Source of the DNA: Heteronotia binoei
Taxonomy: Eukaryota
Assembly: GCF_032191835.1 (NCBI RefSeq)
Contig: NC_083227.1
Coordinates: 30,690,001-30,754,000 of the forward strand
Length of the DNA stretch: 64,000 nucleotides
Direction: 5' to 3'
Below, in pieces: positions 1-64,000 of the stretch (position 1 is its first letter; each line of letters starts with the position of its first letter). A model generated the notes under the pieces. That model ran no database searches. It was not told the DNA's origin and worked only from the letters and a program-made list of their open reading frames with translations. The translations under genes were made by a program, and so were the position numbers.

Positions 1-286
1 GATGATGCCTTGATCTAACAGTGGACAGCAGTCCATGCACAGATATGAAAGTAAGAATTTCTGGCTGTATTTGCAACCGGTTCCCTCCTGCCCTTAATCT
101 CCTGTGCCTCCTTTCCTCTTGTTCCAGAATCCAGATCTCTTTGTTTTTACTTCCCCATTGGAATTTTATATTGCAGTTTTGGGGGACCTGCAACTCACCA
201 CCTCCACCCCTAGTATCAGACTCCTTCCTTCCTTCCTCTGTCAGCTCACAGTTGGTTTACAGTAACTCCATAGGGATTTCATAGGT

Positions 287-643
287 CAGGGGTGGCCAAT
301 GGTAGCTCTCCAGATTTTTTTGCCTACAACTCCAGATGTTTTTGCCTACACAGGAGATGGTGGCAGCTACAAGCATAGCCAGCTTTAAGAGGGGATTGGA
401 TAAAAATATGGAGCAGAGGTCCATCAGTGGCTATTAGCCACAGTGTGTGTGTGTGTGTATACACACACACATATATTGGCCACTGTGTGACACAGAGTGT
501 TGGACTGGATGGGCCATTGCCTGATCCAACATGGCTTCTCTTATGTTCTTAACTCCCATCAGCCCCAGCCATTGGCCATGCTGGCTGGGGCTCATGGGAG
601 TTGTAGGCAAAAACATCTGGAGAGCTACTGTTGGCCACCCCTG
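287..643. mobile_element. hAT-type MITE with a nested CR1 3' fragment (~351-553)
   Basis: TIRs caggggtggccaa / ttggccacccctg; 8-bp TSD tcataggt (279-286) / tcataggc (644-651); interior has CR1-like 3' UTR ending ttctcttatgttctt. Confidence 0.8.
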
Positions 644-1285
644 TCATAGGCTAAAGATGTTCATTGGTGCTTTGCAATTGCTATTGCCTGCCTCTGCATA
701 GCAGCCCCAGGCTTCCTTGGTCTCCCATCAAAAGAGAGACTGAGGCTGACCCTGCTTAGCTTCTGAGATCTGACAAGATCAGGGTAGCTCAAACCATCCA
801 GGTTCTGGGTTAGAAAATCCACACTTTAACAGGAGGGGGCAGAGCAAGAAAGAACTTAATAAGTCTTTTCCCCATTTCTGCATTTTTCTGTCCCTGTCTA
901 GGATGGAGAGAACTCTGCCTGTTTAACCCCTTGAGCATCAGCTTGTGAGCAAGCAGAGGATACCTTAATCATTGTGTGATTTAAAAGAGATGAATAATAA
1001 AGGGGGGGGGAGACTACAGACAAGACAGAGCTGCCATTTACACCTATGGTGGAGAACTGCTGCATCTTTGAGGTTCTAGGTTCAAATCCCCCATGGAAAT
1101 CAAACCACTAAAGCCAGTGCAAACATATCGTGCACCTTAGTCCCATTAATTTCAAGGGGCTTGGCCGATGCCCTGGATCTCGGTGTCTTCTCGGAATACA
1201 GAAGATACGATGCTCCCTTCATCTCTTCTCCTCAGATCCCTCCGCCCCTCCCCTCCTCCCTCATCCATGAGCTCTGATCTCGGAT

Positions 1286-1492
1286 TAGTTGGGCTTGGCT
1301 CCTTTTGCTTCAGTCAAGTAATGGGAAGCGGAAAGGAAGGAGGGACCAGCCAGGAGCACCCAAAACAAACACCTGGAAACTGCCGAGGAGGCACTGAGGG
1401 AGTCCTCCCACCCCACGAGGAGGGGACCAGATCGCTGGTGAAGGAGAGCCGCAGGAGGAGGGTGAAGACGGGAATGGAAAAGAACTGAGCAG
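1286..1492 (+). promoter_or_regulatory. Putative promoter and non-coding first exon of ZNF gene 1
   Basis: ETS-like ggaagcggaaa at ~1324, homologous to the block at 29675-29728 on the opposite strand; donor ag|gtgagc at 1492/1493. Confidence 0.5.
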
Positions 1493-3164
1493 GTGAGCAA
1501 ATTCAGTAGACCACCCTGCAGGAGGAGGAGGAACGGACAGCCATAGAGCCCCTTCCTTGAGTTGCTGTCATTGATCACAGTAGCATATAGGGAATTGCTA
1601 GTATTGAGTCAGATCCTGAGAGAAAGGGGTCTTTCCTGACACCCATTAAATGGAGAGGCCACGGCTTGGGCTTGGCATCTTCAGCTTGTATCAAAAGGAA
1701 ACTGACTTAGAATGAGCCAGATTGTTGACCTGACTAGCCCAACTGGCTAAGGTCTCGAACAGAAGGACCTTTCCTAGCACTTTTACCTGAGATCTTTTAA
1801 CTAGAAACACAGAAGTGAGTCTGCAACTTCCTTGGGAGTACAAGATCAGATTCTGCAGAACACCAAAAACAAAGGTAAATCCCCCATCTTATATTTTTAT
1901 TTCTCCAAAACACGATGAATGGTGCTCATCTTTCCACAGATTTATCTGCCTCGTCAGAACTGTTCCTTTGACCCTGATAATACTAAGAATATCTTCCCAG
2001 TAATGACACCTGCCTCAAGGCTAGTGTTGGTGGGAGCAAACCACCCCCACCCCAACAATCTGCTGGCATCCCAGAAAGAAATAAAATGAATTTCAGCATC
2101 AGCTTTTGTAAGTCAGAGCTCCCTTCATCAGGTTGGCAGGACTCTGTTTTCTTCCAACAAGCTGCTGCTGTTTTCAAAGGTAGGTGCTATTTTCAAATGT
2201 AGCATCAGTTCTGTACCTCACCCATCGCCACTCATCTTTTAAGCAGCATAACAGAATAACTTTAATTACTTTGGAAGCAAGAGGAACATCATTGTTTTAA
2301 CATTTTGTTGGTGATCTTTTACCCATAATTCCTAAGAGCAGGGAAATTCCAAGATACATGCAGTAGATTTAAAGATGTAGAAAGCAGCTTCCAACAACCT
2401 CTATATATATTCAAGCCAGCTAACTTTTATGTATTTAAAGCATTTCTGTGCTGCCTTTTGACCCAATTCTGGGTCACCAAGACAGCAAACATTAAAACAT
2501 GTCAAACATTAGAAACAGTATTTAAATTACAAATATATTTAATATTTAAAACAATGAAACAGAGCACATATAATCACACAAATGAGGAGGGCTAATAAAA
2601 ACTAGTTAGAAGATGCCAAACAAAATGAAAAAGGGTAAGGTACCATTAATTTTTAGATTCTAGGATAAACAGTCTCAAAAGTACTTGATCGCAAATCCAG
2701 AGTGATTCTTTTGTTTTCTGTGTTGCTGTAGCTCACCCTCCCAATTACATAATATATCTTGGTGGGGAATTGCAGTTATATTTCATTGAGGGGCATCTTG
2801 TTTAACATTTGATAGGGTCCCTGATGGGGTTGGAGATGAAGTGGCTTCAACTAGGTGACAAAGTATTTTTTAAAACCAAAATAACCACCTTCCACAGTGT
2901 GCTTTGAGGAAGCCAAAGCTCAAAAGTGTCAGGAGGAAAGGCTGATTTATGGATACAGGATCTGAGTTGGGGGGCGGGCGGGCATGGCAACCTTTTTGCC
3001 AGCTATTTCCATCCTTTCTGAGGGGTAAGGAGTTTCCTTGAACAAATACACCCATTTTTCTCCAAGTCACCTCCACCACCATTTTCAGTGTAAAAAAAGT
3101 AATAACTTGGTTGTTGTTTGATTGTGTATATGCAAACTGTCCCCTCACTCTGCATTTTCCGGGG

Positions 3165-3365
3165 TGAGGCTGTGGCTCAAGTAGCAGAGCACCTGCTTTG
3201 CATGCAGAAGGTCCCAGGTTCAATCCCAGAAACCTCCAGTTTTTTTTAAAAAGGTTCAGCTAGGAGGTAATGTGAAAGACTTCTGCCTAAAACCATGGAG
3301 TCAGAGGAGACAATACTGACCTTGATACACCAGTGATCTGACTCTGTACAAGGCAGTGTTTTAAG
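3165..3365 (+). mobile_element. tRNA-derived SINE (tRNA-Ala-like head)
   Basis: Head ggggtgaggctgtggctcaagtagcagagc...gtcccaggttcaatccc with A/B boxes; body shared with 61860-62070, 37088-37290 and 21935-22085. Confidence 0.7.
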
Positions 3366-3818
3366 TATGAGTTCATTGCTCCTGGCTAGGCTGATGTTAT
3401 AGAATGTTCTCAAGAATTCCAACTGCTGCAAGGGATAGCAGAATAGGAGAGCAGAGGCAGAAGTGAGTTTGATGACGGGGGATGCTGTGGAGAGTGCCCT
3501 TGGAGGCAATGGCAAGAAATTTAAGGCAGAGTGCTAAGGAAACAGGAAAGGGGGTGGGAAGTTAAGGACTCGACAGACTAATGGGAACAGGAGGGCACTG
3601 AGGCGGGGGGAATCGTACTGGGCCTGTTTGGGCTGGGCTGGTCATTTGTTCTGGGGCCAGTTTACACATGCATTTATTTTTGTCCCTCATTGACTACAGC
3701 ATCAACCAATGACCACTGCTCAGGATGAAGGACCAAATTATCATGTTATCAATTTCCATGGAGAAATCCGTGGAGGTGACCTGCTTGGATTGTCTAAATA
3801 TCACCTTTTCCTTCTCAG

Positions 3819-3907
3819 GTTTCCTGATGTCGTTATGAAAAAGGAAGAGGAAGACCCACAGCCTCAGTGCTCTGAGGGAAATAAGAGCTTCCCAGGAGTC
3901 TCTTCAG
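3819..3907 (+). CDS. ZNF gene 1, KRAB-B-like exon 1 (probable ATG at 3835: MKKEEEDPQPQCSEGNKSFPGVSS)
   Basis: Acceptor ccttttccttctcag|, donor tcag|gtaaga; FPDVVMKKEEEDP resembles the three downstream exons; the 5' end is 1 nt short of phase-1 entry. Confidence 0.55.
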
Positions 3908-3939
3908 GTAAGACACAAATTCATTTAGAGTAACATCTA

Positions 3940-4726
3940 GGAAGCCTCTGTAAGGGCGGATCATAAGGCACACTTTGTGTGGTTATAAAGATAGGTGGAA
4001 GAGACTCCTGTGTGCTGTGACCTTTCGGAAAGGCCATCCCCGCAGCTGATCCGCTCTGCAGACTGTATACGAGGAATCCACACTGCAGGTAGCATGATCA
4101 TCTGTGTTTATGTTAGCCTTGGAACTTTTCTGTACTGCCAGTCTTTGGACCTCCTGTGACAATTCCACAAGGCAGCTCTTAATTTCTTTCAATGAATGAA
4201 AGATATTAGCTACTGTTAGAGCTGTGAGTTCAGGATAATTGCACACAGCTGCCTTCGTTGGCTCTGCAACTAAGGTAGCCTCTGTCTCTTCCCCTGCGTC
4301 ACTTTCGTCACTTTCAATTCCTGCCAGAGGTGAGTAACGACTGGAAATAGGAATGGAATATAAATCATTTTTACCAGCAGTAAAGTAATCTATCTTTGTT
4401 TGCTTCTGGGCTGGTTGTAAATTTAATTCTTCAAACTCCCGAGACCATTTGGCTACTCCCATAATTATAGCCGTAGAAAAAGCATTTCGTTAGACACTTT
4501 AAGTCAAACACTAAGTCAGCGAGTAGGACAGCTGGCCCAAGAACTAAAAGCCCGTTATCAGTAGGGAAAAAAGAACATATAGAGCCAATTAAAACTTGCG
4601 ATATCCAGAACATATAGAGCCAATTAAAACTTGCGATATCCAGAACATATAGAGCCAATTAAAACTTGCGATATCCAGAGAAGCTTGCTGCCGCCATCTT
4701 CAGACTGGAACTCTTCCAGAGCTTCC
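3940..4726 (-). mobile_element. LINE 5' end only (5' UTR plus ORF1 N-terminus) flanked by a 14-bp TSD
   Basis: TSD tagagtaacatcta at 3926-3939 and 4727-4740; YY1-like ccgccatctt at 4691-4700; ORF 4462-3983 with acidic and coiled-coil-like segments; no RT and no 3' tail. Confidence 0.6.
4574..4678. repeat. Tandem repeat, 3 x 35 bp, perfect
   Basis: aacatatagagccaattaaaacttgcgatatccag starting at 4574, 4609 and 4644, within the putative LINE 5' UTR. Confidence 0.95.
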
Positions 4727-5109
4727 TAGAGTAACATCTAATTTGTTAGCACCAACTGTATATTTTTTTAACTTGTATTGTTTAATGGTTCTTATTGATT
4801 TTATGATTGCGATCATAGTATACTATGATTTGATGTAAGCCGCCCTGAGCCCACCTTGGTGGGGAGGGCGGGGTATAAATAGAATTAAACATAAACATAA
4901 AATAAACATAAAAAAACATCAAAAAGGCTGAACATTCTGAATTTGAATCTTGCTTATGCCTGAATGGCTTGTGTGGGAGAGTGTGGACCTCACAGACAAG
5001 TTGTTTCACCATGGGAGGAGGTGAAATTTACCCAGCTGACCCAAGCTCCTTCAAAGAAACAGCATTCTTTTTATCAAAGATTTCAGGTTTTCATGGCTGG
5101 CATCATCAT

Positions 5110-5290
5110 TAGGGTTTGTACAATCTTTCGGGCTCAAGTGCCGTGTTCTACTGGAGAAAGTTTTTCTTCCAGACGTTTCGTTCTCAGCTGCAGAGAACAT
5201 CCTCAGTGGCATTGCAGCCGGAGCAGGCGCTCTGACCTTCTTGGCTGCTGTGCATTGAGTGAGGCCAGGGCTGCTGGAGAGCTGCTATTT
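5110..5290 (-). mobile_element. Penelope-like element fragment
   Basis: Carries a canonical PLE-type minimal hammerhead at 5172-5206. Confidence 0.6.
5172..5206 (-). ncRNA. Minimal type I hammerhead ribozyme motif (Penelope type)
   Basis: Minus strand reads cca-CTGAGGA-t-gttctc-tgcagct-gagaac-GAAAC-GTC-tgg: intact core, 6-bp stem II, palindromic ACGU stem III, GUC site, 3-bp stem I. Confidence 0.75.
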
Positions 5291-5625
5291 CTTTTTCCCT
5301 GAAAAGAGACACAATCCTCCTTTCTACTGGAAACTTACACAAATATGCACTTTTAGTCTTGGGAAAGGTAAAATTTCTGTTATCTTGCAACATGCTGTTC
5401 TTCAAATTAATAAGGCTAGATTTTTCTTGATCAGCTGCTCCAATTTGCTATGGACTTAGGGGGAGCCTTGGGAATCTTGCTTGTTAGACTAACTCCAGAA
5501 CTCAGATTACCCACACTAAATAAACATAGGCCATTAAAGTTACCACCTCCAGGATGAGAAATTCCTGGAGATTTGTGGTTGGAGCCTGGGGAGGATTTGG
5601 GAAGGGGAGAGATATCAGCAGGGTA

Positions 5626-5796
5626 CAGGGTTTTTTTTGTAGCAGGAACTCCTTTGCCTATTAGGTCACACACCCCGATGTAGTCAGTCCTCCAAGAGCT
5701 AACAGTAAGAAGAGCCCTGTAAGCTCTTGAAGGATTGGCTACATCAGGGGGTGTGGTCTGATATGCAAAGGAGTTCCAGCTACAAAAAAAGCTCTG
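5626..5796. mobile_element. Palindromic hAT-type MITE
   Basis: Long imperfect TIRs cagggttttttttgtagcaggaactcctttgc / gcaaaggagttccagctacaaaaaaagctctg; TSD gcagggta / ccagggta (7 of 8). Confidence 0.75.
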
Positions 5797-6145
5797 CCAG
5801 GGTATCATGTTGTAGCATCCACCCTCCAAAGCAGCAATTTTCTCCAGGGGAAATATTATCTCTTGTCTGGAGATCAGCTGTAATTCTGGGAGATCTCCGG
5901 ACCCTTCTTGGAGCTTGGGAACCTTACCCAAGGTGGGGCTTGTATGTGGGTGGGCACAGACCACCATGACATCAAATTAATAAAAGAGGGGAATTAAGTT
6001 GTTATCAAAGTCCTGGGTTACAAAAGTCATATAATCAAGCAAACATTAACACTTACTGAGCAAAGGGAAAATTAAATTTATTAAGAGGTAGGCAGAATAG
6101 TCCTTTAATTAGCACATGTGTTTCATCTCTTTCTCTTGCTGTAGG

Positions 6146-6754
6146 TAGGGTTGCCAAATCCAACCCCAGAAATATCTGGGGACTTTGGGGGTGGAGCCAG
6201 GAGACACTGGGGTGGAGCTAGGGAGGAGGGGGGAAACGGCGCCGGGGAGCGTGGCGAGCCGCCCCGCCGCTGCCGCCTCTGCTCCGCTTGCCGTGGCTGC
6301 TCCTCTGAGATGGGCTCAGCCTGAGCCCATCTTGGAGGAGCAGCCACGGCGAGCAGAGTAGAGGTGGCAGCGGCGCGGCGGCCTCGCCCGCTCCGCCTCT
6401 GGGATGGAAGCGGGGGGGTGTGGAGGTGGGCCGAGAGTGTGGCGAGCTGCAAGTCCGGGTCCTAGAAGGGCCCGAATTCTCGGCTCGCCATGCTCCTGGC
6501 CTGCCTCGCCCTCCCCCGCGCTGCTGCCGCCTCTTGGCTGCTCCTCCGAGATGGGCTCAGCCTGGGCCATCTCGGAGGAGAAACTGCGGTGGGCGGGGAG
6601 GGGACGGCAGCGGCGCAGCGGCCTCGCCGGCTCCAGGATCCGGCGGCTCGGCGCCGTTTCCCCCCTCTCCCCCCGCTTCCATTTTTTGGGGGAGCGGGGG
6701 AAGAGGGTGGAAATCCTGGGGTCCCCCACCAGGGCGGGAGGGTTGGGAAGCCTA
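6146..6754. mobile_element. GC-rich hAT MITE (TAGGG-end family) with 2 internal hairpin units
   Basis: Ends tagggttgccaa / ttgggaagccta; perfect 8-bp TSD gctgtagg at 6138-6145 and 6755-6762. Confidence 0.9.
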
Positions 6755-7551
6755 GCTGTAGGTGTTCTCATGAAGCCGCAGGCCATATATTTGCTTCTCC
6801 CTTTCCAAGCCATTCCTGGTTTTTAAAACAAGCCAAATCCCTCTCTTCTTCCCCCTAACCTAATGGTTTTTGGTGTCACCAAGTCACTTCTGCTTATGGA
6901 AATCCTGACTCTGAGCTTTAATAGAGTGCAAATGACCTTCCAAATTTGTAACGTTTATGTCTGGAATGACATATTAACTTCACAACAGCTTTAAGCAAAC
7001 CAGCTTCAGAGACAGCATGGTCAGAGTGTTGGACAAGGCCCCATATTTATACCCTGCTGTGCTACGGAAACTTGTGGGGTGACCTTGGGCCAGGCACACA
7101 CACTTAGCTTAGTAAACCTCATAGTGTTGCTGGTAGGATGAAATGGAGAAGGGTAGAGTGCTGAAGGCCATTTTTGGTTTGCATTGGGGGGAAGTGGAGT
7201 ATAAATGAGGTAAATAAATATTAGTAGCAGTATTTCTCATATACTTTTCTCTGAACTGTTGATTTTGGAATTTTTTCAAAACAGGATGATATGGCTAAAA
7301 AGTCCTGATTTTATTTCTCCCTTTGTGAATCTTGAAATGGGGTGACCAATAAATGTCTGCAGAGGTTCCTACCCCTTTTCCTGTCTCACACTGTTACGTG
7401 GCATCCTTTCTTGCCATCCTTTCTTGTTACTTCTGGTGCTCCATTCAAACACCCTGAAGCTCTTGATGCTGTTTGGGGGAACAGGTCTGGTTTCCCAGAG
7501 GCCATCATCCCAAAACCACCTGTGACTTCTTCCAATCTGTCTCCCGTTTAG

Positions 7552-7650
7552 GATTTTTTGATGTGATAAAAAAGGAAGAGGATAAAGAGTATTGGGCCTT
7601 GGATCCCCATATCCCTGTGGAAAGTAAGATCTTCCCAGCATCTTGTTCAG
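7552..7650 (+). CDS. ZNF gene 1, KRAB-B-like exon 2 (GFFDVIKKEEDKEYWALDPHIPVESKIFPASCS)
   Basis: Acceptor ctcccgtttag|, donor tcag|gtgagt; 99 nt, phase 1-1, open frame. Confidence 0.7.
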
Positions 7651-8099
7651 GTGAGTTTTGAGTACACCTATCCTGGGACCTGCTGATAAATTTATTCTCT
7701 TGCTGTTGCAGATTTCTGCTTGGGGTAAGCAGATTACTTCCCATTGTTCTGAGGCATCTCAACTGAAAAATCCTCAGAAATGTAGAAGGCTGACTAGATT
7801 TTTGTCGTCTAATGCAGTTCTATTATACTTTTGATCATATTTTATCCTGCATTTAGCTCAGCCCTACACTTTCTGGCGCTCTAGGCAAGGCTAACTTCTG
7901 ACGCCCCCCCCCACTACACTGATAATGTCACTGAGTCACATGGGGGGCAACCAATTTGGTGCCCCCAGAAGGCCAGCGCCCTAGGCATTTGCCTAGTGGC
8001 AGGGTTGGCCCTGCAGAGAGGGACACATCATTCTCCCCTCCTCCACTTGATCCTCCCTGTGACTTAGATTAGGCTGAGAGAGAAGAACAATGGGCTCAA

Positions 8100-8338
8100 G
8101 CAAGAATCAGTGTGGTTGGTATTTAATCTGGAGAACTGGGTTTGATTCCCCACCCTTCCTGCACACAAAGCCTGCTGGGTGACCTTGGGCTGGTCACTGT
8201 TCTCTCAGAATTCTCTCAGCCCCACTTGCTTCATGAAGTGCCTGTTGTGAGGAGAAGGAAAGGAGATTATATGCTGCTTTGGGACTCTTTGAGGTAGAGA
8301 AAAGCAAGGTATAAAAACCTAATATTATTATTATTCTC
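8100..8338 (+). mobile_element. MIR/Squam3-like tRNA SINE (degraded)
   Basis: Similar to the cleaner copy at 25581-25858; (tta)n tail. Confidence 0.6.
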
Positions 8339-9407
8339 ATGGTCACAGTGAGCAATGTGGCAGTGGGAAGTAGGGTCCCCAGTCCTAGTCTGACATTCTA
8401 GGCCCTACATCAGAGTGGCTCTCTAAATATAGACTATCTAGGATTTACATCCAGGCCCACCTACACCCTAAGGGGGAACCAGACCAACAAGCCTTGGCAG
8501 TGTTGGCACTATTATAAGCAGTCGAGATGGCCATTCTGCAGCCCATATATTGTTCTTGGGCCTTCTCACTGAAGTGAACCTGCACCTGGATTGGAGTAGC
8601 TGCTTCAGACTACAGATGGGGACTCATACGCTTGAATGCTCCTATGTTAAATATCTTTACACAGAGAAAACTAGCATGTCAGGGAACAAAGTAGTCCAGA
8701 AGTCTTCCCTCTATTTCTGATGTGGAGAGCACCCCCCCCCCCCCCACAGTTACATGAATATTCATCTTCAGTTTTAAGTATGACAGCCCACAGAAAAGGT
8801 TATCCCCTCAGTGACAGAGAGGCTTCTCTCTGTCAAATGATTTCTGTGATCCTTTCATTAATGCAAGCAGAATAGTTTGTGGTGTTTGATCTGTGGAAAG
8901 AAACCTGTACAGTTTGGCATCTTGTAGAACCATTAGGCTCCATCACATTTTTTTTCAATCCCTCTCTTCCTCCAAGTTGCTGAGGGAGGTTCTTCTTTTT
9001 GCCTCTTTATCTTCCCAACAGCCCTACAAGGTAGGCTTGTTTCAGAGAGTGACCAGTCAAGGTCACTCAGTGAGCAGGGAGGGGCAGATTTGAACTTGCT
9101 TTTTCCAGATCTTTGTCTGATTCTCTAACCACTTCACATCACCAGGGGTAACAGCTTTTAAAATCTCCATCTATCCCTCTGACAAAATACCTGGTGATAT
9201 GGTTTCCCTCCATGCCATACAAAGCTTCACTTATGCATTTCCACACATTCTGCCTCTATTAAAGGGACAGGACTTTTCCCCATGGCCAGCTGGTACACTG
9301 GTTCCCAAAGTCAGCTTCCAAAGCCCTCTTTTCTTTCTAAAACATACAGCATGTCTCTGTTATGTTTATGGGAGAATATTTACATAATGCCTTGCAAGTA
9401 CCAAGAT

Positions 9408-9640
9408 GATGATGATGATGATGGATTTATACCCCGCCCTTAACTCTGAATCTCAGAGTCCCACAACAGACACCCTGTGAGGTAGATGGGGCTAAGAGAG
9501 CTCTCACAGAAGCAGCCCTTTCAAGAACAGCTCTATGAGAGCTATGGCTGACCCAAGGCCTTCCAGCAGCTACAAGTGGAAGAGCAGGGAATCAGATCCC
9601 ATTCTCTCAGATAAGGGTCCACACACTTAACCACTACAGC
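9408..9640 (-). mobile_element. MIR/Squam3-like tRNA SINE
   Basis: Reverse complement of the 25581-25858 family; (gat)n tail on the + strand. Confidence 0.7.
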
Positions 9641-9697
9641 TCTCCAATTGCTTTAAATTGCTTCCGTTTTAAAGATACTCCTTTTCTTTCTGAGCAG

Positions 9698-9811
9698 AAT
9701 TTCGCAGTCCCAAAGTCAATGTAACATCCTGGCTTGAACAAGAAGAAAAACCAGCTGCTCTCCGTCATCCACGACCAGAGGAAAATGAGGTTGTCTCAGA
9801 CAACAACACAG
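9698..9811 (+). CDS. ZNF gene 1, KRAB-B-like exon 3 (EFRSPKVNVTSWLEQEEKP...)
   Basis: Acceptor cttttctttctgagcag|, donor acag|gtgagg; 114 nt, phase 1-1; PKxxxxSWLEQEE is the closest match to the KRAB-B pattern PKPDLISxLEQGEEP. Confidence 0.8.
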
Positions 9812-9953
9812 GTGAGGGAATCCCATGATGCAACTGCAGCCCAGCCTATGTGAGCTGCCTAACAGCAGCTGCCGGGAACTTACCTCCACAATTGCCACAG
9901 GGCCTCACTTGGATCATACTATGATGTAGGAGATGAGGCTTCAGACCCCCACC

Positions 9954-11400
9954 CAGGGGCGGATTAACCATTAGGCAGACAAAGCACGTGTTTAGGGCAC
10001 CAGGGCCAAAGGGGGCACCACAAAGTTGGAAAAGGGTGAAAAAAAAAAAGAATGAAGATTTGTAAAAAAAAAAAATTGATAAAACTAGTGCAAGTTGATT
10101 ATGGTGCACCCTAGGGTTATCTTCTATTTTTTGCTGGCGAGATGCAGTGTCATAGGCTATGTTTAAAAGTAAAATTATGGAGTCAAATTCAGTGGTCATG
10201 ACAGTAATTTCAATGACCCTCTCTGCCCCTTTTTAATTTCAGCACCATGTAAACGTCAAAAATGAAGCGTGTTCAGTTGAGTGGTGTGCAAAAGAGAAAA
10301 CGTGTAAAAGAATGAGCAAAAGAATCTGTCTATTGTAGCCAAGAGAGGAAAGCTGACAGATTTCTTCTTACAAACTGCAGAGAAAGATGGTCCATATCAA
10401 AACCAGTATCAGTCTTTAGAGACAGGAAGTGAATCAAATTATCTCCTTCAACAGAAACAGGCAGTGTTGGTGCAAGGCCAGATTTTCATGATAACATTGC
10501 ACAAGATGAAGTGCCACAACCTGGACCGACTTCCATGACAAGATGTGTAAATGCTTTTGAACCGTCCAAGGAGTTTAGAGAACTGACCAAGGATGAAATG
10601 AACAAAGCTAAGGACCCAGGGTTGTGGGATGAATTTTATGGTGATGATGTGACTTATTGGGGTGCTTGTGGACTCAGTGAATGTCAGCACCACAATGGGC
10701 CATTTCACAAATCGTGTCACAATTTCATCAGTGGGAAACCAAAGAGATACTGTTCACAGAAGATATTTTTTGGAATAAAAGCCAATGGTGAACACTACAA
10801 GAAAGAATGGCTTTTGTACTCTCCTTCAAAAGGATCAGTTTACTGTTTTGTTTGTAAACTATTTGCACCCAAAGGGTCAACACATTTTGCTAGAAATGAG
10901 GAATTCAGTGACTGGTGAAACACTACTGTAATTGACAATCATGAAAAAAGTACAACTCACCGAGATGCCATGTTGACACATTTAACTTGGAAACAAGGCT
11001 TAGGCTTGACATATTTAACTTGGAAACAAGGCTTAGTCATTGGAAAAACAAATTGAAGAGGAGTACTGTTACTGGGAGAATGTGCTTCGGCGTGTTGTAG
11101 CAGTCATTTGCTCACTGGCTGAACGAGGATTGGCATTCCGAGGAAAAGTGGAAAAACTTGGGTCTTTCAATAATGGGAATTATTTGGGGCTACTTGAATT
11201 GATAAATCGGTTTGACCCATTCTTGGCTGCTCACATATCATGGTATGGCAATGCTGCAAAAGGCAACCCTTCGTACCTGTCCAAAACGATATGTGAGGAA
11301 CTTATTGAGTTAATGGCAAAGAAAGTGCACTCCGTCATCATTGATGAAATTAATGTTTCTGGGTACTTCAGTCTGTCTGTGGACTCAATGCCTGATACAT
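9954..11400 (+). mobile_element. hAT transposon 5' fragment (ZMYM1/Tip100-like transposase, degenerate, 3'-truncated)
   Basis: Left end caggggcggattaacc; ORF pieces WLLYSPSKGSVYCFVCKLF (TTF-type zinc finger) and RGLAFRG...NGNYLGLLELI...YLSKTI...SLSVDSMPD; stops and a ~33-bp duplication near 10979-11035. Confidence 0.8.
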
Positions 11401-12498
11401 TACCTGGTCTAAATGTTGTTGTTTTTTCTCATGGTCACACAACATTGAAAACATCCCACTGCTGTTTCATTCCTTCCCCATTTTCTGTTACTAAAAAAAA
11501 TGGATTCTCTCGCACTGCTTGGGGGGGGGGCAAGCAACATGTATTCGCAAAAAAGCCTTATTTGGGGATCTGAACAGTTTTTTGTTTTGGTGTTCTGAGG
11601 CAACTTGCCCATGAAACTTCAGCTCCCCATTGCATGCATAAAATCAAACAATTCCCCGTCCCAAAATGATTTACTGTGAATGAGAATGGACGGAACCCTG
11701 ATGGGGAAAACCTGAGAAAAAGTGTGGGTGTGAACTTGTCATGACCAAAGCATGATAGTTAAAACTGCAGTAACACAGGGACAACTTGAAAGGCGGGTGC
11801 CATGTGAAAGACAGCTGTGTGAATGGCGAAATCCACTTTAAACATCACTGAAGTGGATCGAAACTGCATTATTTAGCACGTGTGAAAGCTCCCACTGTGA
11901 TAGAGGAACAGAGAATTACTCTTTTCTGCTGTGCCATTTTCCCAATCAGGAGTGCATCCCCCAGCCTGCTTTACACCCACATAGAGAAAAAAAAAGACAG
12001 ATGCTCCTAGTGCGCCTGTCTTTTTTTCTCAGTCCCAGCTTTAGGCAGCCTAGGGGAGGGCAGTTTCCAATAAAATTGTAAACGGGAAAAGAGAACTCCT
12101 TTTCTTTCCCCAGCTCTGTGGCTCCAATTTATTTATCTGTTAAAACATGCAGCCTACCCATTTAACAAGCTCTGGGCAGCTAACAATAGAAGTTAAAAAT
12201 AATCTCTCCAATTCTGAATACTATGTTTGAAAACTACAAAAATTTATCCCATAAACATTAGAAATGGTCACTCTCCAAATTCCATTCAATAATGAATGTT
12301 CTCAAAATGCATCCACAAAATCAATCTGAAGCTTCTTTCTGAGGCCAAATGACACACCTATTATTCTGTCCACAGAACTCCCGAACTGTGTATTGTTTAG
12401 CTCACAGAAGAGCTTCCAGGTTATTCAAGGAGAATGCCTGGCATTGTAACAAAAATCTTCTGGAAAATCACTCCTTTTCTTTCCCTTTTCCTCATCAG

Positions 12499-12600
12499 GG
12501 CTCCCAGATGTGATCATAAAGTTGGAACAAGAAGAACCTGGCTTCTCAGAATACCACCAAGAATGGGAAGGAAAAGAGTCTATTGCAGTTGCTGTCTCAG
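12499..12600 (+). CDS. ZNF gene 1, KRAB-B-like exon 4 (GLPDVIIKLEQEEPGFSEYHQEWEGKESIAVAVS)
   Basis: Acceptor cttttcctcatcag|, donor tcag|gtaagg; 102 nt, phase 1-1; splices in frame to 13926. Confidence 0.8.
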
Positions 12601-12997
12601 GTAAGGAATGGGCTTGTTATTTGGAGAAACCAAATGATACAGCCTTCCTAGGACTTTCCCACTTCAGACTGTAAGTGGGAGACCTCAGATATAATGCTTT
12701 TCTTTTTCTCTTAACCGTTCCTGCTTGTAGAAATGTAGCAGGTAAGGGAAAGAGCCTAAGGCCTTAGCAAGGATTTGAAAAGGGGATTTCAGAGGCTGAG
12801 GCTGGAAGCCAGCCAAAGCAAACTGAGGCGGAGTTTGTAGGTGCAGTCCTAAAAATGCTCTCCAGAGAGTAATAGACCTGAGTGGGATTCTGAGTCAATC
12901 TCCTTAGGATTGCACTCTATGTGGTCCTTCAGATTCAGAAAGAAGGCTCAGCTTCCTCAGATAGGTGGGACGGCCACATTTCCAGGTAGTTCTTAAA

Positions 12998-13807
12998 TAG
13001 GGTTGCCAAGTCCCATTTTTAAAATATCTGGGGACTTTGGGGGTAGAGCCAGGAGACTTTGGGGGTGGAGCCAGGAGACACTGGGGTGGAGCTAGGGGGA
13101 GGGGGGAAACGGCGCCGGGGAGCGTCGCTGCGCTGCCGTGGCTGCTCCTCCGAGATGGGCTCAGGCTGGGCCCATCTCGGAGGAGCAGCTGCGGGGGGGG
13201 GGGGGGGCGTTGCGGCGGCGTCCCGCGCTCCGCCTCTGCATTGGAATGGGGAGGGTGTGGAGGCAGGCCAGGAGCGTGGCGAGCCGCGAGTCCGGGTCCT
13301 AGAGGGGCCCGGATTCGCGGCTCGCCATGCTCCTGGCCTGCCTCCACCCTCCCCTTCTCTGGTTTGGCTGCTCCTCCGAGATGGGCTCAGGCTGGGCCCA
13401 TCTCAGAGGAGCAGCTGCCGGGGGGGGGGGGGCGGCGCGGCAGCGTCGCGCGCTCCGCTCAGCCTCTGGGTTGGAATGGGGGGGGGGTGGAGGCGGGCCA
13501 GGAGCGTGGCGAGCCGCAAGTCCAGGTCCTAGAGGGGCCCGGATTCGCGGCTCTCCATGCTCCTGGCCCGCCTCCACCCTCCCCTTCTCTGCTTTGGCTG
13601 CTCCTCCGAGATGGGCTCAGCCTGGGCCCATCTCGGAGGAGCAGCTGCGGGGAGGGAGGGGGCGGCAGCAGCGCGGCAGCGTCGCCCGCTCTGGGATGGG
13701 GTGCCCGCCGTTTCTCCCCCTCCCCCCGCTTCTGTTTTTGGGGGGAGCGGGGGAAGAGGGTCGAAAACCTGGCATCCCCCGCCAGAGCGGGAGGGTTGGG
13801 AAGGCTA
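12998..13807. mobile_element. GC-rich hAT MITE (TAGGG-end family) with 3 internal hairpin units
   Basis: Ends tagggttgccaa / ttgggaaggcta; perfect 8-bp TSD ttcttaaa at 12990-12997 and 13808-13815; same family as 6146-6754. Confidence 0.9.
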
Positions 13808-13925
13808 TTCTTAAAAGAAATGAACAGAAAATGAAAGATTTCCTCATAACCATAATTCTTGACCGCCCTAGATAGAACGTTGGTAAGTGGATCTTACATA
13901 TACAGATGTTATTTTATTCCAACAG

Positions 13926-15454
13926 GAAACAGGCTGTCAAGCAAGAATCTTCACTTGTGTGTTTCTGAGGATATGGGCCCAAATGAAACATCACTCAGAA
14001 GAGTCAAAGGGCTCATTTCCAACTGTTATGAGAAGGGAGAAATGTGGGAAGATCCAGATGGAGTGGAAAGGGAGCCTCGAATCCACCCAGCAATGTTGGT
14101 GAAGAAGATCCCTCTTTGTGGGGAGGACGAGAGGATTTGTGATGAAAGGGGGGATATACATGAGAGGATTCTCAAGTGTGGAAAGATCCTCATATTGGAT
14201 TCAAACCTCCTGCTACATGTGAGGGAGAAACTCCAGGCTTGCATGGACTGTGGGAAAAGTTTTTGTGAAAAATCGAGCCTCATTAGACACAAGAAGACAC
14301 ACACAGGGGAGAAGTTGCATACCTGTGCAGAGTGTGGAAAAAGATTCAGCCTCAAATCAAGCCTCATTAGGCACCATCGGAACCATACAGGTGAGAAAGA
14401 AGGGAATGGCCTTGGATTAAGTCAGAACTCAGACCTCAGAGAAAAAAAGGGGACCCATATGAGGAAGGAACCCTATAGGTGTTACACCTGTGGGAAGACC
14501 TTCAGAAATAAGGCACACTTTGTCATACATGAGAGAACCCATACGGGAGAGAAACCATTTCAGTGCCCTGACTGTGGGAAGAGCTTCAGAAACTCCTCCC
14601 ACCTTATCTTGCATAAGAGAACTCACACAGGTGAGAAGCCATACAAGTGCTCCATTTGTGGGAAAAGCTTCAATCAGAGCTCGAATCTTATCAGACATGA
14701 GAGGACCCACACAGGGGAGAAACCATACTCATGCTCAGTGTGTGGGAAAAGCTTCAGCTGGGGACCCGAACTACAGATCCATGAGAGAATCCACACAGGG
14801 GAGAAACCATACAAATGCTCAGACTGTGAGAAATCATTCAGCAGTTACTCCAGTTTTATAAGGCACAAGAGAATCCATACGGGGGAGAAACCCTACCAGT
14901 GCTCCAAATGCAGTAAGAGCTTCCACCAAAGTTCAGATCTCAGGGCACATGAAAGAAGTCACCATCCAAGTAGGACTTTGTTAGAAGATTTTGGGAACGT
15001 CTTGTGTCCCCTCGAGGACAAGGGAATGCACACAGACGAGAAGCTATTCAAATGCTCAGCTTGTGGGAAAAGTTTCAGTCGGAGGGCGCACCTCACAAGG
15101 CATGAGGGAACACATATGGGAAAGAAGCCGTACAAATGCTCACACTGTGGGAAAAGCTTCAATCAGACTTCCAACCTCATTCGGCACGAGCGGACGCACA
15201 CAGGAGAAAAGCCATACACTTGTGCCAGCTGCAACAAGAGCTTCAATAGGAAATCCCACCTCCTCCGACATCAGAGGACCCACATAGGAGAGAAGCCATA
15301 CAATTGCTCTGATCAGAGATCAGATCTCATCCAACATGGAGGAAATAATTCAGAGGAGAAATCTCAGCTGTTCCCTCTATGCAGGAAAAGTGAGAACTTT
15401 GCACTACATCACGAAAGCCACACAGGAGGAAAAGCGTGTGCATCGTCAGACTAA
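13926..15454 (+). CDS. ZNF gene 1, terminal C2H2 zinc-finger exon (11 intact fingers plus several degenerate ones)
   Basis: Acceptor ttttattccaacag| with phase-1 entry (GNRLSSKN...); CxxC...HxxxH arrays with TGEKPY linkers to the stop at 15454; AATAAA at 15542 and 15598. The model from ATG 3835 gives 638 aa. Confidence 0.95.
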
Positions 15455-15859
15455 GAATGTTAAAACAAGGGTGGCAAATGATTAATTGCTATAAATTATT
15501 TGCTTCTTCCACACCACAGAGAGAAAGCTAATTAATGCTAGAATAAAAGTTATCCCCATAAACACAGAGGCGTTTTATCTTTGTTGTTGTTGTTTTAAAT
15601 AAAAAAGAATCTTGTTTCCTGGGTTTTTCACCTCTTAAAGCCCAACTGCTACCAAGTATCTCCTTTTCAGTATTTTACATATTTTACATCTTACATATTG
15701 CTATTAGTTATTAATTCAGTGCCATAAACATTCACATTGCTTTATAGGGCCAGATCCCCAGCCCAAAAATCCCTCGTGGAGCTGAGAGAAGAAGGTGAAG
15801 AGAGTAACAGGAAGAACATACCTAGGTTTAGTTGCGGAGGAGATTAAGACCACAATTTT

Positions 15860-16340
15860 ATTTTCATTTTTACCCTGCTTTTCAGATCAGGACTCAAGAG
15901 GGATTAGAAGCATGATAGAACTATTCAATCAATCAATAAACGGGTTACAAAATATGATAATGCTTGAACAATAACCATGTTTGAATCTAACAGCAAAGAT
16001 GCCAAGTAAAACAAAGCTATTCATTCAGTCAGCAAGTGGGTTAAAAGGAACTTTACAAAATATGATCCAAAGATCTAACAGCAAAGACATCTAATAAAAC
16101 AACATAATACAGTGGAGCTGGGATTTAAGAACTGCAAGATAAAAGACATTGTCTCTAGTAGAGGTCCCCCACCAAGCTGATCCATTAAGTCACAGCTCTG
16201 CTCTCTCTACAAGAATGCCCGCCTGAACAATTCGTTTTTGCACATTTTGCAAAACAATAGAGGCATAGGGGCCTTTCTAATAGGGTGAGGGAGGCAGACC
16301 AGCCACAAAGAAAGCATTTGAACGAGCAGTTACGGACTTT
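15860..16340 (-). mobile_element. L2-like LINE 3' fragment (degraded)
   Basis: The + strand shows the typical L2 tail start (ttttaccctgcttttcagatcaggactcaagag) and a degraded C-terminal region. Confidence 0.4.
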
Positions 16341-17344
16341 ACCTGTTTGTCAGATGACACACTCAGAAGTCCAGCAGTCTAAGCATCACCTCTGACTATA
16401 GGGGTGGGGGAGTTGATTGCTCCTCCACATGGGATGAAATCTCCATGCCAATAGAAAACTTACACATCTGGGGGAAAGATACAGCATCTGACCAGAGCCT
16501 TGCTGTCACTGTTTTTTTTCATTTGTAGAGTTTTATAATCATAGGGGAGTATTTAAATAAATGGGACTCATCTTCTCTGCCAGTAGAATCAAATGCACCA
16601 TCCCAGAGTGTGGCCTAGATGTTCACAAACTTTTTGAGTCCTTAGGCCCTTTTCTGACACAACATGGCTGATACAGCCACAAAACAGCTGCCACAGGAGG
16701 TAGCCACAAAATGGCAGCTGCATTTTCCCTCCCATCACCCAATGAAGATCCTTATGCTTTGGTGGTAGCTGCTGCCAAAGCAACATTTTTAACAATCAGT
16801 CAGAAGCCTTGCTGGGCAAAAGCCCACTTTCTAAAAATACTTGGTGCCAAGGAAGGGTGTTGGAGGCTCTGCAGTAGCCAATCTGAGGACACATACGGAA
16901 GCAATTACCTCTGTATGTCCTCTGCTTTTGTATGCACAGGCACCCAGATACAGGCCAAAGCTGCATGTGCCCTTAGGCCTATAGAGCAGGTTAGGTTTAC
17001 ACAAGGTGACTGGCCTTTGAACCAAGAGGAAACACAGACCATAAATGTTTTAATTAATAAAGTTATCTGTTCCAGGTTGAGTGACAAAAGGGAATGAGGA
17101 GAAAGGAAAGGCAGTAAAAGTTCTTGGCCACAGCAAGAAAATTAGGACTTTCTTGGAGATCTGGCAAAGTTTTCCCCCTTGATGATGCCGTTGTTACTGT
17201 TTAGTAGGAGACTTGTTAACTACATGGTTTCATTTGCAGATTACAGTAATTTAGGGAAATTTTTATAGCTGTACACTCAGGTCCTTTCATCGTACAACTG
17301 TGTATAGCTCTGGTCACTGTGTCTCAAAAAGGACCTTGCAGAGC

Positions 17345-17857
17345 TAGGGTTGCCAATCCCCAAGTGGGGGAAGGGGATCCCCCGGTTTGGAGCCCCCCCC
17401 CCACTTTAGGGTCGTCAGAAAGCGGCGGGGGGGGGGGGGAGGGAGGGGAATGTCTGCTGGGAACTCTATTATTCCCTATGGAGATTTATTCCCATAGAAA
17501 ATCATGGAGAATTGTTCCACGGGTATCTGGGGCTCTGCGAGAGCTGTTTTTTGAGGTAGAGGCACCAAATTTTCCGTATAGCATCTAGTGTCTCTCCCCA
17601 AAATACCCCCCAAGTTTCAAAATGATTGAATCATGGGGTCCAATTCTATGAGCCCCCAAATAAGGTGCCCCTATCCATTATTTCCTATGGAAGGAAGGCA
17701 TTGAAAAGGTCTGCTGTCCCTTTAAATGTGATGGCCAGAACTCCCTTTGGAGTTGAATTATTCTTGTCACACCCTTGCCTCTGGCTCTACCCCCAAAGTC
17801 TCCTGGCTCCACCCCCAAAGTCCCCAGATATTTCTTAAATTGGACTTGGCAACCCTA
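17345..17857. mobile_element. hAT MITE, ~515-bp TAGGGTTGCCA family
   Basis: TIRs tagggttgccaa / ttggcaacccta; perfect TSD tgcagagc at 17337-17344 and 17858-17865. Confidence 0.92.
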
Positions 17858-18430
17858 TGCAGAGCTGGGAAAAAATACAGAGGAGGGCAAGGCAACCAAG
17901 ATGATTAGGAGGTTGGAGCATCTTCCCAATGTGAGGAAATGCTGAAGGATCTGAGACTTTTCCGTTTGTATGAGACTACTAAAAGGGGGAGGGGCATGAT
18001 AGAGGTTTATAAAATTATGTATGAGGTAGAGAAAGTTGACCAAGAGACATATTTTCCCTCTCTCGAAATGCTAGAACTAGAGGGCATTCAATCAGGCTGA
18101 TGAATGGGTTAAATAAAATACTACTTCATGCAGAGAGTGATTAAAAAGTGGCATCTGCTGCCGAAGGATGCATGATGGCCACAGGAACAACAGCTATAGA
18201 TTACATAAGATTCATGGAGGATAAGTCTAGCAATGGGTACTAGCCATGGCGACTGAGGGAACCTTCACATTCAGAGGCACAAATCCTCTGAATCCCAGAG
18301 CCAGAAAGCAACATCAGGGGAAGGCCTCAGTCTCTATGCCCTGTTGTTGGCCCTCCAGAGTAACTGGTTAGCAACTGTATGAGACAGGACGCTGGACTAG
18401 ATGGACCACTGGTCTGATCCAGCGGGGCTG
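17858..18430 (+). mobile_element. CR1 LINE 3' fragment
   Basis: Degenerate ORF2 end (ATKMIRRLEHL...GGMIEVYKIM) followed by a CR1-type 3' UTR. Confidence 0.7.
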
Positions 18431-19289
18431 TTGTCTTCGAGAACCATGCACTAAACCAATTTCTAAACCATACTCTAAACGCAGGTAGGCCCCCTCACTT
18501 TTGATCTTTTGGAGGCAGTTGTAGATTTTATTTAGGACAGTATTTGATAAATTTAATCATAGTCCTAAATTGTGATTTAAATTTTTTAAAATGTATTTTA
18601 TCTAACTTGTAAACTGCCTTTAGTTCTGTATGGGAGAAAGGCAGTTATTTTAAATACAAATAAAATAATTATTGCATTGTAAAAAAAAAAAAATTCTGAG
18701 GAATCCCTTCTGAAGAAAATCTACTTCCAGGAGCTAGTATTTATGGATATTGACTACGAGTTGGATCCAATGTACTTCAACACAATTCTCTTTAATTTTT
18801 AAAACAACCAGTGTCGTGTCTTTAGCATGTAGGCCCACGTCACTTAACCACAGAAGACTCAAAATAATCCCCCCCATCAGATTCCTAACGGGTAGAGCCA
18901 TATATATGTTGGATACAAAGATGCACATCCATCTGGGCTGTGGATTATGACTTTTTTCTCAGTCAATAAATGATCTGCAAACTTTTGAGAAGCACAGAAT
19001 TTCACAGGAAGCAGAAACTGAAAGGACGTTTCCACCCACAGGTTTTCCATCCACTTTGGCTTCCAAATGGGAGCACTTTTATCCTGCAGCCAATGTACTC
19101 AAAGGCACTGTTCCCTGCTGCTCACAACTGTGTAAGGGAGATTAGACTCGTAGCTAATAGTAATCCACTGAGCTTTATCAGTGTGTGAGGATTTGAACAG
19201 ACACAGCCCAGAACACTGCCCACTATACCTTACCAATTCTAGCTATTAAGCCATACTAGTGCAGTTATTCATTCCATGTCAGTGGTAGA

Positions 19290-19738
19290 CCAGAACCAAT
19301 GGGTTGAAACTAAATAAAAAGTTTTCAACTAAACATTAGGAAGAACTTCCTGACAGTTAGAGCAGTCCTCAGTGGAACAGGCTTCCTCAAGAGGTGGTGG
19401 GCTCTCCTTTGGAGGTTTTAAACAGAGGCTAGATGGCCATCAGATGGCAATGCTGATTCTGTGAACTGAGGCAGACCATGAGAAGGAGGGCAGGAAGGTT
19501 GCACCAGTGTTTAGTTCTCGTGGCCCTTTCTTGAATGGCCAGGGAAATGCTGTTCGCCATTTTGGGATCAGGCAATAATTTTTCTCCAGGTCATTTTTAC
19601 CATGGATCCTGGAGGGTTTTTGTTTGTTTTGCCATTTTCTGGGCATGGGGCAGGGTTCCCTGGGGCTGTGGGGGGGAGGTGCAGGGGATTTGACTAGATG
19701 ACCCGGGATGCTGCTTCCAACTCTGTGATTCTGTGATG
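19290..19738 (+). mobile_element. CR1 LINE 3' fragment
   Basis: Matches the 3' end of the 30.7-34.3 kb CR1 (aacattaggaagaacttcctgac...); ends actctgtgattctgtgat. Confidence 0.8.
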
Positions 19739-19849
19739 TGCTTTTTCTTCTCTAGCTCCCCATATCACTCCCATAATTCCTTTTCAGATAGAATATCAAT
19801 ACATACTTTTCCTCTCTACTTAATCTACAATGCAATTAAAATTATTCAG

Positions 19850-20050
19850 CCAGTGGCTGGAATGTCTGACTAGGAGCTGGGAGACCCAAGTTCAGATACC
19901 TACTCTACTATGGAAACTCAGTGGGTGACCTTGGGTCAGTCACCTTCTCTTAGCTTTGCGTACCTCACAGGATTGTGAGGATAAAATGGAGGAAAGGAGG
20001 ATAATGTTGTAAGCTCCTTAGGCTCCCCCTAGGAGAAAATTCAGAGAATA
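19850..20050 (+). mobile_element. MIR/Squam3-like SINE (degraded)
   Basis: Core gggtgaccttgggtcagtcac...cctcacaggattgtgaggataaaatgg. Confidence 0.55.
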
Positions 20051-21934
20051 AAAAAGCAACAAAAGTAAAGCTAAAGAAGCTACATATGTAGTCTTTATTT
20101 CTGTTTGACATCACAACAACCCTGTGATGTAGGCTACTATTATAACCATTTTTACAGGCTGAAAACTGAGGCTGATACTACTTGGCAGCACTTGAACTCA
20201 GAACTGCAAGTGCAACTCTCGATCCACAGGGGCACACAACATGAGAATGCAGGTTTGACAAACTTACTCAGAAAATAGATATCCAAACTTAAAAACAAGG
20301 TTAGACTAGAATAGGACTTATGATACATAAGGACTCAATCCTATGCATGCTTACTCAGGAGCAAGTTCAACTGAATGAACCTGAGTAAGTAAGCACATAG
20401 AGGGAACTGCAGCTTTGAATGCATTTAAAGGCATATTAAGAAGATACTCAGCTGTGTCCTGAAGTGTAAGATTTTCGTTTGTTTTCAATGGGACTCTTTA
20501 AATATCAAAAAATGACACAAATTAGTAAGCTTTCGAGTTCCCCAGAATTCTTCAGACTTGACTAGAAAGCAAAACAATAATAACAAAAACCAGGCATGAG
20601 AGGATGCAGGGAACAAATTTCAACCATTTTCAAACCTGAACAGCTTTTATATTTCAAAAATAATGAGCAAACCTTGTCTTAAGTGAAAACCAGAAATAAT
20701 TTTTTTTCACTTGGCATAGTTCACTTAATACTTTGCTGCACTCCCCTCAAAGATAGTTCAGACTGGAGGACTGAGGCTTTTTCAGCCTGCAAACCCAGGG
20801 AGTGGCTTTGTCCTGCCAGCTCTCTCAATACCATCTGGGCTAAGCAGCAGCAGCTCCTCAGGGCATCAGGCAGACTGAGGGCTATCCCAGCAACTGCTAC
20901 CCACAATCTTTTTAACTGCAGATGCCAGAGGTTGAACCTGGTTGAACCTTCAAAATCCAAAGCAGGTGCTCAGTCACAAATCCCCCCTCCTCTTTTTTCC
21001 CCCCTGCTTGACATCCAACCGAATGAAAAGATCTGGGGATCCCGAACACTTCCTCAGGACAGGCCTCAGCTTCTTTGTCGGCCCTCCAAGGCACCTGGTC
21101 GACCACTGTGTGAAGTAGGATGCTGGACTAGATGGTCTTATCCAGCAGGGCTCTTAGGTTCTTAATTGCTTATCTATGACATCTGAGGTGGTTCTTTTAG
21201 AAAGTTGTCAGTTTCAGACATGTAGTTTTCCAGAGCCAATTATAATTATAAGTTGACAGACACATATTTTTCCTAACTGAGGTAAAACTAAGAATATTTA
21301 AATAAGGCATGTTATTTGCTCCCCCCCCCCCTCTAAGTGGCACAAAATGACACAAAAGACTCTCTTTGAGGCTGCAAGCTTCCTGATGGCTCTTATGCAG
21401 GGGACTTTTCTGTCACCTCTCCCACCCCCATGTCTTTTCATTAGAATTAGAATGTTTATAATCATTTTAAGGTCTTTTTCTTGAGCAAGCTTTCACATAT
21501 GCCAAGAAGACCGAATCCTTCATTCACAAGGTACACAACTTCTGAGCCAACTGACTGACCAGGGAACAGGAGCCATGTTTATTGAGCCCACCCTCAGCTC
21601 AGTAAAGTTCAGGGGAGAAGTGGTCTGTTTGATGGGTCCTAGATAAAATCTGAGCCAGTAACAGAAGCTGGATAAAGTGGCAGACTCCTGAGGTGACACA
21701 GAATGGACTATATAATTCCAAACTTACCAATGGGGCACATCATTTTTTAATGCTTTCCCACAAAGAAAAGAACAGCAAGCTACAGCAGTTGATATTATAG
21801 CTCGGTGGGGACAGTGCTTTGCACTGCAGCTCCCATATTCAAGCCCAGGCATTTCCAGTTACAATGATCTGGCAGTGGCTGTTGGGAAAGGTCTTTCTTT
21901 GCCTGAGTCCCTGAAACATCACCACTAATCAACC

Positions 21935-22085
21935 GAGGTAGATGAACCAGTCATCTGATTTGGTATTAAGGCATCTGTATATGCTCATCTCAGCAGGGAC
22001 AGTGGTAGAGCATCCATTTTGCATGCAGGTGGTCCCCAGTTCAATCTCCAGTAAAAAGTGTTGTCCACAGACTTCTATTGCCTGA
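21935..22085 (-). mobile_element. tRNA-derived SINE
   Basis: Reverse complement of the 3165-3365 family. Confidence 0.6.
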
Positions 22086-22458
22086 GGCCATGGAGAACTG
22101 TAGCTACTCAGAATAGACAATACAGGCTCGGATGGATCAACAGGTTGACTTGATAGAATGCCAACTTCTAGTTCAGCCCTTTGCGCGTGCAGCTGGGTAT
22201 TCTGTTTATAGGGAGATGCCAAAGTGCAGGACTTCAAAAACATGATAGCCTCCTTCCAATAGGAGCCATTTTTCCACCTTAGTTATCTCTCCGTGCCCCT
22301 CCCCTGCCAAATAAATGCTAAGGGGGAACAAGATAGGTTAATAAAATTATGCATGGTGCAGAAGTGGCAGAGAATTTTTGCCCCTCCTCTCATAACACTA
22401 GAACCTGGGATCACTCAATATATTTAGGAAAAAGATTTTTTTTTTCACATCCTTAACT

Positions 22459-22755
22459 GCCCCGTGGCGCAGAGTGGTAAAGCTGCAGTACTGCAGTTGG
22501 AGCCCTCTGCTCATGACCTAAGTTCGATCCCAGCGGAAGCTGGTTCAGGTAGCCGACTTCAGGTTGACTCAGTCTTCCATCCTTCCGAGGTTGGTAAAAT
22601 GAGCACCCAGCTTGCTGGGGGAAAAGTGTAGATGAATGGGGAAGGCAATGGCAAACCACCCTGTAAAAAGTCTGCCATGAAAACGTTGTGAAAGCAACAT
22701 CACCTCAGGGTCGAAAACGACTAGTGCTTGCACAGGGGACTACCTTTACCTTTTT
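22459..22755 (+). mobile_element. Sauria SINE
   Basis: tRNA-like head, BovB-like 3' part (ggaaggcaatggcaaaccac) and the (accttt)n tail characteristic of Sauria SINEs. Confidence 0.85.
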
Positions 22756-23178
22756 TAAATTGTGGAACCCACTGTTGTAATGGTCTCTAGCTTAAATTTC
22801 TTTAAATGGGGATAGTGTACATTAACGGTCAGATCCATTAAAGGCTAAATAGTACCATCATGTTTAGAGGCTGGGTACTTCTGAATATCAGCTGCTGAGG
22901 GGGGTGACAACAGGGGATGACTTTGGTCTCTGTGCCTCTCTTATAGGCCTTCTGAAGCATGTGGTTGGCTGCTATAGAAACTGGATGCCGGCCTAGATGG
23001 AGTCTTGATGTGACTCAGCCAAACTTTTGTGTATTTTCACATACCACTTCATTCTGCTTGCATGTGTAGATTAGGGAGGTTGCAATTCCTCACAAATGCT
23101 GAGCATTTCATATGGTTTCGCTTTTGCAAGTTTCATTTCCTGCAGGGAAAAAGATCTGGTCCCTGAGGAAAGCTTTTC

Positions 23179-23984
23179 TCATGGAACGAGCACTTCCACA
23201 GGTTCTCCTGAGTGGGCAGGAAGCAGAGTGGAATTCTGATTTAATCTCCTGCCAGACTCAGAGGGTTTTGGTAGATTTGGTCGCACATGGATCCTCTCGT
23301 GTTTAAGAAGGCCAGAACTCTGCTTGAACCTTTTCCCACAGTGAATACATTTATATGGTTTCAGTCCGGTGTGGTTTCTCTTATGTCTTGTCAGACTAGA
23401 TTTGTTACTGAAGGTGTTGCCACAGTCTGAACACCGATAGGGCTTTTCGCCAGTGTGGATCCTCTCATGCTTTACCAGGTTGGAACTTTGGGAAAAGCTT
23501 TTCCCGCAGATGGAGCAGCTATAGGGCGTCTCTCCCGTGTGGGTTCTCCCGTGGACAAGGAGGCTGGAGCTCTGCTTGAAGCTCTTACCACAATCTGAGC
23601 ATTTGTATGGTTTCAATCCAGTATGGTTTCTCTCATGCCTGATAAGGCTTGAGCTCTGGCTGAACTTTTTCCCACAGATCACGCAGCCAAAGGGTTTCTC
23701 TCCAGTGTGTTTCCTCTTGTGTCTCGTCAAGCTGGATTTGTTACTGAAGCTGTTCCCACACTCGGAGCACGTATACGGTTTCTCTCCTGTGTGGGTTCTC
23801 TCATGGGTGAGGAGGGCTGATCGTTTCTTGAAGCATTTCCCACAGTCAGGGCATTTGTACCGCTTCTCCACCACATTTTGCCTCTCGCGGTTAACGAGGC
23901 TGGATTTGTCACTGAAGTTTTTGCCATAGATTGTGTAGTAATGTGGTTTTTCTCCAGGGTAGATTATTTCACACTCATTGTCTT
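23179..23984 (-). CDS. ZNF gene 2, terminal C2H2 zinc-finger exon (7 intact fingers)
   Basis: Acceptor cctttctctgtttcag| with phase-1 entry (EDNECEII...); seven CxxC...HxxxH fingers with TGEKP/TGLKP linkers; stop at 23179. Confidence 0.95.
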
Positions 23985-25015
23985 CTGAAACAGAGAAAGG
24001 CAACATCAATCCTTACACAGTCATTCTTTGTTTTAAAGATCCAATCTATTAAAATTTTAATTCAATGGTATTTAACTCTAAAGCAACTTTCTCATATTTA
24101 TAAATCTACCAGTTTATGATGCTGGAAAAGTTGTGGAGCAGATCCAAGCCTCTCTTCCTTCTATTGGGTGAGGCTCCTCCCCCTCCTAGTCCCCTGGGAA
24201 AGGATGGAAAGAGCCAGAACTTCCTTTGCCCAGTTCCCTGGATCCCATGAGAGAGATACAAAGAAAGCACCTTTAAGACCAAGGAGCGCTGATGTTTTAA
24301 GCACCCTTTATTTTAAGTTTTTTAAAAAAATCTTTAATTGTGTTTGTCTGTGTCCTTTATAAAGTTTATATGCTACCTAATCATAAATAGGTACATATAT
24401 GGCCCGGTCCAACATGGCTCAGCCCAGCAAGGTCTCATTTATGTCAGATCCAGCCCTCATAACAAATGAGTTTGACACCCCTGTGTAAGGGTAGTTAATA
24501 TGAAAGTGAGTGACTGGCTCAAAATCACCCAGTAATCTTCATATCCAAGTGGGGATAGGAATCCAAGCATCCTCAGTTCTAAACAGCTACTTTAATCAAT
24601 ACACCACACTGTGGAGTTTTTACACAATACGATCTGCAAAAATGAGCAGATAAAGTTTATTTTATAGTTTCTTCTTGATTCAAACAGCTCTTTTAAACTT
24701 GTTTAAAAATTAAATTTAACACAATTACTGCAACTCGTGGTGGAGGAAAGTGCCATTACATCACAGCCAACTTACAACAATCCTGAATTTTGGAATTTTT
24801 AGCAATTTTCATAAGCCACTCAAATGAGCAAGTTTGGTAGACGAGGGCAGGTTGTTACAATAAATACAATGAAGATAAATAAGATGGTAGGCAAACTAAA
24901 GGAGGGAGCAGGATACAAATGGACTAAATAAAAAATAAAGTCCCTTCTCATCGTGCAACCTATAAACACCCCTTCCCCCCACAGCCTGATTAAATGAGAA
25001 TGAAAGCATTCATAC

Positions 25016-25091
25016 CTAACGAGATGATGCCTGCATGGTTTTGCTGCATGACGTTCACTTTTGATTTGAATTCAACAACTCTGCCTTGCTT
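25016..25091 (-). CDS. ZNF gene 2 candidate exon, degenerate KRAB-A C-terminal half (VMQQNHAGIISL)
   Basis: Acceptor tccctctacaacgcacag|, donor ttag|gtatga; phase-1 end joins 23984 in frame; ATG at 25049 would give 279 aa. Confidence 0.45.
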
Positions 25092-25312
25092 CTGTGCGTT
25101 GTAGAGGGACATCATCCGTGTCGGGAAGAGAGAATTTTTAAAAAGAAAAAAGTATGAGCTAGTGCTGGGAGATACATGGTTTCCCCATTTACCCATATCC
25201 ATTTGAATACAGTTACAAGCTGTATCAGATGCAAAGTGAATCTGTAGATCAAGATCAATAACTTTCCAAAGCATTCAATGGGTGATCTCAAAGCAGCTGT
25301 TTTACTGCAAAG

Positions 25313-25577
25313 GAACTTCAAGAACAGAATGGAGAGAGAAATTGCTGAATTACAAATTATTATGAAACTTGGAACAAACACCTCCCCAGGACTGAACAGG
25401 GATATTGGTTTTTTATCTCATTACAGATGCTAAACCCACTCTCAGAACTTTAAGAACAGAGTGGAGAGGGGAACTGCTGAATTACAAACTATTATGAAAC
25501 TTGGAACAAACACCTCTCCAGGACTGAACAGAGATGTTGTTTTGTTTTTTCATTTCATTACATATGCTAAACCCACT
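25313..25577. repeat. Local tandem duplication, 2 x ~132-140 bp
   Basis: Units start gaacttcaagaacaga (25313) and gaactttaagaacaga (25445) and align throughout. Confidence 0.9.
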
Positions 25578-25580
25578 TTA

Positions 25581-25858
25581 GAGAGCCAGTTTGGTGTAGT
25601 GGTTAAGTGTGCGGACTCTTATCTGGGAGAACCAGGTTTGATTCCCCACTCCTCCACTTGCACCTGCTGGAATAGCCTTGGGTCAGCCATAGCTCTGGCA
25701 GAGGTTGTCCTTGAAAGGGCAGCTGCTGTGAGAGCCCTCTCCAGCCCCACCCACCTCACAGGGTGTCTGTTGTGGGGGAGGAAGGTAAAGGAGATTGTGA
25801 GCCGCTCTGAGACTCTTTGGAGTGGAGGGCGGGATATAAATCCAATATCTTCTTCTTT
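25581..25858 (+). mobile_element. MIR/Squam3-like tRNA SINE (young copy)
   Basis: Head agccagtttggtgtagtggttaag...ggtttgattccc, L2-like tail cctcacagggtgtctgttgtg...gcgggatataaat, (tct)n end. Confidence 0.85.
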
Positions 25859-26340
25859 TTCTTTCACCAAGTATGGCAATATATCCACAGTATTCCAATG
25901 TATTTCTCTTTTAGGATAGTGTATCAAAATAATGATGTTGTATTGACATACTCAAACTAGGAATATTAGCTGTTTATCTTATTACATATAATAAACCCAT
26001 CTTCTACTATATTGTAATGTATTTTTTCCTAATGGCAAACTAGAATGATGTATATATTTATGTTACATGTTAAAAGGTAAATTAGTTGGACAGGAAAAAC
26101 TTCTGGGAAAGAAATGCCTGCTTTTTGACCCAGGTTTATTAGCAATAGAATAATTAACAGGCATTCTCACATTCTCACATGTTACTGTTTTATGGTTTCC
26201 CACGCTAATGCAACCCAGATCAAAGGTTTTCTGAATTTGTTAATTTTACTGTTCTGCTATTGGATTTTAACTTTGTACCACTTGGCATTCCAAACCCCAC
26301 CAGCTATATGTGGCTCTGCTTACTGTACCTCATTCCTCGT

Positions 26341-26430
26341 CTGAAGAAGTGTGCATGCACACGAAAGCTTATGTTCTGAATAAAACTATGTTGGTCTTAA
26401 AGGTGCAATCGACTCCTATTTTATTCTACT
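26341..26430 (+). mobile_element. Penelope-like terminal fragment with hammerhead motif
   Basis: CTGAAGA-a-gtgtg-catg-cacac-GAAA-gctt-atg, followed by the recurrent ttgttggtcttaaaggtgc block. Confidence 0.65.
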
Positions 26431-27094
26431 ACTTCAGACCAACACGGCTGCCTATTTGGATCTATCTTTATTGGCATAATATCCACCAGTCCGTCCATCA
26501 ACTGGCAGTTTGCGAATTCATTGAGTGCCTCCTAGAAGCTAGATACAAAAATTTTGCAACAGTTTCAATTACCAATTGGTTCTGAATGGGCAGCAAGGAG
26601 GCAATTTTACATTGTCAGACTTCAACTGAATCTGTTTACAGATACAAACTGGTAAGTTCTGTTGGGTTCTATTAGGCACGTCAACAATGGCTGGTTTTCT
26701 TTATTTCATTTCAGCCATTTCTACCGCAAGATGGCTAACAATGCACAATAAATCCATGCTGGGTGAAATTCTCATTAAAAATTTAAAAAATTAATCTAAA
26801 ACATATACTAAAATATAAGTACTATACTCTGAATAGAAATACAATTCACCATAGTGCCAGCTCTGTTTGGGGCAACTCAGTTTCTCAAGTGACAGTCCGC
26901 CACTCAAATAGTTACAGAAGTTCTTCAGCAAACGCACGTGCAGAAGTTACTTCAGCTGGTTTGATTGGATGGAAGCAGAATCCTGATGTTCCAGGCCTCA
27001 AAAAAGAGGTCTGCCCTCTGAAAAAGGACATCTGAAACTCCCCCTCCAGACCTCAAAGAACTACTGGCTTCTATCCTTTAGGCAAAAAAATTGT

Positions 27095-27363
27095 AAAGGT
27101 AAAAGGTAGTCCCCTGTGCAAGCACCAAGTCGTTACTGACCTATTGGGTGACATCACATCACATTTTCTTGGCAGACTTTTTACGAAGTAGTTTGCCATT
27201 GCCTTCCCCAGTCATCTACACTTTACCCCCAGCAAACTGGATACTCATTTTAATGACCTCAGAAGAATGGAAGGCTGAGTCAACCTCAAGCTGACTACCT
27301 GAACCCAGCTTCTGCCGGAATCGAACTCAGGCTGTGAGCAGAGCTTGGACTGCAGTACTGCAG
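27095..27363 (-). mobile_element. Sauria SINE
   Basis: Reverse complement of 22459-22755; aaaggtaaaaggta tail on the + strand. Confidence 0.8.
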
Positions 27364-28734
27364 AGGATACCACAAATTACATCAACAGACTCTTCCTGCT
27401 AGCTCTGCTGAATTACAGAGGCATTCTTTTTGTTTGTATTTTGGGCGAATCCTGTCAGTGTAGTTCAGAGGGAGGGAGCTCTGACTTTTAGCCTCTACTC
27501 AGTCCCAAAGCAGGGTGAGCATGGGCAAGTCACTCTTTTTCAGCCCAAATATAGGGATTCCAGACGGGTTTCCAACATCCCCAGGTGCTTTAATGGGCAG
27601 GGCAAGGGGACAGAAATGACATCATATGACATCACATCCAGCAAAAGAAACCTGAATGTGCCATAAACTGTATGCTTTGGATGCTTTGGTACTTACCATG
27701 GAGTTCTTGGGGACGTGTTTACATCATACCAGGGTTTTTGGGCTGGCTGTGGCCTCATGCAACATCATTCCACCCCTCCCTCGACCTTGCACCCACTGGT
27801 CCAAAGAGCATGGGCGGCGTGGGGTTGACCCCTGCCAGCAGTAGCCCTTCTCTCCTAAGCAGACACTTAGCAACCCTAGCCCAAGCTGCTTCTCAGAGTT
27901 GCTGTGAGGGCCAAATGCAAGAGAATAATGTATGCTGTTCAGAGCTCTTTGGATGAAAGGCAGGGAGGGAGAAATAAGAACATGCTAGAGCTTCAGCTAG
28001 AGAAAGACTGCGTGCTATAATCCTTTATCTGGCAGTCCACACTCATCTGGCCATGGGGAAAAACACACCACTGTTCAGTCCCTTATAGGCACAATCCTAT
28101 TTTTGGAACATTTCCCCCTCTCTCATCAAATGCCCTGCACAATGGCTCACATTCATCCGATTTTCAAACACCTTGTATAGGAAGGACTCAGCTGCCCTAT
28201 TTCATTCTGGACAGCCTCGTATTAGCTAATTCCCTGCTATTCACATTTCACAGATCTTACCAACAGTTCTAATCCAACCTCAACTATACTTATTGCCAAA
28301 TTACTTATGCAAATTAATTATCCCTTTCCGGCAACTAACCCCGCCCCTCCCCACCTAGATGTAAGGCTTGAGGAAGTCTTTTTTTAAATGCATCTGAAAA
28401 GTGTGCATGCACATGAAAGCTTACACCCAGAATTAAACTTTGTTGGTCTTCAAAATCTAGTTTGGTTTATGATTTATATCCCGCCCTCCCCAGCAAAGCA
28501 GGCTCACAGTACACAGTATATCACAATAAAACAATTTAGATAAACATTGTTAAAACAGTTAAAACAATTTAAACAATTTGGTGCTAATTTCCATTAAGTT
28601 ACAGATGGCATTCAATGTTCTTAGACTGTGCCACTGAACTCAAGCCTTGTTTTATCCCACTTCTGTTCACTTTCTGTGTTTATATCCCAGCCTTTCTCCT
28701 CCCCAAGAGGAACCTAAAAGCAGCCAAACAAAGC

Positions 28735-28885
28735 AAGAGTCAATTTGCACCTTTAAGACCAACAAAGTTTTAATTCGGAATGTAAGCTTTCATGTGCTCT
28801 AAGCACACTTCATCAGACAAGGAATCAGATACATTCTGAATAAAACTTTGTTGGTCAAAGGTACAACTTGACTTCTACTTTGTTC
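28735..28885. mobile_element. Penelope-like inverted terminal pair with hammerhead on the - strand (28781-28819)
   Basis: Inverted arms around tgt-CTGATGA-a-gtgtgc-ttaga-gcacat-GAAA-gctt-aca. Confidence 0.7.
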
Positions 28886-29346
28886 TAATCGTCCTGTCAG
28901 GGGGTTTGGCCTAATATGCAAATGAGTCACTGCTAGATTTTTTTTTTTCCTACAAGAAAGCCCTGATAATAGTAATAAAATTGTTGATGTTCAGCACTTT
29001 CAGCTGCAACCTCTTCCACATTCCCTGCAACATCCTTGTAAAACAAGCTAACATTTATCAGCTCCATTTACTGCAAACTTGAGGGCTGCGGAGCCAGCCT
29101 TAGGCCACCAAATGACCATTTGGCCGAGGCGATATCTTGCAAAGCCAGACAGTTGCTCATCACAAAACACGTAATTTCCCGGCTGCCTCCTCCCCGAAGC
29201 GTTTCTCTCAGCCCTTTCGCAGTCGGGAGGCAGCTCTCGTCCAGGCGATTTCTCCCACTGACCAGCACTGGCGGCTCTCTCGAGGATCCTTCTCGACGAT
29301 CACAGCCCCATCTTTTGAAAGATAAAAACGGGAGATTCTCACTCAC

Positions 29347-29728
29347 CAAATCCGTGTTAATGACTCGAGAACCGAATCCACACGACCTGCAATTTACCTT
29401 TTGCAGTCGTTCAAACGGATAGAGATTAGGAAGCAACACGCATTTGATAGGAGCGTGTGGAGGGGGTAGGGAGAGAATCCAGAGTTATTTACAGCCCGAT
29501 CGTGAGTCCAAGTAGTTAAAAGAACATTGATCTGAACCAAGCGATCTTAATGACGCGCCCGCCACCAGCCGCTGGCCAATGAAAGGATCTCGGTGGGGTG
29601 TTTGGTGGGAAAAACTGCAAAAACGTCGCACACTTTCTCCTTATTGCTTTTTGTTAAGGCGGCTTTCCCTTTGTTTTCCGCTTCCTACCATGTGACTGAA
29701 GCACAAGCCAGAGTACTGGCAAGCCCAG
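29347..29728 (-). promoter_or_regulatory. CpG-island promoter and first exon of ZNF gene 2
   Basis: CpG-rich ~29080-29700; CCAAT at 29576-29580; ggaagcggaaa block; donors ag|gtaaat (29398) and tg|gtgagt (29347). Confidence 0.6.
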
Positions 29729-29811
29729 CCTTACTAAGCTGCTGCTGGAACACATGGATGGATTTTGCACACAACAGAGAGGTTCAGGGGGGTAGCCGTG
29801 TTGGGCTGAAG

Positions 29812-30084
29812 CAGGGGCGGCCAAACTTGCTTAATGAAAGAGCCACATAGTATAAATATTAGATGCTTGAGAGCCGCAATACATGAACACTAGATGTTTG
29901 AGAGCAGGCAGGCAGGAAAATAGATGGGGGTGGGAGTAGGGAGGGAGAGGTAGAAATAAAGTAATTTAAATGCATTATCCAAGCCACTGGCTTGATTTAA
30001 ATAAAGAAATGTCTTATCCAAGCTGGCAAAACAAGGCGGTGAGGGCTTTGAGAGCCACACCAAGCCACAGTTTGGCCACCCCTG
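29812..30084. mobile_element. hAT MITE inserted into a Penelope fragment
   Basis: TIRs caggggcggccaaac / gtttggccacccctg; TSD ggctgaag / gtctgaag (7 of 8). Confidence 0.8.
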
Positions 30085-30688
30085 GTCTGAAGCAACAGAA
30101 CAGTTTGAGTCCTGTGGTGCCTTTAAGACCAACAAAGTCTAATTCTGGGTGTAAACTTTGGTGTGCCCGGACAATCTTTGGAACTCCCTCCACGGGGAGA
30201 TTTGTCTGTCTCTTTCTGTTGGTGTCTTGTCAGGTGAAGACTTCTTTGTTGCATCTGGCATATCCCCAATAACCAGGCCTTATTTTGGGCAGCAGCTCAC
30301 AGGAGCAGAGCTCTGGAACCTCTAAATTTTATTGTGCTCTTTCTTTATCCCCCACAAAAAAAAAAAAAAAATACTTGCTTCTGAGCTCCATTGTTCAAAC
30401 CCCCTTGAGAATTTTGCTGATTTGACAAACTTTCTAATATTTTCCCCCACAAAAAAATGTGGAAGTAACCAAAACATATAAAACAGACAGATGAAAAATC
30501 ATCGTCATCCACTGTGGTCACATAGGAGAACGTAATAATGGGAGCAGTGTTCCCTCTAAGCTGAGTTCATGTGAGCTAGCTCACAGATTTTTGTCTTAGC
30601 TCAGGAAGGATGGTCCCAGAGCACACTATGCTGTAATTCACAACTTTAATGCCAGTAGCTCACAAAGCAGAATTTTTGCTCACAAGAC

Positions 30689-33600
30689 TCATAGAATCAT
30701 AGAGTTGGAAGGGACCTCTAGGATCATCTAGTCCAACCCCCTGCACAATGCAGGAAACTCACAAACACCTTCCCCCAAATTCACAGGATCTTCATTGCTG
30801 TCAGATGGCCATCTAGCCTCTGTTTAAAAACCTCCAAGGAAGGAGAGCCCACCACCTCCTGAGGAAGCCTGTTCCACTGAGGAATTGCTCTAACGGTCAG
30901 GCAGTTCTTCCTAATGTTGAGCCGGAAACTCTTTTGATTTAATTTCAACCCATTGGTTCTGGTCCTGCCTTCCGGGGCCACAGAAAACAATTCCACACCA
31001 TTCTCTATATGACAGCCCTTCAAGTACTTGAAGATGATGATCATATCACCTCTCAGCCGCCTCCTCTCCAGGCTAAACATCCCCAGCTCCTTCAACCTTT
31101 CCTCATAGGACTTGGTCTCCAGACCCCTCACCATCTTCGTTGCCCTCCTCTGGACCCGTTCCAGCTTGTCTATATCCTTCTTAAAATGTGGTGCCCAAAA
31201 CTGAACACAGTACTCCAGGTGAGGTCTTACCAGAACAGAGTAAAGCAATACCATCACATCACGTGATCTGGACATGATACTTCTGTTGATACAGCCCAAA
31301 ATTGCATTTGCCTTTTTAGCCACCACATCACACTGTTGACTCATGTTCAGAGTATGATCCACTAAGACCCCTAGATCCTTTTCGCACATACTACTGCTAA
31401 GACAAGTCTCCCCCATTCTATAACCATGCATTGCATTTTTCCTACTGAAATGCAGAACCTTACATTTATCCCTGTTGAAATTCATGTTATTGGTTTTAGC
31501 CCAGTTTTCCAGCCTGTCAAGGTCATCCTGTATCCTGTTTCTGTCTTCTTCTGTGTATGCAACCCCTCCCAATTTAGTATCATCTGCAAATTTAATAAGC
31601 ATTCCCTCTATTCCTTCATCCAAATAATTGATAAAGATGTTGAACAAAACAGGTCCCAGGACAGATCCTTGAGGCACTCCACTTGTCACTCCTCTCCAAG
31701 AGGATGAGGAACCATTCACAAGCACTTTGGGTGCGATTTGTCAACCAGTTACAGATCCACCTAATGGTAACAGGATCCAAACCACATTTTACCAACTTGT
31801 CAACAAGGATAGTATGTGGAACCTTATCAAAAGCCTTACTGTAATCAAGATAAACAATGTCTACAGCATTCCCCCAATCCAGCAAGGTAGTCACTTTCTC
31901 AAAAAAAGAGATCAGGTTAGTCTGACATGCCTTGTTCTTGAGAAAACCATGCTGGCTCTTAGTAATCACATCTATTCTTTCTAAATGTTCCAGGACCAAC
32001 TGTTTGATTATTTGTTCTAAAACTTTTCCAGGTATAATCGTCAAGCTGATGGGTCGGTAGTTACCTGGATCCTCTGTTTTCCCCTTCTTGAAGATGGGGA
32101 CAACATTCGCCCAACTCCAATCTTTCGGCACCTCTCCTGTTCTCCAAGAATTTTCAAAAATAATAGCCAGAGGCTCAGAAATTACATCCGCAAGCTCTTT
32201 TAGAACCCTTGGATGCAATTCATCTGGCCCTGAGGACTTAGTTTCATTTAAAGAAACTATGTGTTTATGCACTACCCTTACGCTGATCCTTGGTTGGAAC
32301 TTCATACCTTCCTTATATGTTCTGTTTTTGCCATGTTGAGCACCGTTCCCCTCAGAAGAGAAGACTGAGGAAAAGTAGGAAATGAGCAGTTCCACCCTCT
32401 CTTCATTACCTGTTACAATTTCACTTTCTTGCCCTCGCAATGGGTTTACCATGTCCTTGCTCTTTTTCTTACACTGAACATAAGAAATGAACCATTTTTT
32501 TGTTGTTTTTAGCATCTTTGGCCAGCCTAAGCTCATAGCTTTAGCTTTCCTAACTTTTTCTCTACAAGCACTAGTGATTTTTTTATATTCATCCTTGGTT
32601 ATAAGGCCCTCCTTCCAATTCCTAAAGGAGTCTTTTTATTTCACAAGTCTTTAGAGAGCTGTTTATGAAGCCACTTTGGCTTCTTTAGGCTTTTTCCATT
32701 TTTTCTTCTCATAGGAATCATCTGTGATTGCACTTTCGGTATTTTGCTTTTAAGAAACTCCACCCCTCCTGAACCCCCTTCCTCCTAAGTATTTCTGACC
32801 ACGGGATTTTACCCAGCATAGTTCTAAGTTTATCAAAGTTTGCCTTTCTGAAGTCCAACCTATAAGTCTGACTACATATAGCTTTCCCCTTCCCTAAGAC
32901 TAGGCTTGCCAATCCCCAGGTCCCAGCGGGGGTTCTTCCCACTTTCCCAAGCTCCTTCCCACCCCCAGTCAGCAGGTCAGTGGGGGGAAGCCCCACCCCC
33001 AGAGGACCATGTGCCTGTCCCCCTACGGAGGCTTCAGTCTCCAATTGAAAGGCTTCCTCTTGGGGTGGGGTGTCTGTGTTACTTTGAAGAAATTGGCAGC
33101 AACTCGTGAGTAGAGAGGCCAATCCCCAGAAACAGAGGGGTGGGGGATATGTCTGCTGGGCGCTTCATTATTCCCTGTGTGGAGATGGATTCTCATAGGG
33201 TATAATGGGGAATTGATCTGGAGGTTTCGGGGGCTCTGGGGGAGCTGTTTTTTGAGATAGAGGCACCAAATTTTCAGTATAGCATCTAGTGCCTCTCCCC
33301 AAAGTACCCCCCAAGTTTCAAAATGATTGGACCATGGGGTCCAATTCTATGAGCCCCAAAAGAAGGTGCCCCTATCCTTCATTATTTCCTATGGAAGGAA
33401 GACATTTAAAAAGGTGTGCGGTCCCTTTAAATGCTCTCTTGGAGTTCAATGATGCTTGTCACACCCTTGTTCCTGGCTCCTCTCCCAATGTTTCCTGGCT
33501 CCACCCCCAAAGTCTCCTGGCTCCACCCCCAAAGTCCCCAGATATTTCTTGAATTGGACTTGGCAACCCTACCTAAGACTGTAAATTCCAAAATCACATG

Positions 33601-34255
33601 GTCACTACTGCCCAGGGTGCCCACTATTTCCACTTCTTCAATCAATTCTTCCTTGTTGGTGAGAATCAAATTCAAGATAGCAGATCCCCTTGTTTCCTTC
33701 TTCACTTTCTGAAAAAGGAAGTTGTCAGCAAGACAAGTCAGGAATCTATTTGACTTTTCACTTTTAGCAGAGTTGGACTTCCAACAGATGTCCAGGTAAT
33801 TGAAATCTCCCTTGATCACTGTATCTCTTCTCTTGGAGAACTTTGCAATCTGCTGTAGAAGTATCTCATCCAAGTCCTCTGCCTGACTTAGTGGTCTATA
33901 GCAGACCCCCACAATAATATCACTGTTGTTTCTTACTCCTTTTATTTTTACCCAGAGACTCTCAACTGAGCTGCCATGCTCTGATTCACATATTTCCTCA
34001 CAAGTATATACCTCCTTCACATATGCTGCTACGCCTCCACCCTTTCTCATTTGCCTGTCCCTTTTAAATAAGTTGTACCCCTGAATCCTAATATTCCAGT
34101 TGTGAGTGTCATCCCACCATGTTTCTGTAAGGCCTATTATGTCATAGTCTCCTTCCTTTATTAGGACTTCCAGTTCCTCCTGTTTGTTTCCCATAATCTG
34201 TGCATTAGTGTAGAGACATTGGAATCCACGTTGTATGCATCCTGATGTTGTCACT
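30689..34255 (-). mobile_element. CR1 LINE, near-complete ORF2 (APE endonuclease and RT), frameshifted, interrupted by a MITE
   Basis: CLYTNAQ...GLTETWWDD...VGVCYRP...GDFNY (EN); LDYSKAFDKVPH, GVPQGSVLGPVLFNIFI, KFADDTKL (RT); (attctatg)n-type tail at ~30689-30706. Confidence 0.95.
32901..33571. mobile_element. hAT MITE (TAGGG family) nested in the CR1
   Basis: Ends taggcttgccaa / ttggcaacccta; perfect TSD cctaagac at 32893-32900 and 33572-33579. Confidence 0.92.
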
Positions 34256-34482
34256 GTGATTCTACAGTGTGAGCCCCCTTTTATCCGTAGCGTCCCTCTA
34301 ACCCTATCAGGGACATTTCACACTGGCATTGCTCTTTGGGGGTGGGGCTTCTCAAGCTAGCCAGCTGGCTGCCAGCAGGCAAAAACTTCCAAAATTGGGG
34401 GATCTCCTGCCATCTGGGAACCCTAGATCTGGACCAGATGACACGTCTGTTCTGTGGGGAATGCAGAACACTCTGGGATTCT

Positions 34483-34592
34483 TCAGTCCCATGGGAAGGT
34501 CATGTTCACACCCCGCATATTCTCCCGATAGACACGGTCAAAGAGTTCACTTTGTGCCACAGTCAAGTGGTTCTTCCAGTCCCCAGAGATTC
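34483..34592 (-). CDS. SULT2B1-like: SULT2 exon 6 ([36 protein letters not shown])
   Basis: Acceptor ttgttccag|; TGA at 34485-34483. Confidence 0.93.
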
Positions 34593-37500
34593 CTGGAACA
34601 ATTCAAGAGGAGCCAGTTAACACAAAGGGAATGTACAAGAACTCCGTGTTGGTGGTACAACCTCCTGCAATGACTCTGCTACTTTAGAAACAGCAACTTG
34701 TAATAAGTTCTGAGGAGATGGCAGTGTGAAACAGCAGAGACTCCTGGAGGGTTAATTGGAAGATGTTGCTTCTAATGTGGCACAGTCCTCGCATGAAGTT
34801 GTACCACCACAGGCTACATGGCTGGAATAACCCATTCAGAAACTCTGTCTCTCTCACACACACGCACACATAGAAGAAAACGGAACTTTCTATTTGACTC
34901 TTACACAAAGAGCCTGCCAGAAGGGAGAGCTAGCCAGCATTAGTGTCAGACTGAGATCTGGGAGGCCCAACTTCGAATCTAGTTTGGTGTAGTGGTTAAG
35001 TGCGTGGACTCTTATCTGGCAGAACTGGGTTTAATTCCCCACTTCTCCACTTGCAGCTGCTGGAGTCGCCTTGGGTCAGTCATAGCTCTCACAGAGCTGT
35101 CCTTGAAAGGGCAGCTTCTGGGAGAGCTCTCTCAGCCCCACCCACCTCACAGGGAGTCTGTTGTGGGGGAAGAAGGTAAGGTAGATTGTGAGCTGCTCTC
35201 TCTGAGTTTCAGAGTGAAGTGTGGGGTATAAATCCAATATCATCATCTTCATCATCATCCCCCCTCTGCCATAGAAGATAACTGGGTCCCCTTGGGCCAG
35301 TCATTGTCCCTCAGTCTCACCTACCTCATTGGGTTGCTGTGAGGATAAAATGGAGGAGGAGAGAATGGTGTTGTAACTCACTTTAGTTCCCCCATTGGGT
35401 CGAAAAATGGAGTCCAGATATACATAAATAAAGGACATCCCTATTCTTTCACCTTCTGCCACTATTTCAGAACTTTTATGACTGGGCAGCTATAGAGTTC
35501 ACTTCACTGAACTCACAGAATTCACCTCACACTACTTCTACAGTGTATTGGTCCATGAAAATCTGAAGAAGAAGAAGATATTGGATTTATATCCCGCCCT
35601 ATACTCTGAATCTCAGAGTCTCAGAGCAGTCACAATCTCCTTTACCTTCTCTCCCACCCCACACACACAACAGACACCCTGTGAGGTGAGTGGGGCTGAG
35701 AGAGCTCTCACAGCAGCTGCCCTTTCAAGGACAACTTCCACAAAAGCTATGGCTGACCCAAGGCCATTCCGGCAGCTGCAAGTGGAGGAGTGGGGAATCA
35801 AACCTGGTTCTTCCAGACAAGAGTCCACACACTTAATCACTACACCAAACTGACTCTCAAATGAGCAAACTGGAGGGGGGGGGGAAGGAAACAGAAAAAC
35901 AAAGCTAGAGTCTGCAGCCCAGCTTTCCTGTTCATCTGCTTTTAGCCCTATCTTAATACATCTCAGTTCTCACTGGGATCCCCCTCTGTGGCAGACTCAG
36001 CATCTTTGTCCCTGCTGGGATTGCCCATAGACTTTTGATGCATGTAAATGCAGAGATTGGGAGAACTTTACATGCAGATTTTCTGCCTGTTAATGGCTAG
36101 AGGAGCCGCCAAGCCCTAGTGTAGACAAGCACTGTCTCCAAACAGCCGCTTTACAGAGGACACAGGTTGGGTCTTCGGTGTCCACCCTCTGCAGTCAGAT
36201 GTGAGTAGTGGATTCTCCAAAACCAAGAAAGAACCACAGTTTGAAATGGTTGGTAAACAATGGGAAACTGTGTAGCGCAATAAGGAACAATTATGACAAC
36301 CATTTCTGTACCAGCCTCTATATATTGTAATAAAGAAAATAAATGTAGCTGACAAATAGGCACTGTTTATAAGATTAAACACATAATGTCCATAAACAAT
36401 ATCAGTGCACAGTCCAACTACTATTCCAAAATTATCCTGAAATGGATAATTGAAGAATAACAAAGGAATGGACGCTGCAACCAATTCAAGAAGCTCAGGA
36501 CCGGTTTCAGTAAAGACACCCTCTTCAACTTTTAAGCTCCATCTGCAGCCATTACAATCATGAATATCTGTTGGCTATGGAAGCTCCAGTCTGTATTCAT
36601 TCAAGTAGAAATAGTGCAAACACTTTGTAGCTGGAACTGAGCTTTTGTGGCTGCTACCACTTCTATGGCATTGAATTCCATGTGTTATTTATTCTTTGGG
36701 TGAAGAAAGAAGTGCATGCATAAGATACTGAAGGGAACTGCAACTCTCCTCTGACTTGCACAAAGGCTGGGAGACCCTGAACCCAACCTATAATGTATAA
36801 ATTACCTTCACTCTCAGAAGTTCCAGCAAAAGTACACAAACAAGCCCTAAAGATCCCTTCAGCTCTACTTGTTACCTTTTCTCATGAGTTTCCCCTTCTT
36901 GTGGTCCATGATGAGATCTCCAGCTAAGGTGAAATTGGACATCTTGTTATCCTTCATCTTCTGGAAAGAGGCATTTTCCACCACAGAGTCAATTTGCTGG
37001 CTACTGAGCTCCTTCCCAAGGAAGTGGCAGATCCTCTCAACACTGCCTCGTAGATCCTGGGAAGGACAAAAGCAGAGGCCAAATGAACACATTTAAGCTG
37101 CCTTATGCTGAATTAGACCCTTGATCCATCAAAGTCAGTATTGTCTATTCAGACTGTCAGTGGCTCTCCAGGCTCTTCAGTAAAAGTCTTCCATATCACT
37201 GACTACTTAATCCTTTTACCTGGGGATGCCTGGGATTGAACCTGGGACCGTCTGCATTAAAAGTGGATGCTCTACCACTGAGCCATGGCTTCATAGGCTG
37301 ATAATGTGCTATATGCTCACATTGGACACTTAGCAAGATAAATATTTGTGACCATTTTGTTGGGTTCCTTTGGCAAGGCTGCAACCATGTGTGTGCGGGG
37401 CTCTCTGCCCCCCATTTTAAGAACATAAGAGTAGCCACGTTGGATCAGGCCAATGGCCCATCCAGTCCAACACTCTGTTTATTATTATCTGTTTATTTAT

Positions 37501-40500
37501 ATTCTGCCCATTCCCCATAGGGGCTCAGAGCGAAGCACAACATGAATAATAAAATCACAATAAAATCAACATAACAATAAAACAGCATAACAATAAAAAC
37601 TGATTAGGATGTTCAGTCCAACAGAATAGTTCAACAGGACCAAGATGGTATAACAATATGATGCAGCAAAACAGCGCAGTAGGATAGTACAGTAGGGGAG
37701 GCCAACGTATCTGGTGAATAGATGCCCGCCGCCTCACCCAAAAACCTGGCAGAACAGCTCCGTTTTACAGGCCCTACGAAAGGCTAACAAGCCAGGTGGG
37801 GCCTGGATCTCCATAGGGAGCTAATTCCACCAGGTTGGGGCCAGGACTGAGAAAGACCTGGCCCTGATAGAGGCAAGATGAGCATCTCTTGGGTCGGGGA
37901 TGGTCAGAAGATTTTGGGAGGCTGAACAAAGTGACCTCTGGGGCATATATGGGGAGGGCATATATGGGAAGAGACTGTGTCACACAGTGGCCAAAAAGAC
38001 CAGGTGCCATCAGGAGGTTCATCAGTGGGGCCAAGACACTAGAAGCCCTCTCACTGTTGCTCCCCCAAGCACCAAGAATACAGAGCATCACTGCCCCAGG
38101 CAGAGAGTTCCATCAGCACCCTGTGGCTAATAGCCACTGATGGACTTCTGTTCCATATGTTTATCCAATCCCCTCTTGAAGCTGTCTATGTTTGTAGCTG
38201 CCACCACCTCCTGCAGATGACCAAGAAGCCTCTCTTTCAGCTTGAACTATCTGCCCGCCATCCCGTCCCATGCCACCTCTCAGTTAGCACAGCAACCAGG
38301 GACCATTCAACAACTTAGCTATATAATTCCCATGAGTTGCAAAATTCTATATATGTTGCCATACAAAGATGAGGAAGCAGTTTCTTCACAAAGTCCCTCT
38401 GCACACGATATGGAGCACTATGTTCACAGAGGTCCTTTTTTCTTTTAAAAATACTTATGGGAGAGAGATTCTGGAATGTTCCAAGGCACTCATCCCACAA
38501 AACCAAGATTTTCTAAAAGAAAAGTTGGAACCTTATAAGCTGAGGAAACTTAAAACCATACCTGCTGCAACTCTTCATAGGTAATAAAGAAGGCATTGTC
38601 TCTGTCCTTCATTGGTATCCAGCTCTTCACATGATCAAACCAAGAACCATAAGGCACTGGAAATAGGATGTGAAAATACCTCAAAAGGAAACTGAAGAGC
38701 TGAGGAAAGTTCAGAAATGGGCTGCCAAAACTAGCACAGACTAGGAATAAGGCAAGGCTGAAACACCTGGGATTTCTTAGTTTAGCAAAAACAAACAAAC
38801 AAAATGAGGGGTGACATGACAGAACTCTAAAAAATGAGAAAATTCTGTTTTAATGGCTAAGAATCCAATTCACTTATTATGAACTGTGTGAATAAGTACT
38901 TTCTTTTGTCTGTTCTGAATCCACTGCTTGTCAACACACAAAGCTGTTTTATACTGTGTCAAATCATTAATTTCTTAAGGTTAATATCATCCACTCTGAC
39001 TGGCAGCAGGATCTCAGGACAAAGGTCTTTCACATCACCTTCTGCCAGATCCTTTTAAGAGCAGATGCTGGGAACTGAACCTGGGACCTTCTGCATGCAA
39101 AGCAGAGACCCTGCCACTGAGCCACTGCCCATCAACTTCATTGGGTACCTCCAAATTCTATTTTGGTGGGAGTGGGAAAGTTCTCTCCAGGCCTCATTTT
39201 GGGCAGGAGCTCACAGGAGCAGCGCTCTGGACCCTCTTAATTTTATTGTGTTCTATCTTTCTTACACTCCTCCCTGCCCAATACTTGCTTCTGAACTCCA
39301 TTGTTCAAACCCACTGTGAGAATTTTGTTGAACTCTTAAGATTTGGCAAACTTTCTAATATTTTTCCCCATGAAAAATGGGAAAACAGCCAAGACATGTA
39401 AAGCAGACAGGTGGAACTCTTAATCAAGCCACTGTGACCACATAGGAGAAAGTCATTTAAAAAGTATGATGGGACTAAGATTTTATTATGACAATTCAAG
39501 AAGCATTTTAAGGTAGATGCTGAGCTGGTATAGTTTAGTACACCTTCTGGTGGTGTCAGGGGTGTGTGGCATATGCAAATGAGTTATGTAAATGAATCAC
39601 ACTAATGAGCTCTGACACTTTTTTCTACAAAATGACGCCTGGTTCTCTCTATCCAGTTCTACACTGAGATTATTCTTGGAAACCTCTATCCTGCCCTCCC
39701 TCATTTATCTTTTATTTTTCTGAAAATAACCTTCCCTTATTCTCAATTCAGAGGATTCTTGAGAGAATAAAATAGGATAACCCCATGTACAATATTATGA
39801 CTTCCATCAAAGATGGAAAGGACACAAATATAAAATGACAGAACATTCTCAGAACCCTCACAACACTAGAGTTCCCAGGATTTCTTTTGAGCCTTGACAA
39901 CTGACACTATACTAGAGTTTGCTAGATCAAATTGGGGAGCCGAGTCAGTCTGCCTGTAGCAGAAGAAAAGAGCAAGAGTTTGGTAGCGCCTTAAAGATTA
40001 ATCAAATTTGTGGCAGGGTATGAGCTTTCACGAGTCACTGCTCACTTCTTCATTTGAGCTGCATTGGAAGAAGTGAGCAGTGACTCGTGAAAGCTCATAC
40101 CCTGCCACAAATTTGGTTAATCTTTAAGGCGCTACCAAACTCTTGCTCTTTTCTAGAGTCTGCTGCTAGTAATTATGCATCACATAGAGTTGCCAGCTCC
40201 AGCTGGGGGAATTCCTAGCGATTTGGGGGAGGAGCATGGGGTGGGGTCTGGTTGGAGAGAGCAGCAACCTCAGCAGGGATTTTATTTAGGGCTGCCAATC
40301 CCCAGGTGGGAGCAGGGGATCCCCCGGTTTGGAGACCCTCCCCCTGCTTAAGGGTCAACAGAAAGTGGGGAGAGGGAAATGTCTGCTCCTCACTGTATTA
40401 TTCCCTATGGAGACCGATTTTCATAGGGTATAATGGATAATTGATCCGCTGGTATAATTTCAGGAGAACACCAGGTTCGGCTTGGATGATGGCAACCCTA

Positions 40501-43500
40501 GGCACCATGACTGTTGGCTTGCACTTCTGGTTCAAGGAGGGGACTGGAGTGCATCAGGATGAGGCCTGGATGGGTGTGCAGATGTGGAAACTCAGCTAAA
40601 GGAGGACATATCTAGTTTGCCAGCTTCCATACCATTCCCACTCAGGAACTCCTTCAGCGTCTCTTCCAAGGTCCCAAGGTCCTTCCACAGTTTGACGGCC
40701 TTAGAGAAATAGTAGTGTGAGACCAGCACATCTTTGGGATTGCGCGAAGTGTAGATCACCTGTGAGATATGAAATTTATTAGGGCAGAATCCTGGTTACC
40801 AGGTTACCTCAGTGTGAGGTTTTTCACAGCTGCTTGAAAAATTTGCCAAGAAATTTTATGTAGCATAATAGAATTTTAGCAATAATTGTATATTTAACTT
40901 GTAATAATGTATATTAATATATTTCATGCATCTGATACATTTTTAATATTGGACTGATCCCCTGTAATTCATCTATAATCTGTACTGTTTTTATGTAAAT
41001 GAAATGAATAAATGAAACAAAATGTGACTTGTGCTGGTCCTTGACCGTATCAATAAACTGAACCGAACTGGCTACCATTAAGTCATCTGTCTGAACTTGT
41101 TCTTCAGAAGTTCTTATACATTAATTATTCTGTATAAGAAAAGAACCAAATTAAACCTAGGGCTGTAGTAAAATGGAGTTGTTCTGGAAGACTTGTTGAT
41201 AAGGCCGTGGTTATTAAGGCAGCGGTTCTCAACTGGTGGTAATGTACCCGTATTGGGAAGCATGGTTTTCACAATAAATAATTCATACTCAGTCCCAAAT
41301 GTAAGGATGACATGCCACCTCCTGCCAACCCTACCTGACATGGATTATCCAGAGCCGGCGCATGGGAGTTGGCGAACTAGGCGATGGCCTAGGGTGCCAG
41401 CTTCCAAAGGGCGCCTCCTTCCCTCTGGCAGGATTGCCCCCCCCCCCCCGCCGCTGCCTTCCTTCCTTCCTTCGGGGCGCTGGAAGACGGTGCGTGCTCC
41501 GCTCAGCTCCTCCCCCAGCCTAGGCTGGTCTTTACCAGCTTCAATGCGGCTTCTAAGCCTTTGAAGGTCCTGTGATAGGAGAGTTCGCTCCCCCTCACTT
41601 CCGGTTCCAGGAAGGAGGGGAGCAAACTCTCCTCCCACAGTTTAGAAGCCCCGCGCAGCCACATTGAAGCTGGTAGGGATGGGGGAACCCTGGTGTGGAG
41701 TTCAAGCTCTGGCTTGTTCGGCTTCCCTCCAAAAGTAACAGTTCCCTCCCAAGTAACAGTTCTCCCATTTGAGCCTAGGATACAACACCCCTCCCCGCAT
41801 AGTTCCAGCTATCAGGTGACATAGTCCTGGAGATATGCCGGAGGGCGGCAGTCTCGTGTCGAGCGTCAGAGCTCCGAGGGGACTGGGCGTTCCGACTCGG
41901 TTGGTGGTTCCGCGGCTGCAGAGCTGGAGATATCGGGGACGGCGGCCCCGGGAGACCTGGGTTCAGCTGCGCGGTCAGGGGTCTCCTCCTGCTGGGCCGA
42001 AGCGGGTTCCACGGAACCCTGTTCTGCGTCAGGCTCTCGGGGACTTACGTTGTCCGGATCTGGAGCCTCTGACCTTGGCTCCCTGGCAGGCAGGCGACCT
42101 CGGAGTTGGTCGATGTGTCGCCTCAGGAGATGTCCACCCTCCAAGGTCACTGCATAGGAGACCGGTCTGCTGACGTGGTCCACCTTTCCAGGGAGCCAGG
42201 CGGGGCCAGTGGTGGCATAGTTCCGTGCCCACACTGTCTCACCTGGGTAGAACCCTCTGGGGGCTTTAAGGTGTTCCGGCGCCGGTCGCCTGTCTGGGGC
42301 TCGGTCAGGGTGAAGCTTGTCCAGCAGGGTGCTGATGCGGCGGCCCATGAGGAGTTCTGCTGGACTGCGACCTGTGGAGGCGGTGGGTGTGGTCCAGTAG
42401 GCCATTAGGAAACACGCCATGTCTTTTGGCCAGTCTGAGGAGCCCAGACGGTTCAAGGCCTCCTTTGCCGTGCGCACCATCCGCTCTGCCTGGCCGTTGG
42501 TGGCTGGATGAAATGGGGCAGAGCGAATGTGCCTGATGAGGTTCCTGGCCAAGAAGTCCTGGAACACTGCAGACGTGAATGCTGTGCCGTTGTTGGTGAC
42601 GATGGTCTCCGGCAAACCGTGGGTTGCAAAGATGGCCCTCAGAGCCCTGATGGTCGCCTGCGATGATGGCGAGGGCACCTGGACCACCTCCAACCACTTG
42701 GAGTATGAATCCACTAGTATGAGTAGAGTCCGCCCATGGAAGGGGCCAGCAAAGTCCATATGCAGTCTTGACCAGGGGTTTTTGGTGGATTCCCATGATT
42801 GCACTGGGCCACGTGGGGGGTCAGGCCTTGACACCTGGCACGTCGGGCACCTTTTAACCCAAGCCTCAATTTCTGCATCGAGGCCGGGCCACCAGACATA
42901 GCTCCGTGCGAGAGCCTTCATGCGGACTATGCCTGGGTGTGCCTCGTGCAGGGCTCTCAGCACTTGGTATTGCAAGGGTTTGGGGATGACGACTCTGTTG
43001 CCCCATAGTAGGCAGCCTTTGGGGGTGGATAGTTCGTCTTTCCGGGCGGCAAACAGAGTAAATTCCGGCCCAGTCGAGCCCTTGGGCCACCCCCTCCCCA
43101 CCCAGTCCAAGACACGGGAGAGGACTGGATCACGAGTGGAGCGGGCAGCAACGTCGCGGGCGAGCAATGGCCTGTCTGGAAGCATGTCCATCAGTAGGAT
43201 CTGATGAGCCGGGGCTGGATCGGGATCCACGTCAGGCAAGGGCAAGCGGCTCAGGGCGTCAGCATGGCCCATTGCCTTGCCCGGGCGATGCACTAGGGTA
43301 TAAGTGTAGCCGGCTAGAAAAATGGACCAACGGAGGACCCGTGGGGACAACACCTGAGGGGTCTGCCGGTCTGATGCAAAGAGGCCCAAGAGGGGTTTGT
43401 GGTCCGTATAGAGGGTAAAGGGCCGGCCGTAGATGTAATCATGAAATTTTTTGACGCCGGCCACGACTGCCAACCCTTTTTTGTTGATTTGGGCGTAGTT

Positions 43501-46500
43501 CCGCTCCGCTGACGAGAGGGTCCGTGAGTAGTACGCGATAGGGACTTTGGTCCCATCAGGGAGTCGGTGGCCCAGAACTGCCCCCACGCCATAAGGGGAT
43601 GCGTCGCATGCAAGGGCCAAAGGCAGGGTCTCGTCGAAATGGGCAAGGACGGAGTTGGACATCAGGAGGCCCTTGATATCCTGGAAGGCTTTAGCGTGCT
43701 GGCGGCCCCACGCCCAGGGTCGGTTCTTGTCTAGAAGCCGGTGCAGGGGTTCGGCCACCGCTGCCTTGTGGGGGAGAAAAGCATGATAAAAGTTTAGGAG
43801 GCTGAGGAAGGCCTGGAGTTCTTGCTTGTTGGTGGGCGCTGGAGCATCTCTGATGGCACGCAGCTTGGCGTCGGAGGGGTGGACCCCCTGGGCATCGATG
43901 GGGAACCCCAGGAATTCCACCCGATCCACGCCCAGGAGGCACTTCTCCCATTTGACCTTGAGGCCGGCTGTTTCAAAACGTTGTAGGACTCCTCTAAGGC
44001 GGGCAGCGAATTCTTCAGGCGAGGCTGCCGCGATCAGCACATCATCGAAGAATGGAGTGACTCTGGGAAGTCCTTTTAAAAGGGAGTCCATTAGTTCCTG
44101 GAACAACCCCGGAGCCACACTCACGCCAAATTGCAACCGCTTTACTCTAAAGGCCCTCCGGTGGGTCACAATTGTTTGGGTGTTGGCCGTGGCCTCATCC
44201 ACCGGCAGCTGTTGGTAAGCTTGGGCCAAGTCCAACTTGCCAAAATTTTTTGCGCTGGCTAGGGTGGCTAGAACGTGGCTGACGATGGGCACAGGGTATG
44301 CGTGGGCCTGAAGAGCCTTGTTGAGGGTGCACTTATAGTCTGCACAAATCCGCACCTCCCCACTGGGCTTGACTGGAGTCACGATGGGAGTTTCCCAGGT
44401 TGTGTGGGTGACAGGCTCTAGTATTCCCTGTGCAATCAATTTATCCAGTTCCTCCTCAATTTTAGGCTTGAGCGCGAATGGAACTCGCCGCGCTTTAAGC
44501 CTAATGGGCCGCACTGTGAGGTCGAGGTGTAGTGTAATCGGGGGACCCGTGTAGCAGCCCAAGGTGCCATCGAAAACGGCCGGGAACTCTTCGCAAACCT
44601 TGTTAAAGTCCACTCCGACAGTCTTATTGACCCCCCTGATCTCTAGTCCGAGGGGCTTGAACCAGTCGAGACCCAAAAGGTTTGTAAGGTGGTTCTTGAC
44701 CACTAGCACTTGTAGCTGGCCCTTGAACCCCTTGTATTGGACTGGGACCGGGCCCACTCCCAAGATAGGCACCTTATTCTTCTGGAAGTCCAATAAGGTA
44801 AACCCTGGGTCCCTGAGACGAGGCCTCAGCCTGGTGGGAATTTTAAAAAATGTCTCTGCCGCTATAATAGATGATGCTGACCCAGAGTCCACCTCCATTT
44901 GGCAGGGCACCCCCCCGATCCCTACATTGATCCGGATTTTGGAGGGCCTGACTGGTGAGGGTAGGTACTGTACCAGGTATCGGTGGGCGTGGAGAGCGTC
45001 GATTTCGAAGTCTGGCTGGCCTTCGGAGTGTGCAGATCTTTGCGGGACGTGTGCTCGGGATTTGGATCTGCAAGCGCAGGCGATGTGGCCTTCCTTGTTG
45101 CAGAGTCAACAAGTGGCATTCCGGAATCGGCAGGTCTTCCGCTCGTGCTGGCCCCCGCAACTTGCACATGCAGGTGGTGTCTTGTGTCTCATGCCCTGTG
45201 GGACGTGGGTGGTCTTCCTTCCTGCTGAACGATAGCCGGTTTGTAGAGCTCTGTCCTCGTCCGAGTCCTCCGTAGATGGTTCAGGGTTGATCTGGTGTGC
45301 CTCAACCTGTCTTGTCGGCCGTGGCTCTGCTGATCTGCCCTTCTCCCAGCAGGTGGCCACGTCGATTGCCTTTGTTAGGTCGCACTCGGAGAAGGACAGG
45401 AGTATCTGCACTAGTTTTTCGTCCCTCAAGCCCCATACAAACTGGTCGAGAAGGGCTTCATTGAGGTCTGCGAAACTGCATCGGCTTGCCACCCGGCGCA
45501 GGCTTGTTAAGAACGCCATGGCGGTTTCGCCTGCCTTCTGTATCCTTTGTCGGAAGTCCCAGTGCCGGGTGAGCTTGGTTGGCTGGGGCTGGAAATACTT
45601 CTCCAGAGCGCTGATGATGTCGTCCACCGGTGTCTCTGAGAGCTTCCTGGGTTGGAGAAGAGCCCTGGCTAAGTCCACGGTCTCCGTGCCACACGTACTG
45701 ATAAGCAGAGCTCACTGCATGGTAGTCTCTGTAATCTTCCGGAAGGTCAGGTATGACTGGAAGCCTTCGACCCACGAGTCCCACAGCTCGGGGCGATCGA
45801 TGCTAAAGGGCTGTAGGAGGTTGGCTGGAGCCTCCATTCTTGGCAGCGCGTCTGGGCGGCTTGCGAGCGGGGGTGTGCGCAGAGCAGAGGTGCGGACCCA
45901 GATGGCTTGGATTTAGCCGCCTTTCCGTGTTCCTGGTTCTGTTGCTGGTTCTTACTGGAATCCCATCCTCGTCGCCAGTGTAAAGTACTGGGGTCGGCGC
46001 AGTAAGAGACCAGAGTCGGAGAGCGATTTCAGCAAGCTTTACTTCAGGAACACACACACACAGACTGAGCTCTGTTCAAACTTCCCACTCCTTTATACAA
46101 TTCTTGCCCCCTTCTGATTGGTCCTTAACTATCTACACGGATTGGCTATTTACAGGGCCCTAAGGGCCTATCAGGGTACAGTATGAGCCTGGATGTTGAT
46201 TGGCTGCTTATGTTTCAATCCTTCCCCTGATTGGGCACGCTTAGGCCTTCTCTGGAACCCTGGTGTGGAGTTCAAGTTCTGGCTTGTTCGGCTTCCCTCC
46301 AAAAGTAACAGTTCCCTCCAAAAGTAACAGTTCTCCCATTTGAGCCTAGGACATAACAGTCACACATCGAAGAATGTTTTTGTGTGGGAAGCCAGGTCAG
46401 TGTGAGCTTCCTCCTTTCTTACCTTGGCCTTGGAGTGGAGAAAGGACTTGGGGAAAAGCTGGAACTGAAGGTGAGAGGAGAGCAGCCTGGGTGGAGGATA

Positions 46501-49500
46501 TTTCAAGGCCGTCTCTTGGCCCATAGCAGTCTCTATCCAGGGGGTCCGCGTAAACATTGACACACTGCGTACCCACGTGGGGTCCCCATTCTTCTGGATC
46601 AAGCCCAAGATCTCCGACATCCAATGGGATCCTAAGAGAGAGTCCACCAGTTATGGGGTCACCTTGTAACAAGTTCAAGTTTAAGTTAGCCTTTATTGGC
46701 ATAAAATATATAGATGTATATATCAGAGCAAATTGGTTAAAAAAAAATGGAACGATCGCATACATATACATCAGGAAAAGCATAAACTTAAACTATTTTT
46801 ATGAGATCCTCTGGCGTGCCTTCAAAACAGAATAAAGAAATTTAGCCGCTTTCTCAGTGACACTAGATGAAGTATCGTTCAAAAGATTATAGACCTTAAG
46901 TGCATCAGAAGAATCAACCATGCTCACTAAAAGAGGATGTAAATACTTGTGATGAAGATCTGTATATAAATTACAATAAAGAAGAATATGAGTAACTGAC
47001 TGCACACATTTTTGCTTACAGAGACAGTATCTGACTGAGTAGGCTGTCTTGTTAAATCTGCCATAAAGAATGGCAGAGGGCATGGCGTTGCATCTGGCAA
47101 GAGATCTACGCTTCTGTGGCACCTGCAAGACGGATAGATATGAGGCCATTTTCCCAGTACTAAGAGAGATCTCAAAACTCAATGGGGAACAAGTTTTCTT
47201 AGGCAGACTGTATAGGTCTTGGTGCTCAGTATCTAGCAACCTGTTTTTAATTTGTTGGACTGCGGTGGTGAAGGACAGCATGGACAATAGTTCTAGGGAT
47301 AAACCCATCGCCATCCAAACCCTTCACCATTCAGGATATTAAGATCGTCTCCTGGAATGTGGCCGGCTGGCAGAATAAGGCTAAGGATGCTGAGTTTATA
47401 AGATATCTTAAGGGGTTTGATGTTATACTACTCCAAGAAACCTGGACTCCACACCAGATTCAACTTGAAGGGCACAAGTCCTATTCCCTCCCAGCCTTCA
47501 GGAGTAATACATAGGGTCATTTTCAAGCAGGCTTGTCTATACTTGTCTCCTCACATTTTGCCTTGGAACACATCACTCTACAGGCAAACATCTCTATGGT
47601 GTAGGTCGTCAAGCTTCTCCTCAAAAAATTCTCCTTAATTATTGTGAATGTATATGTACCACCCTCTCTAGATAAGCTAACTCTTTTGCAATATTGGGAA
47701 CACTTGGGCACACTCATGGAGGAATTAGAGAGGAAATTTCCAACTATAGAAATAATTCTAGTGGGCGACTTTAATACTAGGGTAGGGAAGGACTGTAGCA
47801 TATTTTTTAAAGCCCTTGATTTTAACCAAGACGACACCCTTCCACTCATTTTCTCCTATCCAAGATACTCCAAAGATAGCCTAAATTCAGCAGGCATCTG
47901 TCATACCAAATTCCGTATGCAATACAACAGAATTTGGTTAAATGGTTTGATTGCCTACCCAAATTCAGGAGAATTCACCTTTGTCTCCCTGAGGGGCTGT
48001 AGCGTAACTGATTACATTTTAATCTCTCCTTTATTGAAACCTTATGTCAAAGATTTTACATTGGGGGATTTTATTACCATTTTCCCCTCATTTTGACTCT
48101 TCAAATTGGTCCTCACATTTATCCCTCCTGTAACTTGTCCCTGCAACCTTACAAGACTGACTTATTGCCCAGAATTCCATGGAATGATCGCACAGTTTGG
48201 AAAACCCAACAGCTCTTCAGCTCTGCTGTATAATACAGATCCTCCTTAATATGTGCATCTGACCCTAATGTATCTATATCAACTTACAATTTTTTAACAT
48301 CTTATATCTCTGAATCACTGAGTGTCAGTTCAGGATGCCCAAGCAGAGGTGCAACTATTCTAGTAAATTCTACACACCGATGGTTCGACAGAGAATGTAA
48401 AGAAACAAAAACTCTTCTGCGTAAAGTTTACAACCAATACCGCAATTCAAAGGCCCTAACTGTGCCATCACAATACTTTGTGCTTAAGGCTCAGTTGCAC
48501 CACCTTATCACAAAAAAGAGGCACAATTATATTAAAACTCAATGGGAAGAGTTATACCATGCTACTACCTTAAACATTCTAATAAGTTCTGGGCCATAGA
48601 CTTGGATGCATTTCGGGCTGATGACCCATCTATGTCTGCCATTTCCTCTTATGTTTGGTTTCAGCACCTCTCAGTTCTGTTCCATCAAGATCTAACTTGT
48701 GCTGAACCATCTGAATTTCCTCTAGCCGATTTACCTGACTGGCCTCCTGTCCCTCCAGAGGAAATAAAAACATTAATTACACAACTGAAATTAGGAAAGG
48801 CTTCTGGCCTGGATGCCATTTCCTCCGAAATCTTAAAATTAGACCCAGATTGGTGGGCTTCTCCCCTTGCATCTCTGTTTACAATTGTAGATCGAACTGG
48901 CATAATTCCCTTGGCATGGTTGAATGCAATAGTGGTCCCGCACAAAAAAAGGTGATCACACTAACCCTGCCAATTACAGGCCAATTAGTCTACTCTCCAT
49001 CATTGGCAAGCTTTACTCCAAACATCTATTAGTCAAGCTCAGTCTCTGGATGTTGCAGGAAAAAATTCTAGGCCCTGAACAGTTGGGCTTCTGCAAAGGG
49101 AAGACCACTTTAGACCACTGCATTACCCTATCCCATCTAGTCAACAAGTACACTGTGCATAATAACCAGAAATTATTTGTTGCTTTTTTAGATTTAAAAG
49201 GCGCATTTGATTCAGTTGACAGGGATCTCCTCTGGATTAAGCTAGATAAACTAAACATGGATAAAAGACTCCTTATGCTTATTAAGAGATTACACACTTC
49301 TACCACCTGCCCGATCAAATGCTCATTAGCAGGCAACTTAACATCGAAGATTGCTGCCAAAAGGGTGTCAAACAGGGTGGCATTTTGGCTCCCTTTTTAT
49401 TCAATCTCTTCCTTAATGACCTGGCTATTCAGTTGTCTGGTCCTGACTGCCATAGTCCAAAATTTGGTGCATTACATGTACCCTTGTTACTTTATGCTGA

Positions 49501-52500
49501 TGATACGGTGCTGTTGTCCTGCTCTAGAGTAGTCTTAAGACGTCTGTTGTCCCGTTGTGTTCTGTATTTTACTAATAATAAGCTCCAGCTCAATTATGAG
49601 AAGTCCAAAATCTTAGTTCTCAAAAAAGTGGAGACTTTACAAATGGGTTACTGATGGTAAAGAGAAAGAGCAAGTCAAGTATTTTAAATACTTAGGTGTT
49701 TATTTTCAATATAATGTGACTTGGCCTACCCATCGCAAGTATGCAGCGAAGATAGCTAACATCAGTGCATCTGCCATAGCTCACTTTTTTTTATGGCAGA
49801 GGTAACCAATTTGTGCCAGCTGCCATAAAAATATTCAAAGCCAAAGTGATTTCACCTTGTAACAAGAGTTTCCTTCCCACACCCAATTAGATGATCTGAA
49901 CTAAATTTTAAAGGCTTTGCCTGTGTAAAACTGTTTAGGAGCACAGCCCTCCAGGATTTATCTATTGAAAGGAGATTATCAGCCTTTAATTCTGGTCATA
50001 TAAAAGAGTAAGGGGAGTAAGTAGGCTTCCCAAACCTCCCGCCCTGCTGGGGCCCCCCAGGTTTAGCCCCCTTCTCTCCCGCTTTCCAAAAATCTGAAGC
50101 GGGGTGGGGGGTATGGCGTCTGGGAGCGATTCCGTTGTGAGCGGTTGCTTAAGGTGGAGAGCTCAGTTCCTCTGCACGAGAAGAGCCAAGCTGAGTCCAG
50201 AAACACCTTAAGAGACCACCAAGATTTTTAGGGTTATAAACAGCTTTCAAGATTCAAAGCCCCCTTCGTCTGATCTTCTGAAGGGAACTTTGGTTGCAGT
50301 CACGCACACAAAGATAAAAGGGCCTCCTGGAGCGGGGCGGGGGGGGGGAGTGGTAAGTTAACTGTATACTGCCTAGCCCTTGTAGGATTGCCACCCCCCC
50401 CCCCCCCGGCTTTCTGGCTCCTCTTTCACTTCCCAATCCCGGCGTTTGAACCTGCTGGGATCAATTTGCAGCCGCTTTGCATTCCACAGACTTCCGTCAT
50501 CCCACTTCTTCATAATCTTCTTCTTTTTGCACATTTATTTGGAAACAAATCCCAGTGTTTCAGCTGAGTTTACTCCCTACTAGGCACAAGAAAGATTGCA
50601 GTGCCTCTGTTTCCTGCTGAAGAGAGTTGACCCAACCTTGTGCACACTGATTTGGGAGCACTCTTTGAAGTAGGCATGCTGAATTAAGGCTGCTGTTGTA
50701 AGCAGTGTTACTGGGTGAACTTGCCTTCTGAGCTTAGGGTTGCCAATCCCCAGGTAGGGACAGGGGATCCCCTGATTTGGAGGCCCTTCCCCGACTTCAG
50801 GGTCATCAGAAAGCAGAAGGGGGGGGGAAATGTCTGCTGGCCACTCCATTATTCCCTATGAAGATCGATTCCCATAGAATAATGGATAATTGATCTGTGG
50901 GTATCAGGGCTCTAGGGGGCTGTTTTTTGAGATAGAGGCACCAAATTTGTATCATAGCATCCAGTGCCTCTTCCCAAAATACCCTCCAAGTTTCAAAATG
51001 ATTGGACCAGGAGGTCCAATTCTATGACCCCAAAAGAAGGTGTCCCTATCTTTCATTATTTCCAAAGGAGGGAAGGCATTTAAAAGGTATGCAGTTCCTT
51101 TAAATATGATGGCAAGAACTTCCTTTGGAGTTCAAATATGCTTATCACGCCCTTGCTGCTGGATCCACCCCAATGTCTCCTGGCTTCATCCCCAAAGTCT
51201 CCTGGCTCCACCCCCAAAGTCCCCAGATATTTCTTGAATTGGACTTGGCAACCCTAGGAGTAAGTTAAGTTCAAACTTAAAAACAAATTGAGGTTGACTT
51301 CTCATTTTAAAAAATATTGTATGTTTTTGAGACAACTCTCAAAAAGTGCAGTTTCTCTCAACAATTGTTTTGCCTTTACCCCAGTGTTTAGCCTCTCTGT
51401 GTGTGCTCTAATTAGAGCTGCTAAGCTCCCACCAGGGCAGGGGATTCTCCACCCTGGAGGGCCCCAACGCGTTGGCAAGGAGCAGATCCCCGGGAGGATC
51501 CCCGCCCCCAAAGAGCCCCGTCAGTCCTAGAGTACCGTCCGGCACGATGATGTCACTTCTGGGTGATGTCACAGCAGCGGAGGGACTTGACAATCCTAGC
51601 TTTAATGTGATAAGTTTCCATTGCCATAGAGTGTAATAGATACCTGTAATACTTTTAAATTGCTAAACTCAACCTTTGAGTACCCACCATTCCTTGGAGG
51701 TCCTCCCATCCAAATACAAACCAGGGCCAACCCTGCATAGCTTGTGAGGTCTGACAAGATAGAGCTAGCCTGAGCTGTCTGGGTCAGAAAGATGAAAATA
51801 TTAAAAAAAAAAGGTTTAGTTGAAAAGTGCTTGAACTTGCAAACTCATCAAGAAAAGGTTAGTGACATCACAGCTACTGCCACAACCTCTTCTGCCTCCC
51901 CTCCCCACCCCATCCCGTTTGTTTTGCAATGCATGCCTTTCATCTACAGTGGAGCAAACTAAATATTTCTCTCCTCTCAGAAAATCATTAACAGGATCAC
52001 AAGAACGGGAGTGTTTTTTTCCCCAAAGAGCTGGCTACTCTGAACATTCTTCACTGGCAAAATTCCTCCTGACTTAAGCCCATTTCTCCAACCTTAGACC
52101 ACAAGGAGGAAGCCACAAAATGGATATTCTTTGCTGAGAAGCTGTTGTGGGTTTTGGCAAGGTGACCAAACACGATCTGTCAGGGCTCTCCAGAAACATC
52201 ACTCCAAGTGCTACGATGTAGAGATTTTTCTAGACAGATTCATGTGGGTCGTCATGTTTGTTTGAAGCAACAGGACAAAGTTTGAGTCCAGGGGCACCTT
52301 CAAGACCAACAATACTTCTGGATATAGACTTTTGTGATGAAGTGTGCATGCACACAAAAACAACTATTGATGTTGAAGGTACCCCTGGACTCAAACTTTG
52401 TTCCTTTTCTACACAAACTCTATTTACAGATAGTAACTTGTGTTCAGACAGCCAAGGAATGCCACACATACTCTTTTATTATTTACCTTGTTTTTTCCCC

Positions 52501-53676
52501 CAATGGGGACCCAAGCAGCTTACATCATTCTCCTGCCTCCATTTTCCCCTCACAGCAACAACCCTATGAGGTAGCTTAGGGCTGAGAGAATGACTGGCCC
52601 AATGTCACCAAATGAGCTTCCGTAGTAGAGTGTTGGATTGGAACCTGGGTATCCGAAATCCTGGTCCAAAGTTGTAACCACTACACCATGCAGGCTCTCG
52701 CTGTCTGTGGTGGGAGTCATTTAGACATCACTGAATTTCTCAAGGGAAATCTGAACTCCATCACAGACATCCCTTTGGTCATTTAAATGTTTACATTATC
52801 CAGGATGAAATATGTAGATTCAAAAATCTCTGAACAAACTCAAGAGCCTGCATGGTGTAGTAGTTAAGCATGGACTGTAATCTGGAGAACCCAGTTTGAT
52901 TCCCCACTCCTCCTCAACGTGAAACCTACTGGGGGGTATTGGGCCAGTCTCTCACAGCTCTTTTAGCCCCACTTACCTCCCGGGGTGCATGTTGTGGGGA
53001 GACGAAGGGGAGGTGATTGTAAGTCACTTTGGGACTCCTTAAGGAAGAAGACTGCAGATTTATACCACACCATTCTCTCTGAATTAGAGACTCAGAGTGG
53101 CTTACAATCTCCTATATCTTCTCCCTCCACAACAGACACCACGTGAGGTAGGTAGGGCTGAGAGAGCTCTCACAGCAGCTGCTCTTTCAAGGACAACTCC
53201 TGCGATAGGTATGGCTAACCCAAGGCTATTCCAGCAGCTATAAGTGGAGGAGAGAAAGAGAAAAGCAGTGGGAGAAAAGCAGGATATAAAAACCCACTGT
53301 TCTTCTTCTTGGGTTTCTACCTTTTTTTAATCCTCTTTATCCAACCTTAGAACAGGGAACAAAATCAGAATTTGTCTCATAACAAGTTCAAGAGTTGCTA
53401 TAAGCCCTAAGGAATGCCATCTTCTCCCCTCACGCTGGCACCACTGATTTTTGTCGATGTATCTTCAAGGGGTTTCCTCCCCTTCTCTGTGCCAACATCC
53501 TGTGTGGCTCCCTTCCATCCATTTTCATCCACCTTACCTGATTTGGGGTAAGTGATACTAAATATATCATCGTCCTGTACTTGAAATTCATTTTCCACAT
53601 AGTTGATGCTTTCCTCCGTGTGCACTTGCATGGGGAAAGGGATCCCCTTGTGGGTGAAATAGGCTACTGACGACAT
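34483..53676 (-). CDS. SULT2B1-like: SULT2-family cytosolic sulfotransferase, 6 coding exons, 286 aa, open reading frame intact
   Basis: Exons 53538-53676, 46423-46631, 40633-40759, 38562-38656, 36876-37056, 34483-34592 (139+209+127+95+181+110 = 861 nt), all GT-AG and in frame; motifs [27 protein letters not shown]. The 209-nt second exon is the SULT2 layout; exact orthology not established. Confidence 0.93.
34975..35258 (+). mobile_element. MIR/Squam3-like SINE
   Basis: Full-length match to 25581-25858; (cat)n tail. Confidence 0.8.
35565..35855 (-). mobile_element. MIR/Squam3-like SINE
   Basis: Reverse complement of the 25581-25858 family; (aag)n on the + strand. Confidence 0.8.
36876..37056 (-). 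CDS. SULT2B1-like: SULT2 exon 5 ([14 protein letters not shown]...KLMRK)
   Basis: Acceptor tgtccttcccag|, donor aaag|gtaaca; 181 nt. Confidence 0.93.
37088..37290 (-). mobile_element. tRNA-derived SINE
   Basis: Reverse complement of the 3165-3365 family. Confidence 0.65.
37470..38090 (-). mobile_element. L2 LINE 3' fragment interleaved with CR1 3' UTR pieces
   Basis: Degenerate RA(F)SVLAP..N and [16 protein letters not shown]-terminal L2 motifs; (aat)n tail; flanked by CR1-tail-like sequence. Confidence 0.6.
38562..38656 (-). CDS. SULT2B1-like: SULT2 exon 4 ([13 protein letters not shown]...TYEELQQ)
   Basis: Acceptor cctatttccag|, donor gcag|gtatgg; 95 nt. Confidence 0.93.
39964..40154. 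repeat. 88-bp inverted repeat (Penelope-type inverted pair)
   Basis: Arms 39964-40051 and 40067-40154, one mismatch, 15-nt spacer; each arm has a hammerhead remnant (gaaga...gaaagct). Confidence 0.9.
40287..40500. mobile_element. Internally deleted TAGGG-family MITE
   Basis: tagggctgccaatcccc ... ggcaacccta; no TSD found. Confidence 0.6.
40633..40759 (-). CDS. SULT2B1-like: SULT2 exon 3 ([18 protein letters not shown]...FLSGN)
   Basis: Acceptor atctcacag|, donor aatg|gtatgg; 127 nt. Confidence 0.93.
41350..41683. mobile_element. One-ended hAT-like element abutting the truncated Gypsy 3' LTR
   Basis: Starts cagagccggcgc (CAGGGCCGG-type TIR); internal inverted repeat taccagcttcaatg / cattgaagctggta; other end missing. 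Confidence 0.5.
41866..44910 (-). CDS. Gypsy pol ORF (protease VDSG, RT FDD, RNase H, integrase HHCC and DDE), probably inactive
   Basis: 1014-aa open frame in Gypsy domain order; integrase TDNG reads TNNG and RNase H EKE reads NKK. Confidence 0.9.
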   Translation of the reverse strand: MPCQMEVDSGSASSIIAAETFFKIPTRLRPRLRDPGFTLLDFQKNKVPILGVGPVPVQYKGFKGQLQVLVVKNHLTNLLGLDWFKPLGLEIRGVNKTVGVDFNKVCEEFPAVFDGTLGCYTGPPITLHLDLTVRPIRLKARRVPFALKPKIEEELDKLIAQGILEPVTHTTWETPIVTPVKPSGEVRICADYKCTLNKALQAHAYPVPIVSHVLATLASAKNFGKLDLAQAYQQLPVDEATANTQTIVTHRRAFRVKRLQFGVSVAPGLFQELMDSLLKGLPRVTPFFDDVLIAAASPEEFAARLRGVLQRFETAGLKVKWEKCLLGVDRVEFLGFPIDAQGVHPSDAKLRAIRDAPAPTNKQELQAFLSLLNFYHAFLPHKAAVAEPLHRLLDKNRPWAWGRQHAKAFQDIKGLLMSNSVLAHFDETLPLALACDASPYGVGAVLGHRLPDGTKVPIAYYSRTLSSAERNYAQINKKGLAVVAGVKKFHDYIYGRPFTLYTDHKPLLGLFASDRQTPQVLSPRVLRWSIFLAGYTYTLVHRPGKAMGHADALSRLPLPDVDPDPAPAHQILLMDMLPDRPLLARDVAARSTRDPVLSRVLDWVGRGWPKGSTGPEFTLFAARKDELSTPKGCLLWGNRVVIPKPLQYQVLRALHEAHPGIVRMKALARSYVWWPGLDAEIEAWVKRCPTCQVSRPDPPRGPVQSWESTKNPWSRLHMDFAGPFHGRTLLILVDSYSKWLEVVQVPSPSSQATIRALRAIFATHGLPETIVTNNGTAFTSAVFQDFLARNLIRHIRSAPFHPATNGQAERMVRTAKEALNRLGSSDWPKDMACFLMAYWTTPTASTGRSPAELLMGRRISTLLDKLHPDRAPDRRPAPEHLKAPRGFYPGETVWARNYATTGPAWLPGKVDHVSRPVSYAVTLEGGHLLRRHIDQLRGRLPAREPRSEAPDPDNVSPREPDAEQGSVEPASAQQEETPDRAAEPRSPGAAVPDISSSAAAEPPTESERPVPSEL
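45959..45977 (-). promoter_or_regulatory. Primer-binding site complementary to tRNA-Ser(GCT)
   Basis: tggcgacgaggatgggatt begins 1 nt after the LTR CA; complement of the ...AATCCCATCCTCGTCG-CCA 3' end of vertebrate tRNA-Ser(GCT). Confidence 0.85.
45979..46358 (-). repeat. Gypsy 5' LTR (380 bp)
   Basis: TGTT...TACA ends; four CCAAT boxes, TATAAA at 46097-46092, AGTAAA at 46043-46038; the first ~104 bp match 41684-41787. Confidence 0.9.
46423..46631 (-). CDS. SULT2B1-like: SULT2 exon 2 ([12 protein letters not shown]...[19 protein letters not shown])
   Basis: Acceptor ctctctcttag|, donor caag|gtaaga; 209 nt. Confidence 0.93.
46674..49851. mobile_element. APE-type non-LTR retrotransposon (RTEX-like, clade uncertain) with 5' inversion and 15-bp TSD
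   Basis: EN and RT on + (47341-49851: [33 protein letters not shown]); C-terminal C-x-C...H...C region and aataaa-(aactt)n tail on - (47314-46674); TSD tcaccttgtaacaag at 46659-46673 and 49852-49866. Confidence 0.9.
50022..51256. mobile_element. Composite hAT element: outer TAGG ends, unrelated interior and an internal complete MITE (50735-51256)
   Basis: Perfect TSD ggagtaag at 50014-50021 and 51257-51264; the internal MITE has no TSD of its own. Confidence 0.8.
52262..52410. mobile_element. Penelope-like inverted terminal pair (degraded hammerhead)
   Basis: Arms gacaaagtttgagtccagggg / cccctggactcaaactttgtt; gtgatgaagtgtgcatgcacac remnant. Confidence 0.6.
52845..53255. mobile_element. Two tail-to-tail MIR/Squam3-like SINEs (+ ~52845-53040, - ~53042-53255)
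   Basis: Both match the 25581-25858 family. Confidence 0.65.
53538..53676 (-). CDS. SULT2B1-like: SULT2 coding exon 1 ([14 protein letters not shown]...[12 protein letters not shown])
   Basis: ATG 6 nt after the acceptor ttttctctgtag| (53682), implying an upstream non-coding exon; donor tcag|gtaagg. Confidence 0.92.
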
Positions 53677-54391
53677 TGCAAACTACAGAGAAAAGAGAGA
53701 GAAGCAACATTTACCAGGCTACCTCTGTGAACCAGGATTTTCACAAAGATTAAAGAGGGTATCTTGTGTTACCCAGAGCATCACAATCCCACTGAACCTC
53801 AAATATGCCCCTTCAGCTCAGAAGCAGTGACCTTTGTCATTCCCATACTGTTCTGGACATAGCTGAACAGTCTGTTCAAAACACAAGAACCCTGTTGCAT
53901 TATAAACAAGGGCACTCAGTGCCTCTGAACCCCAGAGCAACAGGGCTGTGTTCCTTAACCTTGCCCCCAGAGCTACTCCTTTAAGAACAATTTGGACTGC
54001 TGCTGCAGACATTTGCATTATGTTGTTTGTCCTAATTATTTCTGCCTGGTGTGTGTCCGCCCTCCCCATCCAAGAAGGTGAAGCTTTACCAGTTACAGTC
54101 AGGAAGCTGCCGCTAGTCACACTTTCTCCTGCTGGGTTTTACATACGAATCCCTTGGTAAAGGGGAAGCAGCAGGCTAGGCGGGCTTCTTTCCTGGCTAT
54201 TTGACAACTTTAGTTTATGGCTAATTCCCTCCCTCAGAGCTAAATCTGATCTCCCCTGCTCACCTTACGTCTAAGGCTGTTCACTCTCTCCTCTGCAACT
54301 CCAACTTGTGCCCTTTCCCCGCCCCCCACAACTCTGTCAGGAGGGCTGGGCTTAACCCTTGCTCTAGCATAGAACAGGCAGCATTTCTGTA

Positions 54392-54923
54392 TAGGGTTGC
54401 CAATCCCCAGGTAGGGCCAGGGGATCCCCCGGTTTGGAGGCCCTCCCCCCGCTTCAGGGTCATCAGAAAGCGGGGGGAAGGGAGGGAAATGTCTGCTGGG
54501 AACTCTGTTATTCCTTATGGAGATTTATTCCCATAGAAAATCATGGAAAATTGATCTGTGGGTATCTGAGGCTCTGGGGGGGGGCTGTTTTTTGGGGTAG
54601 AGGCACCAAATTTTCAGTATAGCATCTAGTGCCTCTCCCCAAAATACCCCCCAAGTTTCAAAAAGATTGGACGAGGGGGTCCAATTCTATGAGCCCCAAA
54701 AGAAGGTGCCCCTATCCTTCATTATTTCCTATGGAAGGAAGGCATTGAAAAGGTGTGCCGTCCCTTTAAATGTGATGGCCAGAACTCCGTTTGGAGTTCA
54801 ATTATGCTTGTCACAGCCTTGATCTTGGCTCCACCCCTAATGTCTCCTGACTCCACCCCCAACATCTCCTGGCTCCACCCCCAAAGTCCCCAGATATTTC
54901 TTGAATTGGACTTGGCAACCCTA
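54392..54923. mobile_element. hAT MITE, TAGGGTTGCCA family
   Basis: Perfect TSD tttctgta at 54384-54391 and 54924-54931. Confidence 0.92.
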
Positions 54924-54954
54924 TTTCTGTAGCACATTTACCAAGGCCCAGAAG

Positions 54955-55170
54955 CTAAGGTTGCCAAGTCTGACTCAGGAAATATCTGGGGATTTTGGGG
55001 ATGGAACCAGGAGCAAGGTTGTGAAAAGCACAATTGAACTCCAAAGGGAGTTCTGGCATTCACATTTAAAGGGACCACACACCTTTTAAATGCCTTCCCT
55101 CCATTGCAAATAATGAAGGATAGGGGCACCTTCTTTTGGGGATCATAAAATTGGACCTCCTGGCGGTTGC
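54955..55170. mobile_element. Truncated, inverted copy of the TAGGG-family MITE
   Basis: Reverse-complement match to the right half of 54392-54923. Confidence 0.7.
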
Positions 55171-55342
55171 ATTTATTCTTGCTGTGTTTGTGCTTCACTT
55201 GTGCATTTATTTCCTTTCTGTAATGCCGCTATTTTTATTTACCTGATCTAACTTGGTTTCCTGTTATTTAAATACATTTCTTATTTATTCCCCTTCATTG
55301 TTTTTTGAACATTGGTCTGTGTCTCAACCCCAATATACAGAG

Positions 55343-57770
55343 ATTTGTTGTTGTTCAGTAGCACAGTCGAGTCCAACTCTTTGCGATTCCATAGACAAAG
55401 TCACACCAGGCCCTCCTGTCTACCACCATCCTCCGAAGTCTGCTCAATTTCGTGTTTGTTACATCAGTAACGCTGTCCAGCCATCTCATCCTTTGCCGTC
55501 CCCTTCTTCTTTTGCCTTCTGTCTTTCCCAGCATCAGGATCTTCTCCAGTGAGTGCTCCCTTCTCATTTGGTATCTGAGCTTCAGCTTCAGTATCTGACT
55601 TTCCAGGGAACAGTCTGGGTTGATTTCCCTTAGGACTGACTGACTGGATCTTCTTGCAGTCCAAGGGACTCTCAAGATTCTTCTCCAGCACCACAGCTCA
55701 AAAGCATCTATTCTTCTGTGCTCGGCCTTCTTAATGGTCCAGCTCTCACTGCCATACATTACTACTGGGAATACCATCACTTTGACTATACGAACTGTTG
55801 TTGGCAGGCTGATGTCTCTACTTTTTATTATACTGCCCAGGTTCACCATAGCTGTCCTCCCAAGGAGCAAACGTCTTTTAATTTCATGGCTACAGTCACC
55901 ATCTGCAGTGATCCTGGATCCTAGAAATGTGAAGTCTGTCACTACTTCCATGACTTCCCCTTCTATTTGCCAAGGTGTGATGGGGCTGGATGCCATGATC
56001 TTAGTTTTTTTGATGTTGAGTTTCAAATCTACTTTTGTGCTCTCCTCTTTCACCCTCAACAAGAGGTTCTTTAGGTCCTCCTCACTTTCTGCTTTTAGAG
56101 TGGTGTCATCTGCATATCTGAGGTTGTTGATGTTTTTCCCGGCAATCTTAATTCCGGCTTGTGGTTCATCCAGGCCAGCATTCCGCATGATGTACTCTGC
56201 ACATAAATTAAATAAGCAGGGTGACAATATACATCCTTGCCGAAATTCTCTTCCTATTCTAAACCAATCAGTTGTTCCATATCCCGTTCTGACAGTTGCT
56301 TCTTGACCCTTATACAGGTTTCTCAGGAGACATGTGAGGTGGTCTAGTATTCCCATCTCTTTAAGGACTTGGCACAGTTTGTTGTGATCCACACAATCAA
56401 AGGCTTTAGCGTAGTCAATGAAACAGAAATAGATGTTTTTCTAATACTCTCATGCTTTCTCCATAATCCAGCAAATGTTGACAATTTGATCTCTAGTTCC
56501 TCTACTTCTCCAAAACCCAGCTTGAACTTCTGGTAGTTCCCAATCTACATACTGCTGAACCCTAGCTTGTAGGATCTTTAACATGACCTTGCTGGCATGT
56601 GAAATTAGTGCACTGGTGAGATAGTTTGAACATTCCTTGGCATTACCCTTCTTTGGGATTGGAATATAAACTGATCTTTTCCAATCCCATGGCCACTGTT
56701 GTGTTTTCCAGATTTGTTGACATAATGTGTGCATAACTTTAACAGCATCATCTTTTAGGACTTTGAAAAGTTCAATTGAGATACCATCATCTCCACTCGC
56801 TTTGTTGTTAGTAATGCTTTCTAAGGCCATTTGACTTCACACTCCAGAATGTCTGGCACGAGGTCAGCAATTTCACTGTCATGGTTGTCAAGTACATTGA
56901 GATCCTTCTTGTATAAATCTTCTGTGTATTCTTGCCACCTCTTCCTGATCTCTTCTGCTTCTGTTAGGTCCCTACCATTTTTGTCCTTTATCATGGCCAT
57001 CTTTGCATGATTTCTCCAATTTTCTTGAAGAGACCTCTTGTCCTTCCCGTTCGATTATTTTCCTCTATTGCTTTGCATTGTTCCTTCAGGAAGGCCTCCT
57101 TATGTCTCCTTGCTGTTCTCTGAAAATCTGCATTCAATTGAGTGAATCTTTCCTTTTCACCTTTGCCTTTCGCTTTCCTTCTTTCAGCTATTTGTAAAGC
57201 CTCATCAGACAGCCACTTTGCTTTCTTGCATTTTTTTCCCCTTTGGGATGGTGCTGGTTGCTGCCTTCTGTACAATGTCATGAACCTCTGTCCATAGTTC
57301 TTCAGGCACTCTATCAACTCTAATCCCTTAAATCTTCTTCACTTCCACTGTATATTCATAAGGGATCTGATCAAGGTCAAACCTGAATGGCCTAATGGCT
57401 TCCCCAGTTTTCTTCAATTTAAGCCTGAATTTTGCTGTGTGCAGCTCATGAGCTGAGGCACAGTCAGCTCCAGGTCTTGTTTTTGCTGACTGTAAGGAGC
57501 TTCTCCATCTTTGACTGCAAAGTATGTAATCAATCTGATTTCTGCGTTGCCCATCAGGTGATGTCCACGTGTAGAGTCATCTTTTAGGTTGTTGGAAGAG
57601 GGTGTTCGCTATGACCAGTTTATTCTCTTGACAAAACTCTTATTAGCCTTTGCCTGGCTTCATTTTGTTCTCCAAGGCCAAACTTGTCAATTGTTCTGGT
57701 TACCTTTTGACTTCGTACTTTGGCATTCCAGTCCCCTATGATGAGGAGGGCATCTTTTTTGGTGTTGTAG
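55343..57770 (-). mobile_element. BovB (RTE) LINE, 5'-truncated, disrupted
   Basis: 345-aa RT/C-terminal frame (RQGCILSPCLFNL, LRYADDTTL, RRIDAFELWCWRRIL), upstream pieces (KASGDDGI, LISHASKVMLKIL), (caa)n tail. Confidence 0.93.
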
Positions 57771-58209
57771 ATCTTCGACCAGGATTAGACTGGTCCTACC
57801 CATTTTGCAGGGGTAGTGTGGTGATAAAAATTCCCCTTCTCCTCTAAAAACTTACCCTCTTGCCCCTTCCCCCCAAAAAGGAACCAGGCAGGGAATTCAG
57901 GCAAGTAGCAAAGCTTAGTAGAGGAGGAGCTATGCAAAGCAGGGACCCACCTGTATTATACTTGAGGCAGGTGAATAGGCTCATACTTTGTTGGTCAAAA
58001 TGCTGCCTGAGGCTATGCCAGCGGTAGCCAAACTTGCTTGTAAGAGCCATGTAGAATAAACAGCAGATGTTTGAGAGCCACATGACACGAACATCAGATG
58101 TTTGGGAGCCGGAGGGAGGGAGGAAGGAAAATAAATGAGAGAAGGGGAGGTGGAAAGAAAGGAATGTTAACGTTAAATGCATTTTCCAAGCTGCTAGCTG
58201 GCTTGACTT

Positions 58210-58760
58210 GGTGGAGGAGGAGGAAGAGAAGAAGAAGAAATTGGATTTATATTCTGCCCTATATGCTGAATCTCAGTCTCAGAGCGGTCACAATCTCCTT
58301 TACCTCCCCCCCCCCAACAGACACCTAGGTGGGGCTAAGAGAGTTCTTACAGCAGCTTCCCTTTCAAGGACAACTATGAAAGCTATGGCTGACCCAAGCC
58401 ATTCCAGCAGCTGCAAGTGGAGGAGTGGGGAATCAAACCCAAGGCCATTCCAGCAGCTGCAAGTGGAGGAATGGGGAATCAAACCCAAGGCCGTTCCAGC
58501 AGTTGCAAGTGGAGGAATGGAGAATCAAACCCAAGGCCATTCCAGCAGCTGCAAGTGGAGGAGTGGGGAATCAAACCCAAGGCCATTCCAGCAGCTGCAA
58601 GTGGAGGAGTGGGGAATCAAACCCAAGGCCATTCCAGCAGCTGCAAGTGGAGGAGTGGGGAATCATACCCAAGGCCATTCCAGCAGCTGCAAGTGGAGGA
58701 ATGGGGAATCAAACCTGGTTCACTCAGATAAAAATCTGTGCACTTAACCACTACACCACA
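58210..58760 (-). mobile_element. MIR/Squam3-like SINE with an internal 7 x 46-bp expansion, nested in a hAT MITE
   Basis: SINE tail ~58220-58260 and head ~58745-58760; flanks resemble the 29812-30084 MITE family. Confidence 0.8.
58392..58712. repeat. Minisatellite, 7 x 46 bp
   Basis: acccaaggccattccagcagctgcaagtggaggagtggggaatcaa at 58392, 58437, 58483, 58529, 58575, 58621, 58667. Confidence 0.95.
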
Positions 58761-59064
58761 GTGATTTAAAGAAAGAAATGCCTTTTCCGAGTCTTCCAAT
58801 AGGATGGTGGGGGCTTTGAGAGCCACACAATAAGTGTGAAAGAGCCACCTGCGGCTCCCAAGCCACAGTTTGGCCACCCCTGGGTTATGCTGATGTGCTT
58901 GCCCCGAAAACTTGATGAGCTTTCTGGAGAGGAATAATAGTTTTGATTGTTTACAGGGGATGGACTAAAGGTGCTAATGGCTGCTTGATGACACTCAGAT
59001 TACCCAGTGGGAAAACTACCAGGTTTGGTGAAATAATGTTAAGTATTTATTAAGGTAAATATAC

Positions 59065-59260
59065 CCAGGGAAATGCTGTTATGCCACTTTGGGGTCAGGA
59101 AGCAATTTTTCTCCAGGCCAGTTTTGCCAGGGATCCTGGAGGATCTTCTGGGCATGGAGCAGGTGTCACTGAAGGTATGGGGGGCATTTGTGAATTTCAG
59201 GGTTCTGTAGGGGGTTGGACTAGATGACCCTAGAGGTCCTTCCAGCTCGATGATTCCATG
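59065..59260 (+). mobile_element. CR1 3' UTR fragment
   Basis: Matches the 3' part of 19290-19738; ends atgattccatga. Confidence 0.7.
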
Positions 59261-61359
59261 ACTTACTCAACTAATAAAACAGTATTTCAAAAGCAAATGC
59301 TTTCACTTATTTGATACTGAAGCCTTCTAGGATATCCTTGATTCTATTCCATTTTGTTAGCCCCAGAGGCCTCTCTTCTGTATCCTTGGTTCTTGCCTGT
59401 TTGGGCTGTTTATAATATTATTATTTATTTGAACACTATAATTTAGGATTTTTTTAACGTCCAAGGAACTGCAGGCCAGGAGGCAGGGATGTTGTCCTGG
59501 ATTTGCAGGTTTTTTCTCACTAGGAGATTACTTGCCTTGAGGATGCTGTCCTGCTATCTGATTTTTCCAGAAGCTGTTGGTTCCCAGCCCAATCAGGGTT
59601 CCACTGAGAGGCCCTGGCTTTTCTGGCTCTGTTGCCTGAGGTCCCTCAAGACCTCCCAGCGATTCCAAGCCTGGAAGGGCCTGTCCTAGATTTCAGGCCA
59701 TGGCTGCCTGAGGACTCAAGGGTGCCATCCACCTCCTGGGTCTTAGGAGCCATTGAGGGTCCAGCCTCTTAATTCTCCTGGCTTTTTGAGGTTCTGGTTA
59801 TCAGAGAAGTTAACTCAACTTTAGAATGGTTTTAACTTCTATGCAGGAAGGATTTGCTCTTCTTTGCCAGTGGATGGGATGACTTTGCAACCTTGCTTTG
59901 AGTGTCTTTGCAATGCATGATGGGTTATGCTTGACCTACCTACTGTCCATTCTGTCCTGAGCAGGGCAGGCATTAAAGCTTTGGTCTAGAGCCAGGCATT
60001 ACCTGTTAATTTCTTACTCAGGTGATCACATAGTATTTAATACATTCATATATATATATATATATATCAGTTAACTTTGGAGTCCTTTTCTCAACAGCCT
60101 CTTACCCGCTGAACAGGTTCCCCAGCTTTGGTTGCTTAATGCCGCTGTAAGCCAGTGACTTGCAGTCCATATGATGACAGTGGACTGATGATGCCTAGGT
60201 TCAAATCCCGCTTAGACAGAACACACACACAGGAGCATTTGGCCTAACTTATCTCACAGGGTTGCTGTGAGAATGAAATGTAACAGCACACACTTCAGTA
60301 GAGACACAACAAAAGAAGATAATCAATAGGTGGCTGTGTGGCTAGAAAGTGTTGTCACAGCCTGTCCAGCAAACGACCAGAGTCACCCCCATGGCTTCTT
60401 CACAGATGCAGCTTCCTACAGTAGGGTAGGGGCAGAGGTGAGAGCTGGCCTCACAACCAGAAGTGACGTCACACGATGTCATGACATCACTTCCCTCCCC
60501 CTCCACAGTTTCTACTTGCTGCTTCACTGGTCATTGGGCAGGAGGGCTCCCAGGAGACTGGAGTCCAAAGCAAAAGCCAGATACCCAAGGTGGATGGCAG
60601 AGGTGAAGAGAGAAACTGCCACAGGCAGTGGGAGAAGCCTCAGTCCAGGTCTGAAAGGCTCCAAGGACAAGCACAGAAGCAAGGTGCTTGCTCCACATGT
60701 TTCCCACACGTCCCCCAGCCTTCTCAGGACTCCCTCCCACAAGAATGTTTTCAAATGAAACTCACAACAGGAAGAGAAACCTTTAATATAAGCAGACTTC
60801 TCAACACATTGAAAACAGCCTCCCCACACACAGTTGCAATGTGCAGGAAGACATTTTACATCACAAAAAGGGGATGGGGGAAGAGTTAAACACTCCCGCC
60901 ATTGGCACTGCTCCCCCACCCCACATCTGCCCCACAGCTGTACTGAACAAAACTTGAAAGGGTGTGGGATACCTGACAAATGATTTCCAAACATCTTATC
61001 TAATCTTCCTTCCAGAAGTAAGAAATAATGTGGGGGTGGGGGGGGGAGAGCTTCTTCTCCACTGCAGGCAGAGATTGGGATGGGAGGGTGAGAAAAAATG
61101 AGATAAAGGCAGGATTAAGGGTTATGGGAGTTAGCAGAAGCCTGCTGGTTTGTTTAGACCTCTCTTTTAGTCCCGATCTGTTATTATTTAATATGTGAAA
61201 TGGGGAATTGTCTATTTCTGAAATCAGCTACAAAAGTAAGAGGGGATATTAGGCAATGGACTCCATTTTATTTATCCTGGAGAAGACTTCTGCAGAAGTA
61301 TAAAACGGGAATCTTGAGTAATATTATTTTTTTAATGGCCCTGGTGAGAAATGACTGTC

Positions 61360-61561
61360 TTAACAAAGTTGCAGGTGGCCTTTGAAACGGGCCCAAAAGG
61401 AGGGCAGGAGGGTCTCTCAAGAAAAGGAGGCTCCAGAGAACTCGTAGATCAGGGCTGCTCTGTCAGCATCGGAAAAGGCCACTCGCCCCCCCACTTGCTC
61501 CGATCCTCAGAGAGGATGAGTTCAGGATGGGCCGTGTCCGAATCCAGAGTCACATTTGCTG
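61360..61561 (-). pseudogene. PRY/SPRY (B30.2) terminal exon remnant of a TRIM/butyrophilin-like gene, internally deleted
   Basis: Acceptor tttctgtctccagcag| then ANVTLDSDTAHPELILSEDR (PRY start), joined out of frame to GGRVAFSDADRAALIYEFSGASFS*ETLLPSFW...HLQLC* (SPRY end). Confidence 0.8.
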
Positions 61562-61859
61562 CTGGAGACAGAAATGAAGCCAATTCAGCTGGGAGACAAA
61601 TAGAGTTGTTTCCCACACCCACCTGACCCTGTTGTTAGTGTCCCAGGTGTGTCTGTTCCCTGTGGCTCTCCCTGACCTGGTTGGTTGTTTAGACATTCCC
61701 CCCATTCTGGCTTATTCTGTTTCTTTTTATTATATATTTATTATTCAAATTTATATTCTGCCGTACCCTGCAAGCGGGCTTGGGGCAGATCACAACACAA
61801 AGAATAAAAACATATAATAAATCAATATAAAACAATTCAAAAATCAATAAAAACATAAG

Positions 61860-62070
61860 GGAGGGATGATGGGTCAGTGATAGAGCATCTGCTTGGTAAG
61901 CAGAAGGTCCCAGGTTCAATCCCCGGCATCGCCAACTAAAAAGGGGTCTCTAGGCAAACAGGCGTGAAAAACCTCAGCTTGAGACCCTGGAGAGCTGCTG
62001 CCAGTCTGAGTAGACAATACTAACTTTGATGGGCCCAGGGTCTGATTCAGTATAAGGCAGCTTCATATGT
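61860..62070 (+). mobile_element. tRNA-derived SINE
   Basis: Same family as 3165-3365. Confidence 0.75.
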
Positions 62071-62149
62071 TCATATAGATTTTCTAGTTTGACCTCTTGA
62101 CTGGACTGTCCAATGGAAGGAACTACAGGTTTTCTGGGCTTGTATATAT

Positions 62150-62290
62150 CTATATCTAAGACCAACAACGTTTTATTTAAAATGTAAGCTTTCGTGTGCT
62201 CAAAGCACATTTCATCAGGCAATAGGATGGAATGGCAAGCAGTCCTAAATATAGAGAACGTGGGCAGTGAGTTGGTATGCAGAGTCATGG
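62150..62290 (-). mobile_element. Penelope-like fragment with hammerhead motif (62183-62218)
   Basis: CTGATGA-aa-tgtgct-ttg-agcaca-c-GAAA-gctt-aca. Confidence 0.65.
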
Positions 62291-62537
62291 AAATGTTTTT
62301 AGCAGATTAAAAGAATCACAAATTGGGGTCTGTGTTTGTTTGCTAGTGTTAACTGGGCTGAAACAACAGTGGAAGGTGATAAAAAGCAGATGGATGTCAC
62401 AGATGTGAAATGCCATAAATCTGGCTTTGTTCTGGGTTTAAATAGAGGGCATTATTTTCTCAAGAGGTTATAACATCATTCTACTTTGCCATTAGAAAAA
62501 AAAATACATTAAAATATAGTGGTGGATATAATATAGT

Positions 62538-62834
62538 GCCTTGTGGCAGAGAGTGGTAAAGCTGCAGTACTGCAGTCTGAACTCTCTGCTCCCAACCTGA
62601 GTTTGATCCCGGCAGAAGCTGGTTTCAGGTAGCTGGCTCAGGTTGACTCAGCCTTCCATCATTCCGAGGTCGGTCAAAGGAGTACCCAGCTTGCTGGGGG
62701 GAAAGTGTAGATGACTGGGGAAGGTAATGGCAAACCACCCCGTAAAAAAGTCTGCCCTGAAAACGTTGTGAAAGCAACGTCACCCCAGAGTCGGAAACGA
62801 CTGGTGCTCGCACAGGCGACTACCTTTACCTTTT
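62538..62834 (+). mobile_element. Sauria SINE
   Basis: Same as 22459-22755; (accttt)n tail. Confidence 0.85.
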
Positions 62835-62859
62835 AAAATATAGTGATGTGTTTTAAAAG

Positions 62860-63158
62860 GTGAATTTACTCGAAGGCTACCTCGGCGTCAATAGGACGTA
62901 CTCCCACGTGTTAGTTGCTTTGGATTCCAGCCGGCCGCGCTTTGTTTTGAGAGAGCCCACCCCATTCACGTGTCTTGTCCTGCTATCCAATGACTGGCTG
63001 CGCAGCAGAATCAGGCGCGCTAATTCGATCGCTTGTTTTCGAGCCGCGCGGTTCCCTTAAAAAGAAAGCCCCCCCCCCCCCCCATTTTAGATTTTAGCGT
63101 CGCGGAGAAGCCGGTTCCTGCAGTTGTAGATTAGTTGGTTGCTGTTGCTCTGGCTTGC
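62860..63158 (+). promoter_or_regulatory. CpG-island promoter and non-coding first exon of a gene continuing beyond the window
   Basis: CpG-rich; two CACGTG E-boxes, CCAAT at ~62987, donor gc|gtaagt at 63158/63159; motif shared with the ZNF gene 2 promoter. Confidence 0.6.
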
Positions 63159-63535
63159 GTAAGTATTGCGGCTGGCGGGGGAATGGGGAGGGGGAAGCTT
63201 GTTTGGGAGGATTATTTAAAGTTGTTAATAGTTCCCCTCGCCAAACAAGCTGCTGGGATATAGGTATTCCCGAAAACCATACTTAAAGTCCCAGCAGTGT
63301 AAAAAGAGACTGCAATTCATTGCCACGGAGCATGGTGACGGCTATTACGTTGCCTGTCTTTAAAAGTGGGGGAGGCATGTTCGGGGAGGCGGGGTCCTTT
63401 TAGTGATCTTGAGTAAATGTGTGGAGGCCAGGTGGCCGGTTGGAGGATTGCAATACTTTCATGCCACCGTGCTGGGCTTCTGGAGATTTCTAGATGGATG
63501 CTGTAGGAAACAAGTTACTGATCTAGACAGACTTT

Positions 63536-63742
63536 TCAGTTTGGTGTAGTGGTTAAGTGTGCGGACTCTTATCTGGGAGAATCCATAGGAGTTGTCCTGG
63601 AAAGGGCAGCTTCGGTGGGAGCTCTCTCAGCCCTTCTCCCCACTTCACAGGGTGTCTATTGTGGGGGAGGAAGATAACGCTAAGCCGCTCTGAGATTCAT
63701 AGTGCAGGGCAGGGTATAAATACAATTTCTTCTTCTTCTTTT
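63536..63742 (+). mobile_element. MIR/Squam3-like SINE
   Basis: Head gtttggtgtagtggttaagtgtgcggactc with an internal deletion; (tct)n tail. Confidence 0.75.
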
Positions 63743-64000
63743 AACCAAGTTTTTTAGTTAGATACTGAATGGCTGGTTGGTATATCATGATAATATAGAA
63801 TTACCCTACCCCCTCTCATCCCCTGCCAGTGAGTGACCTAGTTACTGTTCTGGAGTAGCATCTTTTGAGTATAAAGGATAAAAGGAATCGCCTCACTTGG
63901 TATTTGCTGCCTACTGATCCTAATGGGACATATAGAGTGACCAATTTAAAAGCTGGCAGCTCCCAACAGCTTGTGCTTTCTCCCTTCCATGGGAGCCATT

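What the first reader, a model, noticed from the sequence alone, without database searches (positions are those of the whole stretch)
3819..12600. Zinc-finger gene with four tandem KRAB-B-like micro-exons and no KRAB-A or SCAN exon
Seen: four 89-114-nt exons, each ending in a phase-1 CAG|GT donor, encode variants of [F/L]-x-D-V-x-x-[K/W]-x-E-x-E-E-x-P, and exons 2-4 splice in frame into the 11-finger exon. I found no KRAB-A or SCAN exon between 1 and 13.9 kb. Exon 1 is 1 nt short for phase-1 entry, as expected if an upstream KRAB-A exon was lost and an internal ATG (3835) took over. Established: KRAB-A recruits TRIM28/KAP1, KRAB-B only modulates it, and genes normally carry one B exon. Inference: an exon-duplicated, acidic 'poly-B' N-terminus, or an alternatively spliced cassette set, giving a non-repressive or differently acting ZNF. 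This could be an undescribed squamate ZNF architecture.
Basis: partly seen in the sequence, partly recalled or inferred. Interest (0 to 1): 0.7.

Follow-up and report, generated by a model that had tools for sequence, protein, structure and literature searches.

The report
Gecko zinc-finger gene with four KRAB-B-derived exons
A gecko zinc-finger gene has replaced the usual KRAB repressor domain with four tandem copies of the small KRAB-B exon, an old, conserved layout that other lizards also use but that I found no paper describing.

Summary
Four exons (3819-3907, 7552-7650, 9698-9811, 12499-12600) have AG acceptors and CAG|GT donors. Exons 2-4 are phase 1-1 and join in frame to an 11-finger exon (13926-15454).

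The gene is already annotated. NCBI's Heteronotia binoei model XP_060094008.1 (638 aa, "zinc finger protein 774-like") uses exactly these exons and starts at ATG 3835. Paroedura, Eublepharis, Gekko and a skink (Lerista) have equivalent models with the same MKKEEE start.

The KRAB-B likeness holds:
- The only PDB match of the exon profile is the ZNF568 KRAB-B box.
- hhalign places the profile on the B box of sauropsid KRAB-ZNFs.

No KRAB-A or SCAN exon is detectable on the + strand of 1-13.9 kb.

Tandem B-like units are not unique to this gene. They occur in Varanus (after a true KRAB-A plus B), skinks, agamids, anoles and other geckos.

Three of the four units carry a conserved psi-K-x-E plus acidic run, which is a SUMO consensus, inside a predicted disordered N-terminus. 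I propose SUMO-dependent, KAP1-independent action. This is inference only.

The 5' exon and cassette usage remain untested.

The scan had notes on other KRAB remodelling in this genome, but none on tandem B exons. Verdict: a new variant of a known kind, of moderate interest.

The parts
3819..3907 (+). Exon 1 (89 nt). It is a truncated B-like unit of K-type. CDS starts at ATG 3835, and 3820-3834 encode the relic FPDVV upstream of the Met. The donor is TTCAG|GTAAGA.
   Evidence: identical to residues 1-24 of P0001
3835..3837 (+). Start codon used by the NCBI model. The same MKKEEE start is found in models from four geckos and a skink.
7552..7650 (+). Exon 2 (99 nt, phase 1-1). K-type unit G-FFDVIKKEEDKEYW...KIFPASCS, with psi-K-x-E at IKKE.
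9698..9811 (+). Exon 3 (114 nt, phase 1-1). This unit is of the canonical KRAB-B type (SPKVNVTSWLEQEEKP) and has no lysine at the K position.
12499..12600 (+). Exon 4 (102 nt, phase 1-1). K-type unit G-LPDVIIKLEQEEPGF..., with psi-K-x-E at IKLE. It is the unit closest to the squamate consensus and to the ZNF568 KRAB-B box.
13926..15454 (+). Last coding exon: about 110 aa of linker, then 11 intact C2H2 fingers with two degenerate gaps and a broken 12th finger. The stop codon is at 15452-15454.

Best explanation
This is a real, already annotated C2H2 zinc-finger gene of Heteronotia binoei. It is conserved across geckos and probably also present in skinks.

Its effector end is built from four tandem duplicates of the KRAB-B exon. 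The KRAB-A exon, which binds TRIM28/KAP1, is absent. Translation starts at a methionine inside the first unit, which was once an internal phase 1-1 exon.

The units belong to a squamate-wide module of about 33 aa with consensus G-FPDVIIKLEQEEEPW...FP..SS. In other lizards this module sits behind genuine KRAB-A plus B, or in front of piggyBac-derived and MADF proteins.

Shown: the exon anatomy, the conservation, the homology to KRAB-B, the absence of KRAB-A and SCAN from the window and from the protein models, and a predicted disordered acidic N-terminus.

Inferred: units 1, 2 and 4 carry psi-K-x-E followed by an acidic run, which is the SUMO consensus in its negatively charged (NDSM) form. I therefore think the N-terminus most likely works as a set of SUMO-acceptor short linear motifs that give KAP1-independent, SUMO-dependent regulation, probably repression. 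I put this mechanism at about 0.3. The structural and evolutionary part I put at about 0.85.
For: - Anatomy and frame.
- Exact match to NCBI XP_060094008.1. Orthologues in Paroedura (XP_077187046.1) and Eublepharis (XP_054834915.1) keep all four units at 51-83% identity, against 61-66% for the linker and 83-85% for the fingers.
- Gekko kuhli and Lerista models share the MKKEEE start.
- KRAB-B homology. The unit profile has a single PDB hit, ZNF568 residues 94-107 PDVIFKLEQEEEPW, E 0.082. hhalign against 13 full-length sauropsid KRAB-ZNFs aligns 29 columns to the B box only, E 9e-5, probability 59%. A profile of foreign units hits the B box of every canonical KRAB-ZNF tested at 12-25 bits. Exon size and phase equal those of KRAB-B exons.
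- No KRAB-A or SCAN.
- Varanus XP_044275329.1 has Pfam KRAB at 11-51, a canonical B at 54-68, then two units.
- Lysine conservation. In 33 K-type units, K is found 32 times and R never, and E at +2 is found 32 times.
- There are 3 psi-K-x-E sites in the 129-aa N-terminus against 0.35-0.42 expected, P about 0.003-0.006, at conserved positions in all orthologues.
- AlphaFold2 gives pLDDT 20-35 and no secondary structure over residues 1-137.
- Precedent: in human ZNF746, a small exon behind KRAB carries SUMO-acceptor K189, and K189R abolishes repression by the N-terminal segment (PMC6923878).
Against: - No RNA evidence. The junctions, the 5' exon and inclusion of all four exons therefore rest on gene models and conservation.
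- Only 3.8 kb of upstream sequence lies in the window.
- The Gekko kuhli model lacks the exon-2 peptide. That may be alternative splicing or an annotation gap.
- The hhalign probability is only 59%, and the Pfam KRAB model does not cover the B box.
- SUMOylation is inferred from a 4-residue consensus. The same stretch also fits a SUMO-interacting-motif pattern or an acidic activation motif.
- Unit 3 lacks the lysine.
- The foreign units were retrieved with a profile made from the window's own exons, so the test is not fully independent.
Confidence: 0.6

Rival explanations
1. It is an ordinary KRAB- or SCAN-ZNF. A KRAB-A or SCAN exon lies upstream of the window start and is spliced to exon 1, and the public models are merely 5'-truncated.
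For: - Exon 1 has a strong acceptor, and relic coding sequence lies upstream of its ATG.
- Only 3.8 kb of upstream DNA is available.
- Relatives such as Varanus XP_044275329.1 have KRAB-A plus B in front of such units.
- RNA was not tested.
Against: - Exon 1 is entered in phase 2, whereas KRAB-A and B-type exons end in phase 1, so a canonical upstream exon would be out of frame.
- Five models from five genera all start at the same Met: three by NCBI Gnomon and two from other annotations.
- A plausible non-coding first exon with donor CAG|GTGAGC at 1493 has a TGA two codons before the junction in the frame that feeds exon 1. This exon is unverified.
Confidence: 0.1
2. Exons 2-4 are an alternatively spliced cassette set. 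Isoforms would then carry different numbers of units, and there would be no fixed four-unit protein.
For: - Exons 2-4 are all symmetric (phase 1-1, with lengths divisible by 3) and all end in G, so any subset can be skipped in frame.
- The Gekko kuhli model goes from unit 1 straight to unit 3.
- The Eublepharis protein is labelled isoform X1.
Against: - The three NCBI models include all four units.
- Each unit is conserved at protein level over the gecko radiation, so all are used at least in some transcripts.
- No junction data either way.
Confidence: 0.3
3. The units do not act through SUMO. They would be an acidic and aromatic activation region, or a SUMO-interacting motif (IIKL plus an acidic run), or merely a tolerated disordered spacer.
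For: - The N-terminus has net charge -14 and 11 aromatic residues in 129 aa and is predicted disordered.
- KRAB-B alone does not repress (PMC6923878; PMC9753469).
Against: - The lysine is invariant and never replaced by arginine in 33 K-type units, and E at +2 is invariant too. A merely acidic patch or a spacer does not predict this.
- Conservation appears to extend from geckos to skinks, which argues against a neutral spacer.
Confidence: 0.25
4. The resemblance to KRAB-B is convergent. The units would be an unrelated Glu-rich motif, as FiNZ is in cyprinid fish.
For: - The motif is short and compositionally biased.
- Pfam finds nothing.
- A salmon ZNF with IIVKEEEEDP units was also retrieved.
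Against: - The alignment to the B box runs over 29 columns, not only the acidic core.
- Exon length and phase are the same.
- The units sit directly behind canonical B in Varanus, Tiliqua, Sphaerodactylus and Lerista proteins.
- Mammalian ZNF568 B is PDVIFKLEQEEEPW.
Confidence: 0.1

Closest known systems
KRAB-B box of KRAB zinc-finger proteins (for example ZNF568, ZNF10, sauropsid KRAB-ZNFs)
   Same: - The core is the same: P-D-V-I-x-x-L-E-Q-x-E-E-P-W.
- Both are exons of about 100 nt in phase 1-1, placed just before the finger exon.
- Both are predicted disordered.
- Profile matches.
   Different: - Here there are four copies in tandem and no KRAB-A in front.
- Three copies have I/M-K in place of S-Q, which creates psi-K-x-E.
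- The first copy supplies the start codon.
Middle exons of the DUF3669-KRAB-ZNFs (human ZNF746 exon 5 with SUMO-acceptor K189)
   Same: - A small exon between KRAB and the finger exon carries a SUMO-consensus lysine.
- In ZNF746 that lysine is needed for repression by an N-terminus that does not stably bind TRIM28 (PMC6923878).
   Different: - Sequence similarity to ZNF746 exon 5 was not tested, because I had no reference sequence for it.
- ZNF746 keeps DUF3669 and a variant KRAB-A, and its exon is not tandemly repeated.
FiNZ domain of cyprinid ZNFs (Wells et al. 2023, PMC10547256)
   Same: - It is a short, Glu-rich, lineage-specific module.
- It is encoded by a small exon upstream of a single finger exon.
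- It stands in for KRAB, and its mechanism is unknown.
   Different: - FiNZ is a single 28-aa unit in fish, with no reported similarity to KRAB.
- The gecko units are KRAB-B derived and tandem.
KRAB-less or KRAB-truncated sauropsid ZNF genes noted elsewhere in this genome (scan notes s1-318586, s1-323889, s1-318591)
   Same: The theme is the same: old, conserved remodelling of the KRAB end of squamate ZNF genes, including starts at internal methionines.
   Different: - Those cases keep a relic of KRAB-A.
- This gene keeps only B-type exons, multiplied.

Membership tests
KRAB-B box (subdomain of KRAB) | Core sequence like KPDVISxLEQGEEPW | tested here: met
   The only PDB hit is ZNF568 residues 94-107. 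hhalign aligns to the B-box columns at E 9e-5. A foreign-unit profile hits the B boxes of 15 canonical KRAB-ZNFs. The Pfam KRAB model does not cover B, so it gives no hit.
KRAB-B box (subdomain of KRAB) | Own small exon of about 96 nt, phase 1-1, upstream of the finger exon | tested here: met
   Exons 2-4 are 99, 114 and 102 nt, phase 1-1. Exon 1 is 89 nt and 1 nt short. The typical size of KRAB-B exons is from my own knowledge.
KRAB-B box (subdomain of KRAB) | Follows a KRAB-A box in the same protein, one B per KRAB | tested here: not met
   P0001 has no PF01352. There is no KRAB-A in 1-13925. There are four copies, not one.
KRAB-B box (subdomain of KRAB) | Enhances KRAB-A-dependent TRIM28 binding and repression | not testable with these tools
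   This needs a binding or reporter assay.
KRAB zinc-finger protein (KZFP) | KRAB-A box (Pfam PF01352) N-terminal to a C2H2 array | tested here: not met
   The C2H2 array is present with 11 fingers. KRAB-A is absent from the protein models and from the window. An exon upstream of the window is not excluded.
SCAN zinc-finger protein | SCAN domain (PF02023) | tested here: not met
   There is no SCAN hit in the + strand segments of 1-13925 or in the precomputed Pfam lists for P0001-P0003.
SUMO consensus site (psi-K-x-E; negatively charged NDSM type) | psi-K-x-E in a disordered region with acidic residues just downstream | tested here: met
   The sites are MKKE, IKKE and IKLE at residues 2, 31 and 103, conserved in the orthologues. 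They are enriched over shuffles. pLDDT is below 35. The motif definitions come from PMC3395311.
SUMO consensus site (psi-K-x-E; negatively charged NDSM type) | Lysine is actually conjugated to SUMO by UBC9 | not testable with these tools
   This needs a biochemical assay or proteomics.

The most novel reading that the evidence does not exclude
The K-type unit (FPDVIIKLEQEEEPW) would be a squamate innovation. In this reading a KRAB-B exon was converted into a SUMO-acceptor (or SUMO-binding) module and then multiplied by exon duplication. It was also shuffled onto zinc-finger, piggyBac-derived and MADF genes. It would give these proteins a TRIM28-independent, dose-tunable repression domain that can fully replace KRAB-A, as in this gene.
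Probability: 0.2. Interest if true: 0.7.

Novelty: new variant of a known kind. Interest (0 to 1): 0.45.

Why it matters
KRAB-B has no clear function of its own. Here a lineage has kept B-type exons for roughly the age of the gecko-skink split, multiplied them and discarded KRAB-A. This suggests that the B-type sequence, or its lysine-bearing variant, can act independently.

If the units are SUMO sites, this gives a simple, testable route to KAP1-independent action by zinc-finger proteins. It would also give a parallel to fish FiNZ and to the human ZNF746 middle exons.

In practice, the unit profile could improve annotation of squamate ZNF genes, where these exons carry no domain label.

Tried and rejected
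- **Read laying on window 1-6000.** A second try beside them was blocked by the cap. There is therefore no RNA evidence.
- **Handling of places 743-783.** The local script scanned the translated whole window. From then on, those segments were excluded.
- **The look-up of encoding contigs was closed.** No orthologue DNA, no upstream flank beyond the window and no dN/dS could be obtained.
- **No exon joining by me.** I used the database protein P0001 by id, and the exons one by one by reference.
- **Pfam on the four exon peptides:** nothing.
- **Word search with the N-terminus of P0001:** only the three gecko orthologues.
- **Word search with the Tiliqua N-terminus.** It returned ordinary single-B KRAB-ZNFs. 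These served as a control but showed no further tandem-unit genes.
- **ESM Atlas:** weak leads only.
- **Noise in the big HMM search.** Five of its 17 hits were unrelated tandem-repeat proteins.
- **CpG islands rejected.** The GC-rich, CpG-rich blocks at 6.1-6.9 kb and 13.0-13.8 kb looked like promoters but are two copies of one TIR element.
- **Literature searches.** They found no description of tandem KRAB-B exons, and the Xenopus FAX/FAR lead gave nothing in the library.


Full report
**What is there**

The window is from Heteronotia binoei.

| Exon | Coordinates | Length (nt) |
|---|---|---|
| 1 | 3819-3907 | 89 |
| 2 | 7552-7650 | 99 |
| 3 | 9698-9811 | 114 |
| 4 | 12499-12600 | 102 |

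Each follows a pyrimidine tract plus AG and ends in CAG|GTRAG. Exons 2-4 are symmetric, phase 1-1. The finger exon is entered in phase 1 at 13926 and runs to the stop at 15452-15454.

Counting from ATG 3835, the pieces add up to 1914 nt = 638 codons. A word search with the linker of the finger exon returned a 638-aa NCBI protein, XP_060094008.1 "zinc finger protein 774-like". Its sequence is exactly these pieces. The gene model is therefore already public.

I searched them one by one by reference, and used the database protein by its id.

**Is it more than chance, and is it conserved?**

- Orthologous models in Paroedura picta (650 aa) and Eublepharis macularius (627 aa) keep all four exon peptides and the same MKKEEED start.
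- Identity per micro-exon is 51-83%. The non-finger linker gives 61-66% and the finger array 83-85%.
- A full HMM search of 1.84 billion representatives with the profile of the four peptides gave 17 proteins at E ≤ 1e-3. Five are unrelated tandem-repeat noise and one is a salmon zinc-finger protein with IIVKEEEEDP units. The other eleven, one of them P0001 itself, are squamate.
- Among the squamate hits are a Gekko kuhli orthologue, whose model lacks the exon-2 peptide, and a partial Lerista (skink) protein. The Lerista protein has the same MKKEEEE start and three further units in the same order.
- A profile built only from units of non-orthologous squamate proteins finds exactly the four exons among 2671 six-frame segments of the window. 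Their E-values are 3e-11 to 4e-7 and the next best is 0.83. On exon 1 the match begins at FPDVV, five codons upstream of the ATG.
Compared with exons 2 and 4, it has one base instead of two between the acceptor and the Phe codon.

**Are the units KRAB-B-like?**

Pfam cannot tell, because its 42-position KRAB model matched only the A box (residues 11-51) of a true KRAB protein and gave no hit on the exon peptides. Three other tests agree.

- The unit profile has a single match in the PDB sequence set: ZNF568, residues 94-107, PDVIFKLEQEEEPW, E 0.082.
- hhalign of the profile against 13 full-length sauropsid KRAB-ZNFs picks one place in a 633-column template. That place is the 29 columns starting at PDVLSQLERGEEPW directly behind KRAB-A (E 9e-5, probability 59%).
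- The foreign-unit profile hits the B box of each of 15 canonical KRAB-ZNFs at 12-25 bits.

Exon size and phase also match those of KRAB-B exons.

In Varanus komodoensis XP_044275329.1, Pfam KRAB covers residues 11-51, a canonical B follows at 54-68, and two units (GFPDVIIKLEKEEPW, GFPDSVMKQEQEEEPW) come next.

A Tiliqua piggyBac-derived protein starts inside KRAB-A, then has B and two units. An Anolis sagrei protein has one unit in front of a MADF domain. A Phrynocephalus protein has about eight units.

Tandem B-type units are therefore a recurrent squamate module, not a peculiarity of this gene.

**No KRAB-A or SCAN**

- None of the 114 stop-free + strand segments of at least 36 aa in 1-13925 matches KRAB, SCAN, BTB or DUF3669. 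The only notable hit is a hAT-type DUF4371 relic in intron 3.
- A KRAB A+B HMM built from 16 sauropsid proteins finds no A box on either strand. It touches only the B part, weakly, on exons 3 and 4.
- The precomputed Pfam lists of the three orthologues also lack KRAB and SCAN.

What lies upstream of the window is unknown. A candidate non-coding first exon ends at a CAG|GTGAGC donor at 1493. In the frame that would feed exon 1 it has a TGA two codons before the junction. This would explain why all the models start at 3835, but the exon is unverified.

- As a result there are no junction counts, no 5' end, no orthologue DNA and no dN/dS.
Local scripts excluded them from then on.
The local scan still included those places.

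**How it most likely works**

The 129-aa N-terminus has net charge -14. AlphaFold2 predicts it to be disordered, with pLDDT 20-35 and no secondary structure.

Aligning 42 units from 13 squamate proteins shows two types:
- Seven are of the canonical B kind (I/T-S-Q/W-L-E). Exon 3 belongs here.
- Thirty-three have a hydrophobic residue then K at those positions. In these, K occurs 32 times and R never, and E two places later occurs 32 times.

This gives psi-K-x-E followed by an acidic run, which is the SUMO consensus in its negatively charged form (definitions in PMC3395311).

The gene has three such sites (MKKE, IKKE, IKLE), conserved in every orthologue. Shuffles give 0.35-0.42 expected sites, P about 0.003-0.006.

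There is a human precedent. In ZNF746, a small exon behind a weak KRAB carries SUMO-acceptor K189. K189R abolishes repression by an N-terminal segment that does not stably bind TRIM28 (PMC6923878).

I therefore propose SUMO-dependent, KAP1-independent regulation, probably repression. This step is inference, at about 0.3. The same stretch also fits a SUMO-interacting-motif pattern or an acidic activation region.

**Comparison and novelty**

The closest known things are:
- the KRAB-B box (same sequence and same exon type, but here multiplied and without A);
- the ZNF746-type middle exons;
- as an analogue only, the fish FiNZ domain (PMC10547256).

The gene fails the defining test for a KRAB-ZNF, because it has no KRAB-A.

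Searches of the paper library found no description of tandem KRAB-B exons. The survey of lizard ZNF genes that I read looked only for single known effector domains (PMC3971581).

Earlier notes of this scan describe other KRAB remodelling in the same genome, but none describes tandem B exons.

**Verdict**

This is a new variant of a known kind, already present in annotations but unnamed, and of moderate interest.

Noticed in passing
window 6146-6860 and 12998-13810: These are two copies of one GC-rich element with terminal inverted repeats (TAGGGTTGCCAA... and ...GGGAAGCCTA) and internal palindromes or 230-nt tandem units. They sit in introns 1 and 4 and mimic CpG islands.
   Followed up: partly
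window 3827-3838: An upstream ATG at 3827 opens a 3-codon uORF (ATG TCG TTA TGA). Its stop overlaps the main start codon at 3835. It might modulate translation.
   Followed up: no
window about 1150-1493: This is a moderately GC-rich stretch ending in a strong donor, CAG|GTGAGC, at 1493/1494. It is a candidate non-coding first exon of the gene. In the frame feeding exon 1, a TGA lies at 1486-1488. It is unverified because the reads tool was lost.
   Followed up: partly
window 11040-11570 (+): A 177-aa open frame in intron 3 matches DUF4371, a hAT-type transposase region (E 3e-5). It is a transposon relic.
   Followed up: no
window 23182-24009 (-) and 24993-25274 (-): A convergent neighbour has a 276-aa C2H2 finger exon. 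About 1 kb upstream on that strand lies a weak match to the tail of KRAB-A (VNVMQQNHAGIISLG, E 0.33). No B-like units were found for this neighbour.
   Followed up: partly
window 41869-44910 (-): This is an uninterrupted 1014-aa frame with reverse transcriptase, RNase H and integrase domains, in a 60% GC block. It is a Ty3/gypsy-type LTR retrotransposon pol.
   Followed up: no
window 30784-34254 (-) and 55358-56392 (-): These are LINE fragments, with endonuclease and reverse-transcriptase pieces in shifted frames.
   Followed up: no
window about 15290-15340 (end of the finger exon): Heteronotia has a broken 12th finger ([16 protein letters not shown]). Eublepharis keeps an intact one at this place (CSDCGKSFNQRSNLLQHEGSH).
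   Followed up: no
P0009 (Oncorhynchus kisutch XP_031670044.1): This salmon zinc-finger protein is built of repeated blocks. Each block has an IIVKEEEEDP-type psi-K-x-E acidic unit followed by three fingers. It is a possible convergent use of the same short motif.
   Followed up: no

Follow-up and report, generated by a model that had tools for sequence, protein, structure and literature searches.

A LINE insertion with an inverted 5' arm in Heteronotia binoei, very probably produced by twin priming of a non-L1 element

Anatomy of the insertion

The window, a 64-kb stretch of Heteronotia binoei DNA, contains a LINE copy whose two arms run in opposite orientations (Table 1). Both arms lie within a single pair of direct repeats, TCACCTTGTAACAAG, that match exactly over 15 bp on the plus strand. 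These are the only two copies in the whole 64-kb window, where 0.01 matches to a 15-mer are expected by chance with up to one mismatch allowed. The inner junction carries no copy resembling the target-site duplication (TSD), positions 47309-47323 being unrelated sequence. The exact 15-mer thus stands at the two outer ends only, as the original prediction of a 15-bp TSD bracketing both halves had it. Its length is 15 bp, or 11-15 bp if homology with the tail is allowed for. Neither a paralogous empty site nor a paralogue of the flanks was found in the 64-kb window, and no skipping joint (empty-site allele) was seen in the same-species reads, the deep runs of which all come from one sample. The TSD copies are identical at 15 of 15 positions despite many private changes and at least six frame breaks in the element. 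Such identity is possible, if somewhat lucky, should all of the decay post-date the insertion.

Table 1. Features of the insertion, numbered from the first letter of the window
Feature	Positions	Strand	Basis or content
Left TSD copy (15 bp)	46659..46673	+	Exact repeat; 3' end CAAG is the putative first-strand primer
Short-repeat 3' tail, sense TAACTTAAACTTGAA	46674..46688	-	Sequence; other family copies have (ACTTG)n here
3' UTR, terminal motif ATGCCAATAAAGG including AATAAA	46689..46798	-	Sequence
Non-inverted arm, C-terminal ~168 residues of ORF2 and stop	46799..47308	-	phmmer, alignment, reads
Inversion junction, cDNA 3' ends joined	47308..47309	.	Loose ends, one X1 contig
Inverted arm, 2.54 kb	47309..49851	+	~14-22 nt upstream of ORF2 start, APE endonuclease ~47332-48080, linker, RT ~48945-49800
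TCAC common to element interior and right TSD start	49852..49855	+	Microhomology at the putative second-strand priming site
Right TSD copy (15 bp)	49852..49866	+	Exact repeat

The non-inverted 3' arm (46674-47308, minus strand, ~635 nt) consists of the tail, the 3' UTR and the CCHC C-terminus of ORF2. In phmmer, its open reading frame of 171 aa (47314-46799) hits full-length EN-RT proteins at their very C-terminal end (best E 2e-29), and it contains an invariant C-x-C-x9-H-x4-C motif. Beyond this frame come a stop, CCAATAAAGG and, next to the left repeat, a short tail resembling AACTT/ACTTG. The relative L003 carries the terminal motif ATGCCAATAAAGG at its own 3' end. The predicted fold of the 3' UTR has a z of -3.1, and when this region was scanned with Rfam, neither the UnaL2 3' element nor another LINE motif rose above noise (E about 5). 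In three runs, the loose-end consensus of the family reads is ...CAAGTCAAGTCAAGTC before 46683. The C-terminal Cys/His region, stop, AATAAA and tail that had been placed on the minus strand are borne out by the ORF match and the sequence. A tail of the form (aactt)n had been proposed; the short AACTT/ACTTG-like repeat is there, but the family tail in other copies reads (ACTTG)n in the sense direction.

The inverted 5' arm carries the endonuclease and reverse transcriptase (RT) that had been claimed for the plus strand. The Pfam domain Exo_endo_phos lies at 47341-47514 and RVT_1 falls within ORFs at 49050-49654, and tblastn places residues 4-849 of the protein P0024 at 47332-49854 (+). Several frame breaks and stops interrupt the arm, and its frame changes fall at indels relative to the family majority. 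The arm had been thought to end almost exactly at the ORF2 start. It does end close by, but in this single case the end really lies ~14-22 nt upstream of the putative start, which corresponds to the ORF1/ORF2 spacer of relatives.

At both internal breakpoints, reads give the canonical continuation of the family, which translates to the residues of the relatives there. At 47308, each run has 81-190 reads with loose ends (agreement 0.85-0.92), and one X1 contig aligns from 47308 to 47387; together they put the inversion junction at 47308/47309, and not at ~47335 as first proposed. Behind 47308, family reads continue into canonical upstream sequence. On the right, 94-160 reads in each run (agreement 0.94-0.96) show canonical copies matching through 49855 and then reading AACTTCTGTATGGCATCCCAATCTGGATTG, which encodes SQLLYGIPIWI, the residues that relatives have. 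The element and the TSD thus have 4 nt in common. The proposed plus-arm breakpoint at 49851 holds for the outer boundary, now fixed at 49851-55, although the canonical match runs on to 49855. The chance of a match of at least 4 nt at the internal priming site is about 0.4%. On the left, CAAG at the 3' end of the TSD is complementary to CUUG of the family's (ACTTG)n tail. Between the arms, ~95 residues (~0.29 kb) of ORF2 are absent. On the alignment to the nearest relative, P0172, the plus arm ends at residue 387 and the minus arm starts at 483-484; the gap comprises residues 388-483, which confirms the claim that coding sequence is missing between the halves.

Family and clade of the element

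Both arms belong to one family. Full-length lizard ORF2 proteins align to them in collinear order (P0024 residues 4-849 on the plus strand, ~940-1109 on the minus strand). The nearest relatives of the two arms are identical and rank in the same order, P0172, P0003 and P0007, with P0172 being 63-68% identical to the plus arm and 47% to the minus arm. Same-species reads indicate a multi-copy family, whose copies with a likeness of 80% or more number in the tens to hundreds; all usable read runs are from one species, and the deep runs from one sample. The family read depth climbs continuously from ~80 over the endonuclease to ~245 at the RT end and ~300 over the 3' arm. Such a 5'-truncation gradient is usual for one family. 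An origin of the halves from different families had been raised as an objection, and it gives way to the shared proteins, the shared nearest relatives and the continuous depth.

The RT of this family is not that of L1, CR1 or RTE-BovB, and it sits in a well-supported squamate clade. In quick SH-aLRT trees under two models, it falls in a 13-row squamate clade (SH-aLRT 100) apart from a 16-row L1 group (100). The L1 group is anchored by P0215 and P0218, which match human L1 ORF2p end to end, and a full-length relative of the window family matches human L1 ORF2p in the RT core only (E 1.8e-25). The original prediction called the element apparently non-L1, and the RT is separate from L1 under both models. 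L1 was rejected on this placement and on the tail, which is (ACTTG)n-like and not poly(A). The ORF1 of the relative L001 matches no Pfam family at E <= 1, the L1-type Transposase_22 included. The ORF1s of L001 and L003 are without CCHC knuckles and do not align to each other. CR1 was rejected because the window's own CR1 copy forms a clade with P0210 and P0212 that does not include the RT, and because the tail differs from ATTCTRTG repeats. RTE/BovB was likewise rejected, as the RT lies outside the BovB anchors, and the relatives are not compact single-ORF elements but two-ORF elements of at least 5.4 kb, as seen in L001. Vingi, for which there are reports from reptiles, is set apart by the description of Vingi-1_ACar as compact and with a single ORF (PMC13708176), in contrast to the two-ORF relatives.

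Squamate L2 elements measure 4.8-6.3 kb (PMC5389967). The short tandem-repeat tail and the size of at least 5.4 kb fit squamate L2, though they are not exclusive to it. In the cTBR region, where L2 has the motif P-W-x15-E-x2-W (PMC4176376), the family has (P/S/R)WFDxEC...Y(K/R)xYR; PW and the aromatic residue are kept, and the E at +17 is not. The family probably belongs to the L2 clade, an assignment reached purely by elimination against L1, CR1 and RTE-BovB anchors, with RTEX as another candidate. Database names of the relatives are 'reverse transcriptase domain-containing', 'ribonuclease H' and 'uncharacterized'. The relatives come from Podarcis, with remoter ones in a beetle and a psyllid, and an ESM Atlas search gave 'hypothetical protein' clusters only.

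Twin priming and other explanations

The locus very probably records a single retrotransposition, resolved by twin priming, of an APE-type squamate LINE that is not L1, has a short-repeat tail and probably belongs to the L2 clade. Although it comes from one decayed copy, twin priming in such a LINE is well supported by the single TSD pair, the collinearity of one family, the breakpoints, the terminal microhomologies and the non-L1 RT. The arms, the outer TSD pair and the microhomologies all conform to the twin-priming geometry claimed at the outset. The element endonuclease would nick the plus strand after ...AACAAG. The nicked 3' end would pair with CUUG of the (ACUUG)n tail of the RNA and prime cDNA 1, the present plus strand of 46674-47308 (about 635 nt). 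The minus strand would be cut 15 bp away, and the freed 3' overhang, ...AAGGTGA-3', would pair by its last 4 nt with UCAC in the RT-coding part of a LINE RNA. This overhang would prime cDNA 2 toward the RNA 5' end, yielding the present minus strand of 49851-47309 (about 2.54 kb) and stopping ~14-22 nt upstream of the ORF2 start. The cDNA 3' ends would be joined at 47308/47309 and filled in, leaving the ~0.29-kb RNA segment between the priming regions unrepresented and a 15-bp duplication around the composite. The strand logic fits, since the plus arm is RNA-sense, as expected if the minus-strand overhang was the primer. In L1, too, inversions come with TSDs of 10-20 bp, and their two cDNAs are separated by a gap or overlap (PMC4245944, PMC12016303).

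An identical final layout would result from a rearrangement after insertion. A 5'-truncated minus-strand insertion would have been broken twice, with its 5' 2.5 kb rejoined backwards and 0.29 kb lost, by NHEJ or by MMEJ via TCAC; these 4 nt would suit microhomology-mediated end joining just as well. This is improbable. One breakpoint must hit the element/TSD boundary within 0-4 bp and leave the TSD intact outside the inversion, a coincidence of ~1 in several hundred over a 3-kb element, whereas twin priming predicts the position for free.

Mobilisation in trans, with L1 proteins copying the RNA of the family, is equally hard to favor. Twin priming and TSDs of ~15 bp are known products of the L1 machinery. 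This locus resembles L1 insertions in its TSD length and its inversion (PMC4245944), and L1 elements are present in squamates (PMC5389967). However, in place of poly(A) the insert has the short-repeat tail that belongs to the family itself and pairs with CAAG of the target, and the nick site AACAAG/AG is unlike TT/AAAA.

Slightly less probable still is an assembly artefact, either a mis-join or a collapsed inversion between copies. The multi-copy nature of the family lends itself to such errors, and no locus-specific reads were singled out across the three junctions. A mis-assembly would nevertheless not duplicate 15 bp of unique flanking DNA exactly, or create priming-site microhomologies, at both ends, and same-species reads have no strand-change joint or depth hole at the junctions. 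Two independent tail-to-head insertions of the same family, with a 15-bp repeat that was pre-existing or due to chance, would account for the opposed orientations and nothing further; they are hardly credible, as the plus arm has no 3' end, which is impossible by target-primed reverse transcription, no separate TSD marks the minus arm at 47309, and the flanks have no paralogue in the window.

Comparison with known systems

Inversions at the 5' end are regarded as an L1, largely mammalian, peculiarity, and the twin-priming accident, well known for L1, is to our knowledge rarely documented outside it. Here a repeat-tailed LINE outside L1 has inserted naturally, and the copy combines an inverted arm with a TSD of 15 bp and complementarity of 4 nt at each of the two priming sites. 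This copy suggests that the mechanism is independent of poly(A) priming and of L1 proteins, the element's own proteins presumably having acted in cis. In the annotation of reptile genomes, opposed fragments of one LINE within one TSD should be read as a single event and not as nested insertions.

Twin-priming 5' inversions of mammalian L1 were reportedly described by Ostertag and Kazazian in 2001. Such inversions and the window copy both have one TSD pair around the inverted 5' and direct 3' segments of one element, an internal priming point adjoining the 5' TSD, terminal microhomology, a TSD in the 10-20-bp range and a gap between the cDNAs. Unlike mammalian L1, the window element is non-L1 and without poly(A), and priming of its first strand would have used a tail of 5-nt repeats. 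Its inverted arm measures 2.54 kb, compared with a median of 751 bp for human germline L1, and its gap ~0.29 kb, while 46% of the human L1 cases lie within 20 bp (PMC12016303).

Twin priming was originally suggested to extend to another clade. A non-L1 case is supported, but its novelty is less absolute, given a single 5'-inverted Nimb-2_DR insert recovered in a cell assay in chicken DT40 cells (PMC4245944). Like the window element, Nimb-2_DR is a non-L1 APE-type LINE with a 5' inversion, and its TSDs of ~12 bp are also fairly long. In contrast, that insert is experimental and from an I-group element with RNase H, while the window fossil arose naturally in a germline and belongs to a different clade, one that lacks RNase H.

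Zebrafish ZfL2-1 and ZfL2-2 and eel UnaL2 (stringent type) share with the window element an APE-RT ORF2 and a short-repeat 3' priming tail (PMC4176376, PMC4245944). Their 3' UTR is recognised in cis, as may also hold for the window element. ZfL2-1 makes ~5-bp TSDs and gave no inversions in more than 200 assayed inserts, as opposed to the 15-bp TSD here, where L2 membership is assigned by elimination. In the comparative assay, 5' inversions occurred only with human L1 in human cells and in the one Nimb-2_DR insert, and never with the L2 clade, which the authors ascribe to short overhangs (PMC4245944). The window copy fits this overhang-length idea. It is conceivable, though rather doubtful, that twin priming is regular for this squamate LINE lineage and that its endonuclease makes ~15-bp staggered cuts, as against the ~5 bp of ZfL2-1. 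The family would in that case provide a natural means of testing whether overhang length, and not L1-specific proteins, decides second-strand priming.

Structure of the composite insertion

Two exact copies of the 15-mer TCACCTTGTAACAAG, and no more, are present in the window, in direct orientation; shuffles of the window give a chance expectation of 0.01 matches with one mismatch permitted. As had been noted, this one pair of target-site duplications (TSDs) surrounds both halves of the LINE. Pfam, the minus-strand ORF and tblastn place the endonuclease and reverse transcriptase (RT) on the plus strand and the C-terminal region and tail on the minus strand, in the order TSD, tail, 3' arm, 5' arm, TSD. 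The window contains no Ns and no second copy of the element's family. The outer flanks (46300-46430 and 49968-50200) pass into other high-copy repeats with a read depth of ~150-200, against ~5 in the unique flank. At 46354, the window has T and virtually all reads have C.

Features of the insertion, tblastn matches of relatives, and LINE copies used as tree anchors
Feature	Position	Strand	Remark
TSD, left copy	46659-46673		exact
3' arm	46674-47308	-	
5' arm	47309-49851	+	
TSD, right copy	49852-49866		exact
APE-type endonuclease, Pfam Exo_endo_phos	47341-47514	+	between TSD copies
Reverse transcriptase, RVT_1	ORFs at 49050-49654	+	between TSD copies
171-codon ORF	47314-46799	-	between TSD copies
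3' UTR, ~110 nt		-	from sequence; follows 171-codon ORF, ends ...ATGCCAATAAAGGCTAACTTAAACTTGAA, adjoins left TSD
P0024 (1113 aa), residues 4-849	47332-49854	+	tblastn
P0024, residues 991-1109	47155-46805	-	tblastn
P0007 (993 aa), residues 2-723	plus arm	+	tblastn
P0007, residues 811-982	minus arm	-	tblastn
CR1 LINE copy, decayed	30690-34302	-	CR1 anchor; classic 3' end ...CCAACTCTATGATTCTATGA / ...GGTCCCTTCCAACTCTATGATTCTATGA
RTE/BovB-type LINE copy	55345-57760	-	BovB anchor; ends ...GAGTTGGACTCGACTGTGCTACTGAACAACAACAA / ...GCAAAGAGTTGGACTCGACTGTGCTACTGAACAACAACAA

Family and clade of the two arms

Searched profile-free against 1.8 billion representatives, the minus-strand ORF matched 191 proteins, and in each long protein the matching part was the extreme C-terminus of an endonuclease-RT protein of ~1000-1100 residues. 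These proteins are collinear on both arms in tblastn, among them P0024, a full-length relative, and P0007, a lizard ORF2 relative. Where members of the matched clusters are named, they are proteins of the wall lizards Podarcis muralis and P. lilfordi. Another lizard ORF2 relative, P0172, is the closest for both arms (63-68% identity over the RT, 47% over the C-terminus). The plus arm reaches residue 387 of this protein and the minus arm takes up again at residue 483, so ~95 residues (~0.29 kb) are absent between the arms, in line with the predicted loss of coding sequence. The tblastn frame changes (near 48075, 48571, 48941-4, 49360, 49616 and 49785) fall where most family reads differ in length from the window, indicating that the window copy is decayed.

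The reads are from one sample of the same species, sequenced in three whole-genome runs, with one contig set in addition; all were aligned at 80% likeness. Depth rises from ~2-5 in the unique left flank to ~80 in the endonuclease, ~245 at the RT end and ~300 in the minus-strand arm. This continuous rise is the 5'-truncation gradient expected of both arms in one multi-copy family. Together with the collinearity and the shared nearest relative, it upholds a single family for the two halves.

The RT tree (77 rows, 384 columns) was computed under LG+C20 PMSF and LG+G4, with SH-aLRT as the only support, and excluded as redundant P0153-P0171 and P0240-P0304, which belong to 90%-identity clusters. 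The window RT was entered as a read-through with X at each break. It sits within a 13-row clade of lizard proteins (SH-aLRT 100) that is separate from the 16-row L1 group (100) and from the CR1 and BovB anchors. P0024 aligns with the solved human L1 ORF2p in the RT core only (E 1.8e-25), and matches R2 proteins about as well. In contrast, true L1s from the same search reach 8e-153 (P0215, Xenopus, residues 3-1242) and 2e-84 (P0218) against human ORF2p. The predicted non-L1 status is solid. L1, L2, CR1, RTE and R4 are reported to be active in a lizard (PMC5389967); by elimination among these clades, the family would be L2. The repeat tail is consistent with stringent L2-type elements (PMC4176376). 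Rex1, RTEX or another lineage is the alternative.

Element size in the family is at least 5.4 kb. A C-x-C-x9-H-x4-C motif near the C-terminus is invariant in the family, no RNase H was found in it, and ORF1 of the relatives has no Pfam family or zinc knuckle. The related elements L001 (32-1981) and L003 (161-1636) carry long, low-complexity ORF1s (491-649 aa) that do not align to each other, and in L003 no ATG follows the ORF1 stop ahead of the conserved endonuclease start. The 3'-terminal motif ATGCCAATAAAGG is common to the element (46689-46800, minus strand) and L003 (5080-5105), with an ORF2 identity of just 34-60% by segment. Because this distant relative shares it, AATAAA may form part of a conserved 3' recognition element, either instead of serving as a poly(A) signal or in addition to it. 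A predicted fold in the same interval (z -3.1) pairs the start of the 3' UTR (AGUUUAAGUUUAUG) with UAACUUAAACU, which is tail-proximal.

Breakpoints and probable twin priming

Reads from other copies depart behind 49855 into AACTTCTGTATGGCATCCCAATCTGGATTG (94-160 reads per run, agreement 0.94-0.96), which in frame with ...AKVI encodes SQLLYGIPIWI, as in relatives at the same point. Behind 47308 they depart into TGCTTTTATTTTTCTCTCAATTTGTGCTGA (agreement 0.85-0.92), which on the sense strand gives ...SAQIERKIKA ahead of MGLSLE, again as in relatives. The original prediction of an end at 49851 stands, though other copies match on through 49855; its junction at ~47335 is replaced by 47308/47309. 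One contig, from a second sample, matches the window from 47387 to 47308 and extends beyond that point, suggesting that the stretch 47309-47331 belongs to the element, upstream of the endonuclease, and is not filler. Before 46683 the reads depart into ...CAAGTCAAGTCAAGTC, which shows that the family tail, read in sense, is (ACTTG)n. At the RT end, family reads depart either at 49845, continuing ACGCTTGCCCAAATCCTCTATGG..., or at 49855; the family thus has at least two coexisting subfamilies, of which the larger includes the window copy.

The layout has the geometry that Ostertag and Kazazian 2001 proposed for twin priming of L1 (as cited in PMC12016303, PMC4245944), and complementarity of 4 nt at both priming sites accords with it. 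On the plus strand, the left TSD has ...AACAAG at its 3' end; 4 nt of this are complementary to CUUG of the RNA tail, and TTCAAG..., which follows, is the complement of that tail. The first strand would have arisen by ordinary target-primed reverse transcription from ...AACAAG on the RNA tail. A second nick on the minus strand, 15 bp away, would have left the overhang 5'-CTTGTTACAAGGTGA-3'. Its final four bases pair with UCAC of the canonical element exactly at 49852-55 (a 4-nt match at the exact priming position has a chance probability of ~0.4%), and the minus strand beyond it (AATCACTTTGGC...) is the complement of RT-coding RNA. This indicates that the overhang primed the second cDNA, which would have run 2.54 kb toward the RNA 5' end and halted ~14-22 nt ahead of the inferred ORF2 start, near which the inverted arm had been noted to stop. 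The homologous point in L001 and L003 lies inside a 12-50-nt spacer downstream of ORF1 (491-649 residues). The two cDNA ends would then have been joined at 47308/47309.

An assembly artefact draws some strength from the junction reads, which are family-wide and not singled out as locus-specific, but it would not yield a duplicated unique 15-mer or priming-site complementarity at both ends. No reads skipping the whole insert were found among the same-species runs, which carries little weight since the deep runs are a single sample. Later inversion of an ordinary insertion needs one breakpoint exactly at the element/TSD boundary. Mobilisation in trans by L1 fits poorly with an insert that has no poly(A), was primed on the element's own tail, and lies at a nick site (AACAAG/AG) that differs from that of L1. 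Two separate insertions would leave a plus arm without a 3' end and a minus arm without a TSD of its own. The twin-priming interpretation is supported.

Comparison with known inversions

The inverted LINE is confirmed, with refined breakpoints, as a single decayed example. None of the literature searched, a partial selection, describes an L2-type inversion in a genome; an earlier description may exist. In the human germline, ~18% of L1 insertions are inverted, with median inverted and direct cDNAs of 751 bp and 571 bp; internal breakpoints are <=20 bp apart in 46%, and the remainder have larger gaps or overlaps (PMC12016303). Against these, the direct cDNA here is typical at 635 bp, the inverted cDNA (2.54 kb) is long, as had been noted, and a gap of 0.29 kb separates the two. 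Yamaguchi et al., who compared elements by assay, obtained 5' inversions with human L1 in human cells and, apart from one Nimb-2_DR insert in DT40 cells, in no other case (PMC4245944). ZfL2-1 produced ~5-bp TSDs and no inversions in that assay (PMC4245944), whereas the insert described here is inverted and has a 15-bp TSD. Yamaguchi et al. proposed that second-strand priming needs a 3' overhang of ~10-20 nt, and a non-L1, repeat-tailed LINE fossil combining a 15-bp TSD with an inversion agrees with this proposal (PMC4245944).
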